From contig JBBITE010000011.1 in NCBI GenBank assembly GCA_037440905.1, positions 10,037 to 74,036 on the forward strand: DNA of 64,000 bases, given 5' to 3'. The notes beneath the pieces are model-generated. The model ran no database searches. It was not told the DNA's origin and worked only from the letters and a program-made list of their open reading frames with translations. The translations under genes and the position numbers were made by a program. How positions within the stretch are numbered: the first letter of the stretch is position 1; the number at the start of each line of letters is the position of its first letter. The DNA is from Anaerolineae bacterium (lineage in GTDB: Bacteria; Chloroflexota; Anaerolineae; Anaerolineales; Villigracilaceae). Shown here piece after piece: positions 1-64,000 of the stretch.

Positions 1-291
1 CAGGAAGGGCGCGAGCGCCGCGAGAGTCTCGTTTCGGGAACCGGGCGCAAAGTCGAAGCGCGAGCCGAATGTTTTCATCATTTTCATTTTTCTCCTCTCC
101 CGCAGGTGTTCGTGAAGGATCGCTTTCGGCAGGCCCATCAATTCACGCAAGATAACGCCTGCGAGTTCCATCCATCCCGTTTTCCTCGCATCATCGAGCG
201 ACAGGCTGAAAACGGCCTGCAATTCGTCGCCGTACTCTTCGCGATACGCTTTCGGAAACAGGCCCAAAAGCAAAGCGTACAAATTTTTCAC
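1..291 (-). CDS. PadR-associated membrane protein, N-terminal part (runs off window start)
   Basis: Not in ORF track. GTG start overlaps the PadR stop (GTGA) and the frame is open to position 1: MKNLYALLLGLFPKAYREEYGDELQAVF..., the 'LxPxxYRxxYGxE' N-terminus typical of proteins encoded after PadR genes. Confidence 0.75.
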   Translation of the reverse strand, partial: MKNLYALLLGLFPKAYREEYGDELQAVFSLSLDDARKTGWMELAGVILRELMGLPKAILHEHLRERRKMKMMKTFGSRFDFAPGSRNETLAALAPFL

Positions 292-638
292 ACCCCATCC
301 TCCCGCAAGCGCAGGCGCGCCTCCCTGACCATGCCCTCCAAACGGATCGTTTCCGCTTCGAGCACGCGCCTCCCCAGATCGGTGAGTGCATAGAACTTGC
401 GCGGCAAGCCCGGACCCGCATCCTGCTTCTCGTCCGAGAGGCGTTCGATCAACTCCTGGTCCAGCAGGCGGCCAATCGCCGTGTACAACGTGCTGGTACT
501 TAAGTGGACGCGTTCCCCGCTCAACTCTCTCACGTCCTTCATAATAGCGTAGCCGTGTTTTTTGCCGGGCGCGAGACTCAATAAAATGTAAAACGTCGGT
601 TCGGTAAGAGGCAGGTAAGAGATGGGATCTGTCGACAT
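288..638 (-). CDS. PadR-family transcriptional regulator
   Basis: 116 aa; LTEPTFYILLSLA..KHGYAIMK..TLYTAIGRL..RKFYALTDLGRRVL wHTH signature. Confidence 0.95.
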   Translation of the reverse strand: MSTDPISYLPLTEPTFYILLSLAPGKKHGYAIMKDVRELSGERVHLSTSTLYTAIGRLLDQELIERLSDEKQDAGPGLPRKFYALTDLGRRVLEAETIRLEGMVREARLRLREDGV

Positions 639-659
639 GGTTTATCTTGTCAGTCTTTG

Positions 660-707
660 ATATGTCGTTACATGATATATAGTACTCCCGTCACTCTTTT
701 CTGTCAA
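660..707 (-). promoter_or_regulatory. sigma70-type promoter of padR with putative autoregulatory inverted repeat
   Basis: Minus strand TTGACA (707-702), 17-bp spacer, TACTAT (684-679); imperfect inverted repeat ATATGTCGT-TAC-ATGATATAT at 660-680 covering the likely start site. Confidence 0.6.
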
Positions 708-825
708 TGATCGGATTACCGGTGATTACACCCTGGTCGTAGAGCGCATGCGCGGCGTCGAATGCGCCCCGCCGGTTTAAAGAACGTTGCCCTGCGCATT
801 GTGGGCAATCACCAGCAGCACCTCA

Positions 826-853
826 TTGACACTTCTCCCCCTTCGGGTATAAT
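826..853 (+). promoter_or_regulatory. consensus sigma70 promoter upstream of tRNA-Lys
   Basis: TTGACA (826-831), 16-bp spacer, TATAAT (848-853). Confidence 0.8.
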
Positions 854-913
854 ACCGTGCGCATACAGGCTGGCTGAAAGATGTATGGGATTCTGTCAGC
901 ACGCCGCTCTTAC

Positions 914-985
914 GGGTCCGTAGCTCAATGGCAGAGCAAGCGCCTCTTAAGCGTTAGGTTCTCGGTTCGACCCCGAGCGGACTCA
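914..985 (+). tRNA. tRNA-Lys (anticodon CTT), CCA not encoded
   Basis: Cloverleaf: acceptor GGGTCCG/CGGACTC, D-arm GCTC..GAGC, anticodon loop CT-CTT-AA (CTT 946-948), T-arm CTCGG-TTCGACC-CCGAG. Confidence 0.95.
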
Positions 986-990
986 TCCCC

Positions 991-1048
991 TCAGGGTCCA
1001 ACACCTGCAATTCCTGCCCGCTTCAGGTGTTGGACCCTGACGTTTTAT
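991..1048 (+). terminator. 17-bp perfect hairpin after tRNA (terminator or REP-like element)
   Basis: TCAGGGTCCAACACCTG (991-1007) / CAGGTGTTGGACCCTGA (1024-1040), followed by CGTTTTAT. Confidence 0.6.
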
Positions 1049-1065
1049 CATGTACCCCAACGCTT

Positions 1066-1851
1066 ATGAATCAACAAACGCTGTTTACACGCCTGCTGCC
1101 CGCTCTGCCTGAAGGAAGGATTGTTGATATTGCCGTTGGTATCCATTGGACAGCGGTGCTTGCCGAAGTCAATGGCAGCCTGCATTGCGGCTTATCTGCC
1201 ACGCTCGACGGAGATGCGCAGCGCGCCTCCACCATTCCAGACCTGCCTCTCGCTAACCGCCTTTCCGAACTTTCCATCCGCGAAGCGACCGAACTCGTCT
1301 TTTCCCCTCACCCTGCCGAAGTCTCCGTAGGGATGGCAGCGGTCAACGCGCTCCTGCCGCCTCATCCCGAACTGTGGATTGACCTGCATTCAAAAGATGT
1401 GCTTGCCCGCCTTGGCCGCGGCAAGACCGTCGTCATGGTTGGGCATTTCCCATTCGCCGACGAACTGCGCTCGCAGGTGGGACGCCTGTTCGTGCTGGAA
1501 CAAAACCCGCGCGCCGAAGACGACCTGCCCGCCGAAGCCGCGCCGCACGTCATACCGCAGGCTGACCTCCTCGCAATTACCGCCATGACGCTGCTCAACC
1601 GCACCTTCGATGAACTGGCTGCCCTGTGCCGTCCCGCTGTGCCGATGGTCATCATCGGCCCCAGCACCCCCCTTTCTCCTCTGCTCTTCGAGGCAGGCGC
1701 AGCGGTTCTTTCCGGCGCTGTGGTGGAAGATCATCAGGCGGTTCTGCGCGGAGTTAAAGAAGGCGCCAATTTCCGTCAGTTGCGTAAAATGGGGGTGAGG
1801 CTGGTTTCCATGACAGCCGATCCCGCTTTGCGAAGCCGCCTGCGTGACTAA
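1066..1851 (+). CDS. DUF364-family (Rossmann-like, putative metal-chelation) protein
   Basis: VAVGIHWTAV, MAAVNALL, VVMVGHFPF, VLEQNP, AITAMTLLNRTFDEL, IIGPSTPLSP pattern; ATG 1066 preferred over the TTG at 1027 inside the hairpin. Confidence 0.8.
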   Translation: MNQQTLFTRLLPALPEGRIVDIAVGIHWTAVLAEVNGSLHCGLSATLDGDAQRASTIPDLPLANRLSELSIREATELVFSPHPAEVSVGMAAVNALLPPHPELWIDLHSKDVLARLGRGKTVVMVGHFPFADELRSQVGRLFVLEQNPRAEDDLPAEAAPHVIPQADLLAITAMTLLNRTFDELAALCRPAVPMVIIGPSTPLSPLLFEAGAAVLSGAVVEDHQAVLRGVKEGANFRQLRKMGVRLVSMTADPALRSRLRD

Positions 1852-1884
1852 GCGGCTTCGACAAGACGACTTCAGGTGTGCAGC

Positions 1885-2397
1885 ATGACTGTTTCCTGGT
1901 ACGCGATGCGCAGCAAGCCCAACAAGGAAGAATTCCTCGCCGGTCAACTTCAGGCATACGGTGTAGAAGTCTTTCTGCCGCTTTTGCATGTCAAGCCGGT
2001 CAATCCGCGCGCGCGGCGCTTTCGTCCTTATTTCCCCAACTATCTATTCGTACACGTGGATTTGGAGCAGGTCAACATTTCCGACTTGAACTGGATGCCG
2101 GGCGCCTCGGGGCTGGTCAGTTTTGGAGGAGAACCCGCTTCTGTGCCAGACCTGCTGATTGCCGCCCTCAAAAAACAGATCGAACACTACAACGCTTCTC
2201 TGCGCGATGAACACAGCGGCTTTCAGCGCGGCGATGTTATTCTCATCGAAGACGGTCCTTTTGCGGGGTATGAAGCGGTCTTCGATGTATACACCTCCGG
2301 GCAGGAGCGCGTGCGCGTGCTGCTCAGTCTGCTTCAGCGTAGGCAAATGCCGGTTGAAATTCCGACCAGGCATGTTCGTCGTGTGAAGCGTTCTTGA
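1885..2397 (+). CDS. NusG-paralog transcription antiterminator (RfaH/UpxY/LoaP-like; NGN+KOW)
   Basis: WYAMRSKPNKE..VEVFLP..PYFPNYLFVH..PGASGLVSFG NGN domain; GDVILIEDGPFAGYEA KOW; RVRVLLSLL. Confidence 0.9.
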   Translation: MTVSWYAMRSKPNKEEFLAGQLQAYGVEVFLPLLHVKPVNPRARRFRPYFPNYLFVHVDLEQVNISDLNWMPGASGLVSFGGEPASVPDLLIAALKKQIEHYNASLRDEHSGFQRGDVILIEDGPFAGYEAVFDVYTSGQERVRVLLSLLQRRQMPVEIPTRHVRRVKRS

Positions 2398-2550
2398 AGA
2401 TGATCTAATAACCCAAAAGTCATGGGGAGGCTGCGTCCTTGAAAGCCGTGTAACTTTTATTTTTTCGAGGCGTCATGGGAATGCTCGACGATATTTAATT
2501 CTTTATTTTTGACCAGTTGTTTCTCTGCATAAGCGGAGGGAGATGAACGC

Positions 2551-4065
2551 ATGAGCATTCGTACTGAAGTGGAAAAATTTCACTTGGTTGCTGTCTCGAA
2601 GAAAATCAAAAAAGCAAACGAATTGATCCCCCGCCACATGCAATGGCTTGTGTATGTGATGGTGCTGATCCTTTCGGATGCTTTGATGACGTTCTTTGCG
2701 TTTTTGCTGGCGTATTATCTGCGTTTCAACGCTGAATTCCTTGCCTGGCTTTTCAACCAGGATGCGCAGGTTTCCTTCAAAACCTACAGCATTTTGCTCT
2801 ACTCCATGCCTTTTCTCTGGCTGGTGATCTTTGCCATGAATGGGCTGTATGCCAGAGATAACCTGCTGGGCGGCACGCAGGAATATGCGCGTGTGTTTCG
2901 CTCGATTGTGACCGGCTTCCTGCTGATCATCTTTGCCGGCTTTGTGGATACGACATTGTTCATCGCGCGCGGCTGGCTGTTCATGGCGTGGGGCTTGAAC
3001 TTCCTTTTTGTTGCCAGCGCCCGCTTTTGGCTGAGGCGCGTGGTGTATGCGCTCCGCAAATATGGGTTTTTCCTCACCCCGGCGGTTATCGTGGGCGCCA
3101 ATCAGGAAGGACGCTGGCTTGCCGAGCAGCTGCTGAAATGGGAGACCTCCGGCTTGCATCTGGTCGGCTTTGTGGATAAGAAGACGCCCGCCACCTTCCC
3201 TCTTTTCCACGACCTTGTATCGCTGGGAACCGTGGAGCAGCTGGGCGAAATCATCGAGCGGTATAACATTGGCGAGGTCATTCTGGCCTCCAGCGCCATT
3301 TCCACGCGCGATTATCTGCTGGAGATTTTCCGCAAATACGGCGTTTCGGATAAAGTCAACATCCGCATGTCCTCCGGCTTGTACGAAATTCTCACCACCG
3401 GCTTGACGGTCAATGAATTTGCTTACGTGCCTCTTGTGTACGTGAATAAAGTGCGCCTGACCGGTTCTGATACAATCCTGAAGTTTCTGCTGGACTATGT
3501 GCTGACGCTCGGCTTGTTGCTCCTCCTTTTGCCGCTGCTGCTGGTGCTGGCGATCCTGGTAAAAGTAAGTTCACCAGGACCCATCATTCACAAACGGCGG
3601 GTGATGGGGTTGAACGGCAAACAATTCTATGCCTACAAGTTCCGCACCATGGTCATCAACGGCGACGAGGTGCTGGCGCAGCATCCTGAATTGCAGGAAG
3701 AACTGGCGCGCAACCACAAGTTGAAGAACGACCCGCGCGTTACCCGTATTGGCGCCTTTTTGAGAAAGTACAGCCTGGATGAACTGCCGCAACTGTTCAA
3801 CGTCCTCAAACGGGAAATGTCGCTGGTTGGGCCGCGTATGATCTCACCCGAAGAAGTTGCCATGTACAAACAGTTCGATATGAACCTGCTCACAGTGCTG
3901 CCGGGCATCACCGGCGTCTGGCAGGTGAGCGGGCGCTCAGATATTTCCTACGAAGAGCGCGTGCGGCTGGATATGTATTACATCCGCAATTGGAGCATCT
4001 GGCTCGACCTCCAACTTCTCTTTCAAACCATCCCTGCAGTTCTCAAGAGCCGTGGGGCATACTAA
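2551..4065 (+). CDS. polyprenyl-phosphate sugar-1-phosphate transferase (WcaJ/WbaP-like initiating enzyme)
   Basis: N-terminal TMs, CoA-binding-like IVGANQEG domain, C-terminal KFRTM, DPRVTRIGAFLRKYSLDELPQLFNVL, SLVGPR, PGITGVWQVSGR. Confidence 0.95.
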   Translation: MSIRTEVEKFHLVAVSKKIKKANELIPRHMQWLVYVMVLILSDALMTFFAFLLAYYLRFNAEFLAWLFNQDAQVSFKTYSILLYSMPFLWLVIFAMNGLYARDNLLGGTQEYARVFRSIVTGFLLIIFAGFVDTTLFIARGWLFMAWGLNFLFVASARFWLRRVVYALRKYGFFLTPAVIVGANQEGRWLAEQLLKWETSGLHLVGFVDKKTPATFPLFHDLVSLGTVEQLGEIIERYNIGEVILASSAISTRDYLLEIFRKYGVSDKVNIRMSSGLYEILTTGLTVNEFAYVPLVYVNKVRLTGSDTILKFLLDYVLTLGLLLLLLPLLLVLAILVKVSSPGPIIHKRRVMGLNGKQFYAYKFRTMVINGDEVLAQHPELQEELARNHKLKNDPRVTRIGAFLRKYSLDELPQLFNVLKREMSLVGPRMISPEEVAMYKQFDMNLLTVLPGITGVWQVSGRSDISYEERVRLDMYYIRNWSIWLDLQLLFQTIPAVLKSRGAY

Positions 4066-4096
4066 AATTCACTGAACAAAAGGAAACACAAAAAAT

Positions 4097-5032
4097 ATGG
4101 CAAAAATTCTCGTCACCGGCGGCGCCGGCTTCATTGGTTCGCATGTAGTGGATTTGTTCCTCGAAAAGGGATATGAAGTTGTCATCCTCGACGACCTTTC
4201 CACTGGGCGCGAATCCAACCTCAACCCGCGGGCCAAGTTCTACAAAATGGACATTCGCAGCCCGCAAGTGCGCAGCGTCTTCGAAGCGGAAAGGCCGGAT
4301 TACATCAGCCACCATGCCGCGCAAATGGACGTGCGTCGTTCGGTTGCCCAGCCCTTGTTCGATGCCGATGTCAACATTTTGGGTTCCATCAACCTGATCG
4401 AATGCGCCAAGGAATTTGGCGTCAAGCACTTCGTCTACATCTCCACCGGCGGAGCCGTCTACGGCGAACCGGAATACGTCCCCTGCGACGAAGCGCACCC
4501 CATCAACCCCATCTGCCAGTATGGCGCCAGCAAACATACCGTCGAGCATTACCTGTTCATGTACCACGTCAATTACGGGTTGAACTACACCGTGCTGCGT
4601 TATCCCAATGTGTACGGTCCGCGGCAGGACCCGCACGGCGAAGCGGGCGTGGTAGCCATTTTCACCGGCAAAATGCTGGCGGGCGAACCCGTCACCATCA
4701 ACGGCGACGGCGAACAAACGCGCGATTTCGTCTATGTGGGCGATTGCGCCTACGCCAATTACCTCGCCGTCACCGTTGAGCATCAGCCGGGCATCTACAA
4801 CATTGGCTGGGGACGCCCCACCTCCGTCAACGACATCTTCCGCACCCTGGCAAAAGTGACCGGCTATCCCTTGCAGCCTAACTACGGTCCAGCCAAAGTC
4901 GGCGAGACGCGTCACATCTACCTCGAAGCCGGCAAAGCCAAACGCGAACTGGGCTGGACCCCCACCCTCTCCCTGGAAGAAGGCCTCGAAAAGACCGTAG
5001 CCTACTTCCGCGAATCGGAGCGAATCGCTTGA
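4097..5032 (+). CDS. NAD-dependent epimerase/dehydratase (GalE-like extended SDR)
   Basis: [44 protein letters not shown]. Confidence 0.92.
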
Positions 5033-6009
5033 TCATCGTTCAGACTCCACTCCGCATCAGTTTCTTTGGCGGCGGCACCGACTTCCCCTCCTACTTTATG
5101 GAAGAGGGCGGCTGTGTGTTAAGCTCCGCCATTGATAAATACATCTTCCTCAGCATCAAGCAGCGCTTCGATGCCAAACTGCGCATCGGCTACACCCGCA
5201 CTGAAATGGTGGATGAGGTTGACCAGATTCAACACGAACTGATTCGGGAAGCCCTGCGCGTGACCGGCATCAAAAGCGGAGTGGAGATCACCACCATGGG
5301 CGACATTCCCTCCGAAGGTTCGGGGCTGGGCTCCTCCAGCACCGTCACCGTCGGCGCCCTGCATGCCATGTACGCCTACCTCGGCGAAATCGTCTCTGCC
5401 GAACGTCTGGCGCGAGAAGCCTGCACCATCGAAATCGTCACCCTCAAAAAACCCATCGGCGTTCAGGATCAATACATCGCTGCCTATGGCGGGCTGCGCT
5501 TCATGGAATTCATGCCGGATGGCGAAGTGCGGGTGGAAAAAATAAACATCTCCACCGACGCGCGGCGCGCCCTGAACGACAACTTCCTGCTCTTCTTTAC
5601 CGGCGTCAGCCGCAAGGCAGATAACATCCTCAGCGAACAAAAGAGCAACATCAAAGACCGCCTGACCGAACTGCGCGAAATCAAACACATGGCGCATCAG
5701 GCGCGCGCCTACCTCGAAGCCGAAAACTTCGACGCTCTGGGCGAACTCTTGCACCAATCCTGGGAACTGAAAAAACGACTGGCTGGCACCATCAGCAACG
5801 GACAGATCAACGAAATGTACGAAGCGGCGCGCCGCGCCGGCGCCATTGGCGGCAAAATCGCCGGTGCGGGAGGCGGGGGGTTTCTTTTGTTGTACGTACC
5901 TTACGAACGTCAGAACAAAGTCCGCGCCGCCTTAAGCGGCCTCCAGGAACTCCCCTTCCGCCTCGAAGCAGATGGGACCAAAATCATTTTCAATTACCGT
6001 CGTTCATGA
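5029..6009 (+). CDS. hddA: GHMP kinase, D-glycero-alpha-D-manno-heptose-7-phosphate kinase-like
   Basis: [48 protein letters not shown]; adjacent to gmhA/gmhB. Confidence 0.8.
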
Positions 6010-6023
6010 AAGGATGGTCAGTT

Positions 6024-6635
6024 ATGGAACCCCTCCAGCGTTATCTTTCTGCCTTACAGCACACCATGCAAAAACTGCCGCAGCCCCTTATCGCCGAAGT
6101 CATCTACACCCTTCAGCGCGCCCGCATGCAGGGGAATCAGGTCTTCATCATGGGCAATGGCGGCTCCGCCTCCACCGCCTCTCACTTCGTCTGCGACCTT
6201 GCCAAAAACACCCGCCACACCGGCCTGCCTCACTTCCGCGCCATCGGCCTGGCAGACAACATGGAAATCTTCTCCGCCTACGCCAATGACGAAGGCTACG
6301 AAAATGTCTTCTCGCAGCAGTTACTCAACCTCGTCAAACCCGGCGACATCGTCATTGCCATCTCCGCCAGCGGCAACTCCAAAAACGTCGTCAATGCTGT
6401 GGAAGAAGCCCGTAAATGCGGCGCCTTCACCATCGGCTTCACCGGCTTCAGCGGCGGGCGCCTCGGTCAAATCGTGGACCTGCACATCCACGTCGAAAGC
6501 GACATCATCGAACACGTCGAAGATATCCACCTCATGCTCGAACACATGATCGTCCGCACCATCAAAGACCAGCCCTATATTGGCATCAACCTGCAGGCAG
6601 AAGCAAAACTCCCTGCCGAAGTGCTGGGAGATTAA
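6024..6635 (+). CDS. gmhA: phosphoheptose isomerase (SIS domain)
   Basis: [52 protein letters not shown] 6024 follows AAAGGA RBS. Confidence 0.88.
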
Positions 6636-7186
6636 CCCTCCTCCCTCAGCACAACCTCCATCGCCTGCGCCAGATCGTTACAAACCACATACCCGCTCAC
6701 CCCCGGCGGCTGAGGCAAAGCCAGTTGTTCTGCGCCCCGCCCCGTCCGCAACAGAATCGTTCCGCGCACACCCGCCGCCTGCCCCGCCTGCACATCGCTC
6801 CACGCATCGCCGATCATCCATGAACGTTTCAAATCCAACGATAACTCCCTTGCCGCCTGCAGCAATAACCCCGGCTTCGGCTTGCGGCATTCGCATTCCT
6901 CCTGCGGGCTGTGCGGGCAAAGATACACACCATCCACCCTGCCCCCCTCCGCGCGGATCAAACGCACCAGGCGGTCATTGATCTCCTCCGCCTGCTTCAG
7001 CGAAATGATCCCGCGCCCCACCGCCGACTGATTGGTCACAATCACCACCTTGTATCCATCCAGCCGCGCCAGCCTCAGCGCATCCAGCGCCTGCGGAAAC
7101 ACACTCACCTGTGACCACTCCCGCACATAGTCGGGCCGATTTTCAATCAACACGCCGTCACGATCAAGAAAAATAGCAGGAAACAT
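6632..7186 (-). CDS. gmhB: D,D-heptose-1,7-bisphosphate phosphatase (HAD)
   Basis: [29 protein letters not shown]; convergent with gmhA, stop codons overlap (TTAA). Confidence 0.9.
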
Positions 7187-7192
7187 GGCGAC

Positions 7193-7198
7193 ATTATA
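7193..7198 (-). promoter_or_regulatory. -10 box implying a leaderless gmhB transcript
   Basis: TATAAT on the minus strand ends 6 nt before the gmhB ATG; no Shine-Dalgarno; no clear -35. Confidence 0.5.
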
Positions 7199-7401
7199 CT
7201 CTTCGGAATTTTCACCCAGGCGAACTTTCTCCCCTCACAAGGCTTGACCCGCCCTGGATGCCACATGACAACACGGGACGCTCCGCCTCACCCTTACCCG
7301 CAGCCTGCTCCTGCTTCACTGGCTGGAGACGCCCTGCAGCATATCTGCCCGCCCGCTCAACCGCACCCTGTCGGAATGGCGGAGCACGCCTAAAACACAA
7401 C

Positions 7402-8148
7402 ATGCTCGAAAAACTACACCTCTACATCCGCCGTCAGGCATCCTCCATTCCGCGCTACATGTACGAACAGACCATCCTGTTCCTCTTCGGCTGGATACCC
7501 ACCCTGCTCGGCATCGGTCTGCGTGCGCTGGCGTACCGTCTCATCCTGCGCATGGACGGTCTCGCCGCCATTGAAAAAAACGTCCGCCTGCGCTTCGCCA
7601 ATTACATCAAACTTGGTCGCGGCGTTTACATAGATGAAGGCGCCTACCTGCATGCCTGCCCGCAAGGCATCGAAATTGGCGACAACACCATCGTCATGCA
7701 CGGCGCCGTGCTGCATGTGTACAACTTTCGTAATATGCCGCACTCCCGCATCACAATCGGAAAAGACAGCCTCATCGGTGAATACTCCGTCATTCGCGGG
7801 CAGGGCGGCGTGACCATCGGCGACCGCGTGTACACCTCCCCTTTCACCCAAATCATCGCCGTCAACCACGTTTTCGACGACCCCAGCCGCCCCTTCGTCG
7901 AGCAGGGAATCACGGCCGAGGGCATCGTCATCGAAGATGACGTCTGGCTGGGAGCCGGCGCGGTGATTACCGATGGTGTCCGCGTGGGCAAGGGAGCGGT
8001 AGTGGCGGCGGGCGCGGTTGTCACCAAAGACGTTCCCCCGCACACGGTGGTGGGCGGCGTGCCAGCCAAACCAATCAAAAACATGGACGGGAGCATCAGC
8101 AACCCTGAGAGAAAAATTTTTCATACAACGAAGGATGGAGGCTTATGA
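7402..8148 (+). CDS. left-handed beta-helix O-acyltransferase (WcaF/LacA-like)
   Basis: Hexapeptide repeats ([28 protein letters not shown]), [30 protein letters not shown] 7402 preferred over 7258. Confidence 0.9.
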
Positions 8149-9341
8149 CGATCTTATCTGTGGTCATTCCCGCATACAACGAAGAAAACGGCATCAAACA
8201 AATTGCCGAACGCGTGCTTGCCGTCGAACCGGCGCTCAAAGCGGTGGGCATCGAACGCCTGGAACTGCTCGTCGTGGACGACGGCTCGAAAGACAAAACG
8301 GCTGAAGTCGCGGCGGGCATCCCCGGCGTCACCCTGATTCGCCACCCCAAAAATCGAGGTTATGGCGCGGCGCTGAAGACCGGCTTCTCTAAAGCCAGCG
8401 GCGAATTGATTGGCTTTCTGGATGCCGATGGCACCTACCCGCCGGAATACTTCCCCCAACTATGCCAATCGGCCCTCAACGGCTCGGAACTGGTCATCGG
8501 CTCGCGCATGGCAGGCGCCGACAGCAAAATGCCCCTCACGCGCCGCATCGGTAACTTCTTTTTTGCCAACCTGCTCTCGCTTCTTGGCCGCCAAAAAGTG
8601 ACCGACAGCGCCAGCGGCATGCGCGTTTTCAAACGTGAAATCCTCGAACAAATCTACCCCCTGCCCGATGGCTTGAACCTGACCCCGGTCATGAGCACGC
8701 GCGCCCTGCACGAAGGCATTCGCGTTGTCGAGGTCCCCATCCCCTACAGCGAACGTGTCGGGCGCTCCAAACTCAGCGTCATCCGCGATGGTCAAATCTT
8801 CCTGCAAAGCATGTTGTGGACTGCCATGTCCTACAACCCGGTGCGCATCCTCGGCCTGGTGGGCTTGGCGGGCTTTGGCATTGCCGGGTTGATCTTTTTG
8901 TGGCTGCTTACCCTCCGCCTCAACGGCGTGACCACCCTCGGACCCGGCGGGGTGCTCGCCCTGTTCACTGCCATGGTTGCCTCCATCGCCGGGCTGAATA
9001 TCTTTGCCCTGGGCGTCACCTTCAATTACCTGGTTTCGTTGTTCTACAAGCGCCCCATCCGCCAGGGATTGTTCGGCAAACCCATCTTCAAAACGCCCCT
9101 CGACCGGCAGTTCGGCTGGATGGGCATCGCCTCCATGCTGCTTGGGTTGATTGTGGCGGTGACATCCTTTTTGTTGAGCATGAACGGCTGGGCAATTGAC
9201 CGCTTGTGGTTCTACCTGCTGGGGAGCGCCATGCTCTTTCTGGCAGGCATTCAACTGTTCATCTACTGGCTGTTGCTGCGCATTCTCGAAGAACTTAGCC
9301 AGCGTGAAGTCCGCACCAGGCATGATATGGGCCTGGCGTAA
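8145..9341 (+). CDS. GT2 glycosyltransferase, polyprenol-phosphate glycosyltransferase (DPM1-like) with C-terminal TMs
   Basis: [54 protein letters not shown]; about 4 C-terminal TM helices. Confidence 0.9.
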
Positions 9342-9407
9342 TTGTTTCAATCAATCGGTAATTCAGAGAAGATATTTCGTTTAGAGAGTATAGAAGGAGA
9401 GAATACA

Positions 9408-11072
9408 ATGACTATGAACGACCCCCAATCTGTCAACATGGGAAGCCGTCTGACCCCAAAACTGCGCATGGTGGATTTCCCCAATGCCGATACCATCGTC
9501 CGCAATGGATTGCTCGCCGCGCCGCGCTCGGAAGAAGCAGTGGATATCATGCTCGTCAACCCTCCCACCCCCGATGGCGGGCTGTGGATTCGCACCCAAC
9601 ACCGCGTCGGGCGGCGCACGCGCGAAAACATGGTTTGGCCCCAGGTCTCACTGGCGCAAATGGCGGCGTTGCTCCACCCCGTGTACAAAGTCAAAGTGGT
9701 GGATTGCAACGCCGAACGCATGGGCTGGCCCGAATTCACCCAACTGTTGGATAAATACCAGCCCAAATACTACCTCACCCAACTGACCGCTCCCACCCTC
9801 GAAAACGACATGTACGGGTGTTTCCTGGCACACGCCCGCGGCGCGAAGACCATCGCCTTTGGCACGCACATCACCCCCATCCCTGTCGAGACCATGCGCC
9901 CCTACCCCAGCCTCGACTTTGGCCTGGTCGGTGAACCGGACCTGACCATCCGCGACCTGCTCGACCACCTCGAAGGCAAATTCGACCAGCGTTCTCCGCA
10001 CATTCAGAAGATGTTCGAAAAGCAGGACCCCTCCTACAAGCCCTCTCTCAACCCGGATGGGTCGGTCAACATGCACGGCATCAAAGGCATTGCCTGGCGC
10101 AAGGGCGATCAAATCATCCTCAATCCCCCGCGTCCCTTTGTCGCTGATTTGGACGATATGCCCATCCCCATGCACGAACTGCTGCCGCTGCAGAAATACC
10201 GCATGCCCTACATCAAGGGTCCCTTCACCTTTATCGTCACCAGCCGCGGCTGCCCGGCGGGATGCACCTACTGCATTAAACACGTCAGTTACCAGTATTC
10301 CACCCGCATCCGCTCGCCCAAACTCATCATGGAAGAGTTGTGGCGGTTGAAAAAACTCGGCATCAACAACATCCACATGTACGCCGACTTGTTCACCGTC
10401 AACCGCGACCAGGTCGTCGAACTGTGCAAACTCATGATTGAGCAAAACATCAAAATCAAGTGGACCTGCAACAGCCGCGTGGACTTCGTGGACGAAGAAA
10501 TGCTCACCCTCATGGGCAAAGCCGGCTGCCGCCTGATTTCCTGGGGCATCGAAAGCGGCAACGAACAAATCCTCAAACATGCCCGCAAAGGCGCCTACCC
10601 CGATAAAGCCGAGCGCGCCCTGCGCTGGGCAAAGAAAGCCGGCATCATGAACTGGGGCTACTTTATCATCGGCTTGCCCGGCGAGACGGAAGAAACCATC
10701 CGTCAGACGATTGACTTTGCCAAGAAACTGCCGCTCGATATTGCGCTCTTCCATGTCGCCGCGCCCTACCCCGGCACGCCCTTCTTCTTCGAAGTGGTCG
10801 AAAACAAATGGTTCCGCCCTGGCACCCGCTGGGAACAGGTGGACATGGACAAAGGCACCGTGTTGGATTACCCCAACCTGCCCGCCGAAAAACTGCTCTA
10901 CTGGCAAAAACGCGCCTTCCGCGAATGGGCGTTCCGCCCCGGGCCCATGCTGACCTACCTCAAAATGTTGACCTACGACTGGGCGACAACGAAAACCGCC
11001 ATCAACGTCGGCTTGCAGCACCTGTTCTGGGCGACCTCCGATTCCGGCGCGCCGGTGGGCGGAGCCAGTTAA
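9408..11072 (+). CDS. cobalamin-binding radical SAM protein (HpnJ-like/class B)
   Basis: LVNPP N-terminus, B12-binding domain (FGTHIT), SRGCPAGCTYC (CxxxCxxC), WGIESG, FIIGLPGET, AAPYPGT; AAGGAG RBS before ATG 9408. Confidence 0.88.
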   Translation: MTMNDPQSVNMGSRLTPKLRMVDFPNADTIVRNGLLAAPRSEEAVDIMLVNPPTPDGGLWIRTQHRVGRRTRENMVWPQVSLAQMAALLHPVYKVKVVDCNAERMGWPEFTQLLDKYQPKYYLTQLTAPTLENDMYGCFLAHARGAKTIAFGTHITPIPVETMRPYPSLDFGLVGEPDLTIRDLLDHLEGKFDQRSPHIQKMFEKQDPSYKPSLNPDGSVNMHGIKGIAWRKGDQIILNPPRPFVADLDDMPIPMHELLPLQKYRMPYIKGPFTFIVTSRGCPAGCTYCIKHVSYQYSTRIRSPKLIMEELWRLKKLGINNIHMYADLFTVNRDQVVELCKLMIEQNIKIKWTCNSRVDFVDEEMLTLMGKAGCRLISWGIESGNEQILKHARKGAYPDKAERALRWAKKAGIMNWGYFIIGLPGETEETIRQTIDFAKKLPLDIALFHVAAPYPGTPFFFEVVENKWFRPGTRWEQVDMDKGTVLDYPNLPAEKLLYWQKRAFREWAFRPGPMLTYLKMLTYDWATTKTAINVGLQHLFWATSDSGAPVGGAS

Positions 11073-11147
11073 TCGGCGCTTGATCATGGCCTGACGCTGC
11101 CCATCCGGGCGGCGCACCATGTTGTCATCGTACAGGAGAAACACTCC

Positions 11148-12947
11148 TTGCGGAATTTCCTCCAAGATCATCGCTTCGCCCTCCTGGAACTGATACTTGT
11201 GTTGCTCTGTGGAGCGGTCTGGGTGATCGAACCAGCCTGGGGACTCTGGTTCATCCCGGCCGCTCTACTTCCATTCGCGTTACGCCTTCTCTTTTCCGGT
11301 GTCTCATTCGATGGGCGCGATGGACTCGTCCTGCTCTTTGGCGTCACTGCCTGGGTGGGGTATTGGGCGGCGTATGATCAGGCGGTTGCCTGGAACAAAG
11401 TCTGGCTGTTGATGACCGCCATCCTGCTTTATGTTGCGCTCAAGGCACAGCCGCAGGAAAACCTGCCTCACCTCTCCTTCCTTTTGTTTGGCATTGGCGT
11501 TGGCGTTGCACTGTACTTTTTTCTCACTCACGATTTTCTGGCGTTGCCGCGCAAACTTGAAATCGTCAACCGCCTGGGACGCTGGCTCATGAGCCTCCAC
11601 CCGCCAACCGGCTGGACGCCCATTCATCCCAATTATGTCGCGGGAATGATTGCCATCACTGTTCCTTTTGTGGCTTTCCCTCTTCAATCGCTGCTGCGCA
11701 AGCATACGTCAGCCGCGCGCATAAGCATTGTGCTTATCATGGCCGGGCTGGCGCTTTCGGCGCTGGCGCTGCTCATGGCAACCTCGCGCGGAGTGATCCT
11801 AGCCGTGCTGAGCGGGGCAGGGGGCTGCCTGTTGTGGTGGTTGATTCATTCGGGCAGAATCAAGCGTCAGATTAAGAGTGAAGCGGTTTTTCCCGTCCTG
11901 TTGTTGATGTATCTGGGTGTGGTCATCGCGTTTTTGTGGATCGGTCCTGCACGGTCGGGCAGTCTTTTTAGCGGCCATTATTATTATGGCAACAGCAGCC
12001 GCAGCGAATTGTTTGCCAGAAGCCTGTATCTGCTGCAGGATTATTTGTTTACTGGCGGCGGGCTGGGCGCGTTCCCCGGCTTGTATTCGCAATATCTGCT
12101 CGATATTCCCTTTTACAACGTGCCAAACAGCCACAACCTGTTTTTGGATGTTGGCATCGAACAGGGGTTGGCGGGCGGGCTCGCTTTTTTGAGTTTGTAT
12201 CTTTTGAGCATTTGGACGCTGGCAAAGGCGCTCGCCAGGCGCGGCGCGGCGCAGACCTTTACACTGCTGGTGTTGTTCGCGCTGATGGTTGCCTGCATTC
12301 ACGGCATGGTGGATGATTATTTGTATAATGGAGACGGTAGCGTATTCTCTCTGTTGCTGATAGGGCTGGCGGAAAATCTCCGCCGCCGCGAGGAACCGCC
12401 CGTTGTGCGCCGCAGCGAACCCCGCCGGGTGGCTGCCATTGTCCTCCTGTGGCTGGTGATTGCCCTGGCAAACGGCAGGCAGATTGCGGCAGCATGGCAG
12501 GCGAACCTCGGCGCGGTTCAACTGGCAAAAGTGGAATTGGCGGACTTTCCCGAAAGCGGCTGGGCAGGAGAGGCGATTGTCCTCCGCCTGAACGCGGCAG
12601 ACGCTTCGCTTCGTACCGCCCTGCGGCTTGACCCTGCCAATCGGACGGCGAATCACCGCCTGGGCTTGATCTCCCTCTACCGCAGAGATTTTGGCTCCGC
12701 CGCCCGTTTTCTCGAGACTGCCCTTGTCCGCGCCCCCTCACACCGTGGCATTGTCAAAGCGCTTGCATATTGCTATGTTTGGCTGGGTGAAATGGAACGA
12801 GCGCAGAGTCTCTTGCAGCACATCCCCGAAGCGGCAGAAGAACTGGATGTGTATATCTGGTGGTGGACGACGCAAAACCGCAGCGATTTATCTGCCAATG
12901 CTAGGCTGGCGCTCGAGGGGCTGCAAGCCGCCCCGCTTCACCCTTGA
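11148..12947 (+). CDS. O-antigen ligase/Wzy_C-family membrane protein with C-terminal TPR-like helices
   Basis: About 12 TMs, TSRG motif, SHNLFLDVGIEQG Wzy_C motif, C-terminal 'ALRLDPANRTANHRLG' TPR-like segment. Confidence 0.85.
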   Translation: MRNFLQDHRFALLELILVLLCGAVWVIEPAWGLWFIPAALLPFALRLLFSGVSFDGRDGLVLLFGVTAWVGYWAAYDQAVAWNKVWLLMTAILLYVALKAQPQENLPHLSFLLFGIGVGVALYFFLTHDFLALPRKLEIVNRLGRWLMSLHPPTGWTPIHPNYVAGMIAITVPFVAFPLQSLLRKHTSAARISIVLIMAGLALSALALLMATSRGVILAVLSGAGGCLLWWLIHSGRIKRQIKSEAVFPVLLLMYLGVVIAFLWIGPARSGSLFSGHYYYGNSSRSELFARSLYLLQDYLFTGGGLGAFPGLYSQYLLDIPFYNVPNSHNLFLDVGIEQGLAGGLAFLSLYLLSIWTLAKALARRGAAQTFTLLVLFALMVACIHGMVDDYLYNGDGSVFSLLLIGLAENLRRREEPPVVRRSEPRRVAAIVLLWLVIALANGRQIAAAWQANLGAVQLAKVELADFPESGWAGEAIVLRLNAADASLRTALRLDPANRTANHRLGLISLYRRDFGSAARFLETALVRAPSHRGIVKALAYCYVWLGEMERAQSLLQHIPEAAEELDVYIWWWTTQNRSDLSANARLALEGLQAAPLHP

Positions 12948-12962
12948 ACAGACGAAGGAACC

Positions 12963-15611
12963 ATGAAACGACATCGCCTGATAACGATCTTATTGACCCT
13001 GCTGTTAACAGCCGCCCTTTTCCTTGCCTCGGCTCCGATTAGCCGCGCCCAAACGGGACTCGATTGGTCTCAACCAGCCAACCTTTCCTTCTCCGGCGCA
13101 GCAACTAACCCGGTGGTGACGGTGGACGACCGCGGCTTTATTCACGTCATCTGGCTGGATGCAGTGGATGGCTATAAATATGCCGAAAGCCGCGATGGCA
13201 AAACCTGGTCGCCGGCGCAGACGGTGAAGTTCCCATTCGGACCGAAAGACCCGCCGCCAATTTTGATCCCCGGCCGCGGCGGCGTCATCCATGTCTTCTG
13301 GGTTACAGGCAGCGAGCAGCGCTTGTTTTACGGGCAAGCCACAGCCGGAGATTTTCCTTACCCGCAAAATTGGATTCTGGTCAGCCGCATTCAAAACTCC
13401 GTTGCAAGTTTCGATGCGATGGTGGATGCGCAGGGCGTACTGCATGTCGCTTTTATTCAAAGCAGCCTGGTGGACGATAAGCCGGCAGGGGTGTATTACA
13501 CCCAGTCTCCTTCGGGCGGCGGCTTTTGGGTGGAGCCGCGCCTGTTGTACGCCTCCGAATACTTCCGTTCCGCCCTTCAGAGCGATTTGTACGTCCGCCT
13601 CAGCACCTCGAACACCTCCAGCGGTCAGCGCGTCTATGTGACCTGGGATAACCGCGCTCAGAAACGTGTTTTCCTTGCTATCTCTCAAAACAATGGCGCC
13701 ACCTGGGGCGAGGCAAAGTCCATGAAGGGACCCGAAGATACCGGCGGCTTCGAAACGCCCTTCAATCTCACAGTCTCCGCCTTTGGCAGAAACGTATTGT
13801 TGATCTGGCAGGTGGGCGAACCGGGCTCATCCAAATGCACCGTGTACAGCCAATGGTCCCAGGATAGCGGGCAGACGTGGGATGACCCCGTCGCCGTCCT
13901 GGGCGGGCGCACCGAATGCCCCGTCAGCACCAAAATCGTCGAGAGAAACGCCAAATTCACAACTGTCATTTTCGTCGGTCAGGTCAGCCCCTTCATGGTG
14001 GCCTGGGATGGTTCGCAGTGGAGCGACATTCAAACCCAAACTCAACTGCCCTCCATCGTCAACCCCCTCACCTTCGATGCTATTCTGCTCGGCTGCCGCT
14101 TCGACCTCGTGTACAAAAACCGCTTGTATGTCACCGGCTGCGATCAGGGGCGCGGCGGAGATGTGTGGTTCCTCTCCCGCGAGTTAACGCCCGTCGAAGA
14201 CTGGTTTGCCCCCTCTGTCGTTTGGGATGAACCGACCGTCTTCTCCATCCGTTCCGAAAACCCCGAACGCATCTCTCACTTCACCACCTCCCACGACGAC
14301 GCGGGAACGATTCACGCCGTCTGGCTTCAATCGCCCTTGCAGGGAGGCGGCGCTTCCATCGAATATGCCCGCTGGAATGGCGAAGAATGGGCGCCTGCTG
14401 AAGCCATCATCCCCTCGGTGGATGGCGTCCCGACCCGCCTGCTGGTCACCGCCGACCCTCTCAAGCGCCTGCTCCTCAATTGGGTGGACGGCTACAACGG
14501 CGACATCGTCTTCAGTTGGGCAAACATCGAGAAAGCCAACCTCTCTTCCGAGTGGGTGGACATCATCGGCTTGCCTACCCCCTCCCGCCTGGTGGATGAC
14601 GTGGATGTAGCCGTGGATGGTTCCGGCCGCATTGTGGCTGCCTACGTTGTGCCGGTCAACGAAGAGCGCGGCGTTTACATCGTGCAATCCACCGACAATG
14701 GACGAACCTGGAGCGCGCCTCTGTGCGCCTTCGATGCCGTTGCCGCCGGCTGGGAACGTGTGAAAAACGCCCGCCTTGCCCTGAGCGGCGATGGCGTGTT
14801 GCATCTCATCTTCATCAAGGACGCCGTCCGTGTGGGGCAGCCGGTTGGGTTGTATTATGCCCGTTCGGTGGACGGCGGACAAACCTGGAGCGACCCGCAA
14901 ATTTTCAGCGAAGGACAAATCCAATGGGCGGATATCGTCACCTACGACAAAGCCGCCGTTCATATCGTCTGGCAGGAATATGACGGACTCATCTTTGCCA
15001 ACGTCTCACAACTCTCCCAGGATGGCGGGATTAATTGGAGCAAACAGCATAACGTCACCGGCGTGAATGAAGAACAAACCCCCGTCTCGCTTGCCTTCAC
15101 CAGCGGCGGTTTGCTGCATTTCATTCAACTGGCGGGGAAACCCAACAACGACGCCTACAACCAAAAAGGCCTCGTCCTTCAGGATTGGAAGTGGGATGGA
15201 ACCTCCTGGCAGCTCGACCTCACCAAAGACCTGCTCCTCAAAGGGACCGAAATTCAATACAGCCTTTCCGCCGACCTGACCTCCACCGGCTACCTCGGTG
15301 TATTTATCCCGGTCGAATACATTGACCTGGACGGAAAATTCAAAAGCGAAATCCTCACCTTTACCCGCTTCATCGAAGACGCTGAAACGGCTGCCTTCAC
15401 CCAAGCCCCGGTTCTCCCTGCTCTCCCCACCGCCAGCGGAGATGCGCCCGTTTCCATCATCGAATCTACCCCCACGCCCGATTTCTCCGTCCTTTATGAC
15501 GACAACATCTCCACCTCCCCGCTTCAGCAAAACCTGGTGGGGTTGATCTTGCTGGGCATTGGGGTGGTGGTCACCTTCCTCCTTCTCGTATGGCGCCGAC
15601 CCGCAAAGTGA
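12963..15611 (+). CDS. secreted, C-terminally anchored Asp-box (BNR) beta-propeller protein
   Basis: Signal peptide; six Asp-box-like motifs (SRDGKTW, SQNNGATW, SQDSGQTW, STDNGRTW, SVDGGQTW, SQDGGINW); Pro/Thr-rich linker; TM plus WRRPAK tail. Confidence 0.85.
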   Translation: MKRHRLITILLTLLLTAALFLASAPISRAQTGLDWSQPANLSFSGAATNPVVTVDDRGFIHVIWLDAVDGYKYAESRDGKTWSPAQTVKFPFGPKDPPPILIPGRGGVIHVFWVTGSEQRLFYGQATAGDFPYPQNWILVSRIQNSVASFDAMVDAQGVLHVAFIQSSLVDDKPAGVYYTQSPSGGGFWVEPRLLYASEYFRSALQSDLYVRLSTSNTSSGQRVYVTWDNRAQKRVFLAISQNNGATWGEAKSMKGPEDTGGFETPFNLTVSAFGRNVLLIWQVGEPGSSKCTVYSQWSQDSGQTWDDPVAVLGGRTECPVSTKIVERNAKFTTVIFVGQVSPFMVAWDGSQWSDIQTQTQLPSIVNPLTFDAILLGCRFDLVYKNRLYVTGCDQGRGGDVWFLSRELTPVEDWFAPSVVWDEPTVFSIRSENPERISHFTTSHDDAGTIHAVWLQSPLQGGGASIEYARWNGEEWAPAEAIIPSVDGVPTRLLVTADPLKRLLLNWVDGYNGDIVFSWANIEKANLSSEWVDIIGLPTPSRLVDDVDVAVDGSGRIVAAYVVPVNEERGVYIVQSTDNGRTWSAPLCAFDAVAAGWERVKNARLALSGDGVLHLIFIKDAVRVGQPVGLYYARSVDGGQTWSDPQIFSEGQIQWADIVTYDKAAVHIVWQEYDGLIFANVSQLSQDGGINWSKQHNVTGVNEEQTPVSLAFTSGGLLHFIQLAGKPNNDAYNQKGLVLQDWKWDGTSWQLDLTKDLLLKGTEIQYSLSADLTSTGYLGVFIPVEYIDLDGKFKSEILTFTRFIEDAETAAFTQAPVLPALPTASGDAPVSIIESTPTPDFSVLYDDNISTSPLQQNLVGLILLGIGVVVTFLLLVWRRPAK

Positions 15612-17146
15612 TGAAAACCGTCCCCCGGCTGTTTCTGATCATAGTCACTGCCTGCCTGCTGCTCTCGGCTGGCTTGACATTTCAGCCTGCCGCTGCCAGC
15701 CCCGCTTACACCTGGTCCCCGGATGAAAAAGTGCCCGGCTACCTCGATGATACCTATCCTCCCTTCCTCATCGCTGACCGCAATCGCACGGTGCACGCCT
15801 TCACCAGCCAGTGGGTCTATGCCGACGGGCGAAAACTTGCCATCGTGTACCGCCAGTGGACTCTCAACGGCGGCTGGACGCGCCCGGTAGACATCATCCT
15901 TTCCCCCATCGGTGGAAACGCCAATTTCATGGGCGCCTTCCTGGATGCCTCCGATACCTTCCATGTTGTCTTCACCGCCACCGAAAACATCTCCCGCCGC
16001 ACCTTTGTCTTTTACTCGCATGCCCCCGCCTCCCTCGCCGACCTGGCGGCTGCCTGGTCGCCGCCGGTCCTGGTGGGCGATGGCGCGCTTGGGCTGAACT
16101 CCGGCGCCATCGCCGGAGATGAGCAGGGCTACCTTGTCGTTATCTACAGTGGCAACCGCGATGGCAGCGGTGTCTATTATGTTCACTCCAAGAATGGCGG
16201 CAAAGAATGGAGCGATCCCGCGCCTCTTTTCCTGACCTTCAACGCCGACCTGAGCGCCTTCAGCGTGCGTCTCACCCCCGGCGCCGGGCAAACGCTGCGG
16301 GCAGCCTGGAATGTGGTCACAAACCTCGGCGTGGACGAATCCCTCTATTTCGCCAGTTTCGACACGCAGACCTCTGTCTGGAGTACTCCCGTCGAACTGG
16401 ACGAACGCATTAACCTGCCGGATTACTTCGGTCCATCCTTCCCGGTCATCACCGATAATGGACGCGAAATCGTGGTTTTCTACAATGGCGGCAATCCCGT
16501 CCCTGGCCGCCCCGTCGCCGCTGGCCGTCCCATTCAGCGCGCCAGAGTGTCCCTCGATGGCGGCATCAACTGGAGCGAACCGCTCGACCCCTTCCCCTTC
16601 CATGTAGGGCGCAGCGGTGAACACGCCATGGTTCTGGATGGCAGCGGTGTTCCTCACGTCCTGTTCGTCCAACGTATCGAAAGTCTCGACGAAAGAGGCA
16701 ACTACTCCATCGTCGGCGGTATTTGGCACAGCGTCTTTCAAAACAACGTCTGGAGCAACCCCGACCGCTTCGTCACCACCCTCTCCCCGCACGATGTCCA
16801 TGCGGTGGTTGTGCAGGGCAACATCCTGCTGGCGGTCTGGCGGCAAGATCCGGGCGAAGGCGTCAGCGGAATCTGGTACTCCTACAACGTCCTCGACCTT
16901 CCCGAACTTCCCGTCACCCCTCTTGCCCCTGCTACGCTCCAGGTTTCCATCCAAGAAACTCCCACTTCGCCGCCGTCCACTGTTGCTTCCACCCCTACTC
17001 CCCTTCCCCCTTTTCTGGAAGATGCGCCTCCTTCAGACCTCGGCAGCAACCCTGCCCTTCCCATCATCATCGCCCTCGCGCCGGTGATGTTGATTCTCAT
17101 CGGCGTCATTGTTGGGTATCGTTTCCTCAACAGCCGCCGCGAATAG
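15611..17146 (+). CDS. secreted, C-terminally anchored Asp-box beta-propeller protein (paralog)
   Basis: ATG overlaps previous TGA; signal peptide; SKNGGKEW, SLDGGINW; ETPTSPPSTVASTPTP linker; TM plus NSRRE tail. Confidence 0.85.
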   Translation: MKTVPRLFLIIVTACLLLSAGLTFQPAAASPAYTWSPDEKVPGYLDDTYPPFLIADRNRTVHAFTSQWVYADGRKLAIVYRQWTLNGGWTRPVDIILSPIGGNANFMGAFLDASDTFHVVFTATENISRRTFVFYSHAPASLADLAAAWSPPVLVGDGALGLNSGAIAGDEQGYLVVIYSGNRDGSGVYYVHSKNGGKEWSDPAPLFLTFNADLSAFSVRLTPGAGQTLRAAWNVVTNLGVDESLYFASFDTQTSVWSTPVELDERINLPDYFGPSFPVITDNGREIVVFYNGGNPVPGRPVAAGRPIQRARVSLDGGINWSEPLDPFPFHVGRSGEHAMVLDGSGVPHVLFVQRIESLDERGNYSIVGGIWHSVFQNNVWSNPDRFVTTLSPHDVHAVVVQGNILLAVWRQDPGEGVSGIWYSYNVLDLPELPVTPLAPATLQVSIQETPTSPPSTVASTPTPLPPFLEDAPPSDLGSNPALPIIIALAPVMLILIGVIVGYRFLNSRRE

Positions 17147-17154
17147 GAAACCTG

Positions 17155-18915
17155 ATGGATTCGATTATCGGCTTTACCCTCCACAGCCCGCTGGAAGAAA
17201 CCTCTGCCAGACGTTTGTTTGCTGCGCAGGAGCAGGCGCTTTCCCATTTTCCGCACCTGGAACGGAAAACCATCTCACTGGGCTTTTCCAGCCTTCATCT
17301 GTGGGGGCGAAGCGGCATGGAAAAGCGGCTTCACACGCTGCCGGATGGTTCGCTGGCGGCGCTCATCGGTTCGCCGCACGCGGCAGAGATCAACCTGGCA
17401 GACGTGCAGGATGCCTTGCTTGCCGATACCTTCGAAATTCCCTGGGATGGGCGTGTCATCCTGCTGCACATCAGCGCCGACGGCAAACGCTGGCGGATGT
17501 GGAACGACTGGCTGGGGAGCATCCCGGTCTTCCATGCCGAAGCGGGGGGCGGACGCATCGCTTCGACACTCGAGCCTGTGGTGGTCGCCTCCGCTGGCTA
17601 CACCCCCGACGACTTTTTCCTGCCGGGGCTGGTCTCGCTGCTGATCAATGGGCATTTCATTTCGGATTGGACACTGTACAAAGGCATGAAGGTCATTCCG
17701 CCTGACAGCCGCATCGAGTGGGACGAAAAAGGCTTCCGCGCGGAAACGCTTTGGTCTGTGGAGCCAAGCCAGAGCCGTTGGGAAGCGGGCTGGGATGATC
17801 TGGTGGATGAGATGTACGAACTATCGCGCAAAGCGATTGCCGATGTGCTGAAGACTCATCCCACCTGGATCTTGCCGTTATCTTCCGGTATGGATTCCCG
17901 CCTGATTGCCGGCGTCGCTGCAGAGGTAGGGGCAGAAGCCTATGCCTATACCTGGGGCGCGCACAACACCACCGATGCCGTCTATTCGCAAAAAATCGCC
18001 CGCGCGCTTGGCATCCCCTGGAAACGCATTGACCTGCCCCGCGATTTTATGGTGACCTACACTCCCACATGGGCAGATTTGTTCGGCAGTTCCATGCACT
18101 TTCATGGCATGTACCAGATGGCATTTCTTGATCAAATCCAATCCGAAAGACCTGCCCCGATTATTTCCGGTTTTCTTGGCGATGTTTTGGCTGGCGATGC
18201 GGTCAAGGATTTTCATATCGTGCATAAAGATCGAAGAAGTTATCAACTTGAAAGCGATTGGTACTCTCATTGGACGGTGGATGAGGTGCGAACACGCATC
18301 CCAATCCCTATTGCCGATGCGTTGGAAACCAACGCCGAGGAATATCAACGGCAGATTGCTTCACTGCCGGGCGCGTTTTTTCAGAAAACCCAATTTCTCG
18401 AACTTCACAACCGCCAGCGCGGTTTTACCAGTTTCCATTCCATCCTTGCGGATTACTGGCGCGGCGTGGCTGTACCTTTTCTCAACCGCGCCTATGCCCG
18501 TTTTTGCCTCTCCCTTCCGCGCCTGGCGCTCGATGACCGCAGGCTGCTTGCGGAGGTCTTTCGCCGTTATTACGGCAAACTGGCGGTCATCCCCGGCACC
18601 TACGCGCCCGACCCTCTCATCATCAGCGGTAAATACCTCCTTCTGCGCCGACTGGCAGCCATGCTGGTCCCGGCCTTGCATCTCGGACCGCTCCAAGGCT
18701 TTGGCAACGTACAACTCCGCATGGATATTGAATCGGTGCAGCACAGCGGACGCAAGGCGCTCTGGCCACTCTTTGATGTCTGCCAGCGTCTCTCTGAATG
18801 GCTGGATTTCAGCCAACTGGAACGCGACTTTCAGACCGTGATGATCTCAAAGGAAGATATTCGTCCATTGCGGCGGCTGCAATCGGCGCAAACCCTGGCT
18901 TACCGCCTGCTCTAG
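17155..18915 (+). CDS. asparagine-synthase-related ATP-dependent amide ligase 1
   Basis: Ntn-like N-terminal domain (NDWLGSIPVFH) and PP-loop LPLSSGMDSR; N-terminal catalytic Cys absent (MDSIIGF). Confidence 0.8.
   Translation: MDSIIGFTLHSPLEETSARRLFAAQEQALSHFPHLERKTISLGFSSLHLWGRSGMEKRLHTLPDGSLAALIGSPHAAEINLADVQDALLADTFEIPWDGRVILLHISADGKRWRMWNDWLGSIPVFHAEAGGGRIASTLEPVVVASAGYTPDDFFLPGLVSLLINGHFISDWTLYKGMKVIPPDSRIEWDEKGFRAETLWSVEPSQSRWEAGWDDLVDEMYELSRKAIADVLKTHPTWILPLSSGMDSRLIAGVAAEVGAEAYAYTWGAHNTTDAVYSQKIARALGIPWKRIDLPRDFMVTYTPTWADLFGSSMHFHGMYQMAFLDQIQSERPAPIISGFLGDVLAGDAVKDFHIVHKDRRSYQLESDWYSHWTVDEVRTRIPIPIADALETNAEEYQRQIASLPGAFFQKTQFLELHNRQRGFTSFHSILADYWRGVAVPFLNRAYARFCLSLPRLALDDRRLLAEVFRRYYGKLAVIPGTYAPDPLIISGKYLLLRRLAAMLVPALHLGPLQGFGNVQLRMDIESVQHSGRKALWPLFDVCQRLSEWLDFSQLERDFQTVMISKEDIRPLRRLQSAQTLAYRLL
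17311..17567 (+). repeat. 257-bp block identical to 19085-19341 (copy 1)
   Basis: Read base by base: AGCGGCATGG...ATCGCTTCGAC identical in both paralogs at offset 1774. Confidence 0.9.
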
Positions 18916-18928
18916 TGGGAGGAAACCC

Positions 18929-20698
18929 ATGCAATCTATTGTTGGCTTCACTGTCTACTCGAATCTTGCCCCTGAAAGCCTTCATGCCGTGAAGGCTGTC
19001 CACAGCCGCGCGCTCGGACATTTTTCCGGCTTGCAGCATACCGTCCTCACCCTTGGCGAAACCTGCCTGGAAGTGTGGGGGCGCAGCGGCATGGAAAAGC
19101 GGCTTCACACGCTGCCGGATGGTTCGCTGGCGGCGCTCATCGGTTCGCCGCACGCGGCAGAGATCAACCTGGCAGACGTGCAGGATGCCTTGCTTGCCGA
19201 TACCTTCGAAATTCCCTGGGATGGGCGTGTCATCCTGCTGCACATCAGCGCCGACGGCAAACGCTGGCGGATGTGGAACGACTGGCTGGGGAGCATCCCG
19301 GTCTTCCATGCCGAAGCGGGGGGCGGACGCATCGCTTCGACGCTGGAACCTGTCACCGTTGCCGCAGCCGGCTACACCCCCGACGACTTTTTCCTGCCGG
19401 GGCTGGTCTCGCTGCTGATCAACGGGCATTTCATCTCGGATTGGACGCTATACAAAGGCATGAAGGTCATTCCGCCCGATAGCCGCATGGAATGGGGGGA
19501 AAACGGTTTTCGGGCGCAGCGGCTGTGGACGGTGGAACCAAGCCAAAGCCGCTGGGAAGCGGGTTGGGATGATCTGGTGGATGAAATGCACGAGTTGGCG
19601 CGCAAGGCCATTAGCCAGACGTTGAAGTTATATCCTGCCTGGGTGCTGCCTCTCTCGGCCGGGTTGGATTCGCGCCTCATCGCCGGAGTCGGCGCGGAAA
19701 TGGGCGCCGAGATGCACGCCTACGCCTGGGGCGAGCCGGCCTCCACCGATGTCGTTTACTCCCGTGAGATTGCCAGAGTGTTAGGGCTTCCGTGGAAACG
19801 CATCGAATTACATGAAGATTTCCTGCTGTGTTACACGCCGGTCTGGGCTCATCTGTTTGGCAGTTCCATGCACTTTCATGGCATGTACCAGATGGATTTT
19901 TTGGACTCCCTGCCCGAAGAAAACCTCGCCGTCATCTCCGGCTTTTTGGGCGATGTGCTTTCCGGCAGCAGTCTGATGGAACAAAAAGAGGGACCTGTCT
20001 TTTATCGAAAAGACTGGTATCTGCACTGGTCGGTGAATGAATTGAGGGAGTTGCTGCCCTCCTTCCCGCTGGACGATGCTCTACAAGCGCTCACGGAGGA
20101 AATCAGAGCCCAGTTTGAGCAAATTCCAGGAACACGTTTTACCAAAGCGCTGCTGTTCGAAATGTGGAGCCGCCAGCGCCTGTTCACTTCCTTTCAATCT
20201 TCGCTGACACCTTATTGGATTGGCATTGCCACGCCCTATCTTAACCGCGCGTATGCGCGCTTCAACCTGTCGCTGCCAAGGGCAGTGCTCGAAAACCGAA
20301 GGCTGCTGGGAGATATCTTCCGCCGTTATTATGGCAAACTGGCAGTCATCCCCGGCACCTATGGCAGCGAGCCGTTCATCCGCACGGGGCGTTACATCCT
20401 CAGGCGCCGCATTGCCGAGCACCTTCCGCCTGTCCTGCATCATGGTCCCTTTGCCGGCTTCGACGATGTGCCTCTGCGCATGGATATTGACTGCATTCAA
20501 TCCATCGGGAAAAAGGCGCTCTGGCCGCTTTTCGACACTTTGAACGAACTCGCTTCGTGGATGAACACCAGCCTGCTGGAGCGCGAATACCAGACACTGA
20601 TGAATTCCAATCAAGACATCCGCCCGCTGCGGCGGCTGCAATCGGTACAAACGCTCGCGTACCGCCTGCGCACCGAAGAAAGAATTCCCCGCCCATGA
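18929..20698 (+). CDS. asparagine-synthase-related ATP-dependent amide ligase 2 (tandem paralog)
   Basis: Same architecture, LPLSAGLDSR; MQSIVGF N-terminus without Cys. Confidence 0.8.
   Translation: MQSIVGFTVYSNLAPESLHAVKAVHSRALGHFSGLQHTVLTLGETCLEVWGRSGMEKRLHTLPDGSLAALIGSPHAAEINLADVQDALLADTFEIPWDGRVILLHISADGKRWRMWNDWLGSIPVFHAEAGGGRIASTLEPVTVAAAGYTPDDFFLPGLVSLLINGHFISDWTLYKGMKVIPPDSRMEWGENGFRAQRLWTVEPSQSRWEAGWDDLVDEMHELARKAISQTLKLYPAWVLPLSAGLDSRLIAGVGAEMGAEMHAYAWGEPASTDVVYSREIARVLGLPWKRIELHEDFLLCYTPVWAHLFGSSMHFHGMYQMDFLDSLPEENLAVISGFLGDVLSGSSLMEQKEGPVFYRKDWYLHWSVNELRELLPSFPLDDALQALTEEIRAQFEQIPGTRFTKALLFEMWSRQRLFTSFQSSLTPYWIGIATPYLNRAYARFNLSLPRAVLENRRLLGDIFRRYYGKLAVIPGTYGSEPFIRTGRYILRRRIAEHLPPVLHHGPFAGFDDVPLRMDIDCIQSIGKKALWPLFDTLNELASWMNTSLLEREYQTLMNSNQDIRPLRRLQSVQTLAYRLRTEERIPRP
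19085..19341 (+). repeat. 257-bp block identical to 17311-17567 (copy 2)
   Basis: As above. Confidence 0.9.
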
Positions 20699-22101
20699 GC
20701 CATCCCAAAGTCAGTGTCGTGATTCCCACCTATGGCGGCGCGGCGCATTTGGGCGAAGCCATCCAAAGCGTCCTCCATCAAACCTGGCAGAACTTTGAAC
20801 TCATCGTCGTCAACGACGCCTCGCCCGACAACACCGACGAGGTGATGGCTCGATTTCGGGATGCGCGCATCCGCTACCTGCGTCACGAAACGAATCGCGG
20901 TGTGGCATTGGCGCGTAAGACCGGCATCCTGGCTTCCCGCGGCGAGATCATTGCCCATCTCGATCAGGACGACCTCTATCACCCCGATAAACTTCGCCTG
21001 CACGTGGAATTTCTGGATCGGCATCCGCAAATCGGCTTCACCTACAACTCACGCTTCGAACTCTACCCGTCTTCCGGCGCCATCCGCGAAATTTTGCGCC
21101 CCTCCCCCAACCTGACCCTCGAAGACTTTGCCCTTGCCTTTCCGCTTGCGCCCAGCGTTTGGGTGCAGCGGCGCGAATGGGCAACGCGTGAGGAAATCTG
21201 GCAGGAGCCTTTCTATCGCGGGCGCGAGATTGTTATCTGCGGGCGGCTGTACATGGCGGGCTGTAAATTTGCCATGATAGACCGCGCTCTCAACTACCGC
21301 CGTTATCACAAAAACCGCAGCGTAAAAAACCTTGCCCGCCAGTGCGAAGCAGAACGCGCCTGCCAGCAAATCATCTTCGACGACCCGCGCTGCCCTCCCG
21401 AAGTGCGGGCATTGCGCGACATCGCCGCTTCCAACATCTACGCTATGTGGATGTACGTCGCCTACCTGCAGGGAGAATACGAAACCGCACAGGAATTTCT
21501 GCTGCAAGCCGTCCGCCTCAACCCCTCGCTGCTGGAGGGAACGCCGCCGCATCTCCTCAATGACCTGGTGATTGACGGCATAGACGACGAAGGCGAGAGC
21601 CTGGAAGACCTTCTGCGGCGCATGTTCGAAAACCTGCCCCCTGAACTCAATTCACTCCAGCGCTGGTACGGCTGGGCGGTGACGCGCGGTTACCTGATGC
21701 AGGGCATCCGCGCCGAGATATGGAACCGCCCCGCCGAAGCCGATATGTACTTTTCTCATGTGTCCTCTGCCGCCTTGCAATTGGATGAAGCCTTTATGCA
21801 ATGGCTTGCTTGCCACCTGCTGGCTTACGAAGCCGAATACGGCTTGCAGGCCGCCCTGCAGGTGCTGCGCCGTATTGTCTCCCGCCTGGAGAAGTTGGGC
21901 GCAGCCTCCATGCACCGCGCCTTGCGCCTGGAATTTTTCACTGCGCGCGCCTTCGACGCTCAGCAATGGAAGCAAAAACACAGGATTTTATCGAGCGTGA
22001 TGCACATTATAGCAAGCCAACCGTCTCGGTTGTGGCGCAACCGCGGGCTGCTTGCCGCTGTTGCCCATGTTGTTCCGTTTTTGGATGTTTTCACCCATTG
22101 A
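20695..22101 (+). CDS. GT2 glycosyltransferase with helical C-terminal extension
   Basis: VSVVIPTY, VVNDASPD, NRGVALARKTG, HLDQDDLYHP; ATG overlaps previous stop. Confidence 0.9.
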   Translation: MSHPKVSVVIPTYGGAAHLGEAIQSVLHQTWQNFELIVVNDASPDNTDEVMARFRDARIRYLRHETNRGVALARKTGILASRGEIIAHLDQDDLYHPDKLRLHVEFLDRHPQIGFTYNSRFELYPSSGAIREILRPSPNLTLEDFALAFPLAPSVWVQRREWATREEIWQEPFYRGREIVICGRLYMAGCKFAMIDRALNYRRYHKNRSVKNLARQCEAERACQQIIFDDPRCPPEVRALRDIAASNIYAMWMYVAYLQGEYETAQEFLLQAVRLNPSLLEGTPPHLLNDLVIDGIDDEGESLEDLLRRMFENLPPELNSLQRWYGWAVTRGYLMQGIRAEIWNRPAEADMYFSHVSSAALQLDEAFMQWLACHLLAYEAEYGLQAALQVLRRIVSRLEKLGAASMHRALRLEFFTARAFDAQQWKQKHRILSSVMHIIASQPSRLWRNRGLLAAVAHVVPFLDVFTH

Positions 22102-22113
22102 AAGGGAGGAAAA

Positions 22114-23229
22114 ATGAAAAAAGCAATTGTGTTAGGCGTAGGCAATGCCCAGGTGGACCTCATCCACTACCTCAAGTCACAAGGCTGGTGGGTGATTGGG
22201 TGCAGTTACCGCCGCGAGGGCAGAGGGCTGGAGGATATTGACCAGTTTGCGCTGCTCAATGTGATTGATGCAGATGGCATCGAGCAGCTCGCCCGCGCCG
22301 AAAAGGTGGACCTGGTCTATTCGATTGGCTCCGACCTTGCCATACCGGCGGCGGCGGACGTCGCCTCGCGCCTGGGGCTGCCCTTTCTCGTCCCTGCGGA
22401 GACGGCGGGACTGGTGCAGAATAAACTCTTGCTGCGCGGCTTTCTGACCGAACATGCCATCAGCCCCATCCGCTTTAAGGGCATCCGCTCCCAAAGCGAC
22501 CTGGACGACTGGCGCATCTTTCCAGCCATCCTCAAGCCGGTGGATAATCAGGGGCAGCGCGGCGTCTTTGTGGCTGCCAGCCTCGAGCAGGCGCGAAGCG
22601 GGCTGGAAAATTCCCTGCGCTTTTCCCGCAGCCGCACGGTGATTATCGAAGAGTTTCTCGAAGGCCCCGAAATTTCCGTCAACACCTTTGTCGTCAACGG
22701 CGAGACCGTTTTCAAAGAAGTCTCCGACCGCCTTGTTGTGGAGGAATTTCCCGGCGGCATCCCGCGCGGGCATATCTACCCTGCCGTGCATTGCCCGCCA
22801 GCCGCCCGCCGTGAAGCGCAAAGTCTCACTGAGCGCTGCAACCGCGCGCTGGGGATTCAAAACGGCCCTGTCTATTACCAAATGATCATCACCGCCAGCG
22901 GACCGCGCATCGTGGAAGTGACCCCCCGCCTGGATGGCTGCCACATGTGGCGGCTGATTAAGATGACTAGCGGGGTGGACTTGCTGGAAGCCAGCATGAA
23001 ATGTTTGTTGGGAGAAGCGCCGCCGGAGTTATGTGTGGGCAGCGGCCTGCAGAGCCGTTACCTGGGGTTTTACTACTCGCCGCCGCGCAGTCCATTTTTG
23101 CAGGCAAATTATCCTCCGCCTCCTGCCGCGGAACATCTCGAATATTATTATGCCGATGGAGAGACCGTCCGTCCGATTAATGGGTATTGGGAAAAGGTGG
23201 GATACTATATCGAGCCGTATGTTCAATAG
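22114..23229 (+). CDS. ATP-grasp carboxylate-amine ligase
   Basis: VLGVGNAQ, NKLLLRGFL, ILKPVDNQGQRGV, IIEEFLEGPEISV, IVEVTPRLDG. Confidence 0.85.
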   Translation: MKKAIVLGVGNAQVDLIHYLKSQGWWVIGCSYRREGRGLEDIDQFALLNVIDADGIEQLARAEKVDLVYSIGSDLAIPAAADVASRLGLPFLVPAETAGLVQNKLLLRGFLTEHAISPIRFKGIRSQSDLDDWRIFPAILKPVDNQGQRGVFVAASLEQARSGLENSLRFSRSRTVIIEEFLEGPEISVNTFVVNGETVFKEVSDRLVVEEFPGGIPRGHIYPAVHCPPAARREAQSLTERCNRALGIQNGPVYYQMIITASGPRIVEVTPRLDGCHMWRLIKMTSGVDLLEASMKCLLGEAPPELCVGSGLQSRYLGFYYSPPRSPFLQANYPPPPAAEHLEYYYADGETVRPINGYWEKVGYYIEPYVQ

Positions 23230-23251
23230 ACCTTATTTTTGGAGAGAATGA

Positions 23252-24508
23252 ATGCCGCCCGTCATCCGTTTCATTGATGTATCCAAACGCTACAACCTGG
23301 GGCTGACGCGCACCAGCCTGCCCTCCGTCATTTCCCAATGGGCAAAACAAGTCCTGCGGGGCGGCAACGCCTCGGCCCGTAAATATCACTGGGCGCTGCG
23401 AAACGTCAGTTTTGATCTGGAAAAAGGAGAATCGCTGGCGCTGGTCGGTCCGAACGGCGCGGGCAAATCCACCATCCTCAAACTGCTGGCGAAGATCACC
23501 AACCCCACTTCGGGGAAGGTGGAGGTGCATGGGCAGTTATCTGCCCTGATCGAGTTGGGAGCGGGGTTTCATCCCGACCTGACCGGGCGCGAGAATATCT
23601 ACCTCAACGGCACTATTCTGGGACTGTCATACAAGGATGTGCAAAAACGCTTCGATGAAATCGTGGCGTTTTCCGAAATCGAAGAGTTCATTGATACGCC
23701 TGTCAAACGCTACTCCTCCGGCATGACTGTGAGGCTGGGGTTCGCCGTCGCCTCCTGCATCGAACCGGATATTCTGCTCGTGGACGAAGTGCTGGCGGTG
23801 GGCGACGCCTCCTTCCGTCAGAAGTGCATCGAACGCATCAAGACGCTCCTCAACAACGGCACCAGCCTGATCTTCGTCTCGCACGATATGGGGCTGGTTC
23901 GGTCGGTCTGCGAACGCGCCATCTACATCGAACACGGGCAGGTGCAGCAGAGCGGCACCAGCGGCGAAATCATAGACCTTTACAACCAGGTGCTCGACCG
24001 GCGGCGCATCGAAAAAATGAACCGCGCCGAGGGAGCGATGGAGGACGTGGAAGGCGGCGTGGAGGTCATCAAGGTCGAAGCGCTCGATGCCAACGGCAAC
24101 CCCGTCCGCGAAACCTATGGCGACCAGCCTCTGGAAATCCGCGTCAAATATGCCGCGTATAAAGACATCGGCAAAGCCAATGCCATCATCCTCATCTACC
24201 GCTCCGATGGGCTGATGTGCGCCAACATGCGCTCGCACCTCGATGGCTACCCCCTGCACATCACCAAAGGCGAGGGCGAATACTCCGTGCGCCTCGAACC
24301 GCTGCAACTGTTTGGCGGCACCTACTACGCCATCACCTGGATCATGAACGCAGATGACTCCGATGGCATCGCCTACGGCGCATCAGAGTGGTTCGAAGTA
24401 CGCAACCGCGTTCCGGGGCGCGAGGCGCACATTGCCGTCTATGAACCGAACCGGCGGTGGAGTCAAAATCTCCGCACCGCCGTCACCGAAACCGCGAGGC
24501 AGGCATGA
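23252..24508 (+). CDS. wzt: polysaccharide ABC exporter ATPase with Wzt_C domain
   Basis: WALRNVSF, GPNGAGKST, YSSGMTVRLGF, LLVDEVLAVGD, VSHD; about 170-aa C-terminal carbohydrate-binding-type domain. Confidence 0.93.
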   Translation: MPPVIRFIDVSKRYNLGLTRTSLPSVISQWAKQVLRGGNASARKYHWALRNVSFDLEKGESLALVGPNGAGKSTILKLLAKITNPTSGKVEVHGQLSALIELGAGFHPDLTGRENIYLNGTILGLSYKDVQKRFDEIVAFSEIEEFIDTPVKRYSSGMTVRLGFAVASCIEPDILLVDEVLAVGDASFRQKCIERIKTLLNNGTSLIFVSHDMGLVRSVCERAIYIEHGQVQQSGTSGEIIDLYNQVLDRRRIEKMNRAEGAMEDVEGGVEVIKVEALDANGNPVRETYGDQPLEIRVKYAAYKDIGKANAIILIYRSDGLMCANMRSHLDGYPLHITKGEGEYSVRLEPLQLFGGTYYAITWIMNADDSDGIAYGASEWFEVRNRVPGREAHIAVYEPNRRWSQNLRTAVTETARQA

Positions 24509-25287
24509 TCGCACAAACCAACCCGCTCCTCAAACTGCGCGACCTCATCTGGGCGTGGACGCTGCGCACCCTGCGCGGGCGTTATCAGCAGTCTGCTCTT
24601 GGCTGGCTGTGGGCAATCGTCCAGCCGGTGGCCACCGTCGCCATCTTTGCGGTGGTCTTCACCCGCATCGTCCCGGTGGATACGGGCGGCGTGCCGTACA
24701 TTCTCTTTTCCTACACGGCGGTCGTCCCCTGGACGCTGCTGGCGACATCGCTACCCGATATGGCGATGTCGCTCGTTCAAAACATGAACCTGGTGGGCAA
24801 AATTTACTTCCCGCGCGAGGCGCTGCCCATCGCCGCCCTGCTTGCCCGCATCGCCGACTTTGGCATCTCATTCATCCTGCTGGTGATTCTCGTTGTCATC
24901 TATGGGATTCCCGTCTCGCTGCCGGCTTTGCTCTACCTGCCCCTCATTTTCCTCATCCAAATCGCGCTTCTGCTCGGACTGGGAATTGGCACCGCCGCCC
25001 TGAACGTGTTCTACCGCGACGTGGACCCCCTGCTCAAACTTATCATCCAGGTCTGGTTCTATGCCTCGCCCATCCTCTACCCTGTGACTCTCGTCCCGCA
25101 GCAGTGGCAGTGGCTGTACTTCCTCAACCCCATGGCGGGCATCATCGCCGCCTACCGCGACGTGCTCATTTACGACCGCCTGCCGGGTGAATACCTGCTG
25201 CCTGCCGCCCTGGTTTCGCTGGTCATCTTTGCCCTGGGCTACTGGTTCTTCAAACGCGTCGAATTTCAGTTTGCAGATATTATCTGA
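24505..25287 (+). CDS. wzm: polysaccharide ABC exporter permease
   Basis: RYQQSALGWLWAIVQP, KIYFPRE, FYASPILYP, LNPMAGII. Confidence 0.93.
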   Translation: MIAQTNPLLKLRDLIWAWTLRTLRGRYQQSALGWLWAIVQPVATVAIFAVVFTRIVPVDTGGVPYILFSYTAVVPWTLLATSLPDMAMSLVQNMNLVGKIYFPREALPIAALLARIADFGISFILLVILVVIYGIPVSLPALLYLPLIFLIQIALLLGLGIGTAALNVFYRDVDPLLKLIIQVWFYASPILYPVTLVPQQWQWLYFLNPMAGIIAAYRDVLIYDRLPGEYLLPAALVSLVIFALGYWFFKRVEFQFADII

Positions 25288-25290
25288 CCT

Positions 25291-26679
25291 ATGCACTCAC
25301 CTCTCGTCAGCGTCATCGTCCCCGCCTATAACCAGGCAGACTTTCTGCCCGAGACCATTCAGAGCGTCCTCAACCAAACCTACCCAAACTTCGAACTTAT
25401 CATCGTCAACGACGCCTCCACCGACCACACCGACCAGGTGATGGCAGGCTTCACAGACCCGCGCATCCGCTACATCGTTCACGAAAGCAACCAGCGTCTT
25501 TCTGCTGCACGCAATACCGGCATCAATGCCTCGAAAGGGGAGATCCTCTTCCTGCTCGATGCCGATGACCTCTTTCACCCCCAAAAACTCGAAGCGCATG
25601 TGCGCTTCCTCGCCGAACATCCCGAAATCGGTGTTTCGTACAACGCCCGCTTCGAGTTGAACCACTCATCCAACACCATCCGCGAAATGTGGCGCCCGCC
25701 GCTCTCCGTCGGCCTGCGGGATTTACTCCTTGCCTTCCCCTTTGCCCCCAGCGACACCGTCATCCGCCGCGAATGGGCATTCAAAGTGGGGCTCTTTGAC
25801 CCCGCCGTTGGCACCGCCGAAGATACCGACTTCCCCTGTCGCCTTGCCCTGGCAGGATGCCAGTTCGCCGGCATAGACCGCGCCCTCAACTACCGCCGCT
25901 ACCACTCCGGGCGCGGACGCAAGAACCTGCCCGGCCGCATCAGCGACGTGGAGCGCGTGCAGGAAGCAATCTTCGCCGACCCGCGCTGCCCGCAGGAAGT
26001 GCGCGCCCTCGGGCGCATGGCAATCAAACATCACCTCATGGTCATCGTTTCCCTGGCGTTGATTCAAAACGAGACCGAACTTGCGCACAAATACACCCGC
26101 GAACTGGTTGCCCTCGACCCCTCCGTCATCAAAGGCGCGCCCTGTGAACTGGTGGATTTCCTCCTCTCTGAATGCATCGCCGATGAAAACGAAGACCACG
26201 AAGCCCTGCTGCGGCAGGTCTTTGCCCAACTGCCGCAGGAACTCGCCTGGCTTTCCGCTCAATACGATTGGGCGGTGAGGCGCGGCTGGCTGTGGAAGGG
26301 CATTCGCGCCGCGATGTGGGGCAGAGACCGGGATGCCATGCGTCACCTTGACTGCGCCCTTGCCCTGGGCGCCAAAACCGACGAACGCCTGATGCAACTC
26401 ATCACCTACCACCTGCTTGGCTACGAAACCGAATTCCGCTCAGAAGCCGTGCGCCGCATCCTCCACAAACTCACCCCTTTGCTCAACCGCATCGAACAGC
26501 GCGCCGGCGACAAACTGCAAGGCTCCTACCTCATCAACCGCGCCTTCCAGTTGTACCGCGCCCGTGACTACCGCAAAGTTCCCTCGCTCGTCCTGCACGC
26601 CTGCCGCAGCGACCTCTCGTACCTTTCCAACCGCGGCGTGCTTTCCATCTTCGTCCGCTCCCTGCTCAAACGGCGCTGA
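25291..26679 (+). CDS. GT2 glycosyltransferase with helical C-terminal extension (paralog of 20695)
   Basis: VSVIVPAYN, NDASTD, LDADD; shares IDRALNYRRYH and DPRCPxEVRAL with 20695. Confidence 0.9.
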   Translation: MHSPLVSVIVPAYNQADFLPETIQSVLNQTYPNFELIIVNDASTDHTDQVMAGFTDPRIRYIVHESNQRLSAARNTGINASKGEILFLLDADDLFHPQKLEAHVRFLAEHPEIGVSYNARFELNHSSNTIREMWRPPLSVGLRDLLLAFPFAPSDTVIRREWAFKVGLFDPAVGTAEDTDFPCRLALAGCQFAGIDRALNYRRYHSGRGRKNLPGRISDVERVQEAIFADPRCPQEVRALGRMAIKHHLMVIVSLALIQNETELAHKYTRELVALDPSVIKGAPCELVDFLLSECIADENEDHEALLRQVFAQLPQELAWLSAQYDWAVRRGWLWKGIRAAMWGRDRDAMRHLDCALALGAKTDERLMQLITYHLLGYETEFRSEAVRRILHKLTPLLNRIEQRAGDKLQGSYLINRAFQLYRARDYRKVPSLVLHACRSDLSYLSNRGVLSIFVRSLLKRR

Positions 26680-26699
26680 CATCACAAGCGCACAGTTCG

Positions 26700-26812
26700 G
26701 CGGATGCTGTTGAGCATTCCGCATAAAGGCTTGGATTGGGCAATCCAAGCCAGCGCTTCTGGCTCGTGCGGATTGCCGGCCTGTCTGCTCGTGTGGATTG
26801 CCAAATCCGCAC
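26700..26812. repeat. cluster of GGATT..AATCC palindromes (REP-like)
   Basis: Hairpins at 26700-26722, 26728-26751 (GGCTTGGATTG-GG-CAATCCAAGCC) and 26791-26812 (GTGTGGATT-GCCA-AATCCGCAC). Confidence 0.65.
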
Positions 26813-26875
26813 AAGGTGCCCTGAAAGCACGGCAAAGCCTGAAAATTTTCCAAACATCGGACTCAAACAAACTGC

Positions 26876-28198
26876 ATGAAAATCCTCATGGTCTCCAACG
26901 ACATGCAAGACTTCGGCGGGCTGGAAGAATACGCCGTCAGCCTTGCCGTCAGCCTGCAGCAGCAGGGGCATCAGGTTTCCTGGCTTTCTGCCGCATGGGT
27001 GGCGCCTCAAAACCAATATGCCCGCCGTCTTGCCGAAGCGGGCATTCCCCTCGTGCAGCCTCCCGCGTGGATTTCCAAACCCGCCTCCGACTGGGAGACA
27101 AAAGAACGCATCCTCCTTGCGACCATGCGCCTGCTCAGCCCCTTCACCCTGCTCCTCGCCCTGGGCTTGGTTTTCCTCAAACGCCGCCCCTTGCGGCAAG
27201 CCCGCACCAGCGCCTACAACTTCCTCAAAGGCCGGCTGATGGACCGTTTCATCGGTCACGACTACCGCAAAGTCCTCGCCCGCCTCCTGCTGCCCTGGTG
27301 GAAGTGGCGCTGGCGCCCGCAAGTGCTTCACATTCAGGGATACACCACCAGCCTGCTGTTCGTCATTGACTGGGCGCACGCCAACCGTATCCCTGTCCTC
27401 TACGAAGAACATCAAACCCCCGACCCGCAGTTCAACTGGTGGAAAGGCTTCGAAACCACCATTAACAAAGCCGACCGCGTCATTGCCGTCTCCGAAAAAA
27501 GCGCACAGGGACTGCGCGAAGTCTGCAAAGTGACGCGCCCCATCGTCGTGCGCGCCCCGCTGCTCTCCGACCCGTTTCAAGGCAACTGGCACAAAGACTA
27601 CGCCCAGCCCGCGGCGCGCCCGTTCACCGTCACCACCATTGCGCGGCTGTACGTCACCAAAGGTCTGACGTACCTGCTCGAAGCCGCCGCGCTCGTCAAA
27701 CAGACTCACCCGCACATCCGCTTCATGGTTTATGGCGAGGGGGAATTGCGCGGCGAACTGCTCGAACAAGCGCAGCGCCTTGGCTTGAACGGCGCCGAGA
27801 TTTTCCCCGGCGCCTTCGCCGGCCGCGAAGAACTGACCCGCATCATGCATCACACCGACCTCTTCCTGCTCTCTTCCATCCTCGAGGGGCAGCCGCTCGT
27901 CATCGTCGAAGCCATGGCATACGGCTGTCCCATCGTTTCCACCAGCGTCGGCGGCATCCCCGAACTCATCACCGACGGCGTCAACGGCTTGCTCTGCCCT
28001 CCCGCCAAGCCTCAATGCCTGGCGGAAAAAATCAAACTGCTGGCAGACGACCCCGCCCTGCGCGAACGCCTGGGGCGCAATGCGCGCGCCTTTTACGAAA
28101 ACAGTCCCTTCGAGGCGAAGGCGGCGGCGCGCTTCTTTGCCGCCGTTTACGAAGAGACGCTGTCAGAGAGAAAAAGGCTGGATGGGAGGCGCCGGTGA
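26876..28198 (+). CDS. GT4 glycosyltransferase
   Basis: GGLEEY, TIARLYVTKG, SSILEGQPLVIVEAMAYGCPIVSTSVGGIPE. Confidence 0.92.
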   Translation: MKILMVSNDMQDFGGLEEYAVSLAVSLQQQGHQVSWLSAAWVAPQNQYARRLAEAGIPLVQPPAWISKPASDWETKERILLATMRLLSPFTLLLALGLVFLKRRPLRQARTSAYNFLKGRLMDRFIGHDYRKVLARLLLPWWKWRWRPQVLHIQGYTTSLLFVIDWAHANRIPVLYEEHQTPDPQFNWWKGFETTINKADRVIAVSEKSAQGLREVCKVTRPIVVRAPLLSDPFQGNWHKDYAQPAARPFTVTTIARLYVTKGLTYLLEAAALVKQTHPHIRFMVYGEGELRGELLEQAQRLGLNGAEIFPGAFAGREELTRIMHHTDLFLLSSILEGQPLVIVEAMAYGCPIVSTSVGGIPELITDGVNGLLCPPAKPQCLAEKIKLLADDPALRERLGRNARAFYENSPFEAKAAARFFAAVYEETLSERKRLDGRRR

Positions 28199-29496
28199 AC
28201 GGTCCAGAAAAAGCAGCGGCGGTTCGTCCCCTGAAAATCGCCCACTACCTCCCCGATCAAGGCTGGGTGGACGAAATGCGCGGGCAAAATCCGCATGACG
28301 CCGCGCACATCCAGCAAAAATACATTGCCGAGGGACTGCGCGCCCGCGGGCATACCGTCACCTGGTTCGCGCCGCACGGCTTGGAGGAACTCTGCCGCAG
28401 CGACCTGACCGAAACGCACATCGTTCCGCGCACCTGGACGGCGCGCCGCTGGTTCGACCTGCTGGCAAAAGCCGCCTGGAAAGTTCAACAACTGCTCGGC
28501 GTGCCATACCTCAACTTCTTTTCCAACCTGCGCCGGTACGATGCCTGCCTTCAGGCGCTGCCCGGCTGTGAGGTGGTCTTTGAGCGCAACAGCCTGTATA
28601 ACGCCGGCGCGGCGATGGCTTGCCGCGCGCTGCGCCTGCCTTATGTGATGTTCTTCGATGCCGACCAGATTGCCGAACTCGATTTCATGGGCAAGCCCCT
28701 CAGCGGCTGGCTGCGCTGGCGCGCCGCGCAACTGCTGCGCTACAACCTGAACACCGCCCGCCGTGTGATCTGCGTCTCTGAGATCGCCCGCCGCCGCCTG
28801 ATGCAGACCTGGAAGACGCCGGCCGAGAAACTCATCGTCCTGCCCAATGCGGTGGACGTTCACCGCTTCCAACCGGACCCGAACCTGGGCGCCCAAACCC
28901 GAGCCTTCCTCTCGCTGACGGCGGATCAGCCGCTGCTCGTCTTTGTCGGCAGTTTTTACCAATGGCATGATGTGGCCACCCTGCTGCGCGCCTTTGCGCT
29001 CGTGCGCGGGCATCATCCCGCCGCGCGCCTGATTTTGGTGGGCGAGGGCGCTGAACGCGCGCGGATGATGTCGCTAGCGCAGCAACTGGGGCTGGGCGAG
29101 GCGGCGCACTTCACGGGGTTCGTCTCTCATGCCGACGTGGTGCGTTACATCAACTCCGCCGATGTTGCTCTCGTCCCGGTGCCGAAAATGGAAAATGAAA
29201 TGTGGCTCTCGCCCATGAAACTTTTCGAGTACATGGCGGCGGGCAAGGCAGTGGTTGCCTCTGCCCTGGGGCAGATTGTGGATGTGCTGCGCGACGGCGA
29301 AAACGGTTTGCTCGTTCCGCCGGGCGACGACTCGGCGCTGGCGCAGGCAATCGAACGGCTGATTACCGATGCGCCTCTGCGCGAACGGCTGGGCTGGCAG
29401 GCGCGGGAGGATGCGGTGCGCTATCACTCGTGGGAGCAGTACCTTTCGCGCCTCGAAGCCGTCTTTGTAGAAGCCGCCGCAGAGGTTCTTCCATAG
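28195..29496 (+). CDS. GT4 glycosyltransferase
   Basis: GTG start overlapping previous TGA; PNAVD, FVGSFYQWH, SPMKLFEYMAAGKAVV. Confidence 0.9.
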   Translation: MNGPEKAAAVRPLKIAHYLPDQGWVDEMRGQNPHDAAHIQQKYIAEGLRARGHTVTWFAPHGLEELCRSDLTETHIVPRTWTARRWFDLLAKAAWKVQQLLGVPYLNFFSNLRRYDACLQALPGCEVVFERNSLYNAGAAMACRALRLPYVMFFDADQIAELDFMGKPLSGWLRWRAAQLLRYNLNTARRVICVSEIARRRLMQTWKTPAEKLIVLPNAVDVHRFQPDPNLGAQTRAFLSLTADQPLLVFVGSFYQWHDVATLLRAFALVRGHHPAARLILVGEGAERARMMSLAQQLGLGEAAHFTGFVSHADVVRYINSADVALVPVPKMENEMWLSPMKLFEYMAAGKAVVASALGQIVDVLRDGENGLLVPPGDDSALAQAIERLITDAPLRERLGWQAREDAVRYHSWEQYLSRLEAVFVEAAAEVLP

Positions 29497-29540
29497 CGCG
29501 GGCGTGCGCCGCAGACATCTTTTGAAATGGACTCTTGCTC

Positions 29541-30785
29541 ATGAACGTCTTGTTTCTTTCCAACATGTACCCTCCGCACGTCATCGGCGGGTATGAAGCC
29601 CTGTGTCAGGAAGCGGTGGAAGGATTCGCCCGGCGCGGGCATCGGGTCTCTGTGCTGACCAGCACCTATGGCTACGAGCGCGAGTTCTCCGAAGGCAATA
29701 TCCACCGCCTGCTCTCGCTGGAAGGCGACCTGCAGTTTTACAAAATGCGCCATGCCTGGTCCTACCCGCAGCGCCGCGAGCGGAATCTTTCTCACCTGCG
29801 GCGGCTGATTGCCGAAGAACAACCGCAGATTGTCTTTATCTGGGGCATGTGGAACTTATCGAAGAGCCTGGCATACGAAGCCGAACGGCTGATGGGTTCG
29901 CGCGTGGTGTATTACCTTGCCAACCCCTGGCCTATCGAAGCGAACATGCACCAGCAATTTTGGGATTCCCCCGCCACCTCGCCGCTCAAAACTTTTGCCA
30001 AGCGCCTGCTGCGCGTTCCCGCCCGCATCATCCTGCGCGAAGAATGGAAGAAGGTCCCGCTGCGCTTCGAACATGCGCCGTGCTGTTCCGCCGCCCAGCG
30101 CGATCAGTTGCTGCAGGCCGGCGTGCCGCTCAAAGATGCGCCGGTCATCTACGAAGGAGTGGACCTGACGAACTACCTCGCACAGGCGCATCAGCGAACT
30201 TTCTCCTCCGATGGCACGCTTGCGCTGGTCTTCGTTGGCATTTTGGCGGAGCATAAGGGCGTGCATACCATTCTCGAGGCGTTGAGTCAGGTATCGGCGG
30301 AGGAGCGGAAGCGTCTGCGCCTCACCATCCTGGGCAAGGGACATCCGCAATACGAGGCGCGTTTGCACGCTTTGGTGCGCGAGCATCAACTTGCAGAGGT
30401 GGTGGAGTTTCACGCGCCCATTCCCCGCGCCGAACTGCCTGAGTTTTTGGGCGGCTATGATGCGCTGCTCCTGCCTTCGGTCTGGGCGGAACCGCTGGCG
30501 CGCATCATGCAGGAAGGATTGGCGTGCGGCATGGCGGTCATCGGCTCGGCAAACGGCGGCACCGCCGAGACCATCATCCACGGCGAAAACGGCTTGCTCT
30601 TTCAGCCCGGGGACGCCGCAGATTTGGCGCGTCAGATTCGCCGTTTGCTCGAAGAACCGTCTCTGCTGCGCAAACTGGCAGAAGCGGGCAGAAAGACCGC
30701 CGAAGAACGATTCGACATTCACAAGATGGTTGACAACCTCGAAGCCTATCTCCTGCGCGTCATCGCTGAACACGAACCGCGTTGA
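29541..30785 (+). CDS. GT4 glycosyltransferase
   Basis: YPPHVIGGYE, FVGILAEHKG, PSVWAEPLARIMQEGLACG. Confidence 0.92.
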   Translation: MNVLFLSNMYPPHVIGGYEALCQEAVEGFARRGHRVSVLTSTYGYEREFSEGNIHRLLSLEGDLQFYKMRHAWSYPQRRERNLSHLRRLIAEEQPQIVFIWGMWNLSKSLAYEAERLMGSRVVYYLANPWPIEANMHQQFWDSPATSPLKTFAKRLLRVPARIILREEWKKVPLRFEHAPCCSAAQRDQLLQAGVPLKDAPVIYEGVDLTNYLAQAHQRTFSSDGTLALVFVGILAEHKGVHTILEALSQVSAEERKRLRLTILGKGHPQYEARLHALVREHQLAEVVEFHAPIPRAELPEFLGGYDALLLPSVWAEPLARIMQEGLACGMAVIGSANGGTAETIIHGENGLLFQPGDAADLARQIRRLLEEPSLLRKLAEAGRKTAEERFDIHKMVDNLEAYLLRVIAEHEPR

Positions 30786-30865
30786 TGCAAACCTGCATAC
30801 CCATCGTCCCATTCTCCTCCCGGCAGAGCGTACCCTGGGATTAAGTGGTGTGAAAGCCAATTTAC

Positions 30866-30931
30866 CACAGAGCGCACGGAGAACGCAGAGATTTTTCTTT
30901 GGGGTTTCTCTGTAGACTCCGTGATCTCTGT
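30866..30931. repeat. imperfect inverted repeat built of ~9-bp CACAGAG/CACGGAG units
   Basis: ACAGAGCGCACGGAGAACGCAGAGA pairs with TCTCTGTAGACTCCGTGATCTCTGT. Confidence 0.7.
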
Positions 30932-30972
30932 CACCCCGCCAAATCCCAGAGAGCCGAAAATCCTCAAACCCA

Positions 30973-32208
30973 ATGGAAGCAGCCGTGTCTCCTGAAAACC
31001 CTCTCGTCAGCGTCATCATCCCCAATTACAACCATGCCCGCTTTTTGGGCGACGCCATCCGCAGTGTGCTGGCGCAAACCTACCGCCCTGTAGAAATCAT
31101 CGTGGTGGACGACGGCTCGACCGACAACAGCGGCGAAGTGGCGGCGGGGTTTGGCGATCAAATCCGCTACATTTACCAGACCAACGCCGGTCTCTCCGCC
31201 GCGCGCAACACCGGGCTGCGCGCCGCAAAAGGTTCGCTCATCGGCGTGCTGGATGCCGATGACATGTACGAACCGAACTTCCTCGAAACGCTGGTGGCGG
31301 CATTGCAGGCAGACCCCCAAGCCGACGGCGTGTACTGCGGCTATCGCTTCGTGGATGAAGCGAACAACCCTCTGCCCCAAATCGAAAACCGCCCGCTTCC
31401 CAGCACAGACCTGTACCCCGCCCTGCTCGACGGCAACTTCTTCGTCCCCGAATCCGTCTTCCTGCGGCGGCGCGTCTATGACGAAGTCGGCTTCTTCGAT
31501 GAATCCCTGCGCGCCTGCGAAGACTGGGATGTCTGGCTGAGAGCCGCCAGGAAATTTCGTCTCATTCACGCGCCTCACATCCTCACCCGTCACCGTGTTC
31601 TGGCAGGCAGCATGTCCACCGATCCGCTGCGCATGCTCACCGCCCGCCTCGCCGTGCTGAAGAAACACGTCGGCGAGGAGCCAGCCTCGGCGGGCAATTC
31701 CACCGCGCATCGCGCCTACGGACGCGCCTACCTCGGTTCGTGCGTTGAATACCTGCAATACGGTCATCCCGAACGCGCTTACGAATGCTTCCAAAAGATG
31801 GCGGGCATTTGCCCTTCCCTGCTGCTCGAGGTGGATACCTACTATCAACTCGGCTGCGGCGACCAGCCCAAAGGGCGCATGGGCGACCTGGCCTCCCTCA
31901 ACGTGAAGCGCAGCAGCCTGCCCCTGCTCGGCATGATGGACCGCTTGTTTAGCGACCCTTCCACAGATGACGAAATCAAACGCCTGCAGCGCGCCGCCCG
32001 CGCCCGCATGTTCCATGCCCTGGGCTTGCTTGCCTATGGCACACGCGAATTCGAGTTGGCGCGCCGCTTCTTCCGCCGCGCCGTGCAGCACAACTCCCGC
32101 CTGCTCTTTGACCTTGCGCTCCTCTCCCGCTGGCTCAAATCCATGCTCGGAGCGCGCCTGCTCGACCAACTCAAACACCTGCTGCGCCGTCCTCCCTCCC
32201 CCGCATGA
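30973..32208 (+). CDS. GT2 glycosyltransferase
   Basis: VSVIIPNYN, VDDGSTD, NAGLSAARNTG, LDADD, EDWDVW. Confidence 0.92.
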   Translation: MEAAVSPENPLVSVIIPNYNHARFLGDAIRSVLAQTYRPVEIIVVDDGSTDNSGEVAAGFGDQIRYIYQTNAGLSAARNTGLRAAKGSLIGVLDADDMYEPNFLETLVAALQADPQADGVYCGYRFVDEANNPLPQIENRPLPSTDLYPALLDGNFFVPESVFLRRRVYDEVGFFDESLRACEDWDVWLRAARKFRLIHAPHILTRHRVLAGSMSTDPLRMLTARLAVLKKHVGEEPASAGNSTAHRAYGRAYLGSCVEYLQYGHPERAYECFQKMAGICPSLLLEVDTYYQLGCGDQPKGRMGDLASLNVKRSSLPLLGMMDRLFSDPSTDDEIKRLQRAARARMFHALGLLAYGTREFELARRFFRRAVQHNSRLLFDLALLSRWLKSMLGARLLDQLKHLLRRPPSPA

Positions 32209-33437
32209 AACTGCTCTTTCTCACCAACTTCTATCCACCTGCCAGCCGCGGCGGTTACGAACAATGGTGTCAGGAAACCGCCGAGGGCTTGCGCGCCCGC
32301 GGTCACGAAGTGCTGGTGCTTACCAGCCGTCACGGGCTTGGCTCGCTGCCGCAGCCAGATCCCGCCTGGGTGCGGCGCGGCCTGCACCTCGAAATGGAAT
32401 TTGCCTCGCTGCGCAACGCCGTTCAATTCTTCACCAGCCGCCGCCGGCGCGAACACGAAAACCTGAGCCTCCTGCGGCAAACCATCGAAGAACACCAGCC
32501 TCAAGCCATCCTGCTTTGGGGCATGTGGAACCTGCCGCGCTCCCTGCCTGCCCTCGCCGAAGAACTGCTGCCGGGCAGGGTTGCCTGCTATGTGGGCGAT
32601 TACTGGCTCACCCTCCCCAGCCAATTCGAAAATTACTGGAACGCCCCCGCCCGCAACCCGCTTACCGGCCTTCCAAAACTCTTCCTGCGTCCCTTTGCCC
32701 GCCGCATCCTGGCGCGCGAACCCCGTCCCACCCTTAAAGTGGAACATGCTCTCTTCCCTTCCGCTTTTATGCAGGCGGAACTCCAGCGCAAAGGCATCAC
32801 CCCCCGCCATTCCAAAATCATTTACGGCGCTATTGACACCCATCCCTACCTCAACGCCCCGCGCCGCGCCCCGCAGGGAACCTTCTCCCTGCTTTACATC
32901 GGGCGGCTTACGCGCGAAAAGGGCGTCCATACTGCCATCGAAGGCGTCGGGCATCTCGTCCGTCACTACGGCCTGGAAAACGTAAAACTGACCGTCATCG
33001 GCAATGGAGATGCGGACTACGTGCAGACTCTTCGTCAATTCGTTGCGCGCGCCCGCCTCGCTTCTTTCGTGGACTTTGTGCCTGCTCAGCCCAAAGAGGC
33101 TTTACCTTCCCTCTATCCTCAATTCGACATCCTCATCTTCCCTTCCATCTGGGCGGAGCCGTTCGGGCGCGTCCTTGTAGAGGCAATGGCTTCCGGGTTG
33201 GCGGTGGTCGGCACGGCGGTGGGCGGCGCGGCGGAAATTCTTGCCGATGGAGAAAACGCCCTGACCTTCCCGCCTAACGACCCCGAAGCATTGAGCCGCC
33301 AACTGAAACGGCTGATTAAATCTCCCGCGCTGCGCGAACGCCTGGCGGCAGCCGGGCGCGAAACGGCTGTCACCCGCTTCGACATCCGCCGCATGACCGA
33401 CGGCATCGAGGCGTATTTGCAAGGCATTGCCGCATGA
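32205..33437 (+). CDS. GT4 glycosyltransferase (paralog of 29541)
   Basis: YPPASRGGYE, LWGMWNL shared with 29541, PSIWAEPFGRVLVEAMASG. Confidence 0.92.
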   Translation: MKLLFLTNFYPPASRGGYEQWCQETAEGLRARGHEVLVLTSRHGLGSLPQPDPAWVRRGLHLEMEFASLRNAVQFFTSRRRREHENLSLLRQTIEEHQPQAILLWGMWNLPRSLPALAEELLPGRVACYVGDYWLTLPSQFENYWNAPARNPLTGLPKLFLRPFARRILAREPRPTLKVEHALFPSAFMQAELQRKGITPRHSKIIYGAIDTHPYLNAPRRAPQGTFSLLYIGRLTREKGVHTAIEGVGHLVRHYGLENVKLTVIGNGDADYVQTLRQFVARARLASFVDFVPAQPKEALPSLYPQFDILIFPSIWAEPFGRVLVEAMASGLAVVGTAVGGAAEILADGENALTFPPNDPEALSRQLKRLIKSPALRERLAAAGRETAVTRFDIRRMTDGIEAYLQGIAA

Positions 33438-34609
33438 AAATCCTGTTCCTTTCGCGCTGGTTTCCGCACCCGCTGAACAACGGCTCGAAGATTCGCATTT
33501 ACAACCTGCTGCGCGGGCTGAGCCGTCATCATGAAGTGACGCTGCTCAGTTTTGCAGACGAGGCGGAGGCGAATCCCGAAGCGCCTGAAATCCGCGCCCT
33601 TTGTGCAAGAGTGCAGGTCATCCCCTGGCGCGAGTTCGATCCACATTCACGGCGCGCGCGCCTTGCCGCGTTCAGCCTCAAGCCGCGTTCCATTGTGGAT
33701 ACCTTCTCACCCGAAATGGCGCGAGCCATCACCGAAAGGCTGCGCGAAGAACGATACGACCTCCTCATCGCCTCGCAATTGCAAACGGCGGCGTATGCCC
33801 CCTATTTTCAACAGGTGCCGGCGGTTTTTGAAGAATTTGAAATCGGGCTTTTTCATGACCGGGCTTTTTCTCCTCAGGGGCGCATCCGTCCCCGCGAAGC
33901 GCTTACCTGGTTCAAACTGCGCTGGTACCTTTGGCGCCTGCTGAACCGTTTTCAGGCGCTGACGGTGGTCTCTGCACGGGAACAAGACCTGCTGGCGCAA
34001 AACTTTCCCCGCTATCGCGGCAAAGTGGAGATTATTCCCAACTGCCTGAACCTGGACGAATATGAGCAGGTGCGCGCCGAAAAACGGCAGAATACGCTCA
34101 TTTTTAGCGGTCCGTTCAAATACCGTGTCAACTATGAAGCGATGGTGTGGTTTGTGGGGGATGTCTTTCCGCGGGTGTTGGAGCGCGTTCCCGAAGCGCA
34201 TTTGATTATCACCGGCGGACATGAAAACCTGCCGCTGCCCTCAGCGCGGAACGTCACCCTGGCGGGCTACGTGGAGGACATCAAATCGCTGATTGCCTCC
34301 TGCGCCGTGAGCATTGCCCCGCTCCTCAGCGGAGGCGGCACGCGCCTGAAGATTTTAGAGGCGATGGCGCTGCGAACGCCGGTGGTGGCCACCTCGAAAG
34401 GGGCGGAAGGACTGGAAGCGGATGGCGGGGAGCACCTCTTCATAGCCGATTCTCCTGCGAAGTTCGCGGAATGTGTTATAAAGATATTGCAGGATGAAAC
34501 GCTGCGCCTGCGGCTGGCGGAAAACGCCCACCGCCTGGTGCGCGAAAAGTACAATTGGGGGAGCGTTCTGCCCGCGTATTTGAGATTGCTGGAGGCAGTG
34601 CGTTGGTGA
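33434..34609 (+). CDS. GT4 glycosyltransferase
   Basis: FPHPLNNGSKIR, NYEAMVWF, SGGGTRLKILEAMA. Confidence 0.9.
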   Translation: MKILFLSRWFPHPLNNGSKIRIYNLLRGLSRHHEVTLLSFADEAEANPEAPEIRALCARVQVIPWREFDPHSRRARLAAFSLKPRSIVDTFSPEMARAITERLREERYDLLIASQLQTAAYAPYFQQVPAVFEEFEIGLFHDRAFSPQGRIRPREALTWFKLRWYLWRLLNRFQALTVVSAREQDLLAQNFPRYRGKVEIIPNCLNLDEYEQVRAEKRQNTLIFSGPFKYRVNYEAMVWFVGDVFPRVLERVPEAHLIITGGHENLPLPSARNVTLAGYVEDIKSLIASCAVSIAPLLSGGGTRLKILEAMALRTPVVATSKGAEGLEADGGEHLFIADSPAKFAECVIKILQDETLRLRLAENAHRLVREKYNWGSVLPAYLRLLEAVRW

Positions 34610-34678
34610 TATATTGACTGTACTGACGCACACCCTTCTGTGTGACACATCCTTTCAACCCGCTGATGATTTGCAACG

Positions 34679-36115
34679 ATGAACCTTGATTTTCGCTTGA
34701 AATTTTTATTCATAGACCGCCGAATCTCCATTCACATTCGCTGGGTGCAATATGCCATCATTGCGCTGGCGGCGGTGACGGCGGTAGCGGCGGCATATTG
34801 GGGTTCGATGATGATTATGCTGGCGCTGGCGGGCGCGGTCATTGGCGTTGCCGGGCTGCTCATCCTGCTGCGCTACCCGAACGTGGGATTTCTGCTGTTG
34901 TTTGCAGCGGGGATGTTCGTACCCTTTGCAGGACCGGGCGGTTTCAACGCTTCGATTCTGACCCTGATCTTGATGATTGGTCTGTGGTTCATGGATATGT
35001 TTGTGGTGAAGCGGCGCTTTTCGTTCGTTCATTCGGCGCCGCTGCGCCCGGCGTTTTACATGCTGATTGTGTGTGTCATCGCCTTTGCCATGGGGCAAAT
35101 TCCCTGGTTCGTCTTTGCCAACCAAGCGCCCCTCGACGCACAGATCGGCGGCTTTGCCATCTATTTCTTCCTGGTGCTTGCCATGATTATGACGGCAAAC
35201 GTGATTCGGCAGGTGCGGTGGCTCAAAATCATCGTGTGGACGTTCATCGGGCTGGGGTTTATCTATGTGCTGGGGCGCACCCTGCAGTTGGAAGTCGTTG
35301 ACCGCATTTACGCGCACGGTGTGTATGCCAACAGTATGTTCTGGATGTGGATGGTCACCCTGCCGTTGAGCCAGGCAATTTACAACAATCATCTATCTCT
35401 GCGCTCGAAGGCGGTCTTGTATGGGATTGTCGCCCTCACCTTTTACGTGGCGTTGGTGCAGCAGAACGACTGGAAATCGGGCTGGGTGCCGGCCGGGCTG
35501 GTGGCGGCGGTGCTGGTGGGTTGGAAGTTCCGCAAAGTGGTGCCGTTTACCATTCCCTTTGTGCTGATGGTGGCGATCTATCTGGCGCAGGATTTGATTT
35601 CTACTGATGAGTATAGTTGGGGTACGCGCGTGGATGCCTGGCTGGTGGTTTTGGATATCAGCCGCGTCAGTCCAATCATCGGGCTGGGGTTTTCCAATTA
35701 TTACTGGTACGCTCAGATTTTTACGATTCGCGGTTACCGTATCCGCTTCAATTCGCACAGTCAGTTCGTTGACATCATTGCCCAAACCGGCATTTTAGGG
35801 TTGATCTGCTTCCTGTGGATTCTGTTTGAGATTGGGCGCCTGGCCTATCGGCTGATGAATCAATTGCCCGAAGGGTTTGCCAAGGCGTATGCCTATGGCA
35901 TTTTCGCCTCGGTATTTGGGGCGTTGATGGCGTCCTTCCTGGTGGATTGGCTGTTACCTTTTGCCTACAATATCGGTCTTGATGGTGTACGGGCAAGCGT
36001 CCTGCCGTGGATCTTTTTCGGCGGGTTGATCAGCCTCGAGCAAATCTACCTGGCAAATCAAAAAACGGATCCCGCCAGTGTGAGGGAGCGCAGGCTGAAT
36101 CCTGCCCAATCGTAA
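34679..36115 (+). CDS. O-antigen ligase/polymerase (Wzy_C) family membrane protein
   Basis: About 12 TMs; GTRVDAW, GLGFSNY, SHSQFVDIIAQTGILG. Confidence 0.85.
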   Translation: MNLDFRLKFLFIDRRISIHIRWVQYAIIALAAVTAVAAAYWGSMMIMLALAGAVIGVAGLLILLRYPNVGFLLLFAAGMFVPFAGPGGFNASILTLILMIGLWFMDMFVVKRRFSFVHSAPLRPAFYMLIVCVIAFAMGQIPWFVFANQAPLDAQIGGFAIYFFLVLAMIMTANVIRQVRWLKIIVWTFIGLGFIYVLGRTLQLEVVDRIYAHGVYANSMFWMWMVTLPLSQAIYNNHLSLRSKAVLYGIVALTFYVALVQQNDWKSGWVPAGLVAAVLVGWKFRKVVPFTIPFVLMVAIYLAQDLISTDEYSWGTRVDAWLVVLDISRVSPIIGLGFSNYYWYAQIFTIRGYRIRFNSHSQFVDIIAQTGILGLICFLWILFEIGRLAYRLMNQLPEGFAKAYAYGIFASVFGALMASFLVDWLLPFAYNIGLDGVRASVLPWIFFGGLISLEQIYLANQKTDPASVRERRLNPAQS

Positions 36116-36134
36116 ATCATTTAGAAGCGAGGTC

Positions 36135-36890
36135 ATGATGGAGGAGTTGATCGGTTTGATCCCCGCCGCGGGGAAGGGTGTTCGGCTTGGTTTGCCGTAT
36201 CCGAAGGAATTGTATCCCGTCATTCGCAACAACCATTACAAGCCCATTTCGCAATTTGTGGTGGATAACCTGGTCAATGCGGGGTTGAAGCATATTGTCT
36301 TTGTCATCAACGAGACCAAACATCAGTTGATTGGCTATTTTGGCAACGGCATGCGCTTTGGCTGCGACTTCAGTTACGTGGTGCAGGAAGTGGTGGAAGG
36401 GAAGACCAAGTCCACCTCGCCGGGGCTGGCGCACGCGCTGGATTCAGCCTATCACCTCATCCGCGGGAAGACGGTCTTCTTTGGCATGGCGGATACGCTG
36501 ATGAAGCCCAACGATGTCTTCAAGCGGGTTTATCAAGCCGCCGCGCCCGAAGACGACGTGCTGCTGGGCATGTTCACCACCGAGCGCCCCGAAAAATTTG
36601 GCATGGTGCGCATGGACGGCAACAGCCGCGTGCTGGAGATTGTGGACAAGCCCAAACAAACCGATCTGACGCAGATGTGGGGCTGCATTGTGTGGCGTCC
36701 CAGGTTCACCGAGTATTTGCACAGGTGTGTTTTTGAAGAAGGCATTTCCGATTTTGCGAAGATCATGAACGATGCCATTGCGATGGGGATGAAGTTCAAA
36801 GGCGTGCATATGGAAGACGGCACGTACATTGACCTCGGCACGTATGACGAGATTGCAGACCTTGACCGTAAATACCGAGGGGAGGAATAG
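36135..36890 (+). CDS. sugar-1-phosphate nucleotidyltransferase (RmlA/HddC-like)
   Basis: GLIPAAGKGVRLG..PKELYP, GLAHA, FGMV, IVDKP, YIDLGT. Confidence 0.85.
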   Translation: MMEELIGLIPAAGKGVRLGLPYPKELYPVIRNNHYKPISQFVVDNLVNAGLKHIVFVINETKHQLIGYFGNGMRFGCDFSYVVQEVVEGKTKSTSPGLAHALDSAYHLIRGKTVFFGMADTLMKPNDVFKRVYQAAAPEDDVLLGMFTTERPEKFGMVRMDGNSRVLEIVDKPKQTDLTQMWGCIVWRPRFTEYLHRCVFEEGISDFAKIMNDAIAMGMKFKGVHMEDGTYIDLGTYDEIADLDRKYRGEE

Positions 36891-37847
36891 ATGACTGAAA
36901 CGGCGACCGGGCTGAAGGTCCAGGAGAGAAGCGGCGAAGCCGTGGTGGATATGTCGGTGGTGCTGGTGTGCTGGAACAACAAGGCATATCTCGATCCGTG
37001 TCTGAAATCCCTCTATGAAGGCGGGTTGAAGTGTTCGTTCGATGTGGTGGTGGTGGATAACGGCTCGACCGATGGCAGTCAGCAGATGCTGGCGGAGAAG
37101 TATCCGCAGGTGAAGTTGATTCAGAACGCGGGCAATGTGGGGCTGGGCAAGGCGAGTAATCAGGGGATTGATGCCACTCACGGGCGTTATGTGCTGTTGT
37201 TGAACAACGATACGATTGTGAACGGACCCGCGCTGGATGTGCTGGTGGAATATCTGGATGCGCACCCTGAAGCGGGCGCGGCGGCAGGAAAATTGCTGAA
37301 CCCGGATGGTTCGTTTCAATCGGGGTATGCGCCGTTTTCCACGCTGCTGGAGGAATTTCTGATTGTGACGCACATCGGCGAGTTGCTCTGGCCTGGCTAT
37401 CCTTCACACGGCGATTCGAACGAGATCAAAGAGACAGGCTGGATGAGTTCGGCGTGCCTGTTGCTGCGCCGCGCCGCGCTGGATCAGGTGGGCTTGCTCG
37501 ACGAAAGTTATTTCATCTATGGCGATGAGGCCGATTTGCAATACCGCCTGAATCGGGCGGGCTGGAAGGTGGTCTTTTTGCCCAATTCGTCCATCATTCA
37601 CTTTGGCGGGCGCAGCATGGACCGCTGGAAGCGCCGCAAGATGGTCTATCGCGGCAAGATGATGTTCTACAAAAAGAATTACGGCTTCTTCAAAACGCTT
37701 TTGCTGCGGTTGATGTTTTTTGTGATGAGCCTGCTGAAACTGCTGGTGTGGTGTGTGCTGTTCTTCATCCCCAGCCGCAATGAACAGGCAAAAAAGGAAT
37801 TGCGTTCGAATCTCGACGTAATGGGGTTGTGCCTGAACTTGAAGTAG
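36891..37847 (+). CDS. GT2 glycosyltransferase (WbbL-like)
   Basis: VVLVCWN, VDNGSTD, LLLNNDT, VGLLDESYFIYGDEADL. Confidence 0.9.
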   Translation: MTETATGLKVQERSGEAVVDMSVVLVCWNNKAYLDPCLKSLYEGGLKCSFDVVVVDNGSTDGSQQMLAEKYPQVKLIQNAGNVGLGKASNQGIDATHGRYVLLLNNDTIVNGPALDVLVEYLDAHPEAGAAAGKLLNPDGSFQSGYAPFSTLLEEFLIVTHIGELLWPGYPSHGDSNEIKETGWMSSACLLLRRAALDQVGLLDESYFIYGDEADLQYRLNRAGWKVVFLPNSSIIHFGGRSMDRWKRRKMVYRGKMMFYKKNYGFFKTLLLRLMFFVMSLLKLLVWCVLFFIPSRNEQAKKELRSNLDVMGLCLNLK

Positions 37848-37855
37848 ATTTCTCA

Positions 37856-37920
37856 GCCACGGATGACACGGATTTTCATGGATGCTGTTCCATCCGCGCG
37901 AATCCGTGAAAATCTGTGGC
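37856..37920. repeat. imperfect inverted repeat built of ~9-bp CACGGAT units
   Basis: GCCACGGATGACACGGATTTTCATGGATG - CTGTTC - CATCCGCGCGAATCCGTGAAAATCTGTGGC. Confidence 0.7.
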
Positions 37921-37934
37921 TCAATATTTAAACC

Positions 37935-39167
37935 ATGAACATTCTCTTTCTCACGCAAATCGTTCCCTTCCCGCCCGATGCGGGACCCAAGGTGAAGACG
38001 TATCATGTCATCCGCGCTCTGGTGGGGCAGGGACATTCTGTAACTCTCGTCTCGTTTGTTCGTCCAGAAGAAGTACGATACCTGCCTGCTTTGCAGCAAA
38101 TCTGCAGCGAGGTGCATGCCGTGCCCATTCGCCGCTCGCGGTTGGCAGACGCCTTTTACATGCTGAAGAGTTATCTCAGCGGGCGTCCGTTTCTCATCGA
38201 GCGCGATGACCTGCGCCCAATGCAGGAGATGGTCAACCGCCTGGTGCGGGAGAAAGAGTTCCACTTCCTTCACGCCGACCAGTTGACGATGGTGCAGTTT
38301 GCGCTGCGCGGCGCGGCGGCGGCTGGCGGGCAGAAGCCCAAGGTCATCTTCGACGCGCACAATGCCGTGTGGACGATTGTGGAGCGGATGAAGGACAACG
38401 CCCGCTGGTTCCTCAAGCCCGTGCTTTCCGTCGAGGCGAGGCGCGTCAAACGCTATGAGGGCAGTCTGCTGCAAAAGGTGGATCACGTCCTGGCGGTGAC
38501 CGAGATTGACCGCTCGCTTCTCGAAGAAGCGCTGCACGCTTCTTCCAACGGGCGAAGCGGGCGTACTGCCCCCATCACCGTCATCCCGATTGCGGTGGAT
38601 ACGCAAAAACTTCAGCCTGTGCGCCGCAAGCCCGGCTCGCGGAACATCGTCACCCTTGGCACGCTGCATTACCCGCCCAATGCCGACGGCATCCGCTGGT
38701 TCTTCAACGAAGTCTTCCCGCTGGTGCGCGAGCGCGTGACGGATGCCACGCTGACCATCATCGGCAAGAACCCGCCGGCGGATTTCCTCGAACTGGCGCA
38801 GCGCAACGCGGAGGCCGTGCGCGTGACGGGATACGTGGAAGACCTCCGCCCGTATCTCGAAGAAAGCGCGCTGATGGTCGTGCCGGTGCGGGCGGGCGGG
38901 GGGATGCGCGTCCGCATTCTCGAAGCGTTTGCGTATGCCATGCCTGTCGTCACTACCACCGTTGGGTTGGAGGGCATCCGCGCCGCGCCCGGTCATCACG
39001 TCCTTGTGGCAGATACGCCCGGCGAGTTTGCCGCGCGCACCGCAGAACTGCTGCAAAGCCCCGCGCTGCAGGAAAAACTGGCAGCAAACGGCAGAGAACT
39101 GGCGGTTGCCGCCTACGACTGGCAGGCAGTGCTTTCTGCCATGAGACCGATTTATGAGCAAGCGTAG
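37935..39167 (+). CDS. GT4 glycosyltransferase (related to 33434)
   Basis: PFPPDAGPKVK, PNADGIRWF, AGGGMRVRILEAF. Confidence 0.9.
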   Translation: MNILFLTQIVPFPPDAGPKVKTYHVIRALVGQGHSVTLVSFVRPEEVRYLPALQQICSEVHAVPIRRSRLADAFYMLKSYLSGRPFLIERDDLRPMQEMVNRLVREKEFHFLHADQLTMVQFALRGAAAAGGQKPKVIFDAHNAVWTIVERMKDNARWFLKPVLSVEARRVKRYEGSLLQKVDHVLAVTEIDRSLLEEALHASSNGRSGRTAPITVIPIAVDTQKLQPVRRKPGSRNIVTLGTLHYPPNADGIRWFFNEVFPLVRERVTDATLTIIGKNPPADFLELAQRNAEAVRVTGYVEDLRPYLEESALMVVPVRAGGGMRVRILEAFAYAMPVVTTTVGLEGIRAAPGHHVLVADTPGEFAARTAELLQSPALQEKLAANGRELAVAAYDWQAVLSAMRPIYEQA

Positions 39168-39182
39168 AGGACGTTCTCTAAC
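39162..39182 (+). repeat. GTAG-foot REP-like element, copy 1
   Basis: GCGTAGAGGACGTTCTCTAAC; 20/21 identical to 42905-42925. Confidence 0.6.
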
Positions 39183-39225
39183 CTCTCCTGCAGCATGAAA
39201 GCATCGAATACGCATAAAAGGATTT

Positions 39226-40575
39226 ATGAGTAGAGAGAGTCACCCCCCCCTATTCGCCATGCTTCTGAAGCGCATCAAAACCCAGCCTTTGGCATTCATC
39301 CTGTTCGTCTCTGTCGGGCTGCGGCTGGGGGTGGCGTTTCTGATGGGCAATCAGGTGGTGGAACTGCCCGGCATCTTCGACCAGATTTCGTATCACAACC
39401 TTGCCCTGCGCGTTGTGGGAGGTCACGGCTTCACCTTCGGCGAGATGTGGTGGCCCATCACCCGCGCCGGCGAGCCGACGGCGCACTGGTCATTCCCTTA
39501 TACGCTTTATCTTGCCGGCGTGTATGCGCTTTTCGGCGTTTATCCGCTGGCGGGGCGCATTTTTCAAGCCATCATCGTCGGTATCTTTCATCCACTCATC
39601 ACCTACCGTCTCGGCGAAAAACTTTTCGGCAGGAACATTGGTCTCATCGCCGCTGCCATCGTTTCGATTTATATCTATTACGTCTATTACGGCGCGGCGC
39701 TGATGACTGAACCGTTCTACATTACCGCCATTCTTTTCAGCCTGTACTTTACCGTGCAACTGGCGGAAAGCAGCGACCGCAAGCAGGACTTCAAACTCGC
39801 TCTGGCATTGGGAATTTCGCTCGGGCTGACCGTCACCCTGCGGCAGGTGTTTCTGCTCTTCCTCCCCTTCCTGTTCCTCTGGCTGTGGGCGGTTCGCTTC
39901 AAACGGACCCGCCGCCTGCCTCTGCTTTCCTCAGCCTTATCTTTCGCCCTGCTGTTTTCCTTCATCCTGCCCATTACGGCTTTCAACTACGCCCGTTTTC
40001 ACCGCTTCGTGCTGCTCAACACCAATTCGGGGTATGCTTTCTTTTGGGGCAACCACCCTGTATATGGGACGAAATTCATCCCCATCCTCTCCACGCCCGA
40101 ATACCAGGCGCTCATTCCCGAAGAAGTCCGTCATTTGGACGAAGCGGCTCTCGATAGTGAACTGCTGAAGAGGGGCATCCAGTTTGTTGTCCAGGACCCG
40201 AAGCGTTATTTCCTCTTGTCGTTGAGCCGCATCCCGCCGTATTTCATGTTCTGGTATTCGTCCGAGTCCACCACTTTGAGCAACATCTCGCGCATGGGCA
40301 GTTTTGGGCTTTTCCTGCCGTTCATGCTCTACGGACTGGTTTTGAGTGTTCGCCGCAAGCCGTTTGGGGCGCTGGCGCTTTCGCCACAGGGATTGTTGAT
40401 CCTGTTTGCGCTGGTCTATTCGGGCGTGCACATCCTCACGTGGACGTTGATCCGCTACCGCCTGCCGGTGGATGCGGTGCTGATTCCCTTCGCTGCGCTG
40501 GCGCTGCATGACCTGGCGCGGCGGCTCTCCGTGAAATTTCCGGTTGTACAGAGATTGATCAAGGCAGGAGAATAA
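39226..40575 (+). CDS. GT-C membrane glycosyltransferase (ArnT/PMT-like)
   Basis: Multi-TM; FDQISYH in first loop, PYTLYLA, MTEP, C-terminal RYRLP. Confidence 0.8.
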   Translation: MSRESHPPLFAMLLKRIKTQPLAFILFVSVGLRLGVAFLMGNQVVELPGIFDQISYHNLALRVVGGHGFTFGEMWWPITRAGEPTAHWSFPYTLYLAGVYALFGVYPLAGRIFQAIIVGIFHPLITYRLGEKLFGRNIGLIAAAIVSIYIYYVYYGAALMTEPFYITAILFSLYFTVQLAESSDRKQDFKLALALGISLGLTVTLRQVFLLFLPFLFLWLWAVRFKRTRRLPLLSSALSFALLFSFILPITAFNYARFHRFVLLNTNSGYAFFWGNHPVYGTKFIPILSTPEYQALIPEEVRHLDEAALDSELLKRGIQFVVQDPKRYFLLSLSRIPPYFMFWYSSESTTLSNISRMGSFGLFLPFMLYGLVLSVRRKPFGALALSPQGLLILFALVYSGVHILTWTLIRYRLPVDAVLIPFAALALHDLARRLSVKFPVVQRLIKAGE

Positions 40576-40576
40576 G

Positions 40577-41752
40577 ATGCAACTTAACCGCATGATTGTG
40601 ATTGTGCTGGATGGTGTCGGCGCGGGCGAAGCGCCCGATGCGGCGGCGTATGGCGATGCGGGCAGCAACTCGCTCGGCAACGTGGCGCGCGCCATCGGCG
40701 GCTTGAACGCCCCAAACATGTATCAACTTGGCTTGGGCAACATCACCTCCATTGAGGGCGTGCCGCAAAACCCAAACGCTCAAGGCGCTTTTGGCAGGTT
40801 TCAGCCCCGCTCGGCTGGCAAGGATACGGTCATCGGTCACTGGGAGATGATGGGCATCTACCTGCCGGTTGCCTTCCCCACTTATCCCAACGGCTTCCCG
40901 CCCGCCGTGCTGGACCCGTTCCGCAAGGCAATCGGGCGCGATGTGCTGGGCAATAAGCCCGCTTCCGGCACCGAAATCCTCAAAGAACTGGGCGTCGAAC
41001 ACATGCAGAGCGGCAAGCCCATCGTGTATACCTCCGCCGACAGCGTCTTTCAGATTGCTGCGCATGAGGAAGTGATTCCGCTGGAGGAGTTGTACAAGAT
41101 GTGCGAGATTGCCCGCGGCATTTTGCAAGGCGAACACGGCGTGGGGCGCGTCATCGCCCGCCCGTTTGTGGGCGATTCCCCCGAGACCTTCAAACGCACC
41201 ACCCACCGCCGCGACTATCCGCGCAGCCCCGAATACCCCACCATGATGCAAAAACTCGTGGCGGCGGGCAAAGACGTGTACTCCGTCGGCAAAATTGACG
41301 ACATCTTCAACCATCAGGGCATCACCAAAAAGAACCACGTGCTGACCAACAAGGAAAGCCTGGATGTGACCCTGACGCTGCTCGAAGAAGACTTCGAAGG
41401 TTTGCTGTTTGTCAACCTGATCGAGTTCGACATGATTTACGGTCACCGTAACGACCCGCGCGGCTATGCCGATGCGCTTGAGCAGTTCGACTCCTACCTC
41501 CCCGAAATCCAGAAGCGCCTCAAACCCGCCGACCTGGTGATCGTCACCGGCGACCACGGTGTGGACCCCACCACCCCCGGCACCGACCACTCACGCGAAT
41601 ATGTGCCTCTCCTTGCCTTTGGACCCAACATCAAACACGGCGTCAACCTCGGCGACCGCGACACCCTGGCCGACATCGCCGGCACGCTGGCAGAGATGTT
41701 TGCGCTCGAACCGCAGCCGATTGGCAAAAGTTTCTTGAAAGAAATTGTGTAG
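40577..41752 (+). CDS. deoB: phosphopentomutase
   Basis: IVLDGVGAG, SAGKDT, YTSADSVFQIAAHE, RVIARPF, NLIEFD..YGHRND, TGDHGVDPT. Confidence 0.92.
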   Translation: MQLNRMIVIVLDGVGAGEAPDAAAYGDAGSNSLGNVARAIGGLNAPNMYQLGLGNITSIEGVPQNPNAQGAFGRFQPRSAGKDTVIGHWEMMGIYLPVAFPTYPNGFPPAVLDPFRKAIGRDVLGNKPASGTEILKELGVEHMQSGKPIVYTSADSVFQIAAHEEVIPLEELYKMCEIARGILQGEHGVGRVIARPFVGDSPETFKRTTHRRDYPRSPEYPTMMQKLVAAGKDVYSVGKIDDIFNHQGITKKNHVLTNKESLDVTLTLLEEDFEGLLFVNLIEFDMIYGHRNDPRGYADALEQFDSYLPEIQKRLKPADLVIVTGDHGVDPTTPGTDHSREYVPLLAFGPNIKHGVNLGDRDTLADIAGTLAEMFALEPQPIGKSFLKEIV

Positions 41753-41804
41753 GTGGTGTACTCAACCGCCGCATAGCCCCGCACTTTTCGAGGTTTGATA
41801 GACC

Positions 41805-42872
41805 ATGAAATTCATCTCTGTTGTGGGCGCGCGCCCGGAATTTATTCAGGCTGCTCCGGTCAGCCGCGCCCTGCGCAAAAATCATCACGAAGTCCTCGTC
41901 CACACCGGGCAGCACTACGACTACCTCATGTCGCAGACCTTCTTCGACGAACTCGGCATTCCCGCGCCCGATTACAACCTCGAAGTCGGCTCCGGCTCCC
42001 ATGCGGCGCAAACCGCCGAAATCCTCGTCCGCTTCGAGGAAGTCCTCCTCAAAGAAAAACCGCACTGCGTCATCGTGCGCGGCGATACCAACTCCACCCT
42101 GGCAGGCGCGCTGGCGGCGAGCAAACTGCACATTCCCACCGTCCACATCGAAGCCGGCGAGCGCAGTTTCGACCGCCGCATGCCGGAAGAAATCAACCGC
42201 CTGGTTGCCGACCGCCTCGCCTCCGCCTTTTTCTGCGTCAGTCAGACCGCCGTGCGTCACCTCGCCGCCGAAGGCATCGCCCGCGATGTGTACTGGGTGG
42301 GCGATGTGATGCTGGATGCCAACCTCGCTAACCGTCCCCTCGCGCGGCGGAAATCCTCGGTTCTGACCACGCTCGGGCTTGCTCCTGCTTCCTATGGGCT
42401 TGTCACCGTCCACCGCGCCGCCAACACCGACGACCCTGCGCGCCTGACGAACATCATCACCGCCCTCAGCCAGGTGGGGGAGACGGTGATCTTCCCCGTC
42501 CACCCGCGCACGCGCGGCGCGTTGAACAAACTCGATGTGCGCTTTGGCAGCAACCTGCGCCTCATCGAACCGGTCGGTTACTTCGATATGATGGTGCTGG
42601 AAGAGAACGCGCGCATCATCGCCACCGATTCGGGCGGCGTGCAGCGCGAGGCGTACTTCATGCAAAAACCCTGCCTCACCCTGCGCGACGAAACCGAATG
42701 GACCGAAACGGTCGAAGCCGGCTGGAACAAATTGGTCGGGGTGGAAGTGGAGAGGATCATCCACGAGTGGAAGACCTTCACACCGCCTGCCGAACAGCCG
42801 CCCATCTTCGGTGATGGGCGCGCCGGCGAGAAGATTGCCGAGATTCTGGAAAAGATTCAATTATCGCTCTAA
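41805..42872 (+). CDS. wecB: UDP-N-acetylglucosamine 2-epimerase (non-hydrolysing; WecB/WbpI-like)
   Basis: VGARPEFI, HTGQHYD, RGDTNST, HIEAG.RS, PEEINR, TDSGGVQREA, LRDETEW. Confidence 0.93.
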   Translation: MKFISVVGARPEFIQAAPVSRALRKNHHEVLVHTGQHYDYLMSQTFFDELGIPAPDYNLEVGSGSHAAQTAEILVRFEEVLLKEKPHCVIVRGDTNSTLAGALAASKLHIPTVHIEAGERSFDRRMPEEINRLVADRLASAFFCVSQTAVRHLAAEGIARDVYWVGDVMLDANLANRPLARRKSSVLTTLGLAPASYGLVTVHRAANTDDPARLTNIITALSQVGETVIFPVHPRTRGALNKLDVRFGSNLRLIEPVGYFDMMVLEENARIIATDSGGVQREAYFMQKPCLTLRDETEWTETVEAGWNKLVGVEVERIIHEWKTFTPPAEQPPIFGDGRAGEKIAEILEKIQLSL

Positions 42873-42904
42873 CCGATCCCTCGACGCGCATAGCCCCTCC
42901 GCTC

Positions 42905-42930
42905 GCGTAGCGGACGTTCTCTAACGTTCG
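42905..42930 (+). repeat. GTAG-foot REP-like element, copy 2
   Basis: GTAG followed by CGGACGTT-CTCT-AACGTTCG hairpin. Confidence 0.65.
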
Positions 42931-42971
42931 AGGGTGGATGAGAGCAATGCTCCTCTCCGAAAAGGAATTCC

Positions 42972-44294
42972 ATGCAAAACACCTCAAGACCCAAAATCGG
43001 CATCATCGGCGGCGGCATCATGGGCATCAGCCTGGGCTACTTCCTCTCCAAACAGGGAGCCGCTGTCACCATCTACGAAGCCTCCCCCGTCCTCGGCGGG
43101 CTGGCGGGACCCATCACCCTGGAAGACGGCACACAGGTAGACCGCTTCTACCACGCCATCCTCTCCAGCGACCGTCATCTGAGCGACCTGTGCAAAGAAT
43201 TGGGCATTCACGATCAGTTGCGCTTCAAGGAGACCAAAACTGGTTTCTATTACAAGGGCGCGATCTACCCAATGAACAACATCATCGAGTTTCTCAAATT
43301 CCCGCCCCTCGGCTGGATTGACCGCTTCCGCCTCGGGCTGACGGTGCTTGCCGCACAATTCATCAAAGACTGGCGCACGCTCGAATCGGTCAGCGTGCAG
43401 GATTGGTTGTTGAAATGGAGCGGCGGGAACACCTTCCAAAACATCTGGCGCCCGATGCTCAAAGCCAAATTCGACGGCGGCTTCGATGATGTCCCTGCCA
43501 CGTGGATCTGGTCGCGCCTGGTACGCATGAAGTCCACGCGCGAGGGCGCCAACCAAAAAGAAATGGCGGGTCACCTCATCGGCGGCTACATTACCCTCAT
43601 CCAGGCAATGACCGAAAAAATCAAAGCCAGCGGCGGGCAGGTGCTGCTGCAAACCCCGGTCAAAGAGATTCTCATCGAAAACGGCAAAACGAGCGGCATC
43701 CGCCTGGCGAACGGCGAAACGGTGAACTTCGACAAGGTGGTTTGCACCATGCAGGCGCCGGTCTTTCAGCGTTTGCTCCCCAACGCCGACCCTGCCTACC
43801 AGGCGCTTCTCACCCAAACCGAATACCTGGGCATCATCGCCCCGCTGCTCGTCCTCACCCGCCCTCTTACCGGCAACTGGACCATCAATATCACCGATGA
43901 CCGCTTCCCTTTCACCGGCATTATCGAAACCACCGCGTACATTGACCCGCAATATGTCGGCGGCTATCACCTCGTCTATCTGCCCAAATACACCGCCCCC
44001 GGCAGCGACTGGCAAAAGAAAAGCGACGACGAGATCAGGCACATTTGGCTCGAAAACCTGCAAGCCATGTTCCCCAACTTCGATCCATCCACCATCAAAT
44101 ATTTCCTCATCCACCGTGAGCGTTACGTCGAGCCGCTGCATGGGCTGAACAAAACGGACTCCATGCCAGAGGTCAAAACGCCTGTCGAAAACCTGTATCT
44201 CGCTACCACCGCTCAAATCTACCCGGCGCTTACGAACGGCGAGTCGGTCAGCCGCCATGCGCGCGAAGCGGCGGGAATCATCTTGGGCGCATAA
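42972..44294 (+). CDS. FAD-dependent oxidoreductase (amine oxidase/protoporphyrinogen-oxidase-like fold)
   Basis: IGIIGGGIMG, YEASPVLGG, DRFYH, QIYP. Confidence 0.85.
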   Translation: MQNTSRPKIGIIGGGIMGISLGYFLSKQGAAVTIYEASPVLGGLAGPITLEDGTQVDRFYHAILSSDRHLSDLCKELGIHDQLRFKETKTGFYYKGAIYPMNNIIEFLKFPPLGWIDRFRLGLTVLAAQFIKDWRTLESVSVQDWLLKWSGGNTFQNIWRPMLKAKFDGGFDDVPATWIWSRLVRMKSTREGANQKEMAGHLIGGYITLIQAMTEKIKASGGQVLLQTPVKEILIENGKTSGIRLANGETVNFDKVVCTMQAPVFQRLLPNADPAYQALLTQTEYLGIIAPLLVLTRPLTGNWTINITDDRFPFTGIIETTAYIDPQYVGGYHLVYLPKYTAPGSDWQKKSDDEIRHIWLENLQAMFPNFDPSTIKYFLIHRERYVEPLHGLNKTDSMPEVKTPVENLYLATTAQIYPALTNGESVSRHAREAAGIILGA

Positions 44295-44344
44295 TACCGT
44301 CATGGATTATGGACGCCCTCCAGTGTCCGCTTTGGAGAAAAGCA

Positions 44345-44923
44345 ATGGAAAATAAAAACTATATTATCGTCGTTTCGGGGCTGCCGCGCTCCGGCACATC
44401 CATGATGATGAAAATGCTCGAAGCCGGCGGCTTGCCCATCCTGACCGACAACCTGCGCACGCCCGATGCCAACAACCCCAACGGCTATTATGAATTTGAG
44501 CGCGTCAAACAACTGCCGCAGGGTGATTACGGCTGGCTGCCAACGGCGGGCGGAAAGGTCGTCAAGATTGTGACCGGGCTGATCATGTACCTGCCGCCGG
44601 GGTATCACTACAAGGTCATCTTTATGCAGAGGGCAATGAAAGAAGTGTTATCATCCCAGAAGAAAATGCTCGGTCGCCTGGGCAGGGAGGATGACAAGGT
44701 CGAAGATGAAAAGATGCGCAAGATTTACCAAGAACACCTCAAACAGGTGAATGCCTGGCTGGCAAAACAGCCCAACTTCGAGGTGCTTTATGTCAATTAC
44801 AATACCATGCTCAGCGATCCGCTCGATTCGCTCGAAAAGGTCAACGAGTTTTTAGGCGGCGGCATGGATGTAAACCTCATGGCGGGGGTGATCAACACAG
44901 AGTTGTACCGGGAGAGAAGGTAA
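44345..44923 (+). CDS. sulfotransferase-family P-loop protein
   Basis: SGLPRSGTSMMMKML 5'-PSB loop, NPNGYYE, IFMQR, YNTML. Confidence 0.8.
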   Translation: MENKNYIIVVSGLPRSGTSMMMKMLEAGGLPILTDNLRTPDANNPNGYYEFERVKQLPQGDYGWLPTAGGKVVKIVTGLIMYLPPGYHYKVIFMQRAMKEVLSSQKKMLGRLGREDDKVEDEKMRKIYQEHLKQVNAWLAKQPNFEVLYVNYNTMLSDPLDSLEKVNEFLGGGMDVNLMAGVINTELYRERR

Positions 44924-44931
44924 GGGGGGAA

Positions 44932-44971
44932 AGTAGAGAGTAGAAAGTAGAAAGTAGAAAAAGTAGAAAGT
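44932..44971 (+). repeat. heptamer tandem repeat (AGTAGAA)~5
   Basis: AGTAGAG AGTAGAA AGTAGAA AGTAGAA AA AGTAGAA AGT. Confidence 0.85.
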
Positions 44972-45003
44972 GACAACCAGAGAAAAAGGAAAGGAGTAGG
45001 AAC

Positions 45004-45234
45004 ATGCTGTTTGTTTTATTCAACCTGGTCGGACCGCTGCGCCCGCCCGAATACCTGGGACCTGAAACCCTCATGCCGCTGGCTTCCATTCTGGCGGCAA
45101 TTGCCGGCTTTTTCCTCTTGTTTTGGCGGCTCATCGTGAAGTTCTTCAAAACCTTATATCGCAAGGTTCGCGGACTGCCGGATGAAGTCCCGCCGGAGGT
45201 AGAAGACCCCGCGGAAGAAGAGCCGGAGAAATAA
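45004..45234 (+). CDS. small single-pass membrane protein
   Basis: 76 aa; RBS before ATG; EYLGP, TM (LASILAAIAGFFLLFW), basic stretch, acidic Pro/Glu tail. Confidence 0.75.
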   Translation: MLFVLFNLVGPLRPPEYLGPETLMPLASILAAIAGFFLLFWRLIVKFFKTLYRKVRGLPDEVPPEVEDPAEEEPEK

Positions 45235-45394
45235 GCCGGTCTAACAGTCAGGCGCATCGCCGGCGTTTTGCCACGCTGCTTGCGCCGAAACCAACCTCTC
45301 TCGAGATGCTGATTACAAAATGACTGTAGATTCGCCTTTTTATGATTTATACGAAAGATGGCGCTTAACAAGGATTCTAATCCCTCACGAGAAA

Positions 45395-45470
45395 GCGTAT
45401 TGGGCGTTCTCTAACGCCGAATTTGCGCAAGAGAGCGCAAAGTACGCAGGGTTTTCGTGATCCACGAAAA
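45395..45470. repeat. REP-like copy 3 plus CGCAAAG-type periodic units and an 8-bp hairpin
   Basis: GGCGTT-CTCT-AACGCC (45403-45418); GCGCAAGAGAGCGCAAAGTACGCAGG; TTTTCGTG-ATC-CACGAAAA (45452-45470). Confidence 0.55.
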
Positions 45471-45488
45471 TTGGTGAAAGTACAGAAA

Positions 45489-47330
45489 ATGAACAAAGTG
45501 ATTGTCATTGGGCTAGATGGCTTCGAGCCGAAGATTGCCGAGGCGATGATGGCGCGCGGCGAACTGCCCAACCTGCAAAAAGTACGCGAGCAGGGCGGTT
45601 ACGCGCGCCTCGGCACCACCTATTCCGCGCAGACGCCGGTTGCCTGGTCCACTTATTCCACCGGCACCAACCCCGGCGGGCACGGCATCTTCGATTTTCT
45701 CAGCCGCGACCCCAAAACCTACCTGCCCGTCATGGCGCTCAGCCGTTACGAGCAAAAAAACGCGTTTGTGCTGCCCAAAGTGGTGAACATGCGGCGCGGC
45801 ACGCCCTTTTGGGACCTGCTCTCCGCCAGAGACGTGCCTTCTACCATCCTGCGCGTACCGTGTGCCTACCCGCCGGATCAGGTAAAGGGACGCATGCTCT
45901 CCGGCGTCGGCGTGCCTGACTTGCGCGGCGGCTTTGGCACGCCCACCTTTTATTCCACCCGCAAAGACCTGCATGCCGACCAGAGCGAGAAGGTGATTGC
46001 CGTCCGCGTGGAAGGGGAGCGGGTGGCGACGCAGGTCATCGGTCCGCGTGACCCGAAGACCAAGTCCGATCACAAGTTCGATATCCAAATCCAAATCCTG
46101 CGCGCCGAAAATAAAATCATCATCTCTTCCCAGGGGCAGCCCGATAAATTGGAAGTGCAATTGGGCAAGTGGAGCAAGTGGCTCAAGGTGCGCTTCAAGG
46201 TGGGGATGATGCAAAGCGTGGCGGGCATTGTGCGCTTCAACCTGCGGCAGATCGAACCGGAGTTCGAACTGTATGCCTCGCCGGTCAACTTTGAGACCGA
46301 AGAGCCGCTCTTTCCCATTAGCCACCCAAAGGAATATGCCCATGAACTGGCGATGAAGATCGGGCGTTATTACACGGCCGGCATGGCGGAAGATCACGAC
46401 GGCTTGAACCTGAACCGCTTTGACGAGGCGGCATATCTCGATCAATGCCACATTGTGATGCGCGAACGCCGCCGCATGATGGAATATGAATTGGGCAGGT
46501 TCGAGCGCGGTTATTTCTATTGCCTGTACGATACGCCCGACCGCCTGGCGCACATGTTCTGGCGCTTCCGTGAAGCCGACCATCCCTCCAACCGCCCTCA
46601 CGGCTACAACGTCGAGTTTGCCAACGCCATCGAAGAACATTACCGCGAATGCGATGCCATCGTGGGCGAGGCGCTAAAGGCGGTGGATGACGAAACGCTC
46701 TTCATCGTCCTCAGCGATCACGGCATGAATTCGTTCCGCCGCGGTTTGAACCTGAACACCTGGCTGTACGAAAACGGTTTCCTCGCGCTCAAGCCCGGCG
46801 TGCAGCCCGGCGAAAGCGGCGACTTTTTCCAAAACGTGGATTGGGATAACACCAAAGCCTTTGCCCTCGGCTTGGGCTGCATCTTCCTCAACCTCAAGGG
46901 ACGCGAAGCCAACGGCATTCTGAACGCAGAAGCAGCCGAACAAACCCGCGAGCAAATCGTGCGCGGGCTGAGCGGGCTGGTGGATGCCGAACGCGGCGCG
47001 GTGGCAGTGCGCAGCGTGGTGCGCCGCGAGCAAGTCTATAGCGGACCCTACCTCGAGGAAGCGCCCGACCTGCTCGTCAATTTCTCTGAAGGCTATCGCG
47101 TCTCGTGGGATACGCCCCTCGGCGGCGTGCCGCAGGGCTTGTTTGCCGATAATCACAAACGCTGGGGCGGTGACCACGTTATTGACCCGGCGCTCGTGCC
47201 GGGCGTGTTGTTCATGAACCGAAAGTTCCGCGCCGATTCGCCAAACCTGGTTGACCTTGCACCGACAATTTTGAACGTCTTCGGCGTGCCGAAAAATGCC
47301 GAAATGGAAGGGAGCGATTTGCTGTCATGA
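45489..47330 (+). CDS. alkaline-phosphatase-superfamily (NPP/phosphodiesterase-type) protein, no signal peptide
   Basis: IGLDG, AQTPVAWSTYSTGTNPGGHGIFDF (Thr nucleophile), DRLAH, LSDHG, GDH, DLAPT. Confidence 0.88.
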   Translation: MNKVIVIGLDGFEPKIAEAMMARGELPNLQKVREQGGYARLGTTYSAQTPVAWSTYSTGTNPGGHGIFDFLSRDPKTYLPVMALSRYEQKNAFVLPKVVNMRRGTPFWDLLSARDVPSTILRVPCAYPPDQVKGRMLSGVGVPDLRGGFGTPTFYSTRKDLHADQSEKVIAVRVEGERVATQVIGPRDPKTKSDHKFDIQIQILRAENKIIISSQGQPDKLEVQLGKWSKWLKVRFKVGMMQSVAGIVRFNLRQIEPEFELYASPVNFETEEPLFPISHPKEYAHELAMKIGRYYTAGMAEDHDGLNLNRFDEAAYLDQCHIVMRERRRMMEYELGRFERGYFYCLYDTPDRLAHMFWRFREADHPSNRPHGYNVEFANAIEEHYRECDAIVGEALKAVDDETLFIVLSDHGMNSFRRGLNLNTWLYENGFLALKPGVQPGESGDFFQNVDWDNTKAFALGLGCIFLNLKGREANGILNAEAAEQTREQIVRGLSGLVDAERGAVAVRSVVRREQVYSGPYLEEAPDLLVNFSEGYRVSWDTPLGGVPQGLFADNHKRWGGDHVIDPALVPGVLFMNRKFRADSPNLVDLAPTILNVFGVPKNAEMEGSDLLS

Positions 47331-47944
47331 ATGTTTTGGTCTTGAATTTTCCCGGCGCCGAACGCGCCGCCCTCTTCACCGATGAACGCCTTGAAAACCT
47401 GCGCCGCCTGATGGATATGGGCTGCTTCGGCGCCTTGAATGCCGCCGGCGAGTGGAACGTGCTTGCCCGGCAGGAGAACCACACACTGACGCTCATGGAA
47501 TACTTCCAACAGGCGGATAAACTCTGCGTGGAGACGACTGACCCCGTGACCCTGCGTGAAAAACTCTCAGTGGGCGATTGGGACTACCTGCAATACACCG
47601 CCGCTTCTTACCCCGCCGAAGCCTGGTCTGCCGACGACTACCGGCGCCTCGACCGTGACCTGGGTGAAGTGCTCCAGGAACTGAGCGACGATACCCTCAT
47701 CACCATCCTCGGGCGGGATTGCTTTGTGCTGGTCTCTGCCGTCAACCCCCTCAGCGGCGAATACAGCGGCGGCTCCGCCTGCGATATTGCCCCCACCCTG
47801 GTGCAACTGGCGGGCTTTCCGCTTCCCTCCGTGACCGAAGGAAAATCGTGGGTGGAAGGCATGGAGTTGAACAACGCTGCGGGCCTCACCGCCGATGAGC
47901 AGCAAATCCTGCGCGACCGCCTGAGCGGACTGGGATACATCTAG
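47327..47944 (+). CDS. miniature, apparently inactive alkaline-phosphatase-fold protein
   Basis: Keeps NLRRLM..G..G, DIAPTL..AG..P..EGKS and the terminal RLSGLGYI, but lacks DG, nucleophile and SDHG motifs; ATG overlaps previous stop. Confidence 0.7.
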   Translation: MNVLVLNFPGAERAALFTDERLENLRRLMDMGCFGALNAAGEWNVLARQENHTLTLMEYFQQADKLCVETTDPVTLREKLSVGDWDYLQYTAASYPAEAWSADDYRRLDRDLGEVLQELSDDTLITILGRDCFVLVSAVNPLSGEYSGGSACDIAPTLVQLAGFPLPSVTEGKSWVEGMELNNAAGLTADEQQILRDRLSGLGYI

Positions 47945-47952
47945 AATAGAAA

Positions 47953-49800
47953 ATGAAACACTTCGACAAAAAGATTACAGCGGAAATTTTCCTCCAAGCC
48001 GCCTGGTTTGCCCTGTTGACCGGGCTGGTGGAAGGCATGCTGCTCTACATTTTCAGAACCTTCGAACTGCTGAAGGGACAAATCACCTACCTCGGCTCCG
48101 GCTGGCAGGTGCTGTGGATTGCGCCGCTCTTCGACCTGCTGCTCTTTCTGGTCGTGGGAGCGGGCCTGGCGCTCGCCGCGTACTTCCTCCCGCCGCCCTG
48201 GGCGAAACGGCTGGCGCTGTTTGCCTTTGCCTTCCTGATGACCTTCGCCTGGCTGGGGACGTATCTCTCCGGGCGGCTCTCGCCGGTGGCCACGCTTATC
48301 CTTTCAGCAGGGATTGGCTATCAGGTATCGCTGAGTCTCTTCGAGCGTGAGAAACGATTCGTTCCTTTTGTCCGCAAAACCGTCCGATGGCTGGGTGTCG
48401 TTGTCCTGGGACTGCTGGTGGTAATCCAAATCGGCTATTGGCTCAGCGAGCAGATTGCCGTGCGCAGCCTGCCGCCGGCCAAAGCCTCCACCCCCAACGT
48501 TTTGTGGATTGTCATAGACACCCTGCGCGCCGACCACATGTCGCTGCACGGCTACGAGCGCCAGACCGACCCCTACCTCGCCAGCCTCGCCGAACAAAGC
48601 GTCGTCTTTGATAACGCCTACGCCACCTCCTCCTGGACTCTCACCTCTCACGCTTCGCTCTTCACCGGGCGCTGGCCTTACGAACATAAAGCCGACGGCG
48701 GACGCCACCTCGACGATACCTACCCCACCATTGCCGAAGCCCTTGCAGCGCGCGGTTATCGCACCGGCGCCTTCAACGGCAACTTCGAAACCGTCACCAG
48801 CCGCTGGGGCTTTGCGCGCGGTTTCCACCACTTCGAAGATTATTACCAAACCCTGCCCCAACTGGCGGTCAGTTCCTTCTACGGCAGATTCCTGGAATAC
48901 TATGTGCTGCACAAAGTCTTTGGCATGCAATTTTCCATTGACCGCCGCTGGGCGCCCAGCGTCAACCAATCGGCGCTGGATTGGATCGCGCAGGATGCCA
49001 CCAAACCTTTCTTCGTCTTCATCAACTATTACGACGTTCACGCTCCTTACATCTCGCCCGAACGCGCGCGCTTCTCGCAATACGAAAACCCCGGCGGCCT
49101 CGTCAACACCGATTGGACAACCGCCGACATCTACAACCCCAAAACCCCCGAACAAATCCAGGGCGAAATAGATGCCTACGACGGCGGCATCTACTACACC
49201 GACCAGCAAATCAAACTCCTCATGGAAGAAATGCAGCGGCGCGGCTGGCTCGAAAACACCATTGTGGTGATCACCTCCGATCACGGGGAACTCTTCGGCG
49301 AGCATGGCTTATGGGAACATCACAACTCGCTCTACCGCCCGGTCATCTACGTGCCGCTTATCCTCTGGTATCCGCAAGCGGTGCCTCAGAACCTGCGCAT
49401 CGAGACACCCGTCTCTAACGCCGCCCTGCCCGCTACCATGCTGGACCTGCTTGGCGAACCCGCGCAAGACCTCTTCCCCGGCCCTTCCCTCGCGGAACTC
49501 TGGCGCGATCCCTCCTCTGCCGCTCGCTTTCCAGACCCGATTGCGGAGATGGCCGAATCGCCCTGGGTCAACCCCAATCATCTCTCCATCAAAGGCGATA
49601 TGGTCACCGTCCTTTCCGAAGACTGGCAGTACATCGAGCATGAGTACAACGGCGTCGAACTCTACAACCTGCGCAATGACCCCGACCAATTGAACAACCT
49701 CGCCGCCGAACAGCCCTCGGTGCTCAACCAACTCAAACAGTATTACCTCGATGCCATCGCCAAACTCGGCCTCACCTGGCCCTATGACATCGAAAAATGA
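47953..49800 (+). CDS. membrane-anchored sulfatase-fold hydrolase/transferase 1
   Basis: About 5 N-terminal TMs; IDTLRADH, SSWTLTSHASLFTG, YYDVHAPY, YDGGI..D, TSDHGE. Confidence 0.88.
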   Translation: MKHFDKKITAEIFLQAAWFALLTGLVEGMLLYIFRTFELLKGQITYLGSGWQVLWIAPLFDLLLFLVVGAGLALAAYFLPPPWAKRLALFAFAFLMTFAWLGTYLSGRLSPVATLILSAGIGYQVSLSLFEREKRFVPFVRKTVRWLGVVVLGLLVVIQIGYWLSEQIAVRSLPPAKASTPNVLWIVIDTLRADHMSLHGYERQTDPYLASLAEQSVVFDNAYATSSWTLTSHASLFTGRWPYEHKADGGRHLDDTYPTIAEALAARGYRTGAFNGNFETVTSRWGFARGFHHFEDYYQTLPQLAVSSFYGRFLEYYVLHKVFGMQFSIDRRWAPSVNQSALDWIAQDATKPFFVFINYYDVHAPYISPERARFSQYENPGGLVNTDWTTADIYNPKTPEQIQGEIDAYDGGIYYTDQQIKLLMEEMQRRGWLENTIVVITSDHGELFGEHGLWEHHNSLYRPVIYVPLILWYPQAVPQNLRIETPVSNAALPATMLDLLGEPAQDLFPGPSLAELWRDPSSAARFPDPIAEMAESPWVNPNHLSIKGDMVTVLSEDWQYIEHEYNGVELYNLRNDPDQLNNLAAEQPSVLNQLKQYYLDAIAKLGLTWPYDIEK

Positions 49801-49807
49801 GCCGCCC

Positions 49808-51646
49808 ATGACCGCAAAGCAAACCCCTCGTTTCTTTGCCGCCGGCGAGACCCTTGCGCTCTCTGCCGCCATTGGTCTCCTCACCGGTTTGGTGGAAGGA
49901 CTGCTGCTCTTTGGTCTGGCGCGCGCTGCCTGGCTTACCTGGCGCCTGCAAAACCGCGCCTACTGGTATGAAACCCTGTGGATTGCCCCGCTGGTAGACC
50001 TCGTCCTATTTACGCTGGCGGGAGCGGTCTTTGCGGTGGGGGGGCGTCTCTTGCCGCGCCTGCCGCTGCGCAGGGTTTTCTGGTTTGCCTTTGTCTTCCT
50101 TACTGTCTTCGACTGGTTCTTCATCCTGCTGTTTGGCAAAATCTCTCTCTTTGCCATCCTGCTCCTCGCCACAGGGACGGCGTATCAAGTCTTCAGTTTC
50201 ATTGCCAGGCGCGAAGCGGCGGCTGCCTCACGCTTACGGCGCTGGCTTCCCTGGCTGGCGGGCGCGGTGGCGCTGCTTTTCATCGCCATTCAGGGCGGGG
50301 GCTGGCTCACCGAAAAAATCCAAGCCGCCCGTCTGCCGGCTGCCGCTCCGGCTGCGCCCAATGTCGTGGTCATCATCGTGGATACCCTGCGCGCCGACCA
50401 TCTCTCCTCCTACGGCTACGAACGCCAGACCAGCCCCTTCATAGACAGCCTCGCCGCGCAGGGCGTCCGTTTCGAAACCGCGATTGCTCCTTCCTCCTGG
50501 ACTCAACCCTCCCACGCCTCCATGTTGACGGGACGCTACACCTACGAAACCCAGGCTGAGACCCAGCCCTTGGATGATACCTATCCCACCATCGCTGAGG
50601 TCATGCAAGCCAACGGCTACCGCACCGGCGCTTTCTCGGCGAATACGCTCTTCTTTACCCGCCGCCAGGGGCATGGACGCGGCTTTTTGCACTTTGAAGA
50701 CAACTACCAGTCGCTGCCCGATGCGTTCCTCAACTCCTCCCTCTACGGATTCCTCTTCGACTTCTACGGCTTGCGCCGGGCGCTGGGCTATGAGGGAGTC
50801 CCCACGCGCCGCCTCGCCTCCGACATCAACCGCGCCGCCCTGAATTGGATTGACGGCGGGAGCCAGCCCTTCTTCGTCTTTATGAACTACTTCGACGTGC
50901 ACGATCCCTACACCCCGCCGCAGCCGTATCGCAGCAAGTTTGCCTCCGTGCCAAATCCCGGCGGCCTGATCAACGGCTTCGTCGAACGCTATTCTCCCTC
51001 CCTCACGCCGGAACAACTGCAATCTGAAATTGACGCCTACGATGGCTCGATTGCCTACGTGGACGATCAAATCAAAGACTTGTTCGGCGAACTGGAAAAA
51101 CGCGGCTTGCTCGAAAACACCATCGTCATCATCGCTTCGGATCACGGCGAATCGCTGGGTGAACACGGACTGCTTCAACACAGCGCCTCGCTCTACCTGC
51201 CGGAAATCCATGTACCACTCATCCTCTGGGCGCCAGGACGGGTGCCCGCCGGCAGGAGCATCGAAACCCCCGTCAGCCTCACCTCTCTGCCGTCCACCAT
51301 CCTGGCGCTGATTGGAGCCACCCCGCAGCCCTTCCCGGCGCAGCCTCTCACGCTGCTCCTCAACGCCGAAACCCCGCCCGCCGATTGGCGCGACCCCATC
51401 GCGGAACTGGCAAAGATGGAAGGCGCGGCAGAGATCAACCCATCCACGCATGGCGCCATGAAATCGGTCGTCGGCGCCGAAATGCAGTATATTACGCACG
51501 AAACCTTTGGCGAGGAACTTTACAACTGGCGGCAGGATCCACAGGAAACCAACAACCTCGTCCACGACCCCGCCGCCAAAGACGCGTTGAACGGCTTTCG
51601 CCTGTACCTGAAAACCATGCTCGGTCAACTCTTTCAACTGCCATGA
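49808..51646 (+). CDS. membrane-anchored sulfatase-fold hydrolase/transferase 2 (tandem paralog)
   Basis: VDTLRADH, SSWTQPSHASMLTG, YFDVHDPY, ASDHGE. Confidence 0.88.
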   Translation: MTAKQTPRFFAAGETLALSAAIGLLTGLVEGLLLFGLARAAWLTWRLQNRAYWYETLWIAPLVDLVLFTLAGAVFAVGGRLLPRLPLRRVFWFAFVFLTVFDWFFILLFGKISLFAILLLATGTAYQVFSFIARREAAAASRLRRWLPWLAGAVALLFIAIQGGGWLTEKIQAARLPAAAPAAPNVVVIIVDTLRADHLSSYGYERQTSPFIDSLAAQGVRFETAIAPSSWTQPSHASMLTGRYTYETQAETQPLDDTYPTIAEVMQANGYRTGAFSANTLFFTRRQGHGRGFLHFEDNYQSLPDAFLNSSLYGFLFDFYGLRRALGYEGVPTRRLASDINRAALNWIDGGSQPFFVFMNYFDVHDPYTPPQPYRSKFASVPNPGGLINGFVERYSPSLTPEQLQSEIDAYDGSIAYVDDQIKDLFGELEKRGLLENTIVIIASDHGESLGEHGLLQHSASLYLPEIHVPLILWAPGRVPAGRSIETPVSLTSLPSTILALIGATPQPFPAQPLTLLLNAETPPADWRDPIAELAKMEGAAEINPSTHGAMKSVVGAEMQYITHETFGEELYNWRQDPQETNNLVHDPAAKDALNGFRLYLKTMLGQLFQLP

Positions 51647-53658
51647 AGCGAAAACTCACTCGCAGAGAGTTCCTCAAACTGGCTGGCGCCGGCGCGGCGG
51701 TTGTGGCGCCGGCGGCGTTGAGTGTCAGGTTGTATTCCGAGGCGCTGGGCGAAGTGCCGCCTGAGCGTTCGCCCTACGCCGAAATGGCCTACACTGCCCG
51801 CCTCGATGGTTCTGTCCCGCTCCTGCTCATCGTCAACAAAGACGCCGCCAATCCGTTTGGGATGTACTTTACCGAAATCCTGCGCGCGGAGGGGGTGAAC
51901 TGCTTCCACACCGCCGATCTTTCCACGCTCCAGCCTGCTTCGCTCGAACAGTACGAGGTTGCCATCCTGGCAGAGACTCCGCTGAACACGCAACAAGCGG
52001 AAATGTTCACCGCTTACGTGGCGCGCGGCGGACGCCTCGTCGGGATGAGGCCGGCTGAGGGTCTGGACTCCGTTTTCGGCGTGGAAAGAAGCGCGGGAGT
52101 CTTCCTGGAGGGGTATCTCAAAACCGAGGCGGCGCACCCGGCTGCGGCGGGCATCCAATCCTCTTCCATGCAAATTCACGGGGAATCGCACCTGTTTTCG
52201 CTGGCGGGAGCGCAGCCGGTGGCCTGGTTGTATGCCGACCGCAATACCGCCGCGGAAAATCCCGCCATCACCCTCCATGCCTTTGGCGAAGGGCTGGCGG
52301 CGGCGTATGCCTTCGACCTGGCAAAAAGCATTGCCCTTATGCGGCAGGGCAATCCGAAACTGATTGACCAGGATAACGACGGCTTGCCGGGCGTGCGCAC
52401 GGTGGATAAATTCGCCGGCTGGATTGACCTCGAGCGCATCCACATCCCGCAGGCAGATGAGCAGCAGCGGCTGTTCATCTGCCTGCTGATGTTCATGAGC
52501 CGCCGCCCGCTGCCGCGTTTGTGGTATTTCCCCGAAGATAAAAAGAGTGTGCTCATCGCCACCGGCGATTCGCACATGAACCCCGCCAACTTCATCGAAG
52601 ATGTGCTTTCGCGTGTGGAGGCGCGCGGCGGACACTTCACCGTGTATTACGCGCCGCAAATCGTCGGCGATGTGGGGCGCGCCGAACGCCTGGCGCGCTT
52701 CTGGCTGACGGATCACATCCCGCTCGTTTTGGACCTGTTGGGCAAAGAGTTCGGCTCGCCCACGCCGCTCATGGTGGAAGGCTGGCGCGCGCGCGGACAT
52801 GAGATTGCCCTGCATCCCTACGTGGATACCGAACTCGAAGGCGGCTGGCTCGAATATTGGAAGGAATTTACCGGGCGGGGGTATGCCCCCGTTTCGCACA
52901 CCGTCCGCACACACCGCGTCTTATGGAGCGGCTGGACGGAAACCGCGCGCTGGCAAGCCTCTCTCGGCATCCGCATGAACCTCGATTACTACCACGTCGG
53001 TCCCTCGCTGCAAAAGAAGAACGGCGAATGGCCCAACGGTCACCTCACCGGCAGCGGACGCCCGATGAAGTTTGTGGATGAACACGGGCGCATCCTCGAC
53101 ATCTACCAGCAACTGACACAGTTCGCCGATGAACACCTCATCCCCATGGATGTGCCCGGCTGGGGCGGCTGGCCCGGGTTGACCGCACAGCAGGCGGTCA
53201 ACGTCGCCAAAGACCTGCTCGACCGCTCCCTCAACGGCGACTACTGCGCCATCTGCGGGCAATTCCATGTGGACCCCTTCCAACTTGGCGGCGACCCGGC
53301 GGAGAAAAGCGGCATCTTCCTCGATGGCGTGCTCGATTACGCCAAAGAACGCGGCATTCCCATCCTTTCTGCGCAGGAATGGCTCGCCTTTACCGACATG
53401 AGGCACGACGCCGACCTCGTCAACGTCACCTGGGACTCAACCGCTTCTACCCTGACCTTCAACCTGCTCCCGCCCAACCAGCCTGATTCCACGCTGACGC
53501 TGCTGCTCCCCGCCCGCCACCAGGACAAGACGCTCGCCTCCGTCAGCCTGAACGATGTAACAATGCCCTCCACCTCCCGTCTCGTACTTGGCGGTGTGGA
53601 ATACGCGCTGTTCGTTGTCAGCGCGCAGGAACATTCCGTGCGGGCGTCGTACTCCTGA
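51643..53658 (+). CDS. Tat-exported protein with a class-I-GATase-like domain and a polysaccharide-deacetylase-like (NodB/CE4-type) domain
   Basis: MKRKLTRREFLK Tat signal; ATGDSH, GHEIALHPY, RTHRVLW, GQFH motifs; ATG 51643 overlaps previous TGA. Confidence 0.65.
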   Translation: MKRKLTRREFLKLAGAGAAVVAPAALSVRLYSEALGEVPPERSPYAEMAYTARLDGSVPLLLIVNKDAANPFGMYFTEILRAEGVNCFHTADLSTLQPASLEQYEVAILAETPLNTQQAEMFTAYVARGGRLVGMRPAEGLDSVFGVERSAGVFLEGYLKTEAAHPAAAGIQSSSMQIHGESHLFSLAGAQPVAWLYADRNTAAENPAITLHAFGEGLAAAYAFDLAKSIALMRQGNPKLIDQDNDGLPGVRTVDKFAGWIDLERIHIPQADEQQRLFICLLMFMSRRPLPRLWYFPEDKKSVLIATGDSHMNPANFIEDVLSRVEARGGHFTVYYAPQIVGDVGRAERLARFWLTDHIPLVLDLLGKEFGSPTPLMVEGWRARGHEIALHPYVDTELEGGWLEYWKEFTGRGYAPVSHTVRTHRVLWSGWTETARWQASLGIRMNLDYYHVGPSLQKKNGEWPNGHLTGSGRPMKFVDEHGRILDIYQQLTQFADEHLIPMDVPGWGGWPGLTAQQAVNVAKDLLDRSLNGDYCAICGQFHVDPFQLGGDPAEKSGIFLDGVLDYAKERGIPILSAQEWLAFTDMRHDADLVNVTWDSTASTLTFNLLPPNQPDSTLTLLLPARHQDKTLASVSLNDVTMPSTSRLVLGGVEYALFVVSAQEHSVRASYS

Positions 53659-53695
53659 TGGAGCGCTTCCAGCGCAAGGTCTTTTGTTGGTGTAA

Positions 53696-53738
53696 ATTGT
53701 CAAATCCGCACCCCCGCCTGGCGGATTTGACAATCCGC
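53696..53738. repeat. inverted REP doublet (GCGGATT-TGAC-AATCCGC family)
   Basis: ATTGTCAAATCCGC (53696-53709) / GCGGATTTGACAAT (53721-53734) perfect 14-bp inverted repeat. Confidence 0.75.
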
Positions 53739-53802
53739 AGGAGCCAAACCATTTGAGAGCGTCCGCCTGGTGTTGTGTTGGGTGGTATTTTGGAGTAACA
53801 CT

Positions 53803-54351
53803 ATGAAAATTAAGAATTGGCTTATTATCGTCTTCATTTCAGTTATGACTCCATCCTGCGCCATAACTTCAACACTTCCAAACACTACTGTGCCAATCTT
53901 AATTCCTACAGAAACTGCTCTACCCTCCCGTACGCCAATGCCATCACCAACCTTTACCCCAACGTCAACCCTAACTCCCACATCCACACCGATTCCTTGC
54001 GTTGCTTCGACAGAATCTGAGTACATTATTTCTGGAGGCATCCATTCGGATGATGGCATCTTTGTAGACGACATTCTTAGAGTTTTTATCAACGAAACGC
54101 TCATTACTGAAATTAGCCAAGGAGGTCGTTGTTGCCAGCCAGCAACACCTATTCACTTTATTGCTAATAGTGGAGATACGTTGCGAGTTCAAGCACAAGA
54201 TGCAAACGCTTGTTATAGCGTCGAGACACTTTGGCTTCAAAAGAGCGATGGCAGTTGTTTGACCCTACTCACCAATGAAATTTTCGGGCCAAACTGCGAT
54301 TCTGAGATTCCAAGACAAATATTCTTTGATCAGACCTTTGTCTTGCCTTAG
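53803..54351 (+). CDS. low-GC predicted lipoprotein with Thr/Pro linker and Cys-rich domain
   Basis: GGAG RBS; MKIKNWLIIVFISVMTPSC lipobox-like; TPMPSPTFTPTSTLTPTSTP; sampled lines 33-53% GC versus about 60-70% in flanks. Confidence 0.75.
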   Translation: MKIKNWLIIVFISVMTPSCAITSTLPNTTVPILIPTETALPSRTPMPSPTFTPTSTLTPTSTPIPCVASTESEYIISGGIHSDDGIFVDDILRVFINETLITEISQGGRCCQPATPIHFIANSGDTLRVQAQDANACYSVETLWLQKSDGSCLTLLTNEIFGPNCDSEIPRQIFFDQTFVLP

Positions 54352-54525
54352 GGTCAAGAAATGCTTCAGGCTAATTGCCGTCCAATACCGCCCGCAGCGG
54401 ACAGGCGGATATGCTCCCTGCCTGAAGGGAATCTACCTCTGTTTTCTACGCTCGGCGTTTTTCCTGCCGCACCCTTCACCCGCTAGTAACGTAAGCCGTT
54501 GATATTGGTATCGGAGAAAAAACAC

Positions 54526-56067
54526 ATGTCCAATCTGCCGGGGAAGTTTACGCTCAAGCCTCAACAGACCCTTTTGACAGCCCTCGGGCTGCTGCTGCTC
54601 TATTTTCTCGTCTTCCACAACCTCACGCGCTTCCCCGAACCCTGGTTCGATGAAGGCTCGCACCTGCACGTCCCCAAGACGCTGGTGCGATACGGCGTCT
54701 ATGCCGACATCAGCAGCGAGGGATTCCGCTATTACGGACCCACCATCGGCGTCGGCCCGACCGTCATGCTTCCCATCGCGGCGGCGTTCAAACTCTTCGG
54801 CGTTGGCTTATTGCAGGCGCGGCTGGTCATGGCGCTGTATCTGCTGGCTGCCATCTACGTGTTTTATCGTCTGGTCGAACACTTGGCGGGGAAATGGGTA
54901 GCCTGGATCGCCCTTGCCCTGCTGCTCTCTTCGCGCAGCGTGCTGTTTTTGGAATACGGGCGTCAGCTGCTCGGCGAGGTGCCGGGCTTCTTCTTCCTCC
55001 TGCTGGCGCTGTATCTTTGGTTCTCCCGCTGGAACGAGAACGACTGGAAGCGTCTCTCGCTCATCGGCCTGCTCTTCGGGCTGGCGATGATCACCAAGTA
55101 CCAATACCTGCTCTTCCTCGCCCCAACGCTGATCCTTGCCTGGTTGTTGGATATTTTCTATTACAAGACCTCCTCACACCGCAACTTCCTCGTGCCGGGC
55201 ATCATCGCGGCAGGAAGTTTCGGCGTCTGGCAGCTGCTCACGCTCCAGTATCTCGGTCCCTCCACGGCGATGGAGAATCTGGCGCTCCTGCGCGCCTCCG
55301 CCGAAGGGGCAGCCTTCAACTTCAACCTCGCCCAACTCAACGCCAACTTCGGCGAACTGACCGCCCGCGCCGCCTACCTCGGCGCATTGATCCTCGCCCT
55401 GCTCTATGGCTTTTTCCTCTCCCTTCCGCGCACCCGCGAAGGGCAGCAGTGGAGCGTGCTCTTCCTGCTCGCGGCGTTGAACCTGATCTGGTACGTGGTT
55501 GCCTCCATCGGCTGGATTCGCTATGCCTTTCTCGGTCTCAGCCTTTCCAGCATTTTGATTGCCCGCCTGTTTTTCGAAATCACCGAAGGCTTCAAGTTCG
55601 AGTGGAGCGCAGGCTGGTTCCGCTCTCTGTTCGAAGTTCGGAATGCCGCTAAATTTGCGGTTTCCCTCTGGTTGCTGGCGATCATTCTGATTCCCACGGC
55701 AAAGAATGTGCTGGATATTGCCGCCCCGCCCCCGCCGTATGCGATGCAAATGGCGGAATACCTCAATCAAAATGTTCCCCTCGATGCCGTCATCGAAACC
55801 TGGGACCCTGAAATGGGCTTTCTGACCGACCACAACTATCACTACCCGCCCAATGCCCTTTTGGCGGTGGCGGTGGAACAGGTCTATTACGGCGGCGAAC
55901 CAGTGCGGGAACGCTATGACTTTGTCCAAACCGAACAGCCCGATTACTTGCTGGCGGGCGAATTTTCAAAATGGACGGAGATTTATCCTCTCGAAGAACT
56001 CACCGATCAATATGAACTGATCGCCACCTTCGGGAACTACGACCTGTACCGAAAGATTGACCAATAA
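54526..56067 (+). CDS. GT-C membrane glycosyltransferase (ArnT/GT39-like)
   Basis: PWFDEGSH acidic motif in first loop, GPTVMLP, LLGEVP, TKYQ; soluble C-terminal domain. Confidence 0.82.
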   Translation: MSNLPGKFTLKPQQTLLTALGLLLLYFLVFHNLTRFPEPWFDEGSHLHVPKTLVRYGVYADISSEGFRYYGPTIGVGPTVMLPIAAAFKLFGVGLLQARLVMALYLLAAIYVFYRLVEHLAGKWVAWIALALLLSSRSVLFLEYGRQLLGEVPGFFFLLLALYLWFSRWNENDWKRLSLIGLLFGLAMITKYQYLLFLAPTLILAWLLDIFYYKTSSHRNFLVPGIIAAGSFGVWQLLTLQYLGPSTAMENLALLRASAEGAAFNFNLAQLNANFGELTARAAYLGALILALLYGFFLSLPRTREGQQWSVLFLLAALNLIWYVVASIGWIRYAFLGLSLSSILIARLFFEITEGFKFEWSAGWFRSLFEVRNAAKFAVSLWLLAIILIPTAKNVLDIAAPPPPYAMQMAEYLNQNVPLDAVIETWDPEMGFLTDHNYHYPPNALLAVAVEQVYYGGEPVRERYDFVQTEQPDYLLAGEFSKWTEIYPLEELTDQYELIATFGNYDLYRKIDQ

Positions 56068-57644
56068 TGGGAGGCCTCATGGCAGGAAAATTGCTGGTTC
56101 TGGCGGGAACGATCCTCAGCGTACTGTTGTCCGTTTGGGGAACGCGCCGCGCCTCTGCAAAAGTCCATGCGCTGATTCTCAATCTCTTTGCCGCTTATGC
56201 GCTGGTGTGGATTGGCTTTACCGTTTACCTGTGGTTCAATCACATCCATTTTCCTTTGAACCTCGAGGCGATGGAACTGCTCATGCTTCAGCACCTGCGC
56301 CGGCTGATGGCTGGGCTTCCAATTTACGTCGAACCCTCTCCCGATTTTGTTCCCCTTGTTTACGCGCCGCTCTATTATTATCTTTCGGTGCCTTTTGCCT
56401 GGTTGTTTGGCGCCAACCTGTTCAGCATGCGGCTGGTTGCCATTCTGGGAATGCTGGGGGCGGGCGTGGTTCTCTTCCTGGCGGTGAAAAAGCGCACCGC
56501 CTCCACGTGGTGGGCGCTCATTGCGGCGGGCCTCTTTGCCGCATCCTACCGCGCCATGGATACCTACCTCGATAACGCGCATTCCGACTCATGGTTGTTA
56601 TTCACCGTTTTGCTGAGCTGTTATCTGATTGACCTGAACCGCTCGCGCACCACCAACCTGCTGGGAGTGTTTTTTCTGGTCGTTTCCTTTTGGTTCAAAC
56701 AGCACGGCGCCCTGTTTGCCGTGGGCGGAGTGTTGTACCTCACCTGGCGGGAGGGCATCAAACACTCGTGGGCTTATTGGGCGCTGGCGGCGCTGCTCGG
56801 CCCGCTGCTGTATGCCCTGGCGCCCTCGCTGATGTTTGGACCTCAGTTTCATTACTACACCCTCATTGTTCCCAGCCAGTGGAGCGCGGTCAATTTGGCC
56901 GGCATCAAACGTTACATCGGGTATGCCGTCAAGAACTATTTTGTGCTTGCCTCCGCAGGCACAACGGCTGCGCTCGTTTCCCTGTTGCGCAAGTGGAAGG
57001 AAGCGGGCATTTGGTATTTCATGTTTCCCTTTGCGGCGCTGAGCGGCTTTCTTGGAGCAATGGATGACGGCTCCAACAACAACATTTTCATCCCCGTTGC
57101 CACCTGGTTCATCCTCGCGGGCGTTTTGGGGCTGCAATATGCCGCTGAACATTTTCCCTGGGTCAAAAGGTGGGCGCTGCATCTTCTGGCTGTGGGAGCC
57201 TCATTTGCCCTGCTTTTCTATAACCCTGCCACCGTCCTTGTCTCCCCCAGAGCGCCGCAAGCCTATCAGGACTTTCTTCAATACCTGAATTCTTTGAACG
57301 GACAAGTCTATGCTCCCTGGATCGGCCCTCTGCAGGATGGATACGATTTCCAGCCTGCCGTCCATTGGGTGCCAATGGAAGACCTGATTCGCGGTCCTGG
57401 TGTGGATGAATACAATCATCCCACCACACGCAAACTGCTCGAAGCCGTCCTTCATCCCGCTGGCCCCGCTTATATTTTGATGAACTACCCCCTCGAAAAC
57501 GATGCGCTCTTGAGTTTTCTTCTGGAAGACTATCGCCTCAAAGAAGACCTGGGGGAACGCTTCGCGCCTCTTTCCACGCTGCCGAGACGCTTCGACTTGC
57601 AATACCCCCGCTACCTCTATGAATACGTTCCCCCTCAACCCTAA
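56067..57644 (+). CDS. GT-C-like multi-pass membrane protein
   Basis: About 12 TMs; LEAME, YAPLYY, AHSDSW, FKQHG; alternative start 56079. Confidence 0.7.
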   Translation: MGGLMAGKLLVLAGTILSVLLSVWGTRRASAKVHALILNLFAAYALVWIGFTVYLWFNHIHFPLNLEAMELLMLQHLRRLMAGLPIYVEPSPDFVPLVYAPLYYYLSVPFAWLFGANLFSMRLVAILGMLGAGVVLFLAVKKRTASTWWALIAAGLFAASYRAMDTYLDNAHSDSWLLFTVLLSCYLIDLNRSRTTNLLGVFFLVVSFWFKQHGALFAVGGVLYLTWREGIKHSWAYWALAALLGPLLYALAPSLMFGPQFHYYTLIVPSQWSAVNLAGIKRYIGYAVKNYFVLASAGTTAALVSLLRKWKEAGIWYFMFPFAALSGFLGAMDDGSNNNIFIPVATWFILAGVLGLQYAAEHFPWVKRWALHLLAVGASFALLFYNPATVLVSPRAPQAYQDFLQYLNSLNGQVYAPWIGPLQDGYDFQPAVHWVPMEDLIRGPGVDEYNHPTTRKLLEAVLHPAGPAYILMNYPLENDALLSFLLEDYRLKEDLGERFAPLSTLPRRFDLQYPRYLYEYVPPQP

Positions 57645-57659
57645 CCGCATCGAGCTTAC

Positions 57660-60524
57660 ATGACCCGCCACCATTCCCACCTCACCCTCAACAGCGAATA
57701 CGGCAGGAACCGCGCCGGCGATGGGCGCAACCTCTCCCTCACCCGCCGCGAATTCCTGCAAACCGGCATGGTCCTCCTCAGCGGCGCCGTCTTGCCGCGT
57801 TTCCTTGCCGACCTGAGCGCCGGCGGTTTGGCGCAGGAATTCAGCGGCAAACGCATTTACATCGCCCCCGATGATCACACCGACCTCTTCTGGTCTGCCG
57901 ACCTGCCCGCCTACGAGCAGGCTTTCCTCGACATGCTCGACTACTACCTCGACCTGGCAGACCGCACACAAAACGAACCGCCCGAATTCCAAAGCCGCTG
58001 GAACTGTGATGGCAGTTTTTGGGTGTGGGTGTACGAGAAGAAAAAATCACCGGCAGCGTTCAACCGCCTCATCGAACGCATCCGCAGCGGACACATCAGC
58101 ATGCCCCTCAACGCCCTGTGCATCTGCCTGGGCGGTGCGCCTGCCGAGGCGGTTCTGCGCGGCATGTATTACCCCGGCAAACTGGAGCGGCGCTACAACC
58201 TGCGCTTCCCCATCGCCTACTCCATGGAAAACCAGACCCTGCCCTTCGGCTTGGGCGCACTGTGGGCGGGCGCCGGCGCAACCTTTAGTTGGAAGGGCAT
58301 TTGCGATTGCGCCACCAAAGTCCCCGATGCCTGGGACCGCGAACACGACATCTACTGGTGGGCGGGCGCCGATGGCAGCCGCCTGCTTATGAAATGGAAC
58401 TCCATGCTCACCGGCAACCAGGGCATGGGCGGTTACGCCGAGGCGCGCTATCCCGACCAGGTGGTCAACTACGTAGATTCCGACGAGGCGTTCAAAGCCC
58501 GTTACCCCTACCAGGTCATTGGCGCTTTTGGTCATGGCTGGGACGACCTGCAAACCCAAACCGACGAATTTGTCACCACAGCCAAGAACCTCTCCAATCA
58601 AAACTTCAAAGTCATCGTCTCCAACGAAATAGACTTTGCCCACGACTTCGAAAAAACCTACGGAAGCGACATCCCCTCCCTCTCCGCCAGTTTCGGCAAC
58701 GAATGGGACCTCGACTGCGCCAGCCTGGCGGAAGTCTCGGCGCGCATCAAACGCGCGGTGGAAAAACTGCGCACCGCCGAAAGCCTGGCAGCGCTGGTCT
58801 CGCTCAAACAAAACGACTTCATGCGCGGCCGTGAAGAAGCGCGCGACCAGGCATGGATGAACCTGGGGCTGTATTGGGAACACAACTTTCAAGGCGCCCC
58901 CTGGGAAAACCACGTTCAAAACAGCATCGCATGGCATCGCCGCATCACGGGCGAAGTCGAAGCCTACGTCAACACCCTGCACGACGACGCCCTGCGCGTC
59001 CTCGGCGGCATGATTCACAAAAGCGGCGCGAACGAGCGCTTCTTCGTCTTCAACCCGCTGGGCTGGGCGCGCACCGATTATGCCGATTACCCCTACGACG
59101 GCGCCGAACCCGTCCACGTTGTCAGCGTGGATGAGGAACGGGAAACGCCGAGCCAGGTCATCGTCAAAGACGGGAAGCGTTGGCTGCGCATCCTGGCGGA
59201 GAACATCCCCTCGGTCGGGTATAAAGTCTTCGAGATTCGCCCCGGCGCCGGTCAGCCGTTCTCCAGCGAGATGAACGTCCGCGCGGGCGTGATCGAAAAC
59301 CGCTTCTACAAAGTGACGGTGGATGGACGCGGCGCGGTGACCAGCCTGATTGACAAGACGCGCGGCCGCCGCGAACTGGCGGCGGAAATCAACGGACGCT
59401 TCATCAATGACCTGGGGCCGGGCGCCGGCAATTTGACCTTGGAAAACGCTGGCAGCGTCTCTGCCACCCTGCTCGCCTCAGCCGAGTCTCCGCTCGCCCA
59501 TGAGACGCGCATCACTCTGTTTCGGGATATAGACCGCATCGAAATCCGCAACGACATCATCCAGAATTTCAATGCCACCAGCACCTGGGGCTTTGGCTTT
59601 GCAGTGCAGAACCCGGTGGTGCATCACGAAGAGGTGGGCGCGATTCTGCGGGCGCGGCTCACCACCGAAGGCGGACATTACTCGCCGCGCAACGCCCGCT
59701 ACGACTGGCTCACCCTCAACCATTTTGCCGATCTCAGCGGCGAAGCGGGCGGAGTGACCCTTTCCAACGCCGATTGCTATTTCATGAAAGTGGGGAACAG
59801 CACGGTGGGCGAATTGGATACCTCCACGCCGCAACTCTCCGTGCTGATTGGCGGCAACGACCTGAACGGCGGCGGCGTGCTGGGCGACCAGGGCGGAGAC
59901 GAGCGTTTCCTGCAGCGCTTTGCCCTGCGCGCCCACGAAGCCTATAGCCCTGTGGCGGCGATGAAGTTCGCCCTCGAACATCAAAACCCGCTTGCAACGG
60001 GAAACGTGCAAGGCGGAAGTGAGTATCCCGAAGGCGCATATTCGCTGCTGACAGTGGATAACCCCAACGTTCTTCTCTGGGCATTGAAGCCCGCAGAAGA
60101 GGGGCTCGAAGCCGGGCTGGTTGTTCGGGTGTGGAAGGTTTCCGAAGGCGCCGAAAGCCTGTCGGTATCGCTCGAGGGCGGAATCGCCGAAGCGCTGGCG
60201 CTGACGCACATCGAAACTCCCGCGGCGATTGCTGCTGTGGAGGAGGGCAGGCTGGTGGATGTCATCCAACCGCAGCAAATGAAGACGTATGCCGTCTTCC
60301 CGTCTGCCCTGCCGTTTCGTCCCGATACCAGCGGGCTGGAGCGCGTCACCGCCACGCCGCCGGCGGCCACCTCCCTCCCGCCTGCCGATACCACAACTCC
60401 TCCCCCTGCCTCTGTAACGAACACCCCGCCACCCCCGTCATTTACACAGACGGCAGAACCCGCCGAACCAGGCGGCAAAGGATGTTTGTTTGGATTGTTG
60501 TCCATATTGGGCTTGCTGAAATAA
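57660..60524 (+). CDS. Tat-exported GH38 (alpha-mannosidase)-like glycoside hydrolase with Pro/Thr linker and Cys-containing hydrophobic tail
   Basis: LTRREFLQ Tat motif; DDHTDLFW and RWNCDGSF N-terminal metal/catalytic-type motifs; VFNPLGWAR, IENRFYKV, GAVTSLIDK GH38 C-terminal-like motifs; ends GGKGCLFGLLSILGLLK. Confidence 0.75.
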   Translation: MTRHHSHLTLNSEYGRNRAGDGRNLSLTRREFLQTGMVLLSGAVLPRFLADLSAGGLAQEFSGKRIYIAPDDHTDLFWSADLPAYEQAFLDMLDYYLDLADRTQNEPPEFQSRWNCDGSFWVWVYEKKKSPAAFNRLIERIRSGHISMPLNALCICLGGAPAEAVLRGMYYPGKLERRYNLRFPIAYSMENQTLPFGLGALWAGAGATFSWKGICDCATKVPDAWDREHDIYWWAGADGSRLLMKWNSMLTGNQGMGGYAEARYPDQVVNYVDSDEAFKARYPYQVIGAFGHGWDDLQTQTDEFVTTAKNLSNQNFKVIVSNEIDFAHDFEKTYGSDIPSLSASFGNEWDLDCASLAEVSARIKRAVEKLRTAESLAALVSLKQNDFMRGREEARDQAWMNLGLYWEHNFQGAPWENHVQNSIAWHRRITGEVEAYVNTLHDDALRVLGGMIHKSGANERFFVFNPLGWARTDYADYPYDGAEPVHVVSVDEERETPSQVIVKDGKRWLRILAENIPSVGYKVFEIRPGAGQPFSSEMNVRAGVIENRFYKVTVDGRGAVTSLIDKTRGRRELAAEINGRFINDLGPGAGNLTLENAGSVSATLLASAESPLAHETRITLFRDIDRIEIRNDIIQNFNATSTWGFGFAVQNPVVHHEEVGAILRARLTTEGGHYSPRNARYDWLTLNHFADLSGEAGGVTLSNADCYFMKVGNSTVGELDTSTPQLSVLIGGNDLNGGGVLGDQGGDERFLQRFALRAHEAYSPVAAMKFALEHQNPLATGNVQGGSEYPEGAYSLLTVDNPNVLLWALKPAEEGLEAGLVVRVWKVSEGAESLSVSLEGGIAEALALTHIETPAAIAAVEEGRLVDVIQPQQMKTYAVFPSALPFRPDTSGLERVTATPPAATSLPPADTTTPPPASVTNTPPPPSFTQTAEPAEPGGKGCLFGLLSILGLLK

Positions 60525-60702
60525 CGGCTGTAACGGATGGTATTCCGCAAAAAGTGACTTTAGCCACTTGAAGCGGGTACTTATAGCCGCTACGATAATC
60601 ACAGTACAGCGTGCTACGGCGCTTCGATTGTTGCAGGGAATTCAAAGAACGTTTCAAACGCTCCCACACCGTTTACGCAGGGAAACAGAAAGGAAGATAC
60701 TC

Positions 60703-61686
60703 ATGGATCAGGTCAGAATTGGAGTCATCGGTACCGGCAGGATGGGTCAGAGCCACTGCCGCGTGTATTCGAATTTGAGGCACGCGAAATTCATCGGAAT
60801 TTGCGATTCCAACCCAGAAGTGGGCAAGGAGATGGCGCGCCGTCACGAGGTCTCGTTTTTCAGAGAGGTGGACGCCCTGCTCGAAAACGTGGACGCCGTC
60901 AGCGTTTGCACCCCCACGCCCTATCACTATGAAATCGTCAAGCGCTGCCTCGATGCGGGAGTCCATGTGTTGGTGGAGAAGCCGTTCACCGAAACGCTGG
61001 AGCAGGCTGAGGCGTTGAAAGACGCGGCATCCAAAGGCGGGGCAATCGTGCAGGTGGGGCATATCGAAAAATTCAACCCCGCCTTCATCGAATTGCGGAA
61101 AGTGCTGGAAGGCATGGACGTGCTGGCGATGAACTTCAACCGCCTGAGTCCCTTCCAGGGCAGCAACGTGGACGTGGACGTGGTCCTCGACCTGATGATC
61201 CACGACATCGGTCTGGTGGTGGACCTGTTCGAGAACGAGCCGCTCTCGGTGGATGCGCACGGCTTTGCCGTCTTCACCGACAGCATTGACTACGGCATGG
61301 CGGTCTTGAAATATGCGCCCGAAATTTTGCTCACCCTCACCGCCTCGCGCGTGACCGAACAAAAGATTCGCGCCATTTCCGTCACCACGCGCGAGGCTTA
61401 CATCGAGGCAGACTTGCTGCACAAGACCATCGAAGTGCACCGCCGCACTCTGGGCGATTACGTCAACTATAAGAATAGTCACAAATACCGCCAGGAAAGC
61501 CTGATCGAGCGCATTGTCGTCCCCACGATGGAACCGCTGTTCCTCGAACTGCAGGATTTCGTCACCTGCGTTGCCGAAGGCAAGACCCCCCAGGTCACCG
61601 CGGCAGATGGCTACAACGCCCTGCGCTTCGTCCTGCTCCTGCGCGACAAAATTTTAGAATCCCGAAGGATGCAAAGTCAAGCATGA
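60703..61686 (+). CDS. Gfo/Idh/MocA oxidoreductase (WbpB/WlbA-like)
   Basis: GVIGTGRMG, CTPTPYH, VLVEKP, VGHIEKFNP, DLMIHDI; AAGGA RBS before ATG 60703. Confidence 0.85.
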   Translation: MDQVRIGVIGTGRMGQSHCRVYSNLRHAKFIGICDSNPEVGKEMARRHEVSFFREVDALLENVDAVSVCTPTPYHYEIVKRCLDAGVHVLVEKPFTETLEQAEALKDAASKGGAIVQVGHIEKFNPAFIELRKVLEGMDVLAMNFNRLSPFQGSNVDVDVVLDLMIHDIGLVVDLFENEPLSVDAHGFAVFTDSIDYGMAVLKYAPEILLTLTASRVTEQKIRAISVTTREAYIEADLLHKTIEVHRRTLGDYVNYKNSHKYRQESLIERIVVPTMEPLFLELQDFVTCVAEGKTPQVTAADGYNALRFVLLLRDKILESRRMQSQA

Positions 61687-62447
61687 AACTTTCGATTGTC
61701 GTACCCTGCTTTAATGAAGAGGATAATATCGAGAAACTGAAGAACGAATTCTTTCCGGTGGTCGAAAGCCTGCTGGGAAGAGCGGTGGACGGCAAAGCCA
61801 TTGACGCCATCGAAATCATCTTCGTAGATGATGGCAGCCGTGACGGCACCTACAACGCCCTCAAGCAAGCCTTTGGCGCGTATGCGCATCCGTCCATCGA
61901 GGTCAAGTTCGAAAAGCACGAAGTCAATCGCGGGCTGGGCGCAGCCATCCGCACCGGCTTCAAAGCGGTAAGCGGCGACGTTATCGTCACCACCGACAGC
62001 GACGGCACGTATCACTTCTCCACCATCCCCGCCATGCTCGAACACCTCAAAGGCGATGTCGCCATCGTCACCGCCTCGCCCTACCACCCCAAAGGGGAGG
62101 TGGTGGGCGTGCCGGGCTACCGCATCTTTCTCAGCCGCGGCTCGTCTCTGCTCTACCGCATTTTGCTCAGTTGGAAGGTGCACACCTACACCGCCCTCTA
62201 CCGCGCCTACCGCCGCGAAGTGATCGAGCGCATCTCTTTCTCCGCCGATGACTTCCTGGGCGGTACGGAACTCATGGTCAAAGCCATGCTCAAAGGCTAC
62301 CGTGTGGACGAATTTCCCGCCGCGCTGCACCGCCGCATGTTCGGCGTTTCCAAAGCCAAACTGCTCAAAACCATCAAATCGCATCTTGGCTTTCAGCTGC
62401 GGCTGATTTTGCACCGCCTGCGCCTCCGCTCCATGTTTGCAGACTGA
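61683..62447 (+). CDS. GT2 polyprenol-phosphate glycosyltransferase (DPM1-like, soluble)
   Basis: VVPCFNEE, VDDGSRD, NRGLGAAIRTG, TDSDGTY, RMFGVSK. Confidence 0.88.
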   Translation: MKLSIVVPCFNEEDNIEKLKNEFFPVVESLLGRAVDGKAIDAIEIIFVDDGSRDGTYNALKQAFGAYAHPSIEVKFEKHEVNRGLGAAIRTGFKAVSGDVIVTTDSDGTYHFSTIPAMLEHLKGDVAIVTASPYHPKGEVVGVPGYRIFLSRGSSLLYRILLSWKVHTYTALYRAYRREVIERISFSADDFLGGTELMVKAMLKGYRVDEFPAALHRRMFGVSKAKLLKTIKSHLGFQLRLILHRLRLRSMFAD

Positions 62448-62457
62448 CCGAACTCAC

Positions 62458-62481
62458 GCAGGACACCGTTCCTGCTTTTTT
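62458..62481 (+). terminator. intrinsic terminator inside the operon
   Basis: GCAGGA-CACCGT-TCCTGC hairpin followed by TTTTTT, 17 nt before the next ATG. Confidence 0.65.
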
Positions 62482-62498
62482 ATGAAAGGAAATCTACT

Positions 62499-63104
62499 AT
62501 GGGTGTAAGAATTCATCCTACTGCCGAAGTGTCAGACAAGGCAAAAATCGGGGAGGGCTCGAGCATCTGGCATCATGCCCAGGTGCGCGAAAATGCCGTC
62601 ATCGGCGAAAACTGCATCATCGGCAAAGGCGTCTATGTAGATGCGGGGGTTGTCATCGGCAACAACGTCAAAATCCAAAACTACGTTTCCGTCTATCACG
62701 GGCTGACCATCGAAGACGGCGTCTTTGTCGGACCTCACGTCTGTTTCACCAACGACATGCGTCCCCGCGCCGTCAACCCCGACGGTTCGCTCAAAGCCGC
62801 CGACGACTGGGTGCTGAGCGAAACACGCATCAAGCGCGGCGCGGCGCTGGGCGCCAACTCCACCATCCGCTGCGGCATCACCATCGGCGAGTGGGCCATG
62901 GTTGGCTCCGGCAGCGTCGTCACCAAAGACGTGCCCGCCTATGGCCTGGTGTATGGCAACCCGGCGCGCCTGCATGGGTTTGTCTGTGCCTGCGGCGAAA
63001 TCACCGCAAAGGTTTCGCAAAACGAACAGGCAGTCACCGTCCAATGCCCAAAGTGCAAACGTACAATGGACATTTCCATTCAAGATTGGGAGAAACTACA
63101 ATGA
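62499..63104 (+). CDS. N-acetyltransferase, left-handed beta-helix (WbpD/WlbB-like)
   Basis: [37 protein letters not shown]-terminal CxC..CxxC. Confidence 0.88.
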
Positions 63105-64000
63105 TTCACATGGCAAAACCCCAAATTGGGGCAGAAGAAAAACAAGCCGTTTTGGAAGTGTTGGAGTCCGGCATCATTGCCCAGGGTCCGCGCGTCAAAG
63201 CCTTCGAGGAAGGCTTCGCCCAAATGTGCGGCGTCAACCATGCCGTTGCCACCTCGTCCGGCACCACGGCGCTGCATGTGGCGCTGCTGGCGCACGGCAT
63301 CGGCAACGGAGACGAAGTCATCACCTCCGCCTTCACCTTCATCGCCTCTGCCAACAGCGTTTTATACGCCGGCGCCAAACCGGTCTTTGTGGATATTGAC
63401 CCGCGCACCTTCAACCTGGACCCCAGCCAGATCGAAGCCGCCATCACGCCTCGGACCAAAGCCATTCTCCCGGTTCATCTCTACGGCTTAGCCTGCGATA
63501 TGGACCCGATCCTCAGCCTCGCCGAAAAATACGGGCTGATCGTCATTGAAGACGCCTGCCAGAGCCATGGCGCAACCTACAAAGGGAAAAAGGTCGGCTC
63601 TTTTGGCACCGGCACCTTTTCGCTGTACCCCACCAAAAACATGACCTCCGGCGAGGGCGGCATGATCACCACGAACGATGCGGCGATTGACGAAAAGTGC
63701 CGTGTGATTCGCCAGCATGGTATGCGCGTCCGCTACTATCACGATGAACTCGGCTTCAACTTCCGCATGACCGACATCCACGCCGCCATTGGTCTGGCGC
63801 AGCTGCACAAACTGGAACAGTTCAACGCCAAGCGCCAGGCAAACGCCCAATTCCTGAGCGAAAACCTCAAAGGCGTGGTGACGCCGTTCGTGCCGGAGGG
63901 GCAGACCCATGTCTTTCACCAGTACACCATCCGCGTCCCCGATGGGAAGCGTGACGCGTTGAGGAATCACTTGCAGGAAAGAGGCGTCGGCTCCGAAGTG
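63101..64000 (+). CDS. DegT/DnrJ/EryC1/StrS sugar aminotransferase (WbpE/WlbC-like), runs off window end
   Basis: Not in ORF track. [38 protein letters not shown] (PLP Lys)..GEGG..GFNFRM; ATG overlaps previous TGA. Confidence 0.92.

Follow-up and report, generated by a model that had tools for sequence, protein, structure and literature searches.

A putative extracytoplasmic glycan-tailoring arm with GT-C transferases and an exported GH38-superfamily protein in an Anaerolineales bacterium

Extracytoplasmic systems in which lipid-linked sugars and GT-C transferases decorate exported glycans are established, and the three-component systems include GtrB/GtrA/GtrV, ArnC/ArnEF/ArnT, CsbB/GtcA/YfhO and polyprenyl-phosphoribose synthase/MATE/GT136 (PMC11127046). 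The module described here resembles them in that a predicted cytoplasmic-face polyprenyl-phosphate sugar synthase is paired with a putatively outside-acting GT-C, and in that this pair lies within a glycan cluster in which an ABC (Wzm/Wzt) export route is encoded as well. It differs from them in the number of GT-Cs, with two or three in place of one, and in a GT2 devoid of TM helices, and no flippase of the GtrA, MATE or Wzx type was found within the window, i.e., the whole stretch of 64,000 nucleotides that was analysed. The module also has a conserved exported member, an enzyme of the GH38 superfamily, and we found no counterpart described for the three-component systems.

The genes form a tightly packed plus-strand operon covering 54.5–62.4 kb of the window (Table 1). 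Its junctions comprise an overlap of 1 nt (the start of GT-C no. 2 with the stop of GT-C no. 1), one of 4 nt (the 254-aa GT2 with the preceding gene) and a gap of 15 nt. Every element of the gene inventory given in a preliminary description of this DNA was found at or near its place. The WbpB-like gene, which scores 213 bits with the NCBIfam model UDP-GlcNAcDh_Arch (under the 450-bit cut-off), probably has its real start near 60703; it is present at 10/28 Chloroflexota and 4/27 Acidobacteriota loci with a GH38-like gene. A GT4 gene follows the WbpE-like gene. Upstream of the module, the 671-aa Tat protein is a conserved neighbour with an orthologue at 10 of the 28 Chloroflexota loci; its ThuA match is weak and sub-threshold, and a PDB search gave no relative. 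The family search with the 193-aa protein was likewise without a match. The LtaS/EptA-like pair, also found at 10/28 Chloroflexota loci, is in relatives part of the same outside-acting arm. The window also encodes a phosphoglycosyl transferase, Wzm/Wzt, Wzy_C proteins and about 12 Leloir GTs.

Table 1. Features of the module and its surroundings (window coordinates)
Feature	Position	Strand	Evidence
Second polyprenyl-P sugar synthase-type GT2, 398 aa, C-terminal TM helices	8145..9341	+	PDB matches
Third GT-C, 449 aa, elsewhere in cluster	39226..40575	+	PF02366 41.5 bits, PF13231 39 bits
Two LtaS/EptA-like membrane 'sulfatase'-fold transferases	47953..51646	+	PF00884, 4-5 N-terminal TM segments
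Tat-signal exported protein, 671 aa	51643..53658	+	TAT_signal matches
Small exported protein, 193 aa	53770..54351	+	N-terminal hydrophobic segment with terminal Cys, Thr/Pro-rich linker
GT-C no. 1, PMT_2/ArnT-like, 522 aa	54499..56067 (TTG 54499; ATG 54526)	+	PF13231 PMT_2 56 bits
GT-C no. 2, divergent, 525 aa	56067..57644	+	PMT_2 31.9 bits, above cut-off (six-frame genome search)
Exported GH38-superfamily protein, 954 aa	57660..60524	+	AF2/Foldseek, profile alignments
WbpB-like UDP-GlcNAc 3-dehydrogenase (GFO/IDH/MocA)	60568..61686	+	PF01408 114 bits
Polyprenyl-phosphate sugar synthase-type GT2 (DPMS/ArnC-like), 254 aa	61683..62447	+	PDB and NCBIfam matches
WbpD-like hexapeptide N-acetyltransferase	62499..63104	+	PF00132 91 bits
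WbpE-like DegT aminotransferase	62891..64000, exceeds window, stop at C11:74213	+	PF01041 404 bits

GT-C no. 1 has about 11 hydrophobic segments and a C-terminal outside domain, with an acidic FDEG motif in the first outside loop, after TM1; its orthologue was found at 16/28 Chloroflexota loci. A direct Pfam scan of GT-C no. 2 returned no match, and 2 of 20 homologues matched PMT_2 in hmmscan. The AF2 model of this protein (pLDDT 86.5, pTM 0.89) was compared by Foldseek and the best matches were all GT-C structures, namely ArnT 5ezm (E 3e-6, TM 0.5), ALG12, AftB, PglB and AftA. The 254-aa GT2 ends in an amphipathic C-terminus. Its top PDB match is the DPMS of P. furiosus (5mlz, E 7e-19, residues 1-241), followed by ArnC (E 3e-10), and its top NCBIfam models (Dol-P-hexose transferase, PgfS, ArnC and PpgS) are all polyprenyl-P sugar synthases; PgaC and AglJ come next. 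The larger GT2 at 8145 matches DPMS 5mlz (E 2e-23), ArnC (E 3e-23) and GtrB (E 1e-12), the membrane part included. The 254-aa GT2 is embedded in a WbpB/D/E-type gene set for a 2,3-diacetamido sugar. Free 2,3-hydroxyls, to which a GH38-type metal site normally binds, would be missing from such a sugar.

The 954-aa protein consists of a Tat signal (~27-58), a GH38-like three-domain body (~62-885), a Thr/Pro stalk (~890-940) and a conserved C-terminal GKGC-hydrophobic tail. A Pfam scan of the protein gave no match and PF01074 has zero matches in the whole genome. Its AF2 model (pLDDT 87.9, pTM 0.86) is similar to full-length GH38 alpha-mannosidases (Foldseek 5kbp, E 3.7e-39, TMq 0.67/TMt 0.72), the profile of its family matches the GH38 entry 3lvt (E 2.5e-10), and hhalign against canonical GH38 N domains gave a probability of 94.6%. 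The protein thus shares with the class II alpha-mannosidases of GH38 (S. pyogenes SpGH38 2wyh/2wyi, E. faecalis 5kbp/3lvt and Drosophila Golgi mannosidase II) the full-length multi-domain architecture (TM 0.6-0.72), at an identity of ~13%. Profile and motif alignments of 40 members of the GH38-like family were used to compare the active sites. H73 and D75, which are conserved in the family, align with the metal-binding His and Asp of HxHxD, H408 with the His of the HD motif, E163 and R167 with the canonical Glu and Arg, and the invariant D295 with the acid/base Asp of GxGDGGGG; unlike in the GH38 enzymes, Asp replaces the first His of HxHxD, and E190 occupies the place of the nucleophile Asp of WLPDxFG, a change to Glu seen in 38/40 members. 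The GH38-like identity proposed in the preliminary description holds at the superfamily level only, as no Pfam GH38 model detects the protein and Glu stands in for the nucleophile Asp. Because of this Asp-to-Glu change, GH38 precedent is insufficient to assume activity. Sources annotate the family merely as alpha-mannosidase or glycoside hydrolase.

The Tat motif of the protein is TRREFLQ, and [ST]RRxF[LMI] is kept in 10/10 aligned Chloroflexota-type homologues. Among distant homologues, most carry an ordinary signal peptide or lack a recognisable Tat motif (an RR motif occurs in three), and a recognisable Tat or Sec signal is present in most of the family. The sequence predicts tethering to the membrane through the hydrophobic tail and the Thr/Pro stalk. 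The bacterial GH38 enzymes studied to date are, to our knowledge, cytoplasmic, in contrast to the predicted export and C-terminal tethering of this protein.

At 24 of the 28 Chloroflexota loci, the GH38-like gene has a GT-C gene within 10 kb; at 16 the distance is less than 200 bp on the same strand, in several gene orders. The linked loci are, however, phylogenetically related, and these counts exceed the number of independent events. By chance, ~9% of genes would be expected to have a GT-C that close, i.e., within 10 kb (15 GT-C genes in the genome of 3.25 Mb). The adjoining GT-C varies in subtype (P0002-type or a third type) while the adjacency is retained, and a DPM-like GT2 is present at 16/28 of the loci. 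The extracytoplasmic arm put forward in the preliminary description is thus real and conserved. In the tree, the linkage is concentrated in a clade with 97% support (27/32 rows) and in a separate Blastocatellia clade, and none of 500 label shuffles was as clustered. Linkage is absent at all 14 Nitrosomonas loci, at most Acidobacteriota loci and in Bryobacterales, which suggests that a single clade recruited the hydrolase into a surface-glycan arm. A set of 40 Anaerolineae genomes, drawn evenly, yielded one family member (722 bits); it falls outside the linked clade and is without GT-C linkage.

We read the stretch, with a probability of roughly 0.55, as a tailoring arm that acts outside the cell and belongs to a 62-kb surface-glycan cluster in an Anaerolineales bacterium with a single membrane and no lipid A; the GT2, GT-C and GH38-like steps would all be part of this arm. 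As to donor sugar, acceptor and the direction and purpose of the hydrolase step, we infer the following course. Judging from its family, the small GT2 would put a sugar from a nucleotide donor on polyprenyl phosphate at the inner membrane face, a carrier would flip the lipid-sugar across the membrane, and both GT-C enzymes, again by family, would pass the sugar to an acceptor at the outer face. This acceptor is most likely a polysaccharide or lipoglycan produced by the rest of the cluster. The membrane-held GH38-superfamily enzyme would have the same extracytoplasmic glycan as its substrate, and both gene linkage and the metal site that it retains suggest that it removes or remodels alpha-linked sugars with free cis 2,3-hydroxyls (mannose-like). 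A role in hydrolytic 'editing' is suggested only by the position of its gene. An acceptor of the lipid A type is excluded, as LpxC is absent from the 98%-complete genome. The folds, the active-site residues, the export signals, the GT-C linkage and the polysaccharide-type neighbours weigh for the tailoring reading; the lack of a flippase in the window, the diacetamido setting of the GT2, the Glu nucleophile, the clade-bound linkage and a catabolic-looking Bryobacterales locus weigh against it.

Alternatively, the GT-Cs could be protein O-glycosyl (mannosyl) transferases acting on the Thr/Pro stalks of exported proteins, with the GH38-like enzyme, itself stalked, trimming those O-glycans. A streptococcal precedent exists in lipid-sugar/GT-C systems that glycosylate Ser/Thr-rich disordered regions (GtrB/PgtC2, PgfS/PgfM1; PMC12041528), and GT2 P0004 scores 58.6 bits with the PgfS model, far under the 500-bit cut-off. 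The PMT/PMT_2-family matches and the fit of a mannose-like sugar to the retained metal site are consistent with this explanation, as is the large acceptor pool: with a 30-aa segment of 50% or more Thr+Pro as criterion, linkers were found in 113 of the 2571 long ORFs of the genome (4.4%). Four proteins of the cluster had been described as stalked, which is clear for those at 15590, 53770 and 57660 and weaker for that at 12963. However, the cluster is not enriched, as the window has 2 such ORFs vs ~2 expected from the genome background, and the stalks lose their force as an argument for protein glycosylation. The earlier analogy with actinobacterial PMT is not supported either; the whole genome lacks PMT_4TMC (PF16192), the marker domain of GT39 protein O-mannosyltransferases, although the search did detect the C. 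glutamicum control. PMT_2 enzymes are known to act on lipids, glycans and proteins, which makes membership of the family no guide to the acceptor, and the conserved neighbour genes in relatives are of the polysaccharide type (AT3-SGNH acyltransferase, LtaS-like enzymes, GT4 and BY-kinase/GNVR proteins). Protein O-glycosylation is therefore considered unlikely.

The BY-kinase/GNVR chain-length genes would also suit a polymer-handling biosynthetic role, in which the GH38-like enzyme is an endo-acting chain-length or release factor, or a transglycosylase moving glycan segments outside the cell, comparable to the operon-encoded BcsZ, PslG and PelA. In the related GH57 fold, to which the 4-alpha-glucanotransferase 1k1w belongs (Foldseek match, E 1e-11), the nucleophile is likewise Glu, and a GH114-associated domain, typical of enzymes that process exopolysaccharides, is present in some paralogues. 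The overall architecture, however, is that of GH38 (TM ~0.7) and not of GH57 (TM 0.25), and all characterised GH38 enzymes known to us are exo-alpha-mannosidases or mannosylglycerate hydrolases. We consider this role somewhat less probable still than O-glycan trimming. Least likely, and in our view improbable, is that the enzyme scavenges nutrients as an exo-glycosidase of foreign mannans or glycoproteins, its proximity to GT-Cs being functionally meaningless. The plain annotation of the family would allow it, most non-Chloroflexota loci are unlinked, and at one catabolic-looking Bryobacterales locus two tandem copies are flanked by a TonB-dependent-receptor-like outer-membrane protein and a permease. 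The hydrolase is thus unlinked in distant clades, and catabolic-looking in one case there, but it is not unlinked in close relatives. In the query's clade, the GT-C adjacency survives several gene orders down to ~55% identity; the operon genes overlap or nearly abut, no sugar importer or catabolic regulator was found beside the GH38-like gene, and the enzyme is predicted to be tethered to the cell's own membrane. The family is also common in Nitrosomonas (14 loci), where polysaccharide feeding is unlikely because these are autotrophic ammonia oxidisers.

The reading as a tailoring arm can be set against other known systems. Actinobacterial Ppm1/Pmt and the streptococcal pairs PgfS/PgfM1 and GtrB/PgtC2 (PMC12041528) likewise combine a lipid-sugar synthase with a GT-C, and the genome studied here is rich in exported Thr/Pro linkers. 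Unlike Ppm1/Pmt, it has no PMT_4TMC; the streptococcal GT-Cs are YfhO-type whereas those of the module are PMT_2-type. The cluster lacks linker enrichment, and it includes a hydrolase, for which those systems have no known counterpart. The three enzyme classes of eukaryotic ER/Golgi processing (DPM1; ALG and PMT GT-Cs; Golgi mannosidase II) recur here as GT2 Dol-P-sugar synthase, GT-C and GH38 fold, and ALG12 ranks third among the structural matches of GT-C no. 2; the analogy is one of parts only, with no sign of N-glycans, oligosaccharyltransferase or shared pathway descent. Hydrolases are also encoded in exopolysaccharide synthesis operons (BcsZ, PslG, PelA and AlgL), and the module shares with these a predicted exported glycan-cleaving enzyme inside a biosynthetic cluster, the cell's own polymer being the presumed target, but the enzyme belongs to another fold family, and its specific partners are GT-C genes, not a synthase or polymerase. 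The module is a variant of known lipid-linked extracytoplasmic glycosylation systems and, since these genes stay together in the nearest relatives of the bacterium, probably an unstudied unit for both the addition and the trimming of cell-surface sugars.

The window, C11:10037-74036 in a genome of 3.25 Mb that is 98% complete, was found by Pfam scans to hold a single very large surface-glycan cluster, with the stretch under study at its 3' end. Nearly all window genes lie on the plus strand, and close homologues come, by source names, from Anaerolineales or Chloroflexota. The scans also detected sugar-nucleotide genes, two Wzy_C proteins, about 12 GT2/GT4 enzymes, a sulfotransferase, and phosphodiesterase-type and LtaS-type proteins. 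The GT-Cs, the GH38-like hydrolase and the DPM-like GT2 named in the preliminary description are all present as stated, their ORFs being closely packed within one operon on the plus strand; promoter and terminator scans gave nothing above shuffled controls. The WbpB-, WbpD- and WbpE-like genes that flank the 254-aa GT2 together make up a 2,3-diacetamido-sugar gene set. The 671-aa exported protein encoded directly upstream of the GT-C genes carries a Tat signal, is found again at 10 of the 28 Chloroflexota loci and has no family or PDB relative, a match to ThuA being sub-threshold; it could be another enzyme of the module that acts outside the cell. Just past the window, the DegT and GT4 genes are followed by a candidate large surface protein of more than 1050 aa; it has InlB B-repeat domains and repeats of the Chlamydia PMP type, and it runs into the contig end.

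Features of the cluster and of related loci (window coordinates unless a contig, genome or locus is named)
Feature	Position	Strand	Remarks
Phosphoglycosyl transferase	2551		Pfam scan of window
GHMP kinase and SIS-domain isomerase	5029-6635		Pfam
Second DPMS/ArnC/GtrB-like GT2	8145		PDB matches
Wzm/Wzt	23252-25287		Pfam scan of window
Nucleotidyltransferase	36135-36890		Pfam
Third GT-C	39226		PF02366 and PF13231 matches
Exported Tat-signal protein	51643-53658		671 aa
GT-C no. 1	54499-56067	+	522 aa
GT-C no. 2	56067-57644	+	525 aa; overlaps GT-C no. 1 by 1 nt
GH38-like protein	57660-60524	+	954 aa; 15-nt gap after GT-C no. 2
C-terminus of GH38-like protein	60450-60524		Thr/Pro stalk and GKGC tail
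WbpB-like 3-dehydrogenase	60568-61686	+	Pfam and NCBIfam
DPM-like GT2	61683-62447	+	254 aa; 4-nt overlap with preceding gene
WbpD-like acetyltransferase	62499-63104	+	Pfam and NCBIfam
WbpE-like aminotransferase	62891 to past window end	+	Pfam and NCBIfam
Repeat protein after the DegT and GT4 genes	C11:75574-78724 (L086:1538-4687)		past window
Dual-scoring GH38 sequence	G034:C236:6774-9332		in-frame TAG
Dual-scoring GH38 sequence	G037:C9:88801-90090		
Dual-scoring GH38 sequence	G017:C18:25237-26493		
Bryobacterales locus	L050:3828-13950		two tandem GH38-like genes
PF14741-bearing paralogue	L003:6772-9951		tandem with ordinary copy

The 954-aa protein has no Pfam match, including to the GH38 models PF01074, PF07748 and PF17677, and PF01074 finds nothing genome-wide at E<=1. 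In NCBIfam, a 62-residue local match to mannosylglycerate hydrolase MngB reached 23.5 bits against a cut-off of 1138 bits. The family is large: close homologues number more than 2000, and clustering at 50% identity gives 2310 clusters. It occurs in Chloroflexota, Acidobacteriota, Planctomycetota and Nitrosomonas, and some members have weak precomputed matches to GH38 N, C and C2 domains and are called, for example, 'alpha-mannosidase' by their sources. From 40 diverse members an AF2 model was built (pLDDT 87.9, pTM 0.86), and it shows the multi-domain GH38 architecture of N-terminal seven-stranded barrel, helical linker and C-terminal beta domains. With Foldseek, its top 40 matches were all GH38, among them Enterococcus faecalis 5kbp (E 3.7e-39, TMq 0.67 / TMt 0.72, about 945 aligned columns), Streptococcus pyogenes 2wyi, Ams1, Golgi mannosidase II and jack-bean mannosidase, and GH57 structures scored far lower (E 1e-11, TM 0.25). 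A single-sequence PDB search returned nothing meaningful, and the family profile matched 3lvt at E 2.5e-10. When the N-terminal domain profile was compared by hhalign with canonical GH38 N domains, represented by eight sequences from other Anaerolineae genomes, the probability was 94.6% (E 7e-8, 248 columns), and a MAFFT alignment concurred motif by motif.

In these alignments, where canonical enzymes have GHAHIDVAW, the family has APDDHTDxFW, in which D71 replaces the first His and H73 and D75 are retained; GESLVRQ becomes AEAVLRGM, with E163 and R167 retained. The nucleophile Asp of LWLPDVFGY corresponds to E190 in AxxMENQTLPxG, and this position (the Asp of WxxDxFG) is Glu in 38 of the 40 family members, with one Asp and one Lys, by both alignment methods. 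FGxGDGGGG is replaced by FGxGWDDLxT, whose invariant D295 aligns with or adjoins the Asp of the GxGDGGGG / GVDH motif, the acid/base position. By the same alignments, the metal-ligand positions H73, D75 and H408 are conserved, the last aligning with the His of the HD motif in the profile comparison with PDB, and the fourth is Glu190 rather than Asp. Judged from sequence and model together, the protein belongs to the GH38 superfamily as a separate branch with a predicted Glu nucleophile, and its conserved site is probably functional. Three sequences in other Anaerolineae match both PF01074 and the family profile; they appear to be evolutionary intermediates bridging canonical GH38 and this branch. 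Some paralogues (P0079, P0084, P0107 and P0113) carry the C-terminal GH114-associated domain PF14741, and one such paralogue forms a tandem pair with an ordinary copy next to three GT-C genes.

The N-terminus of the GH38-like protein, TRREFLQ followed by the hydrophobic GMVLLSGAVLP, has the form of a Tat signal (S/T-R-R-x-F-L-K and a hydrophobic segment), and the Pfam and NCBIfam Tat models gave no score on it. The twin-arginine motif was retained in all ten aligned Chloroflexota-type homologues. Because these carry the Tat motif and more distant homologues have mainly ordinary signal peptides, the family is predicted to be extracytoplasmic. At the C-terminus, the Thr/Pro stalk leads into GKGC-LFGLL, with about 12 hydrophobic residues after GKGC, and orthologues with as little as about 57% identity still share the tail G-[KN]-G-C-[LIV]-x-G-L-L. 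It occurs in no other ORF of the query genome; hence a shared sorting signal was rejected, and a sorting system serving many clients seems unlikely.

GT-C no. 1 matched PF13231 (PMT_2) at 56 bits in the Pfam scan. Hydropathy gives it about 11 hydrophobic segments, with an FDEG motif after the first and the acidic pair D51-E52 just past TM1. For GT-C no. 2, direct Pfam and NCBIfam scans gave no usable match, its family profile found nothing among PDB sequences, hhalign against GT-C no. 1 was insignificant and 2 of 20 homologues matched PMT_2. The six-frame genome search placed it above the PMT_2 cut-off at 31.9 bits, and its AF2 model (pLDDT 86.5, pTM 0.89) retrieved only GT-C structures at the top of the Foldseek results, namely ArnT (E 3e-6, TM 0.5), ALG12, AftB, PglB, AftA and EmbB. 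On the strength of the genome search and the modelled fold, it is assigned to the GT-Cs. Its family has an invariant E70; with topology estimated from hydropathy and AF2 helices, this residue and D51-E52 of GT-C no. 1 are candidates for the conserved acidic residues of the first extracytoplasmic loop. The third GT-C had also been named correctly, and all three have a family model match and/or the GT-C fold of PMT_2/ArnT-like enzymes; single-sequence PDB searches gave nothing meaningful for GT-C no. 1, the third GT-C or the 671-aa protein. The genome holds 15 PMT_2-type genes. PF16192 (PMT_4TMC), the GT39 signature domain, was absent from the whole genome in a search that detected the Corynebacterium glutamicum control, and PF02366 matched only the third GT-C gene in the window Pfam scan. 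Membership of GT39 (Pmt/PMT) was therefore rejected.

The 254-aa GT2 resembles the dolichol-P-mannose synthase of Pyrococcus furiosus (5mlz, E 7e-19) over residues 1-241 and ArnC over residues 2-250 in the PDB search. Its best NCBIfam matches were Dol-P-hexose transferase, PgfS, ArnC and PpgS, then PgaC and AglJ, none of them reaching its equivalog cut-off. By closest similarity, which includes the C-terminal interface region, it is of the polyprenyl-phosphate sugar synthase type, and it has no TM helix. The second such GT2 in the window was likewise borne out. No dedicated flippase of the GtrA, ArnE/F, GtcA or MATE kind was recognized there: the Pfam matches in the window include no MATE or Wzx family, and a GtrA-family search gave no match in the window, the sole good one in the genome lying on contig C28.

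Gene linkage was surveyed in four encoding contigs and 80 genome loci with purpose-built HMMs and all-against-all clustering of flank ORFs. A GT-C gene lies within 10 kb of the GH38-like gene in 24 of 28 Chloroflexota loci, and in 16 the two share a strand with less than 200 bp between them; the background for the 10-kb distance is about 9%, from the 15 PMT_2-type genes in 3.25 Mb. Among the four loci with no GT-C match, one is a contig of 3.6 kb, and in another, multi-span ORFs of unassigned family lie immediately adjacent. Over all 83 loci, the most frequent co-occurring families were the DPM-like GT2 (20), DegT (19), GT-C of the no. 1 type (16), WbpB (15), GT-C of the no. 2 type (15), WbpD (14), a third GT-C type (13), LtaS-like proteins (12), GT4 (12), AT3-SGNH acyltransferase (11) and the 671-aa Tat protein (10). 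Immediately upstream of the hydrolase, the GT-C is of the no. 2 type in some loci and of the third type in others; the partner varies and the adjacency stays. In a tree of 83 family members, linkage was concentrated in one clade with 97% support (27 of 32 linked) and a separate Blastocatellia clade, and none of 500 label shuffles was as clustered. The loci are related, and the linked ones are thus not independent events; despite this kinship, the fact that gene order varies speaks for selection to keep the genes close. In a Blastocatellia/Acidobacteriota subset (L004/L015, L018, L020 and L022), the GH38-like gene adjoins a convergent block encoding an uncharacterized 505-aa membrane protein, a PMT_2 GT-C, a UbiA prenyltransferase-family protein, a polysaccharide deacetylase, an amine-oxidase-type flavoprotein and WbpB/D/E-like proteins.

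No neighbours in common with the query were found in any of 14 Nitrosomonas loci, nor in most Acidobacteriota loci. The family is widespread in Nitrosomonas (L052-L082, including isolates Nm84 and Nm166) at about 54% identity to the query, and its neighbours there are FG-GAP/RTX proteins, dienelactone hydrolase and DUF4139. In a Bryobacterales locus, two tandem GH38-like genes stand with a TonB-dependent-receptor-like outer-membrane protein and an amino-acid-permease-family transporter, a context that looks catabolic. Among 40 Anaerolineae genomes drawn evenly across the class, positives for a phyletic-profile comparison were too few: one strong GH38-like member, with no GT-C nearby, and two matches to the GT-C no. 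2 type; the GH38-like gene was missing from a genome of the query's own family. Since linkage is lacking in Nitrosomonas, in most Acidobacteriota and in these evenly drawn genomes, the GT-C/GH38-like module is best regarded as an accessory, clade-restricted arrangement, and the family as a whole does not appear to be tied to GT-Cs.

In GH38 enzymes such as Golgi mannosidase II, the metal site ordinarily binds mannose through its cis 2,3-diol. Retention of this site here points towards a mannose-like sugar at the site of cleavage and, by analogy, away from the 2,3-diacetamido sugar as the one removed. The GHMP kinase, SIS-domain isomerase and nucleotidyltransferase of the window could belong to a GDP-glycero-manno-heptose-type pathway, and a manno-configured heptose is conceivable as a putative substrate of the GH38-like enzyme.

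Several acceptors can be considered for the sugars. Lipid A, suggested by analogy with ArnT, was excluded because the genome has no LpxC. The preliminary description had favoured Thr/Pro stalks, glycosylated as in actinobacterial O-mannosylation. Thr/Pro-rich linkers (defined as at least 50% Thr+Pro over 30 aa) occur in 113 of 2571 long ORFs genome-wide, and the window holds two where about two are expected; being a genome-wide habit, they carry no weight as a sign of a local glycoprotein system. With PMT_4TMC also absent, that proposal gained no support from these two tests, and such O-mannosylation with hydrolytic editing is one of several possibilities. A protein acceptor of some kind is possible by analogy, given the large pool of candidate linkers and the streptococcal lipid-sugar/GT-C pairs that glycosylate Ser/Thr-rich linkers (PMC12041528). 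A polysaccharide or lipoglycan seems more likely than a protein, in view of the conserved company of AT3-SGNH, LtaS-like, GT4, BY-kinase/GNVR, Wzm/Wzt and Wzy_C proteins.

The wider proposal of an arm that acts outside the cell and combines a lipid-sugar synthase, GT-Cs and an exported enzyme with the GH38 fold gains support from the fold assignments and the conserved linkage. Its fullest form would be a 'build-and-trim' maturation of glycans outside the membrane in Anaerolineae and a few other lineages, in which GT-Cs add lipid-donated sugars that a dedicated, membrane-tethered enzyme, from a branch of the GH38 fold with a Glu nucleophile that had not been recognised before, must then trim or transfer; we give this roughly one chance in five. 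Were it true, the family of about 2300 clusters would merit a glycoside-hydrolase (sub)family to itself, one of new specificity. If the GH38-like enzyme processes sugars added by GT-Cs, trimming as a step of glycan maturation would not be confined to eukaryotes, and there would be a way into the almost unexplored envelope of Anaerolineae cells, which abound in wastewater sludge, sediments and soils. The family is a clear target for biochemistry and CAZy-type classification because it is large, is not captured by Pfam and has the Asp-to-Glu change at the catalytic nucleophile; the cultured Nitrosomonas strains could serve such biochemical work.

That GT-Cs decorate exported glycans with sugars from lipid-linked donors is well known, and the pairing of UbiA and GT-C in the Blastocatellia/Acidobacteriota loci recalls the three-component pentofuranose/polyprenyl-phosphoribose systems (PMC11127046). 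No description of a GH38-type partner in lipid-sugar/GT-C systems was found in the literature, and a conserved glycosidase partner does not belong to the lipid-linked GT-C systems as described. If build-and-trim maturation does take place, it would be a bacterial counterpart of the processing carried out in the ER and Golgi.
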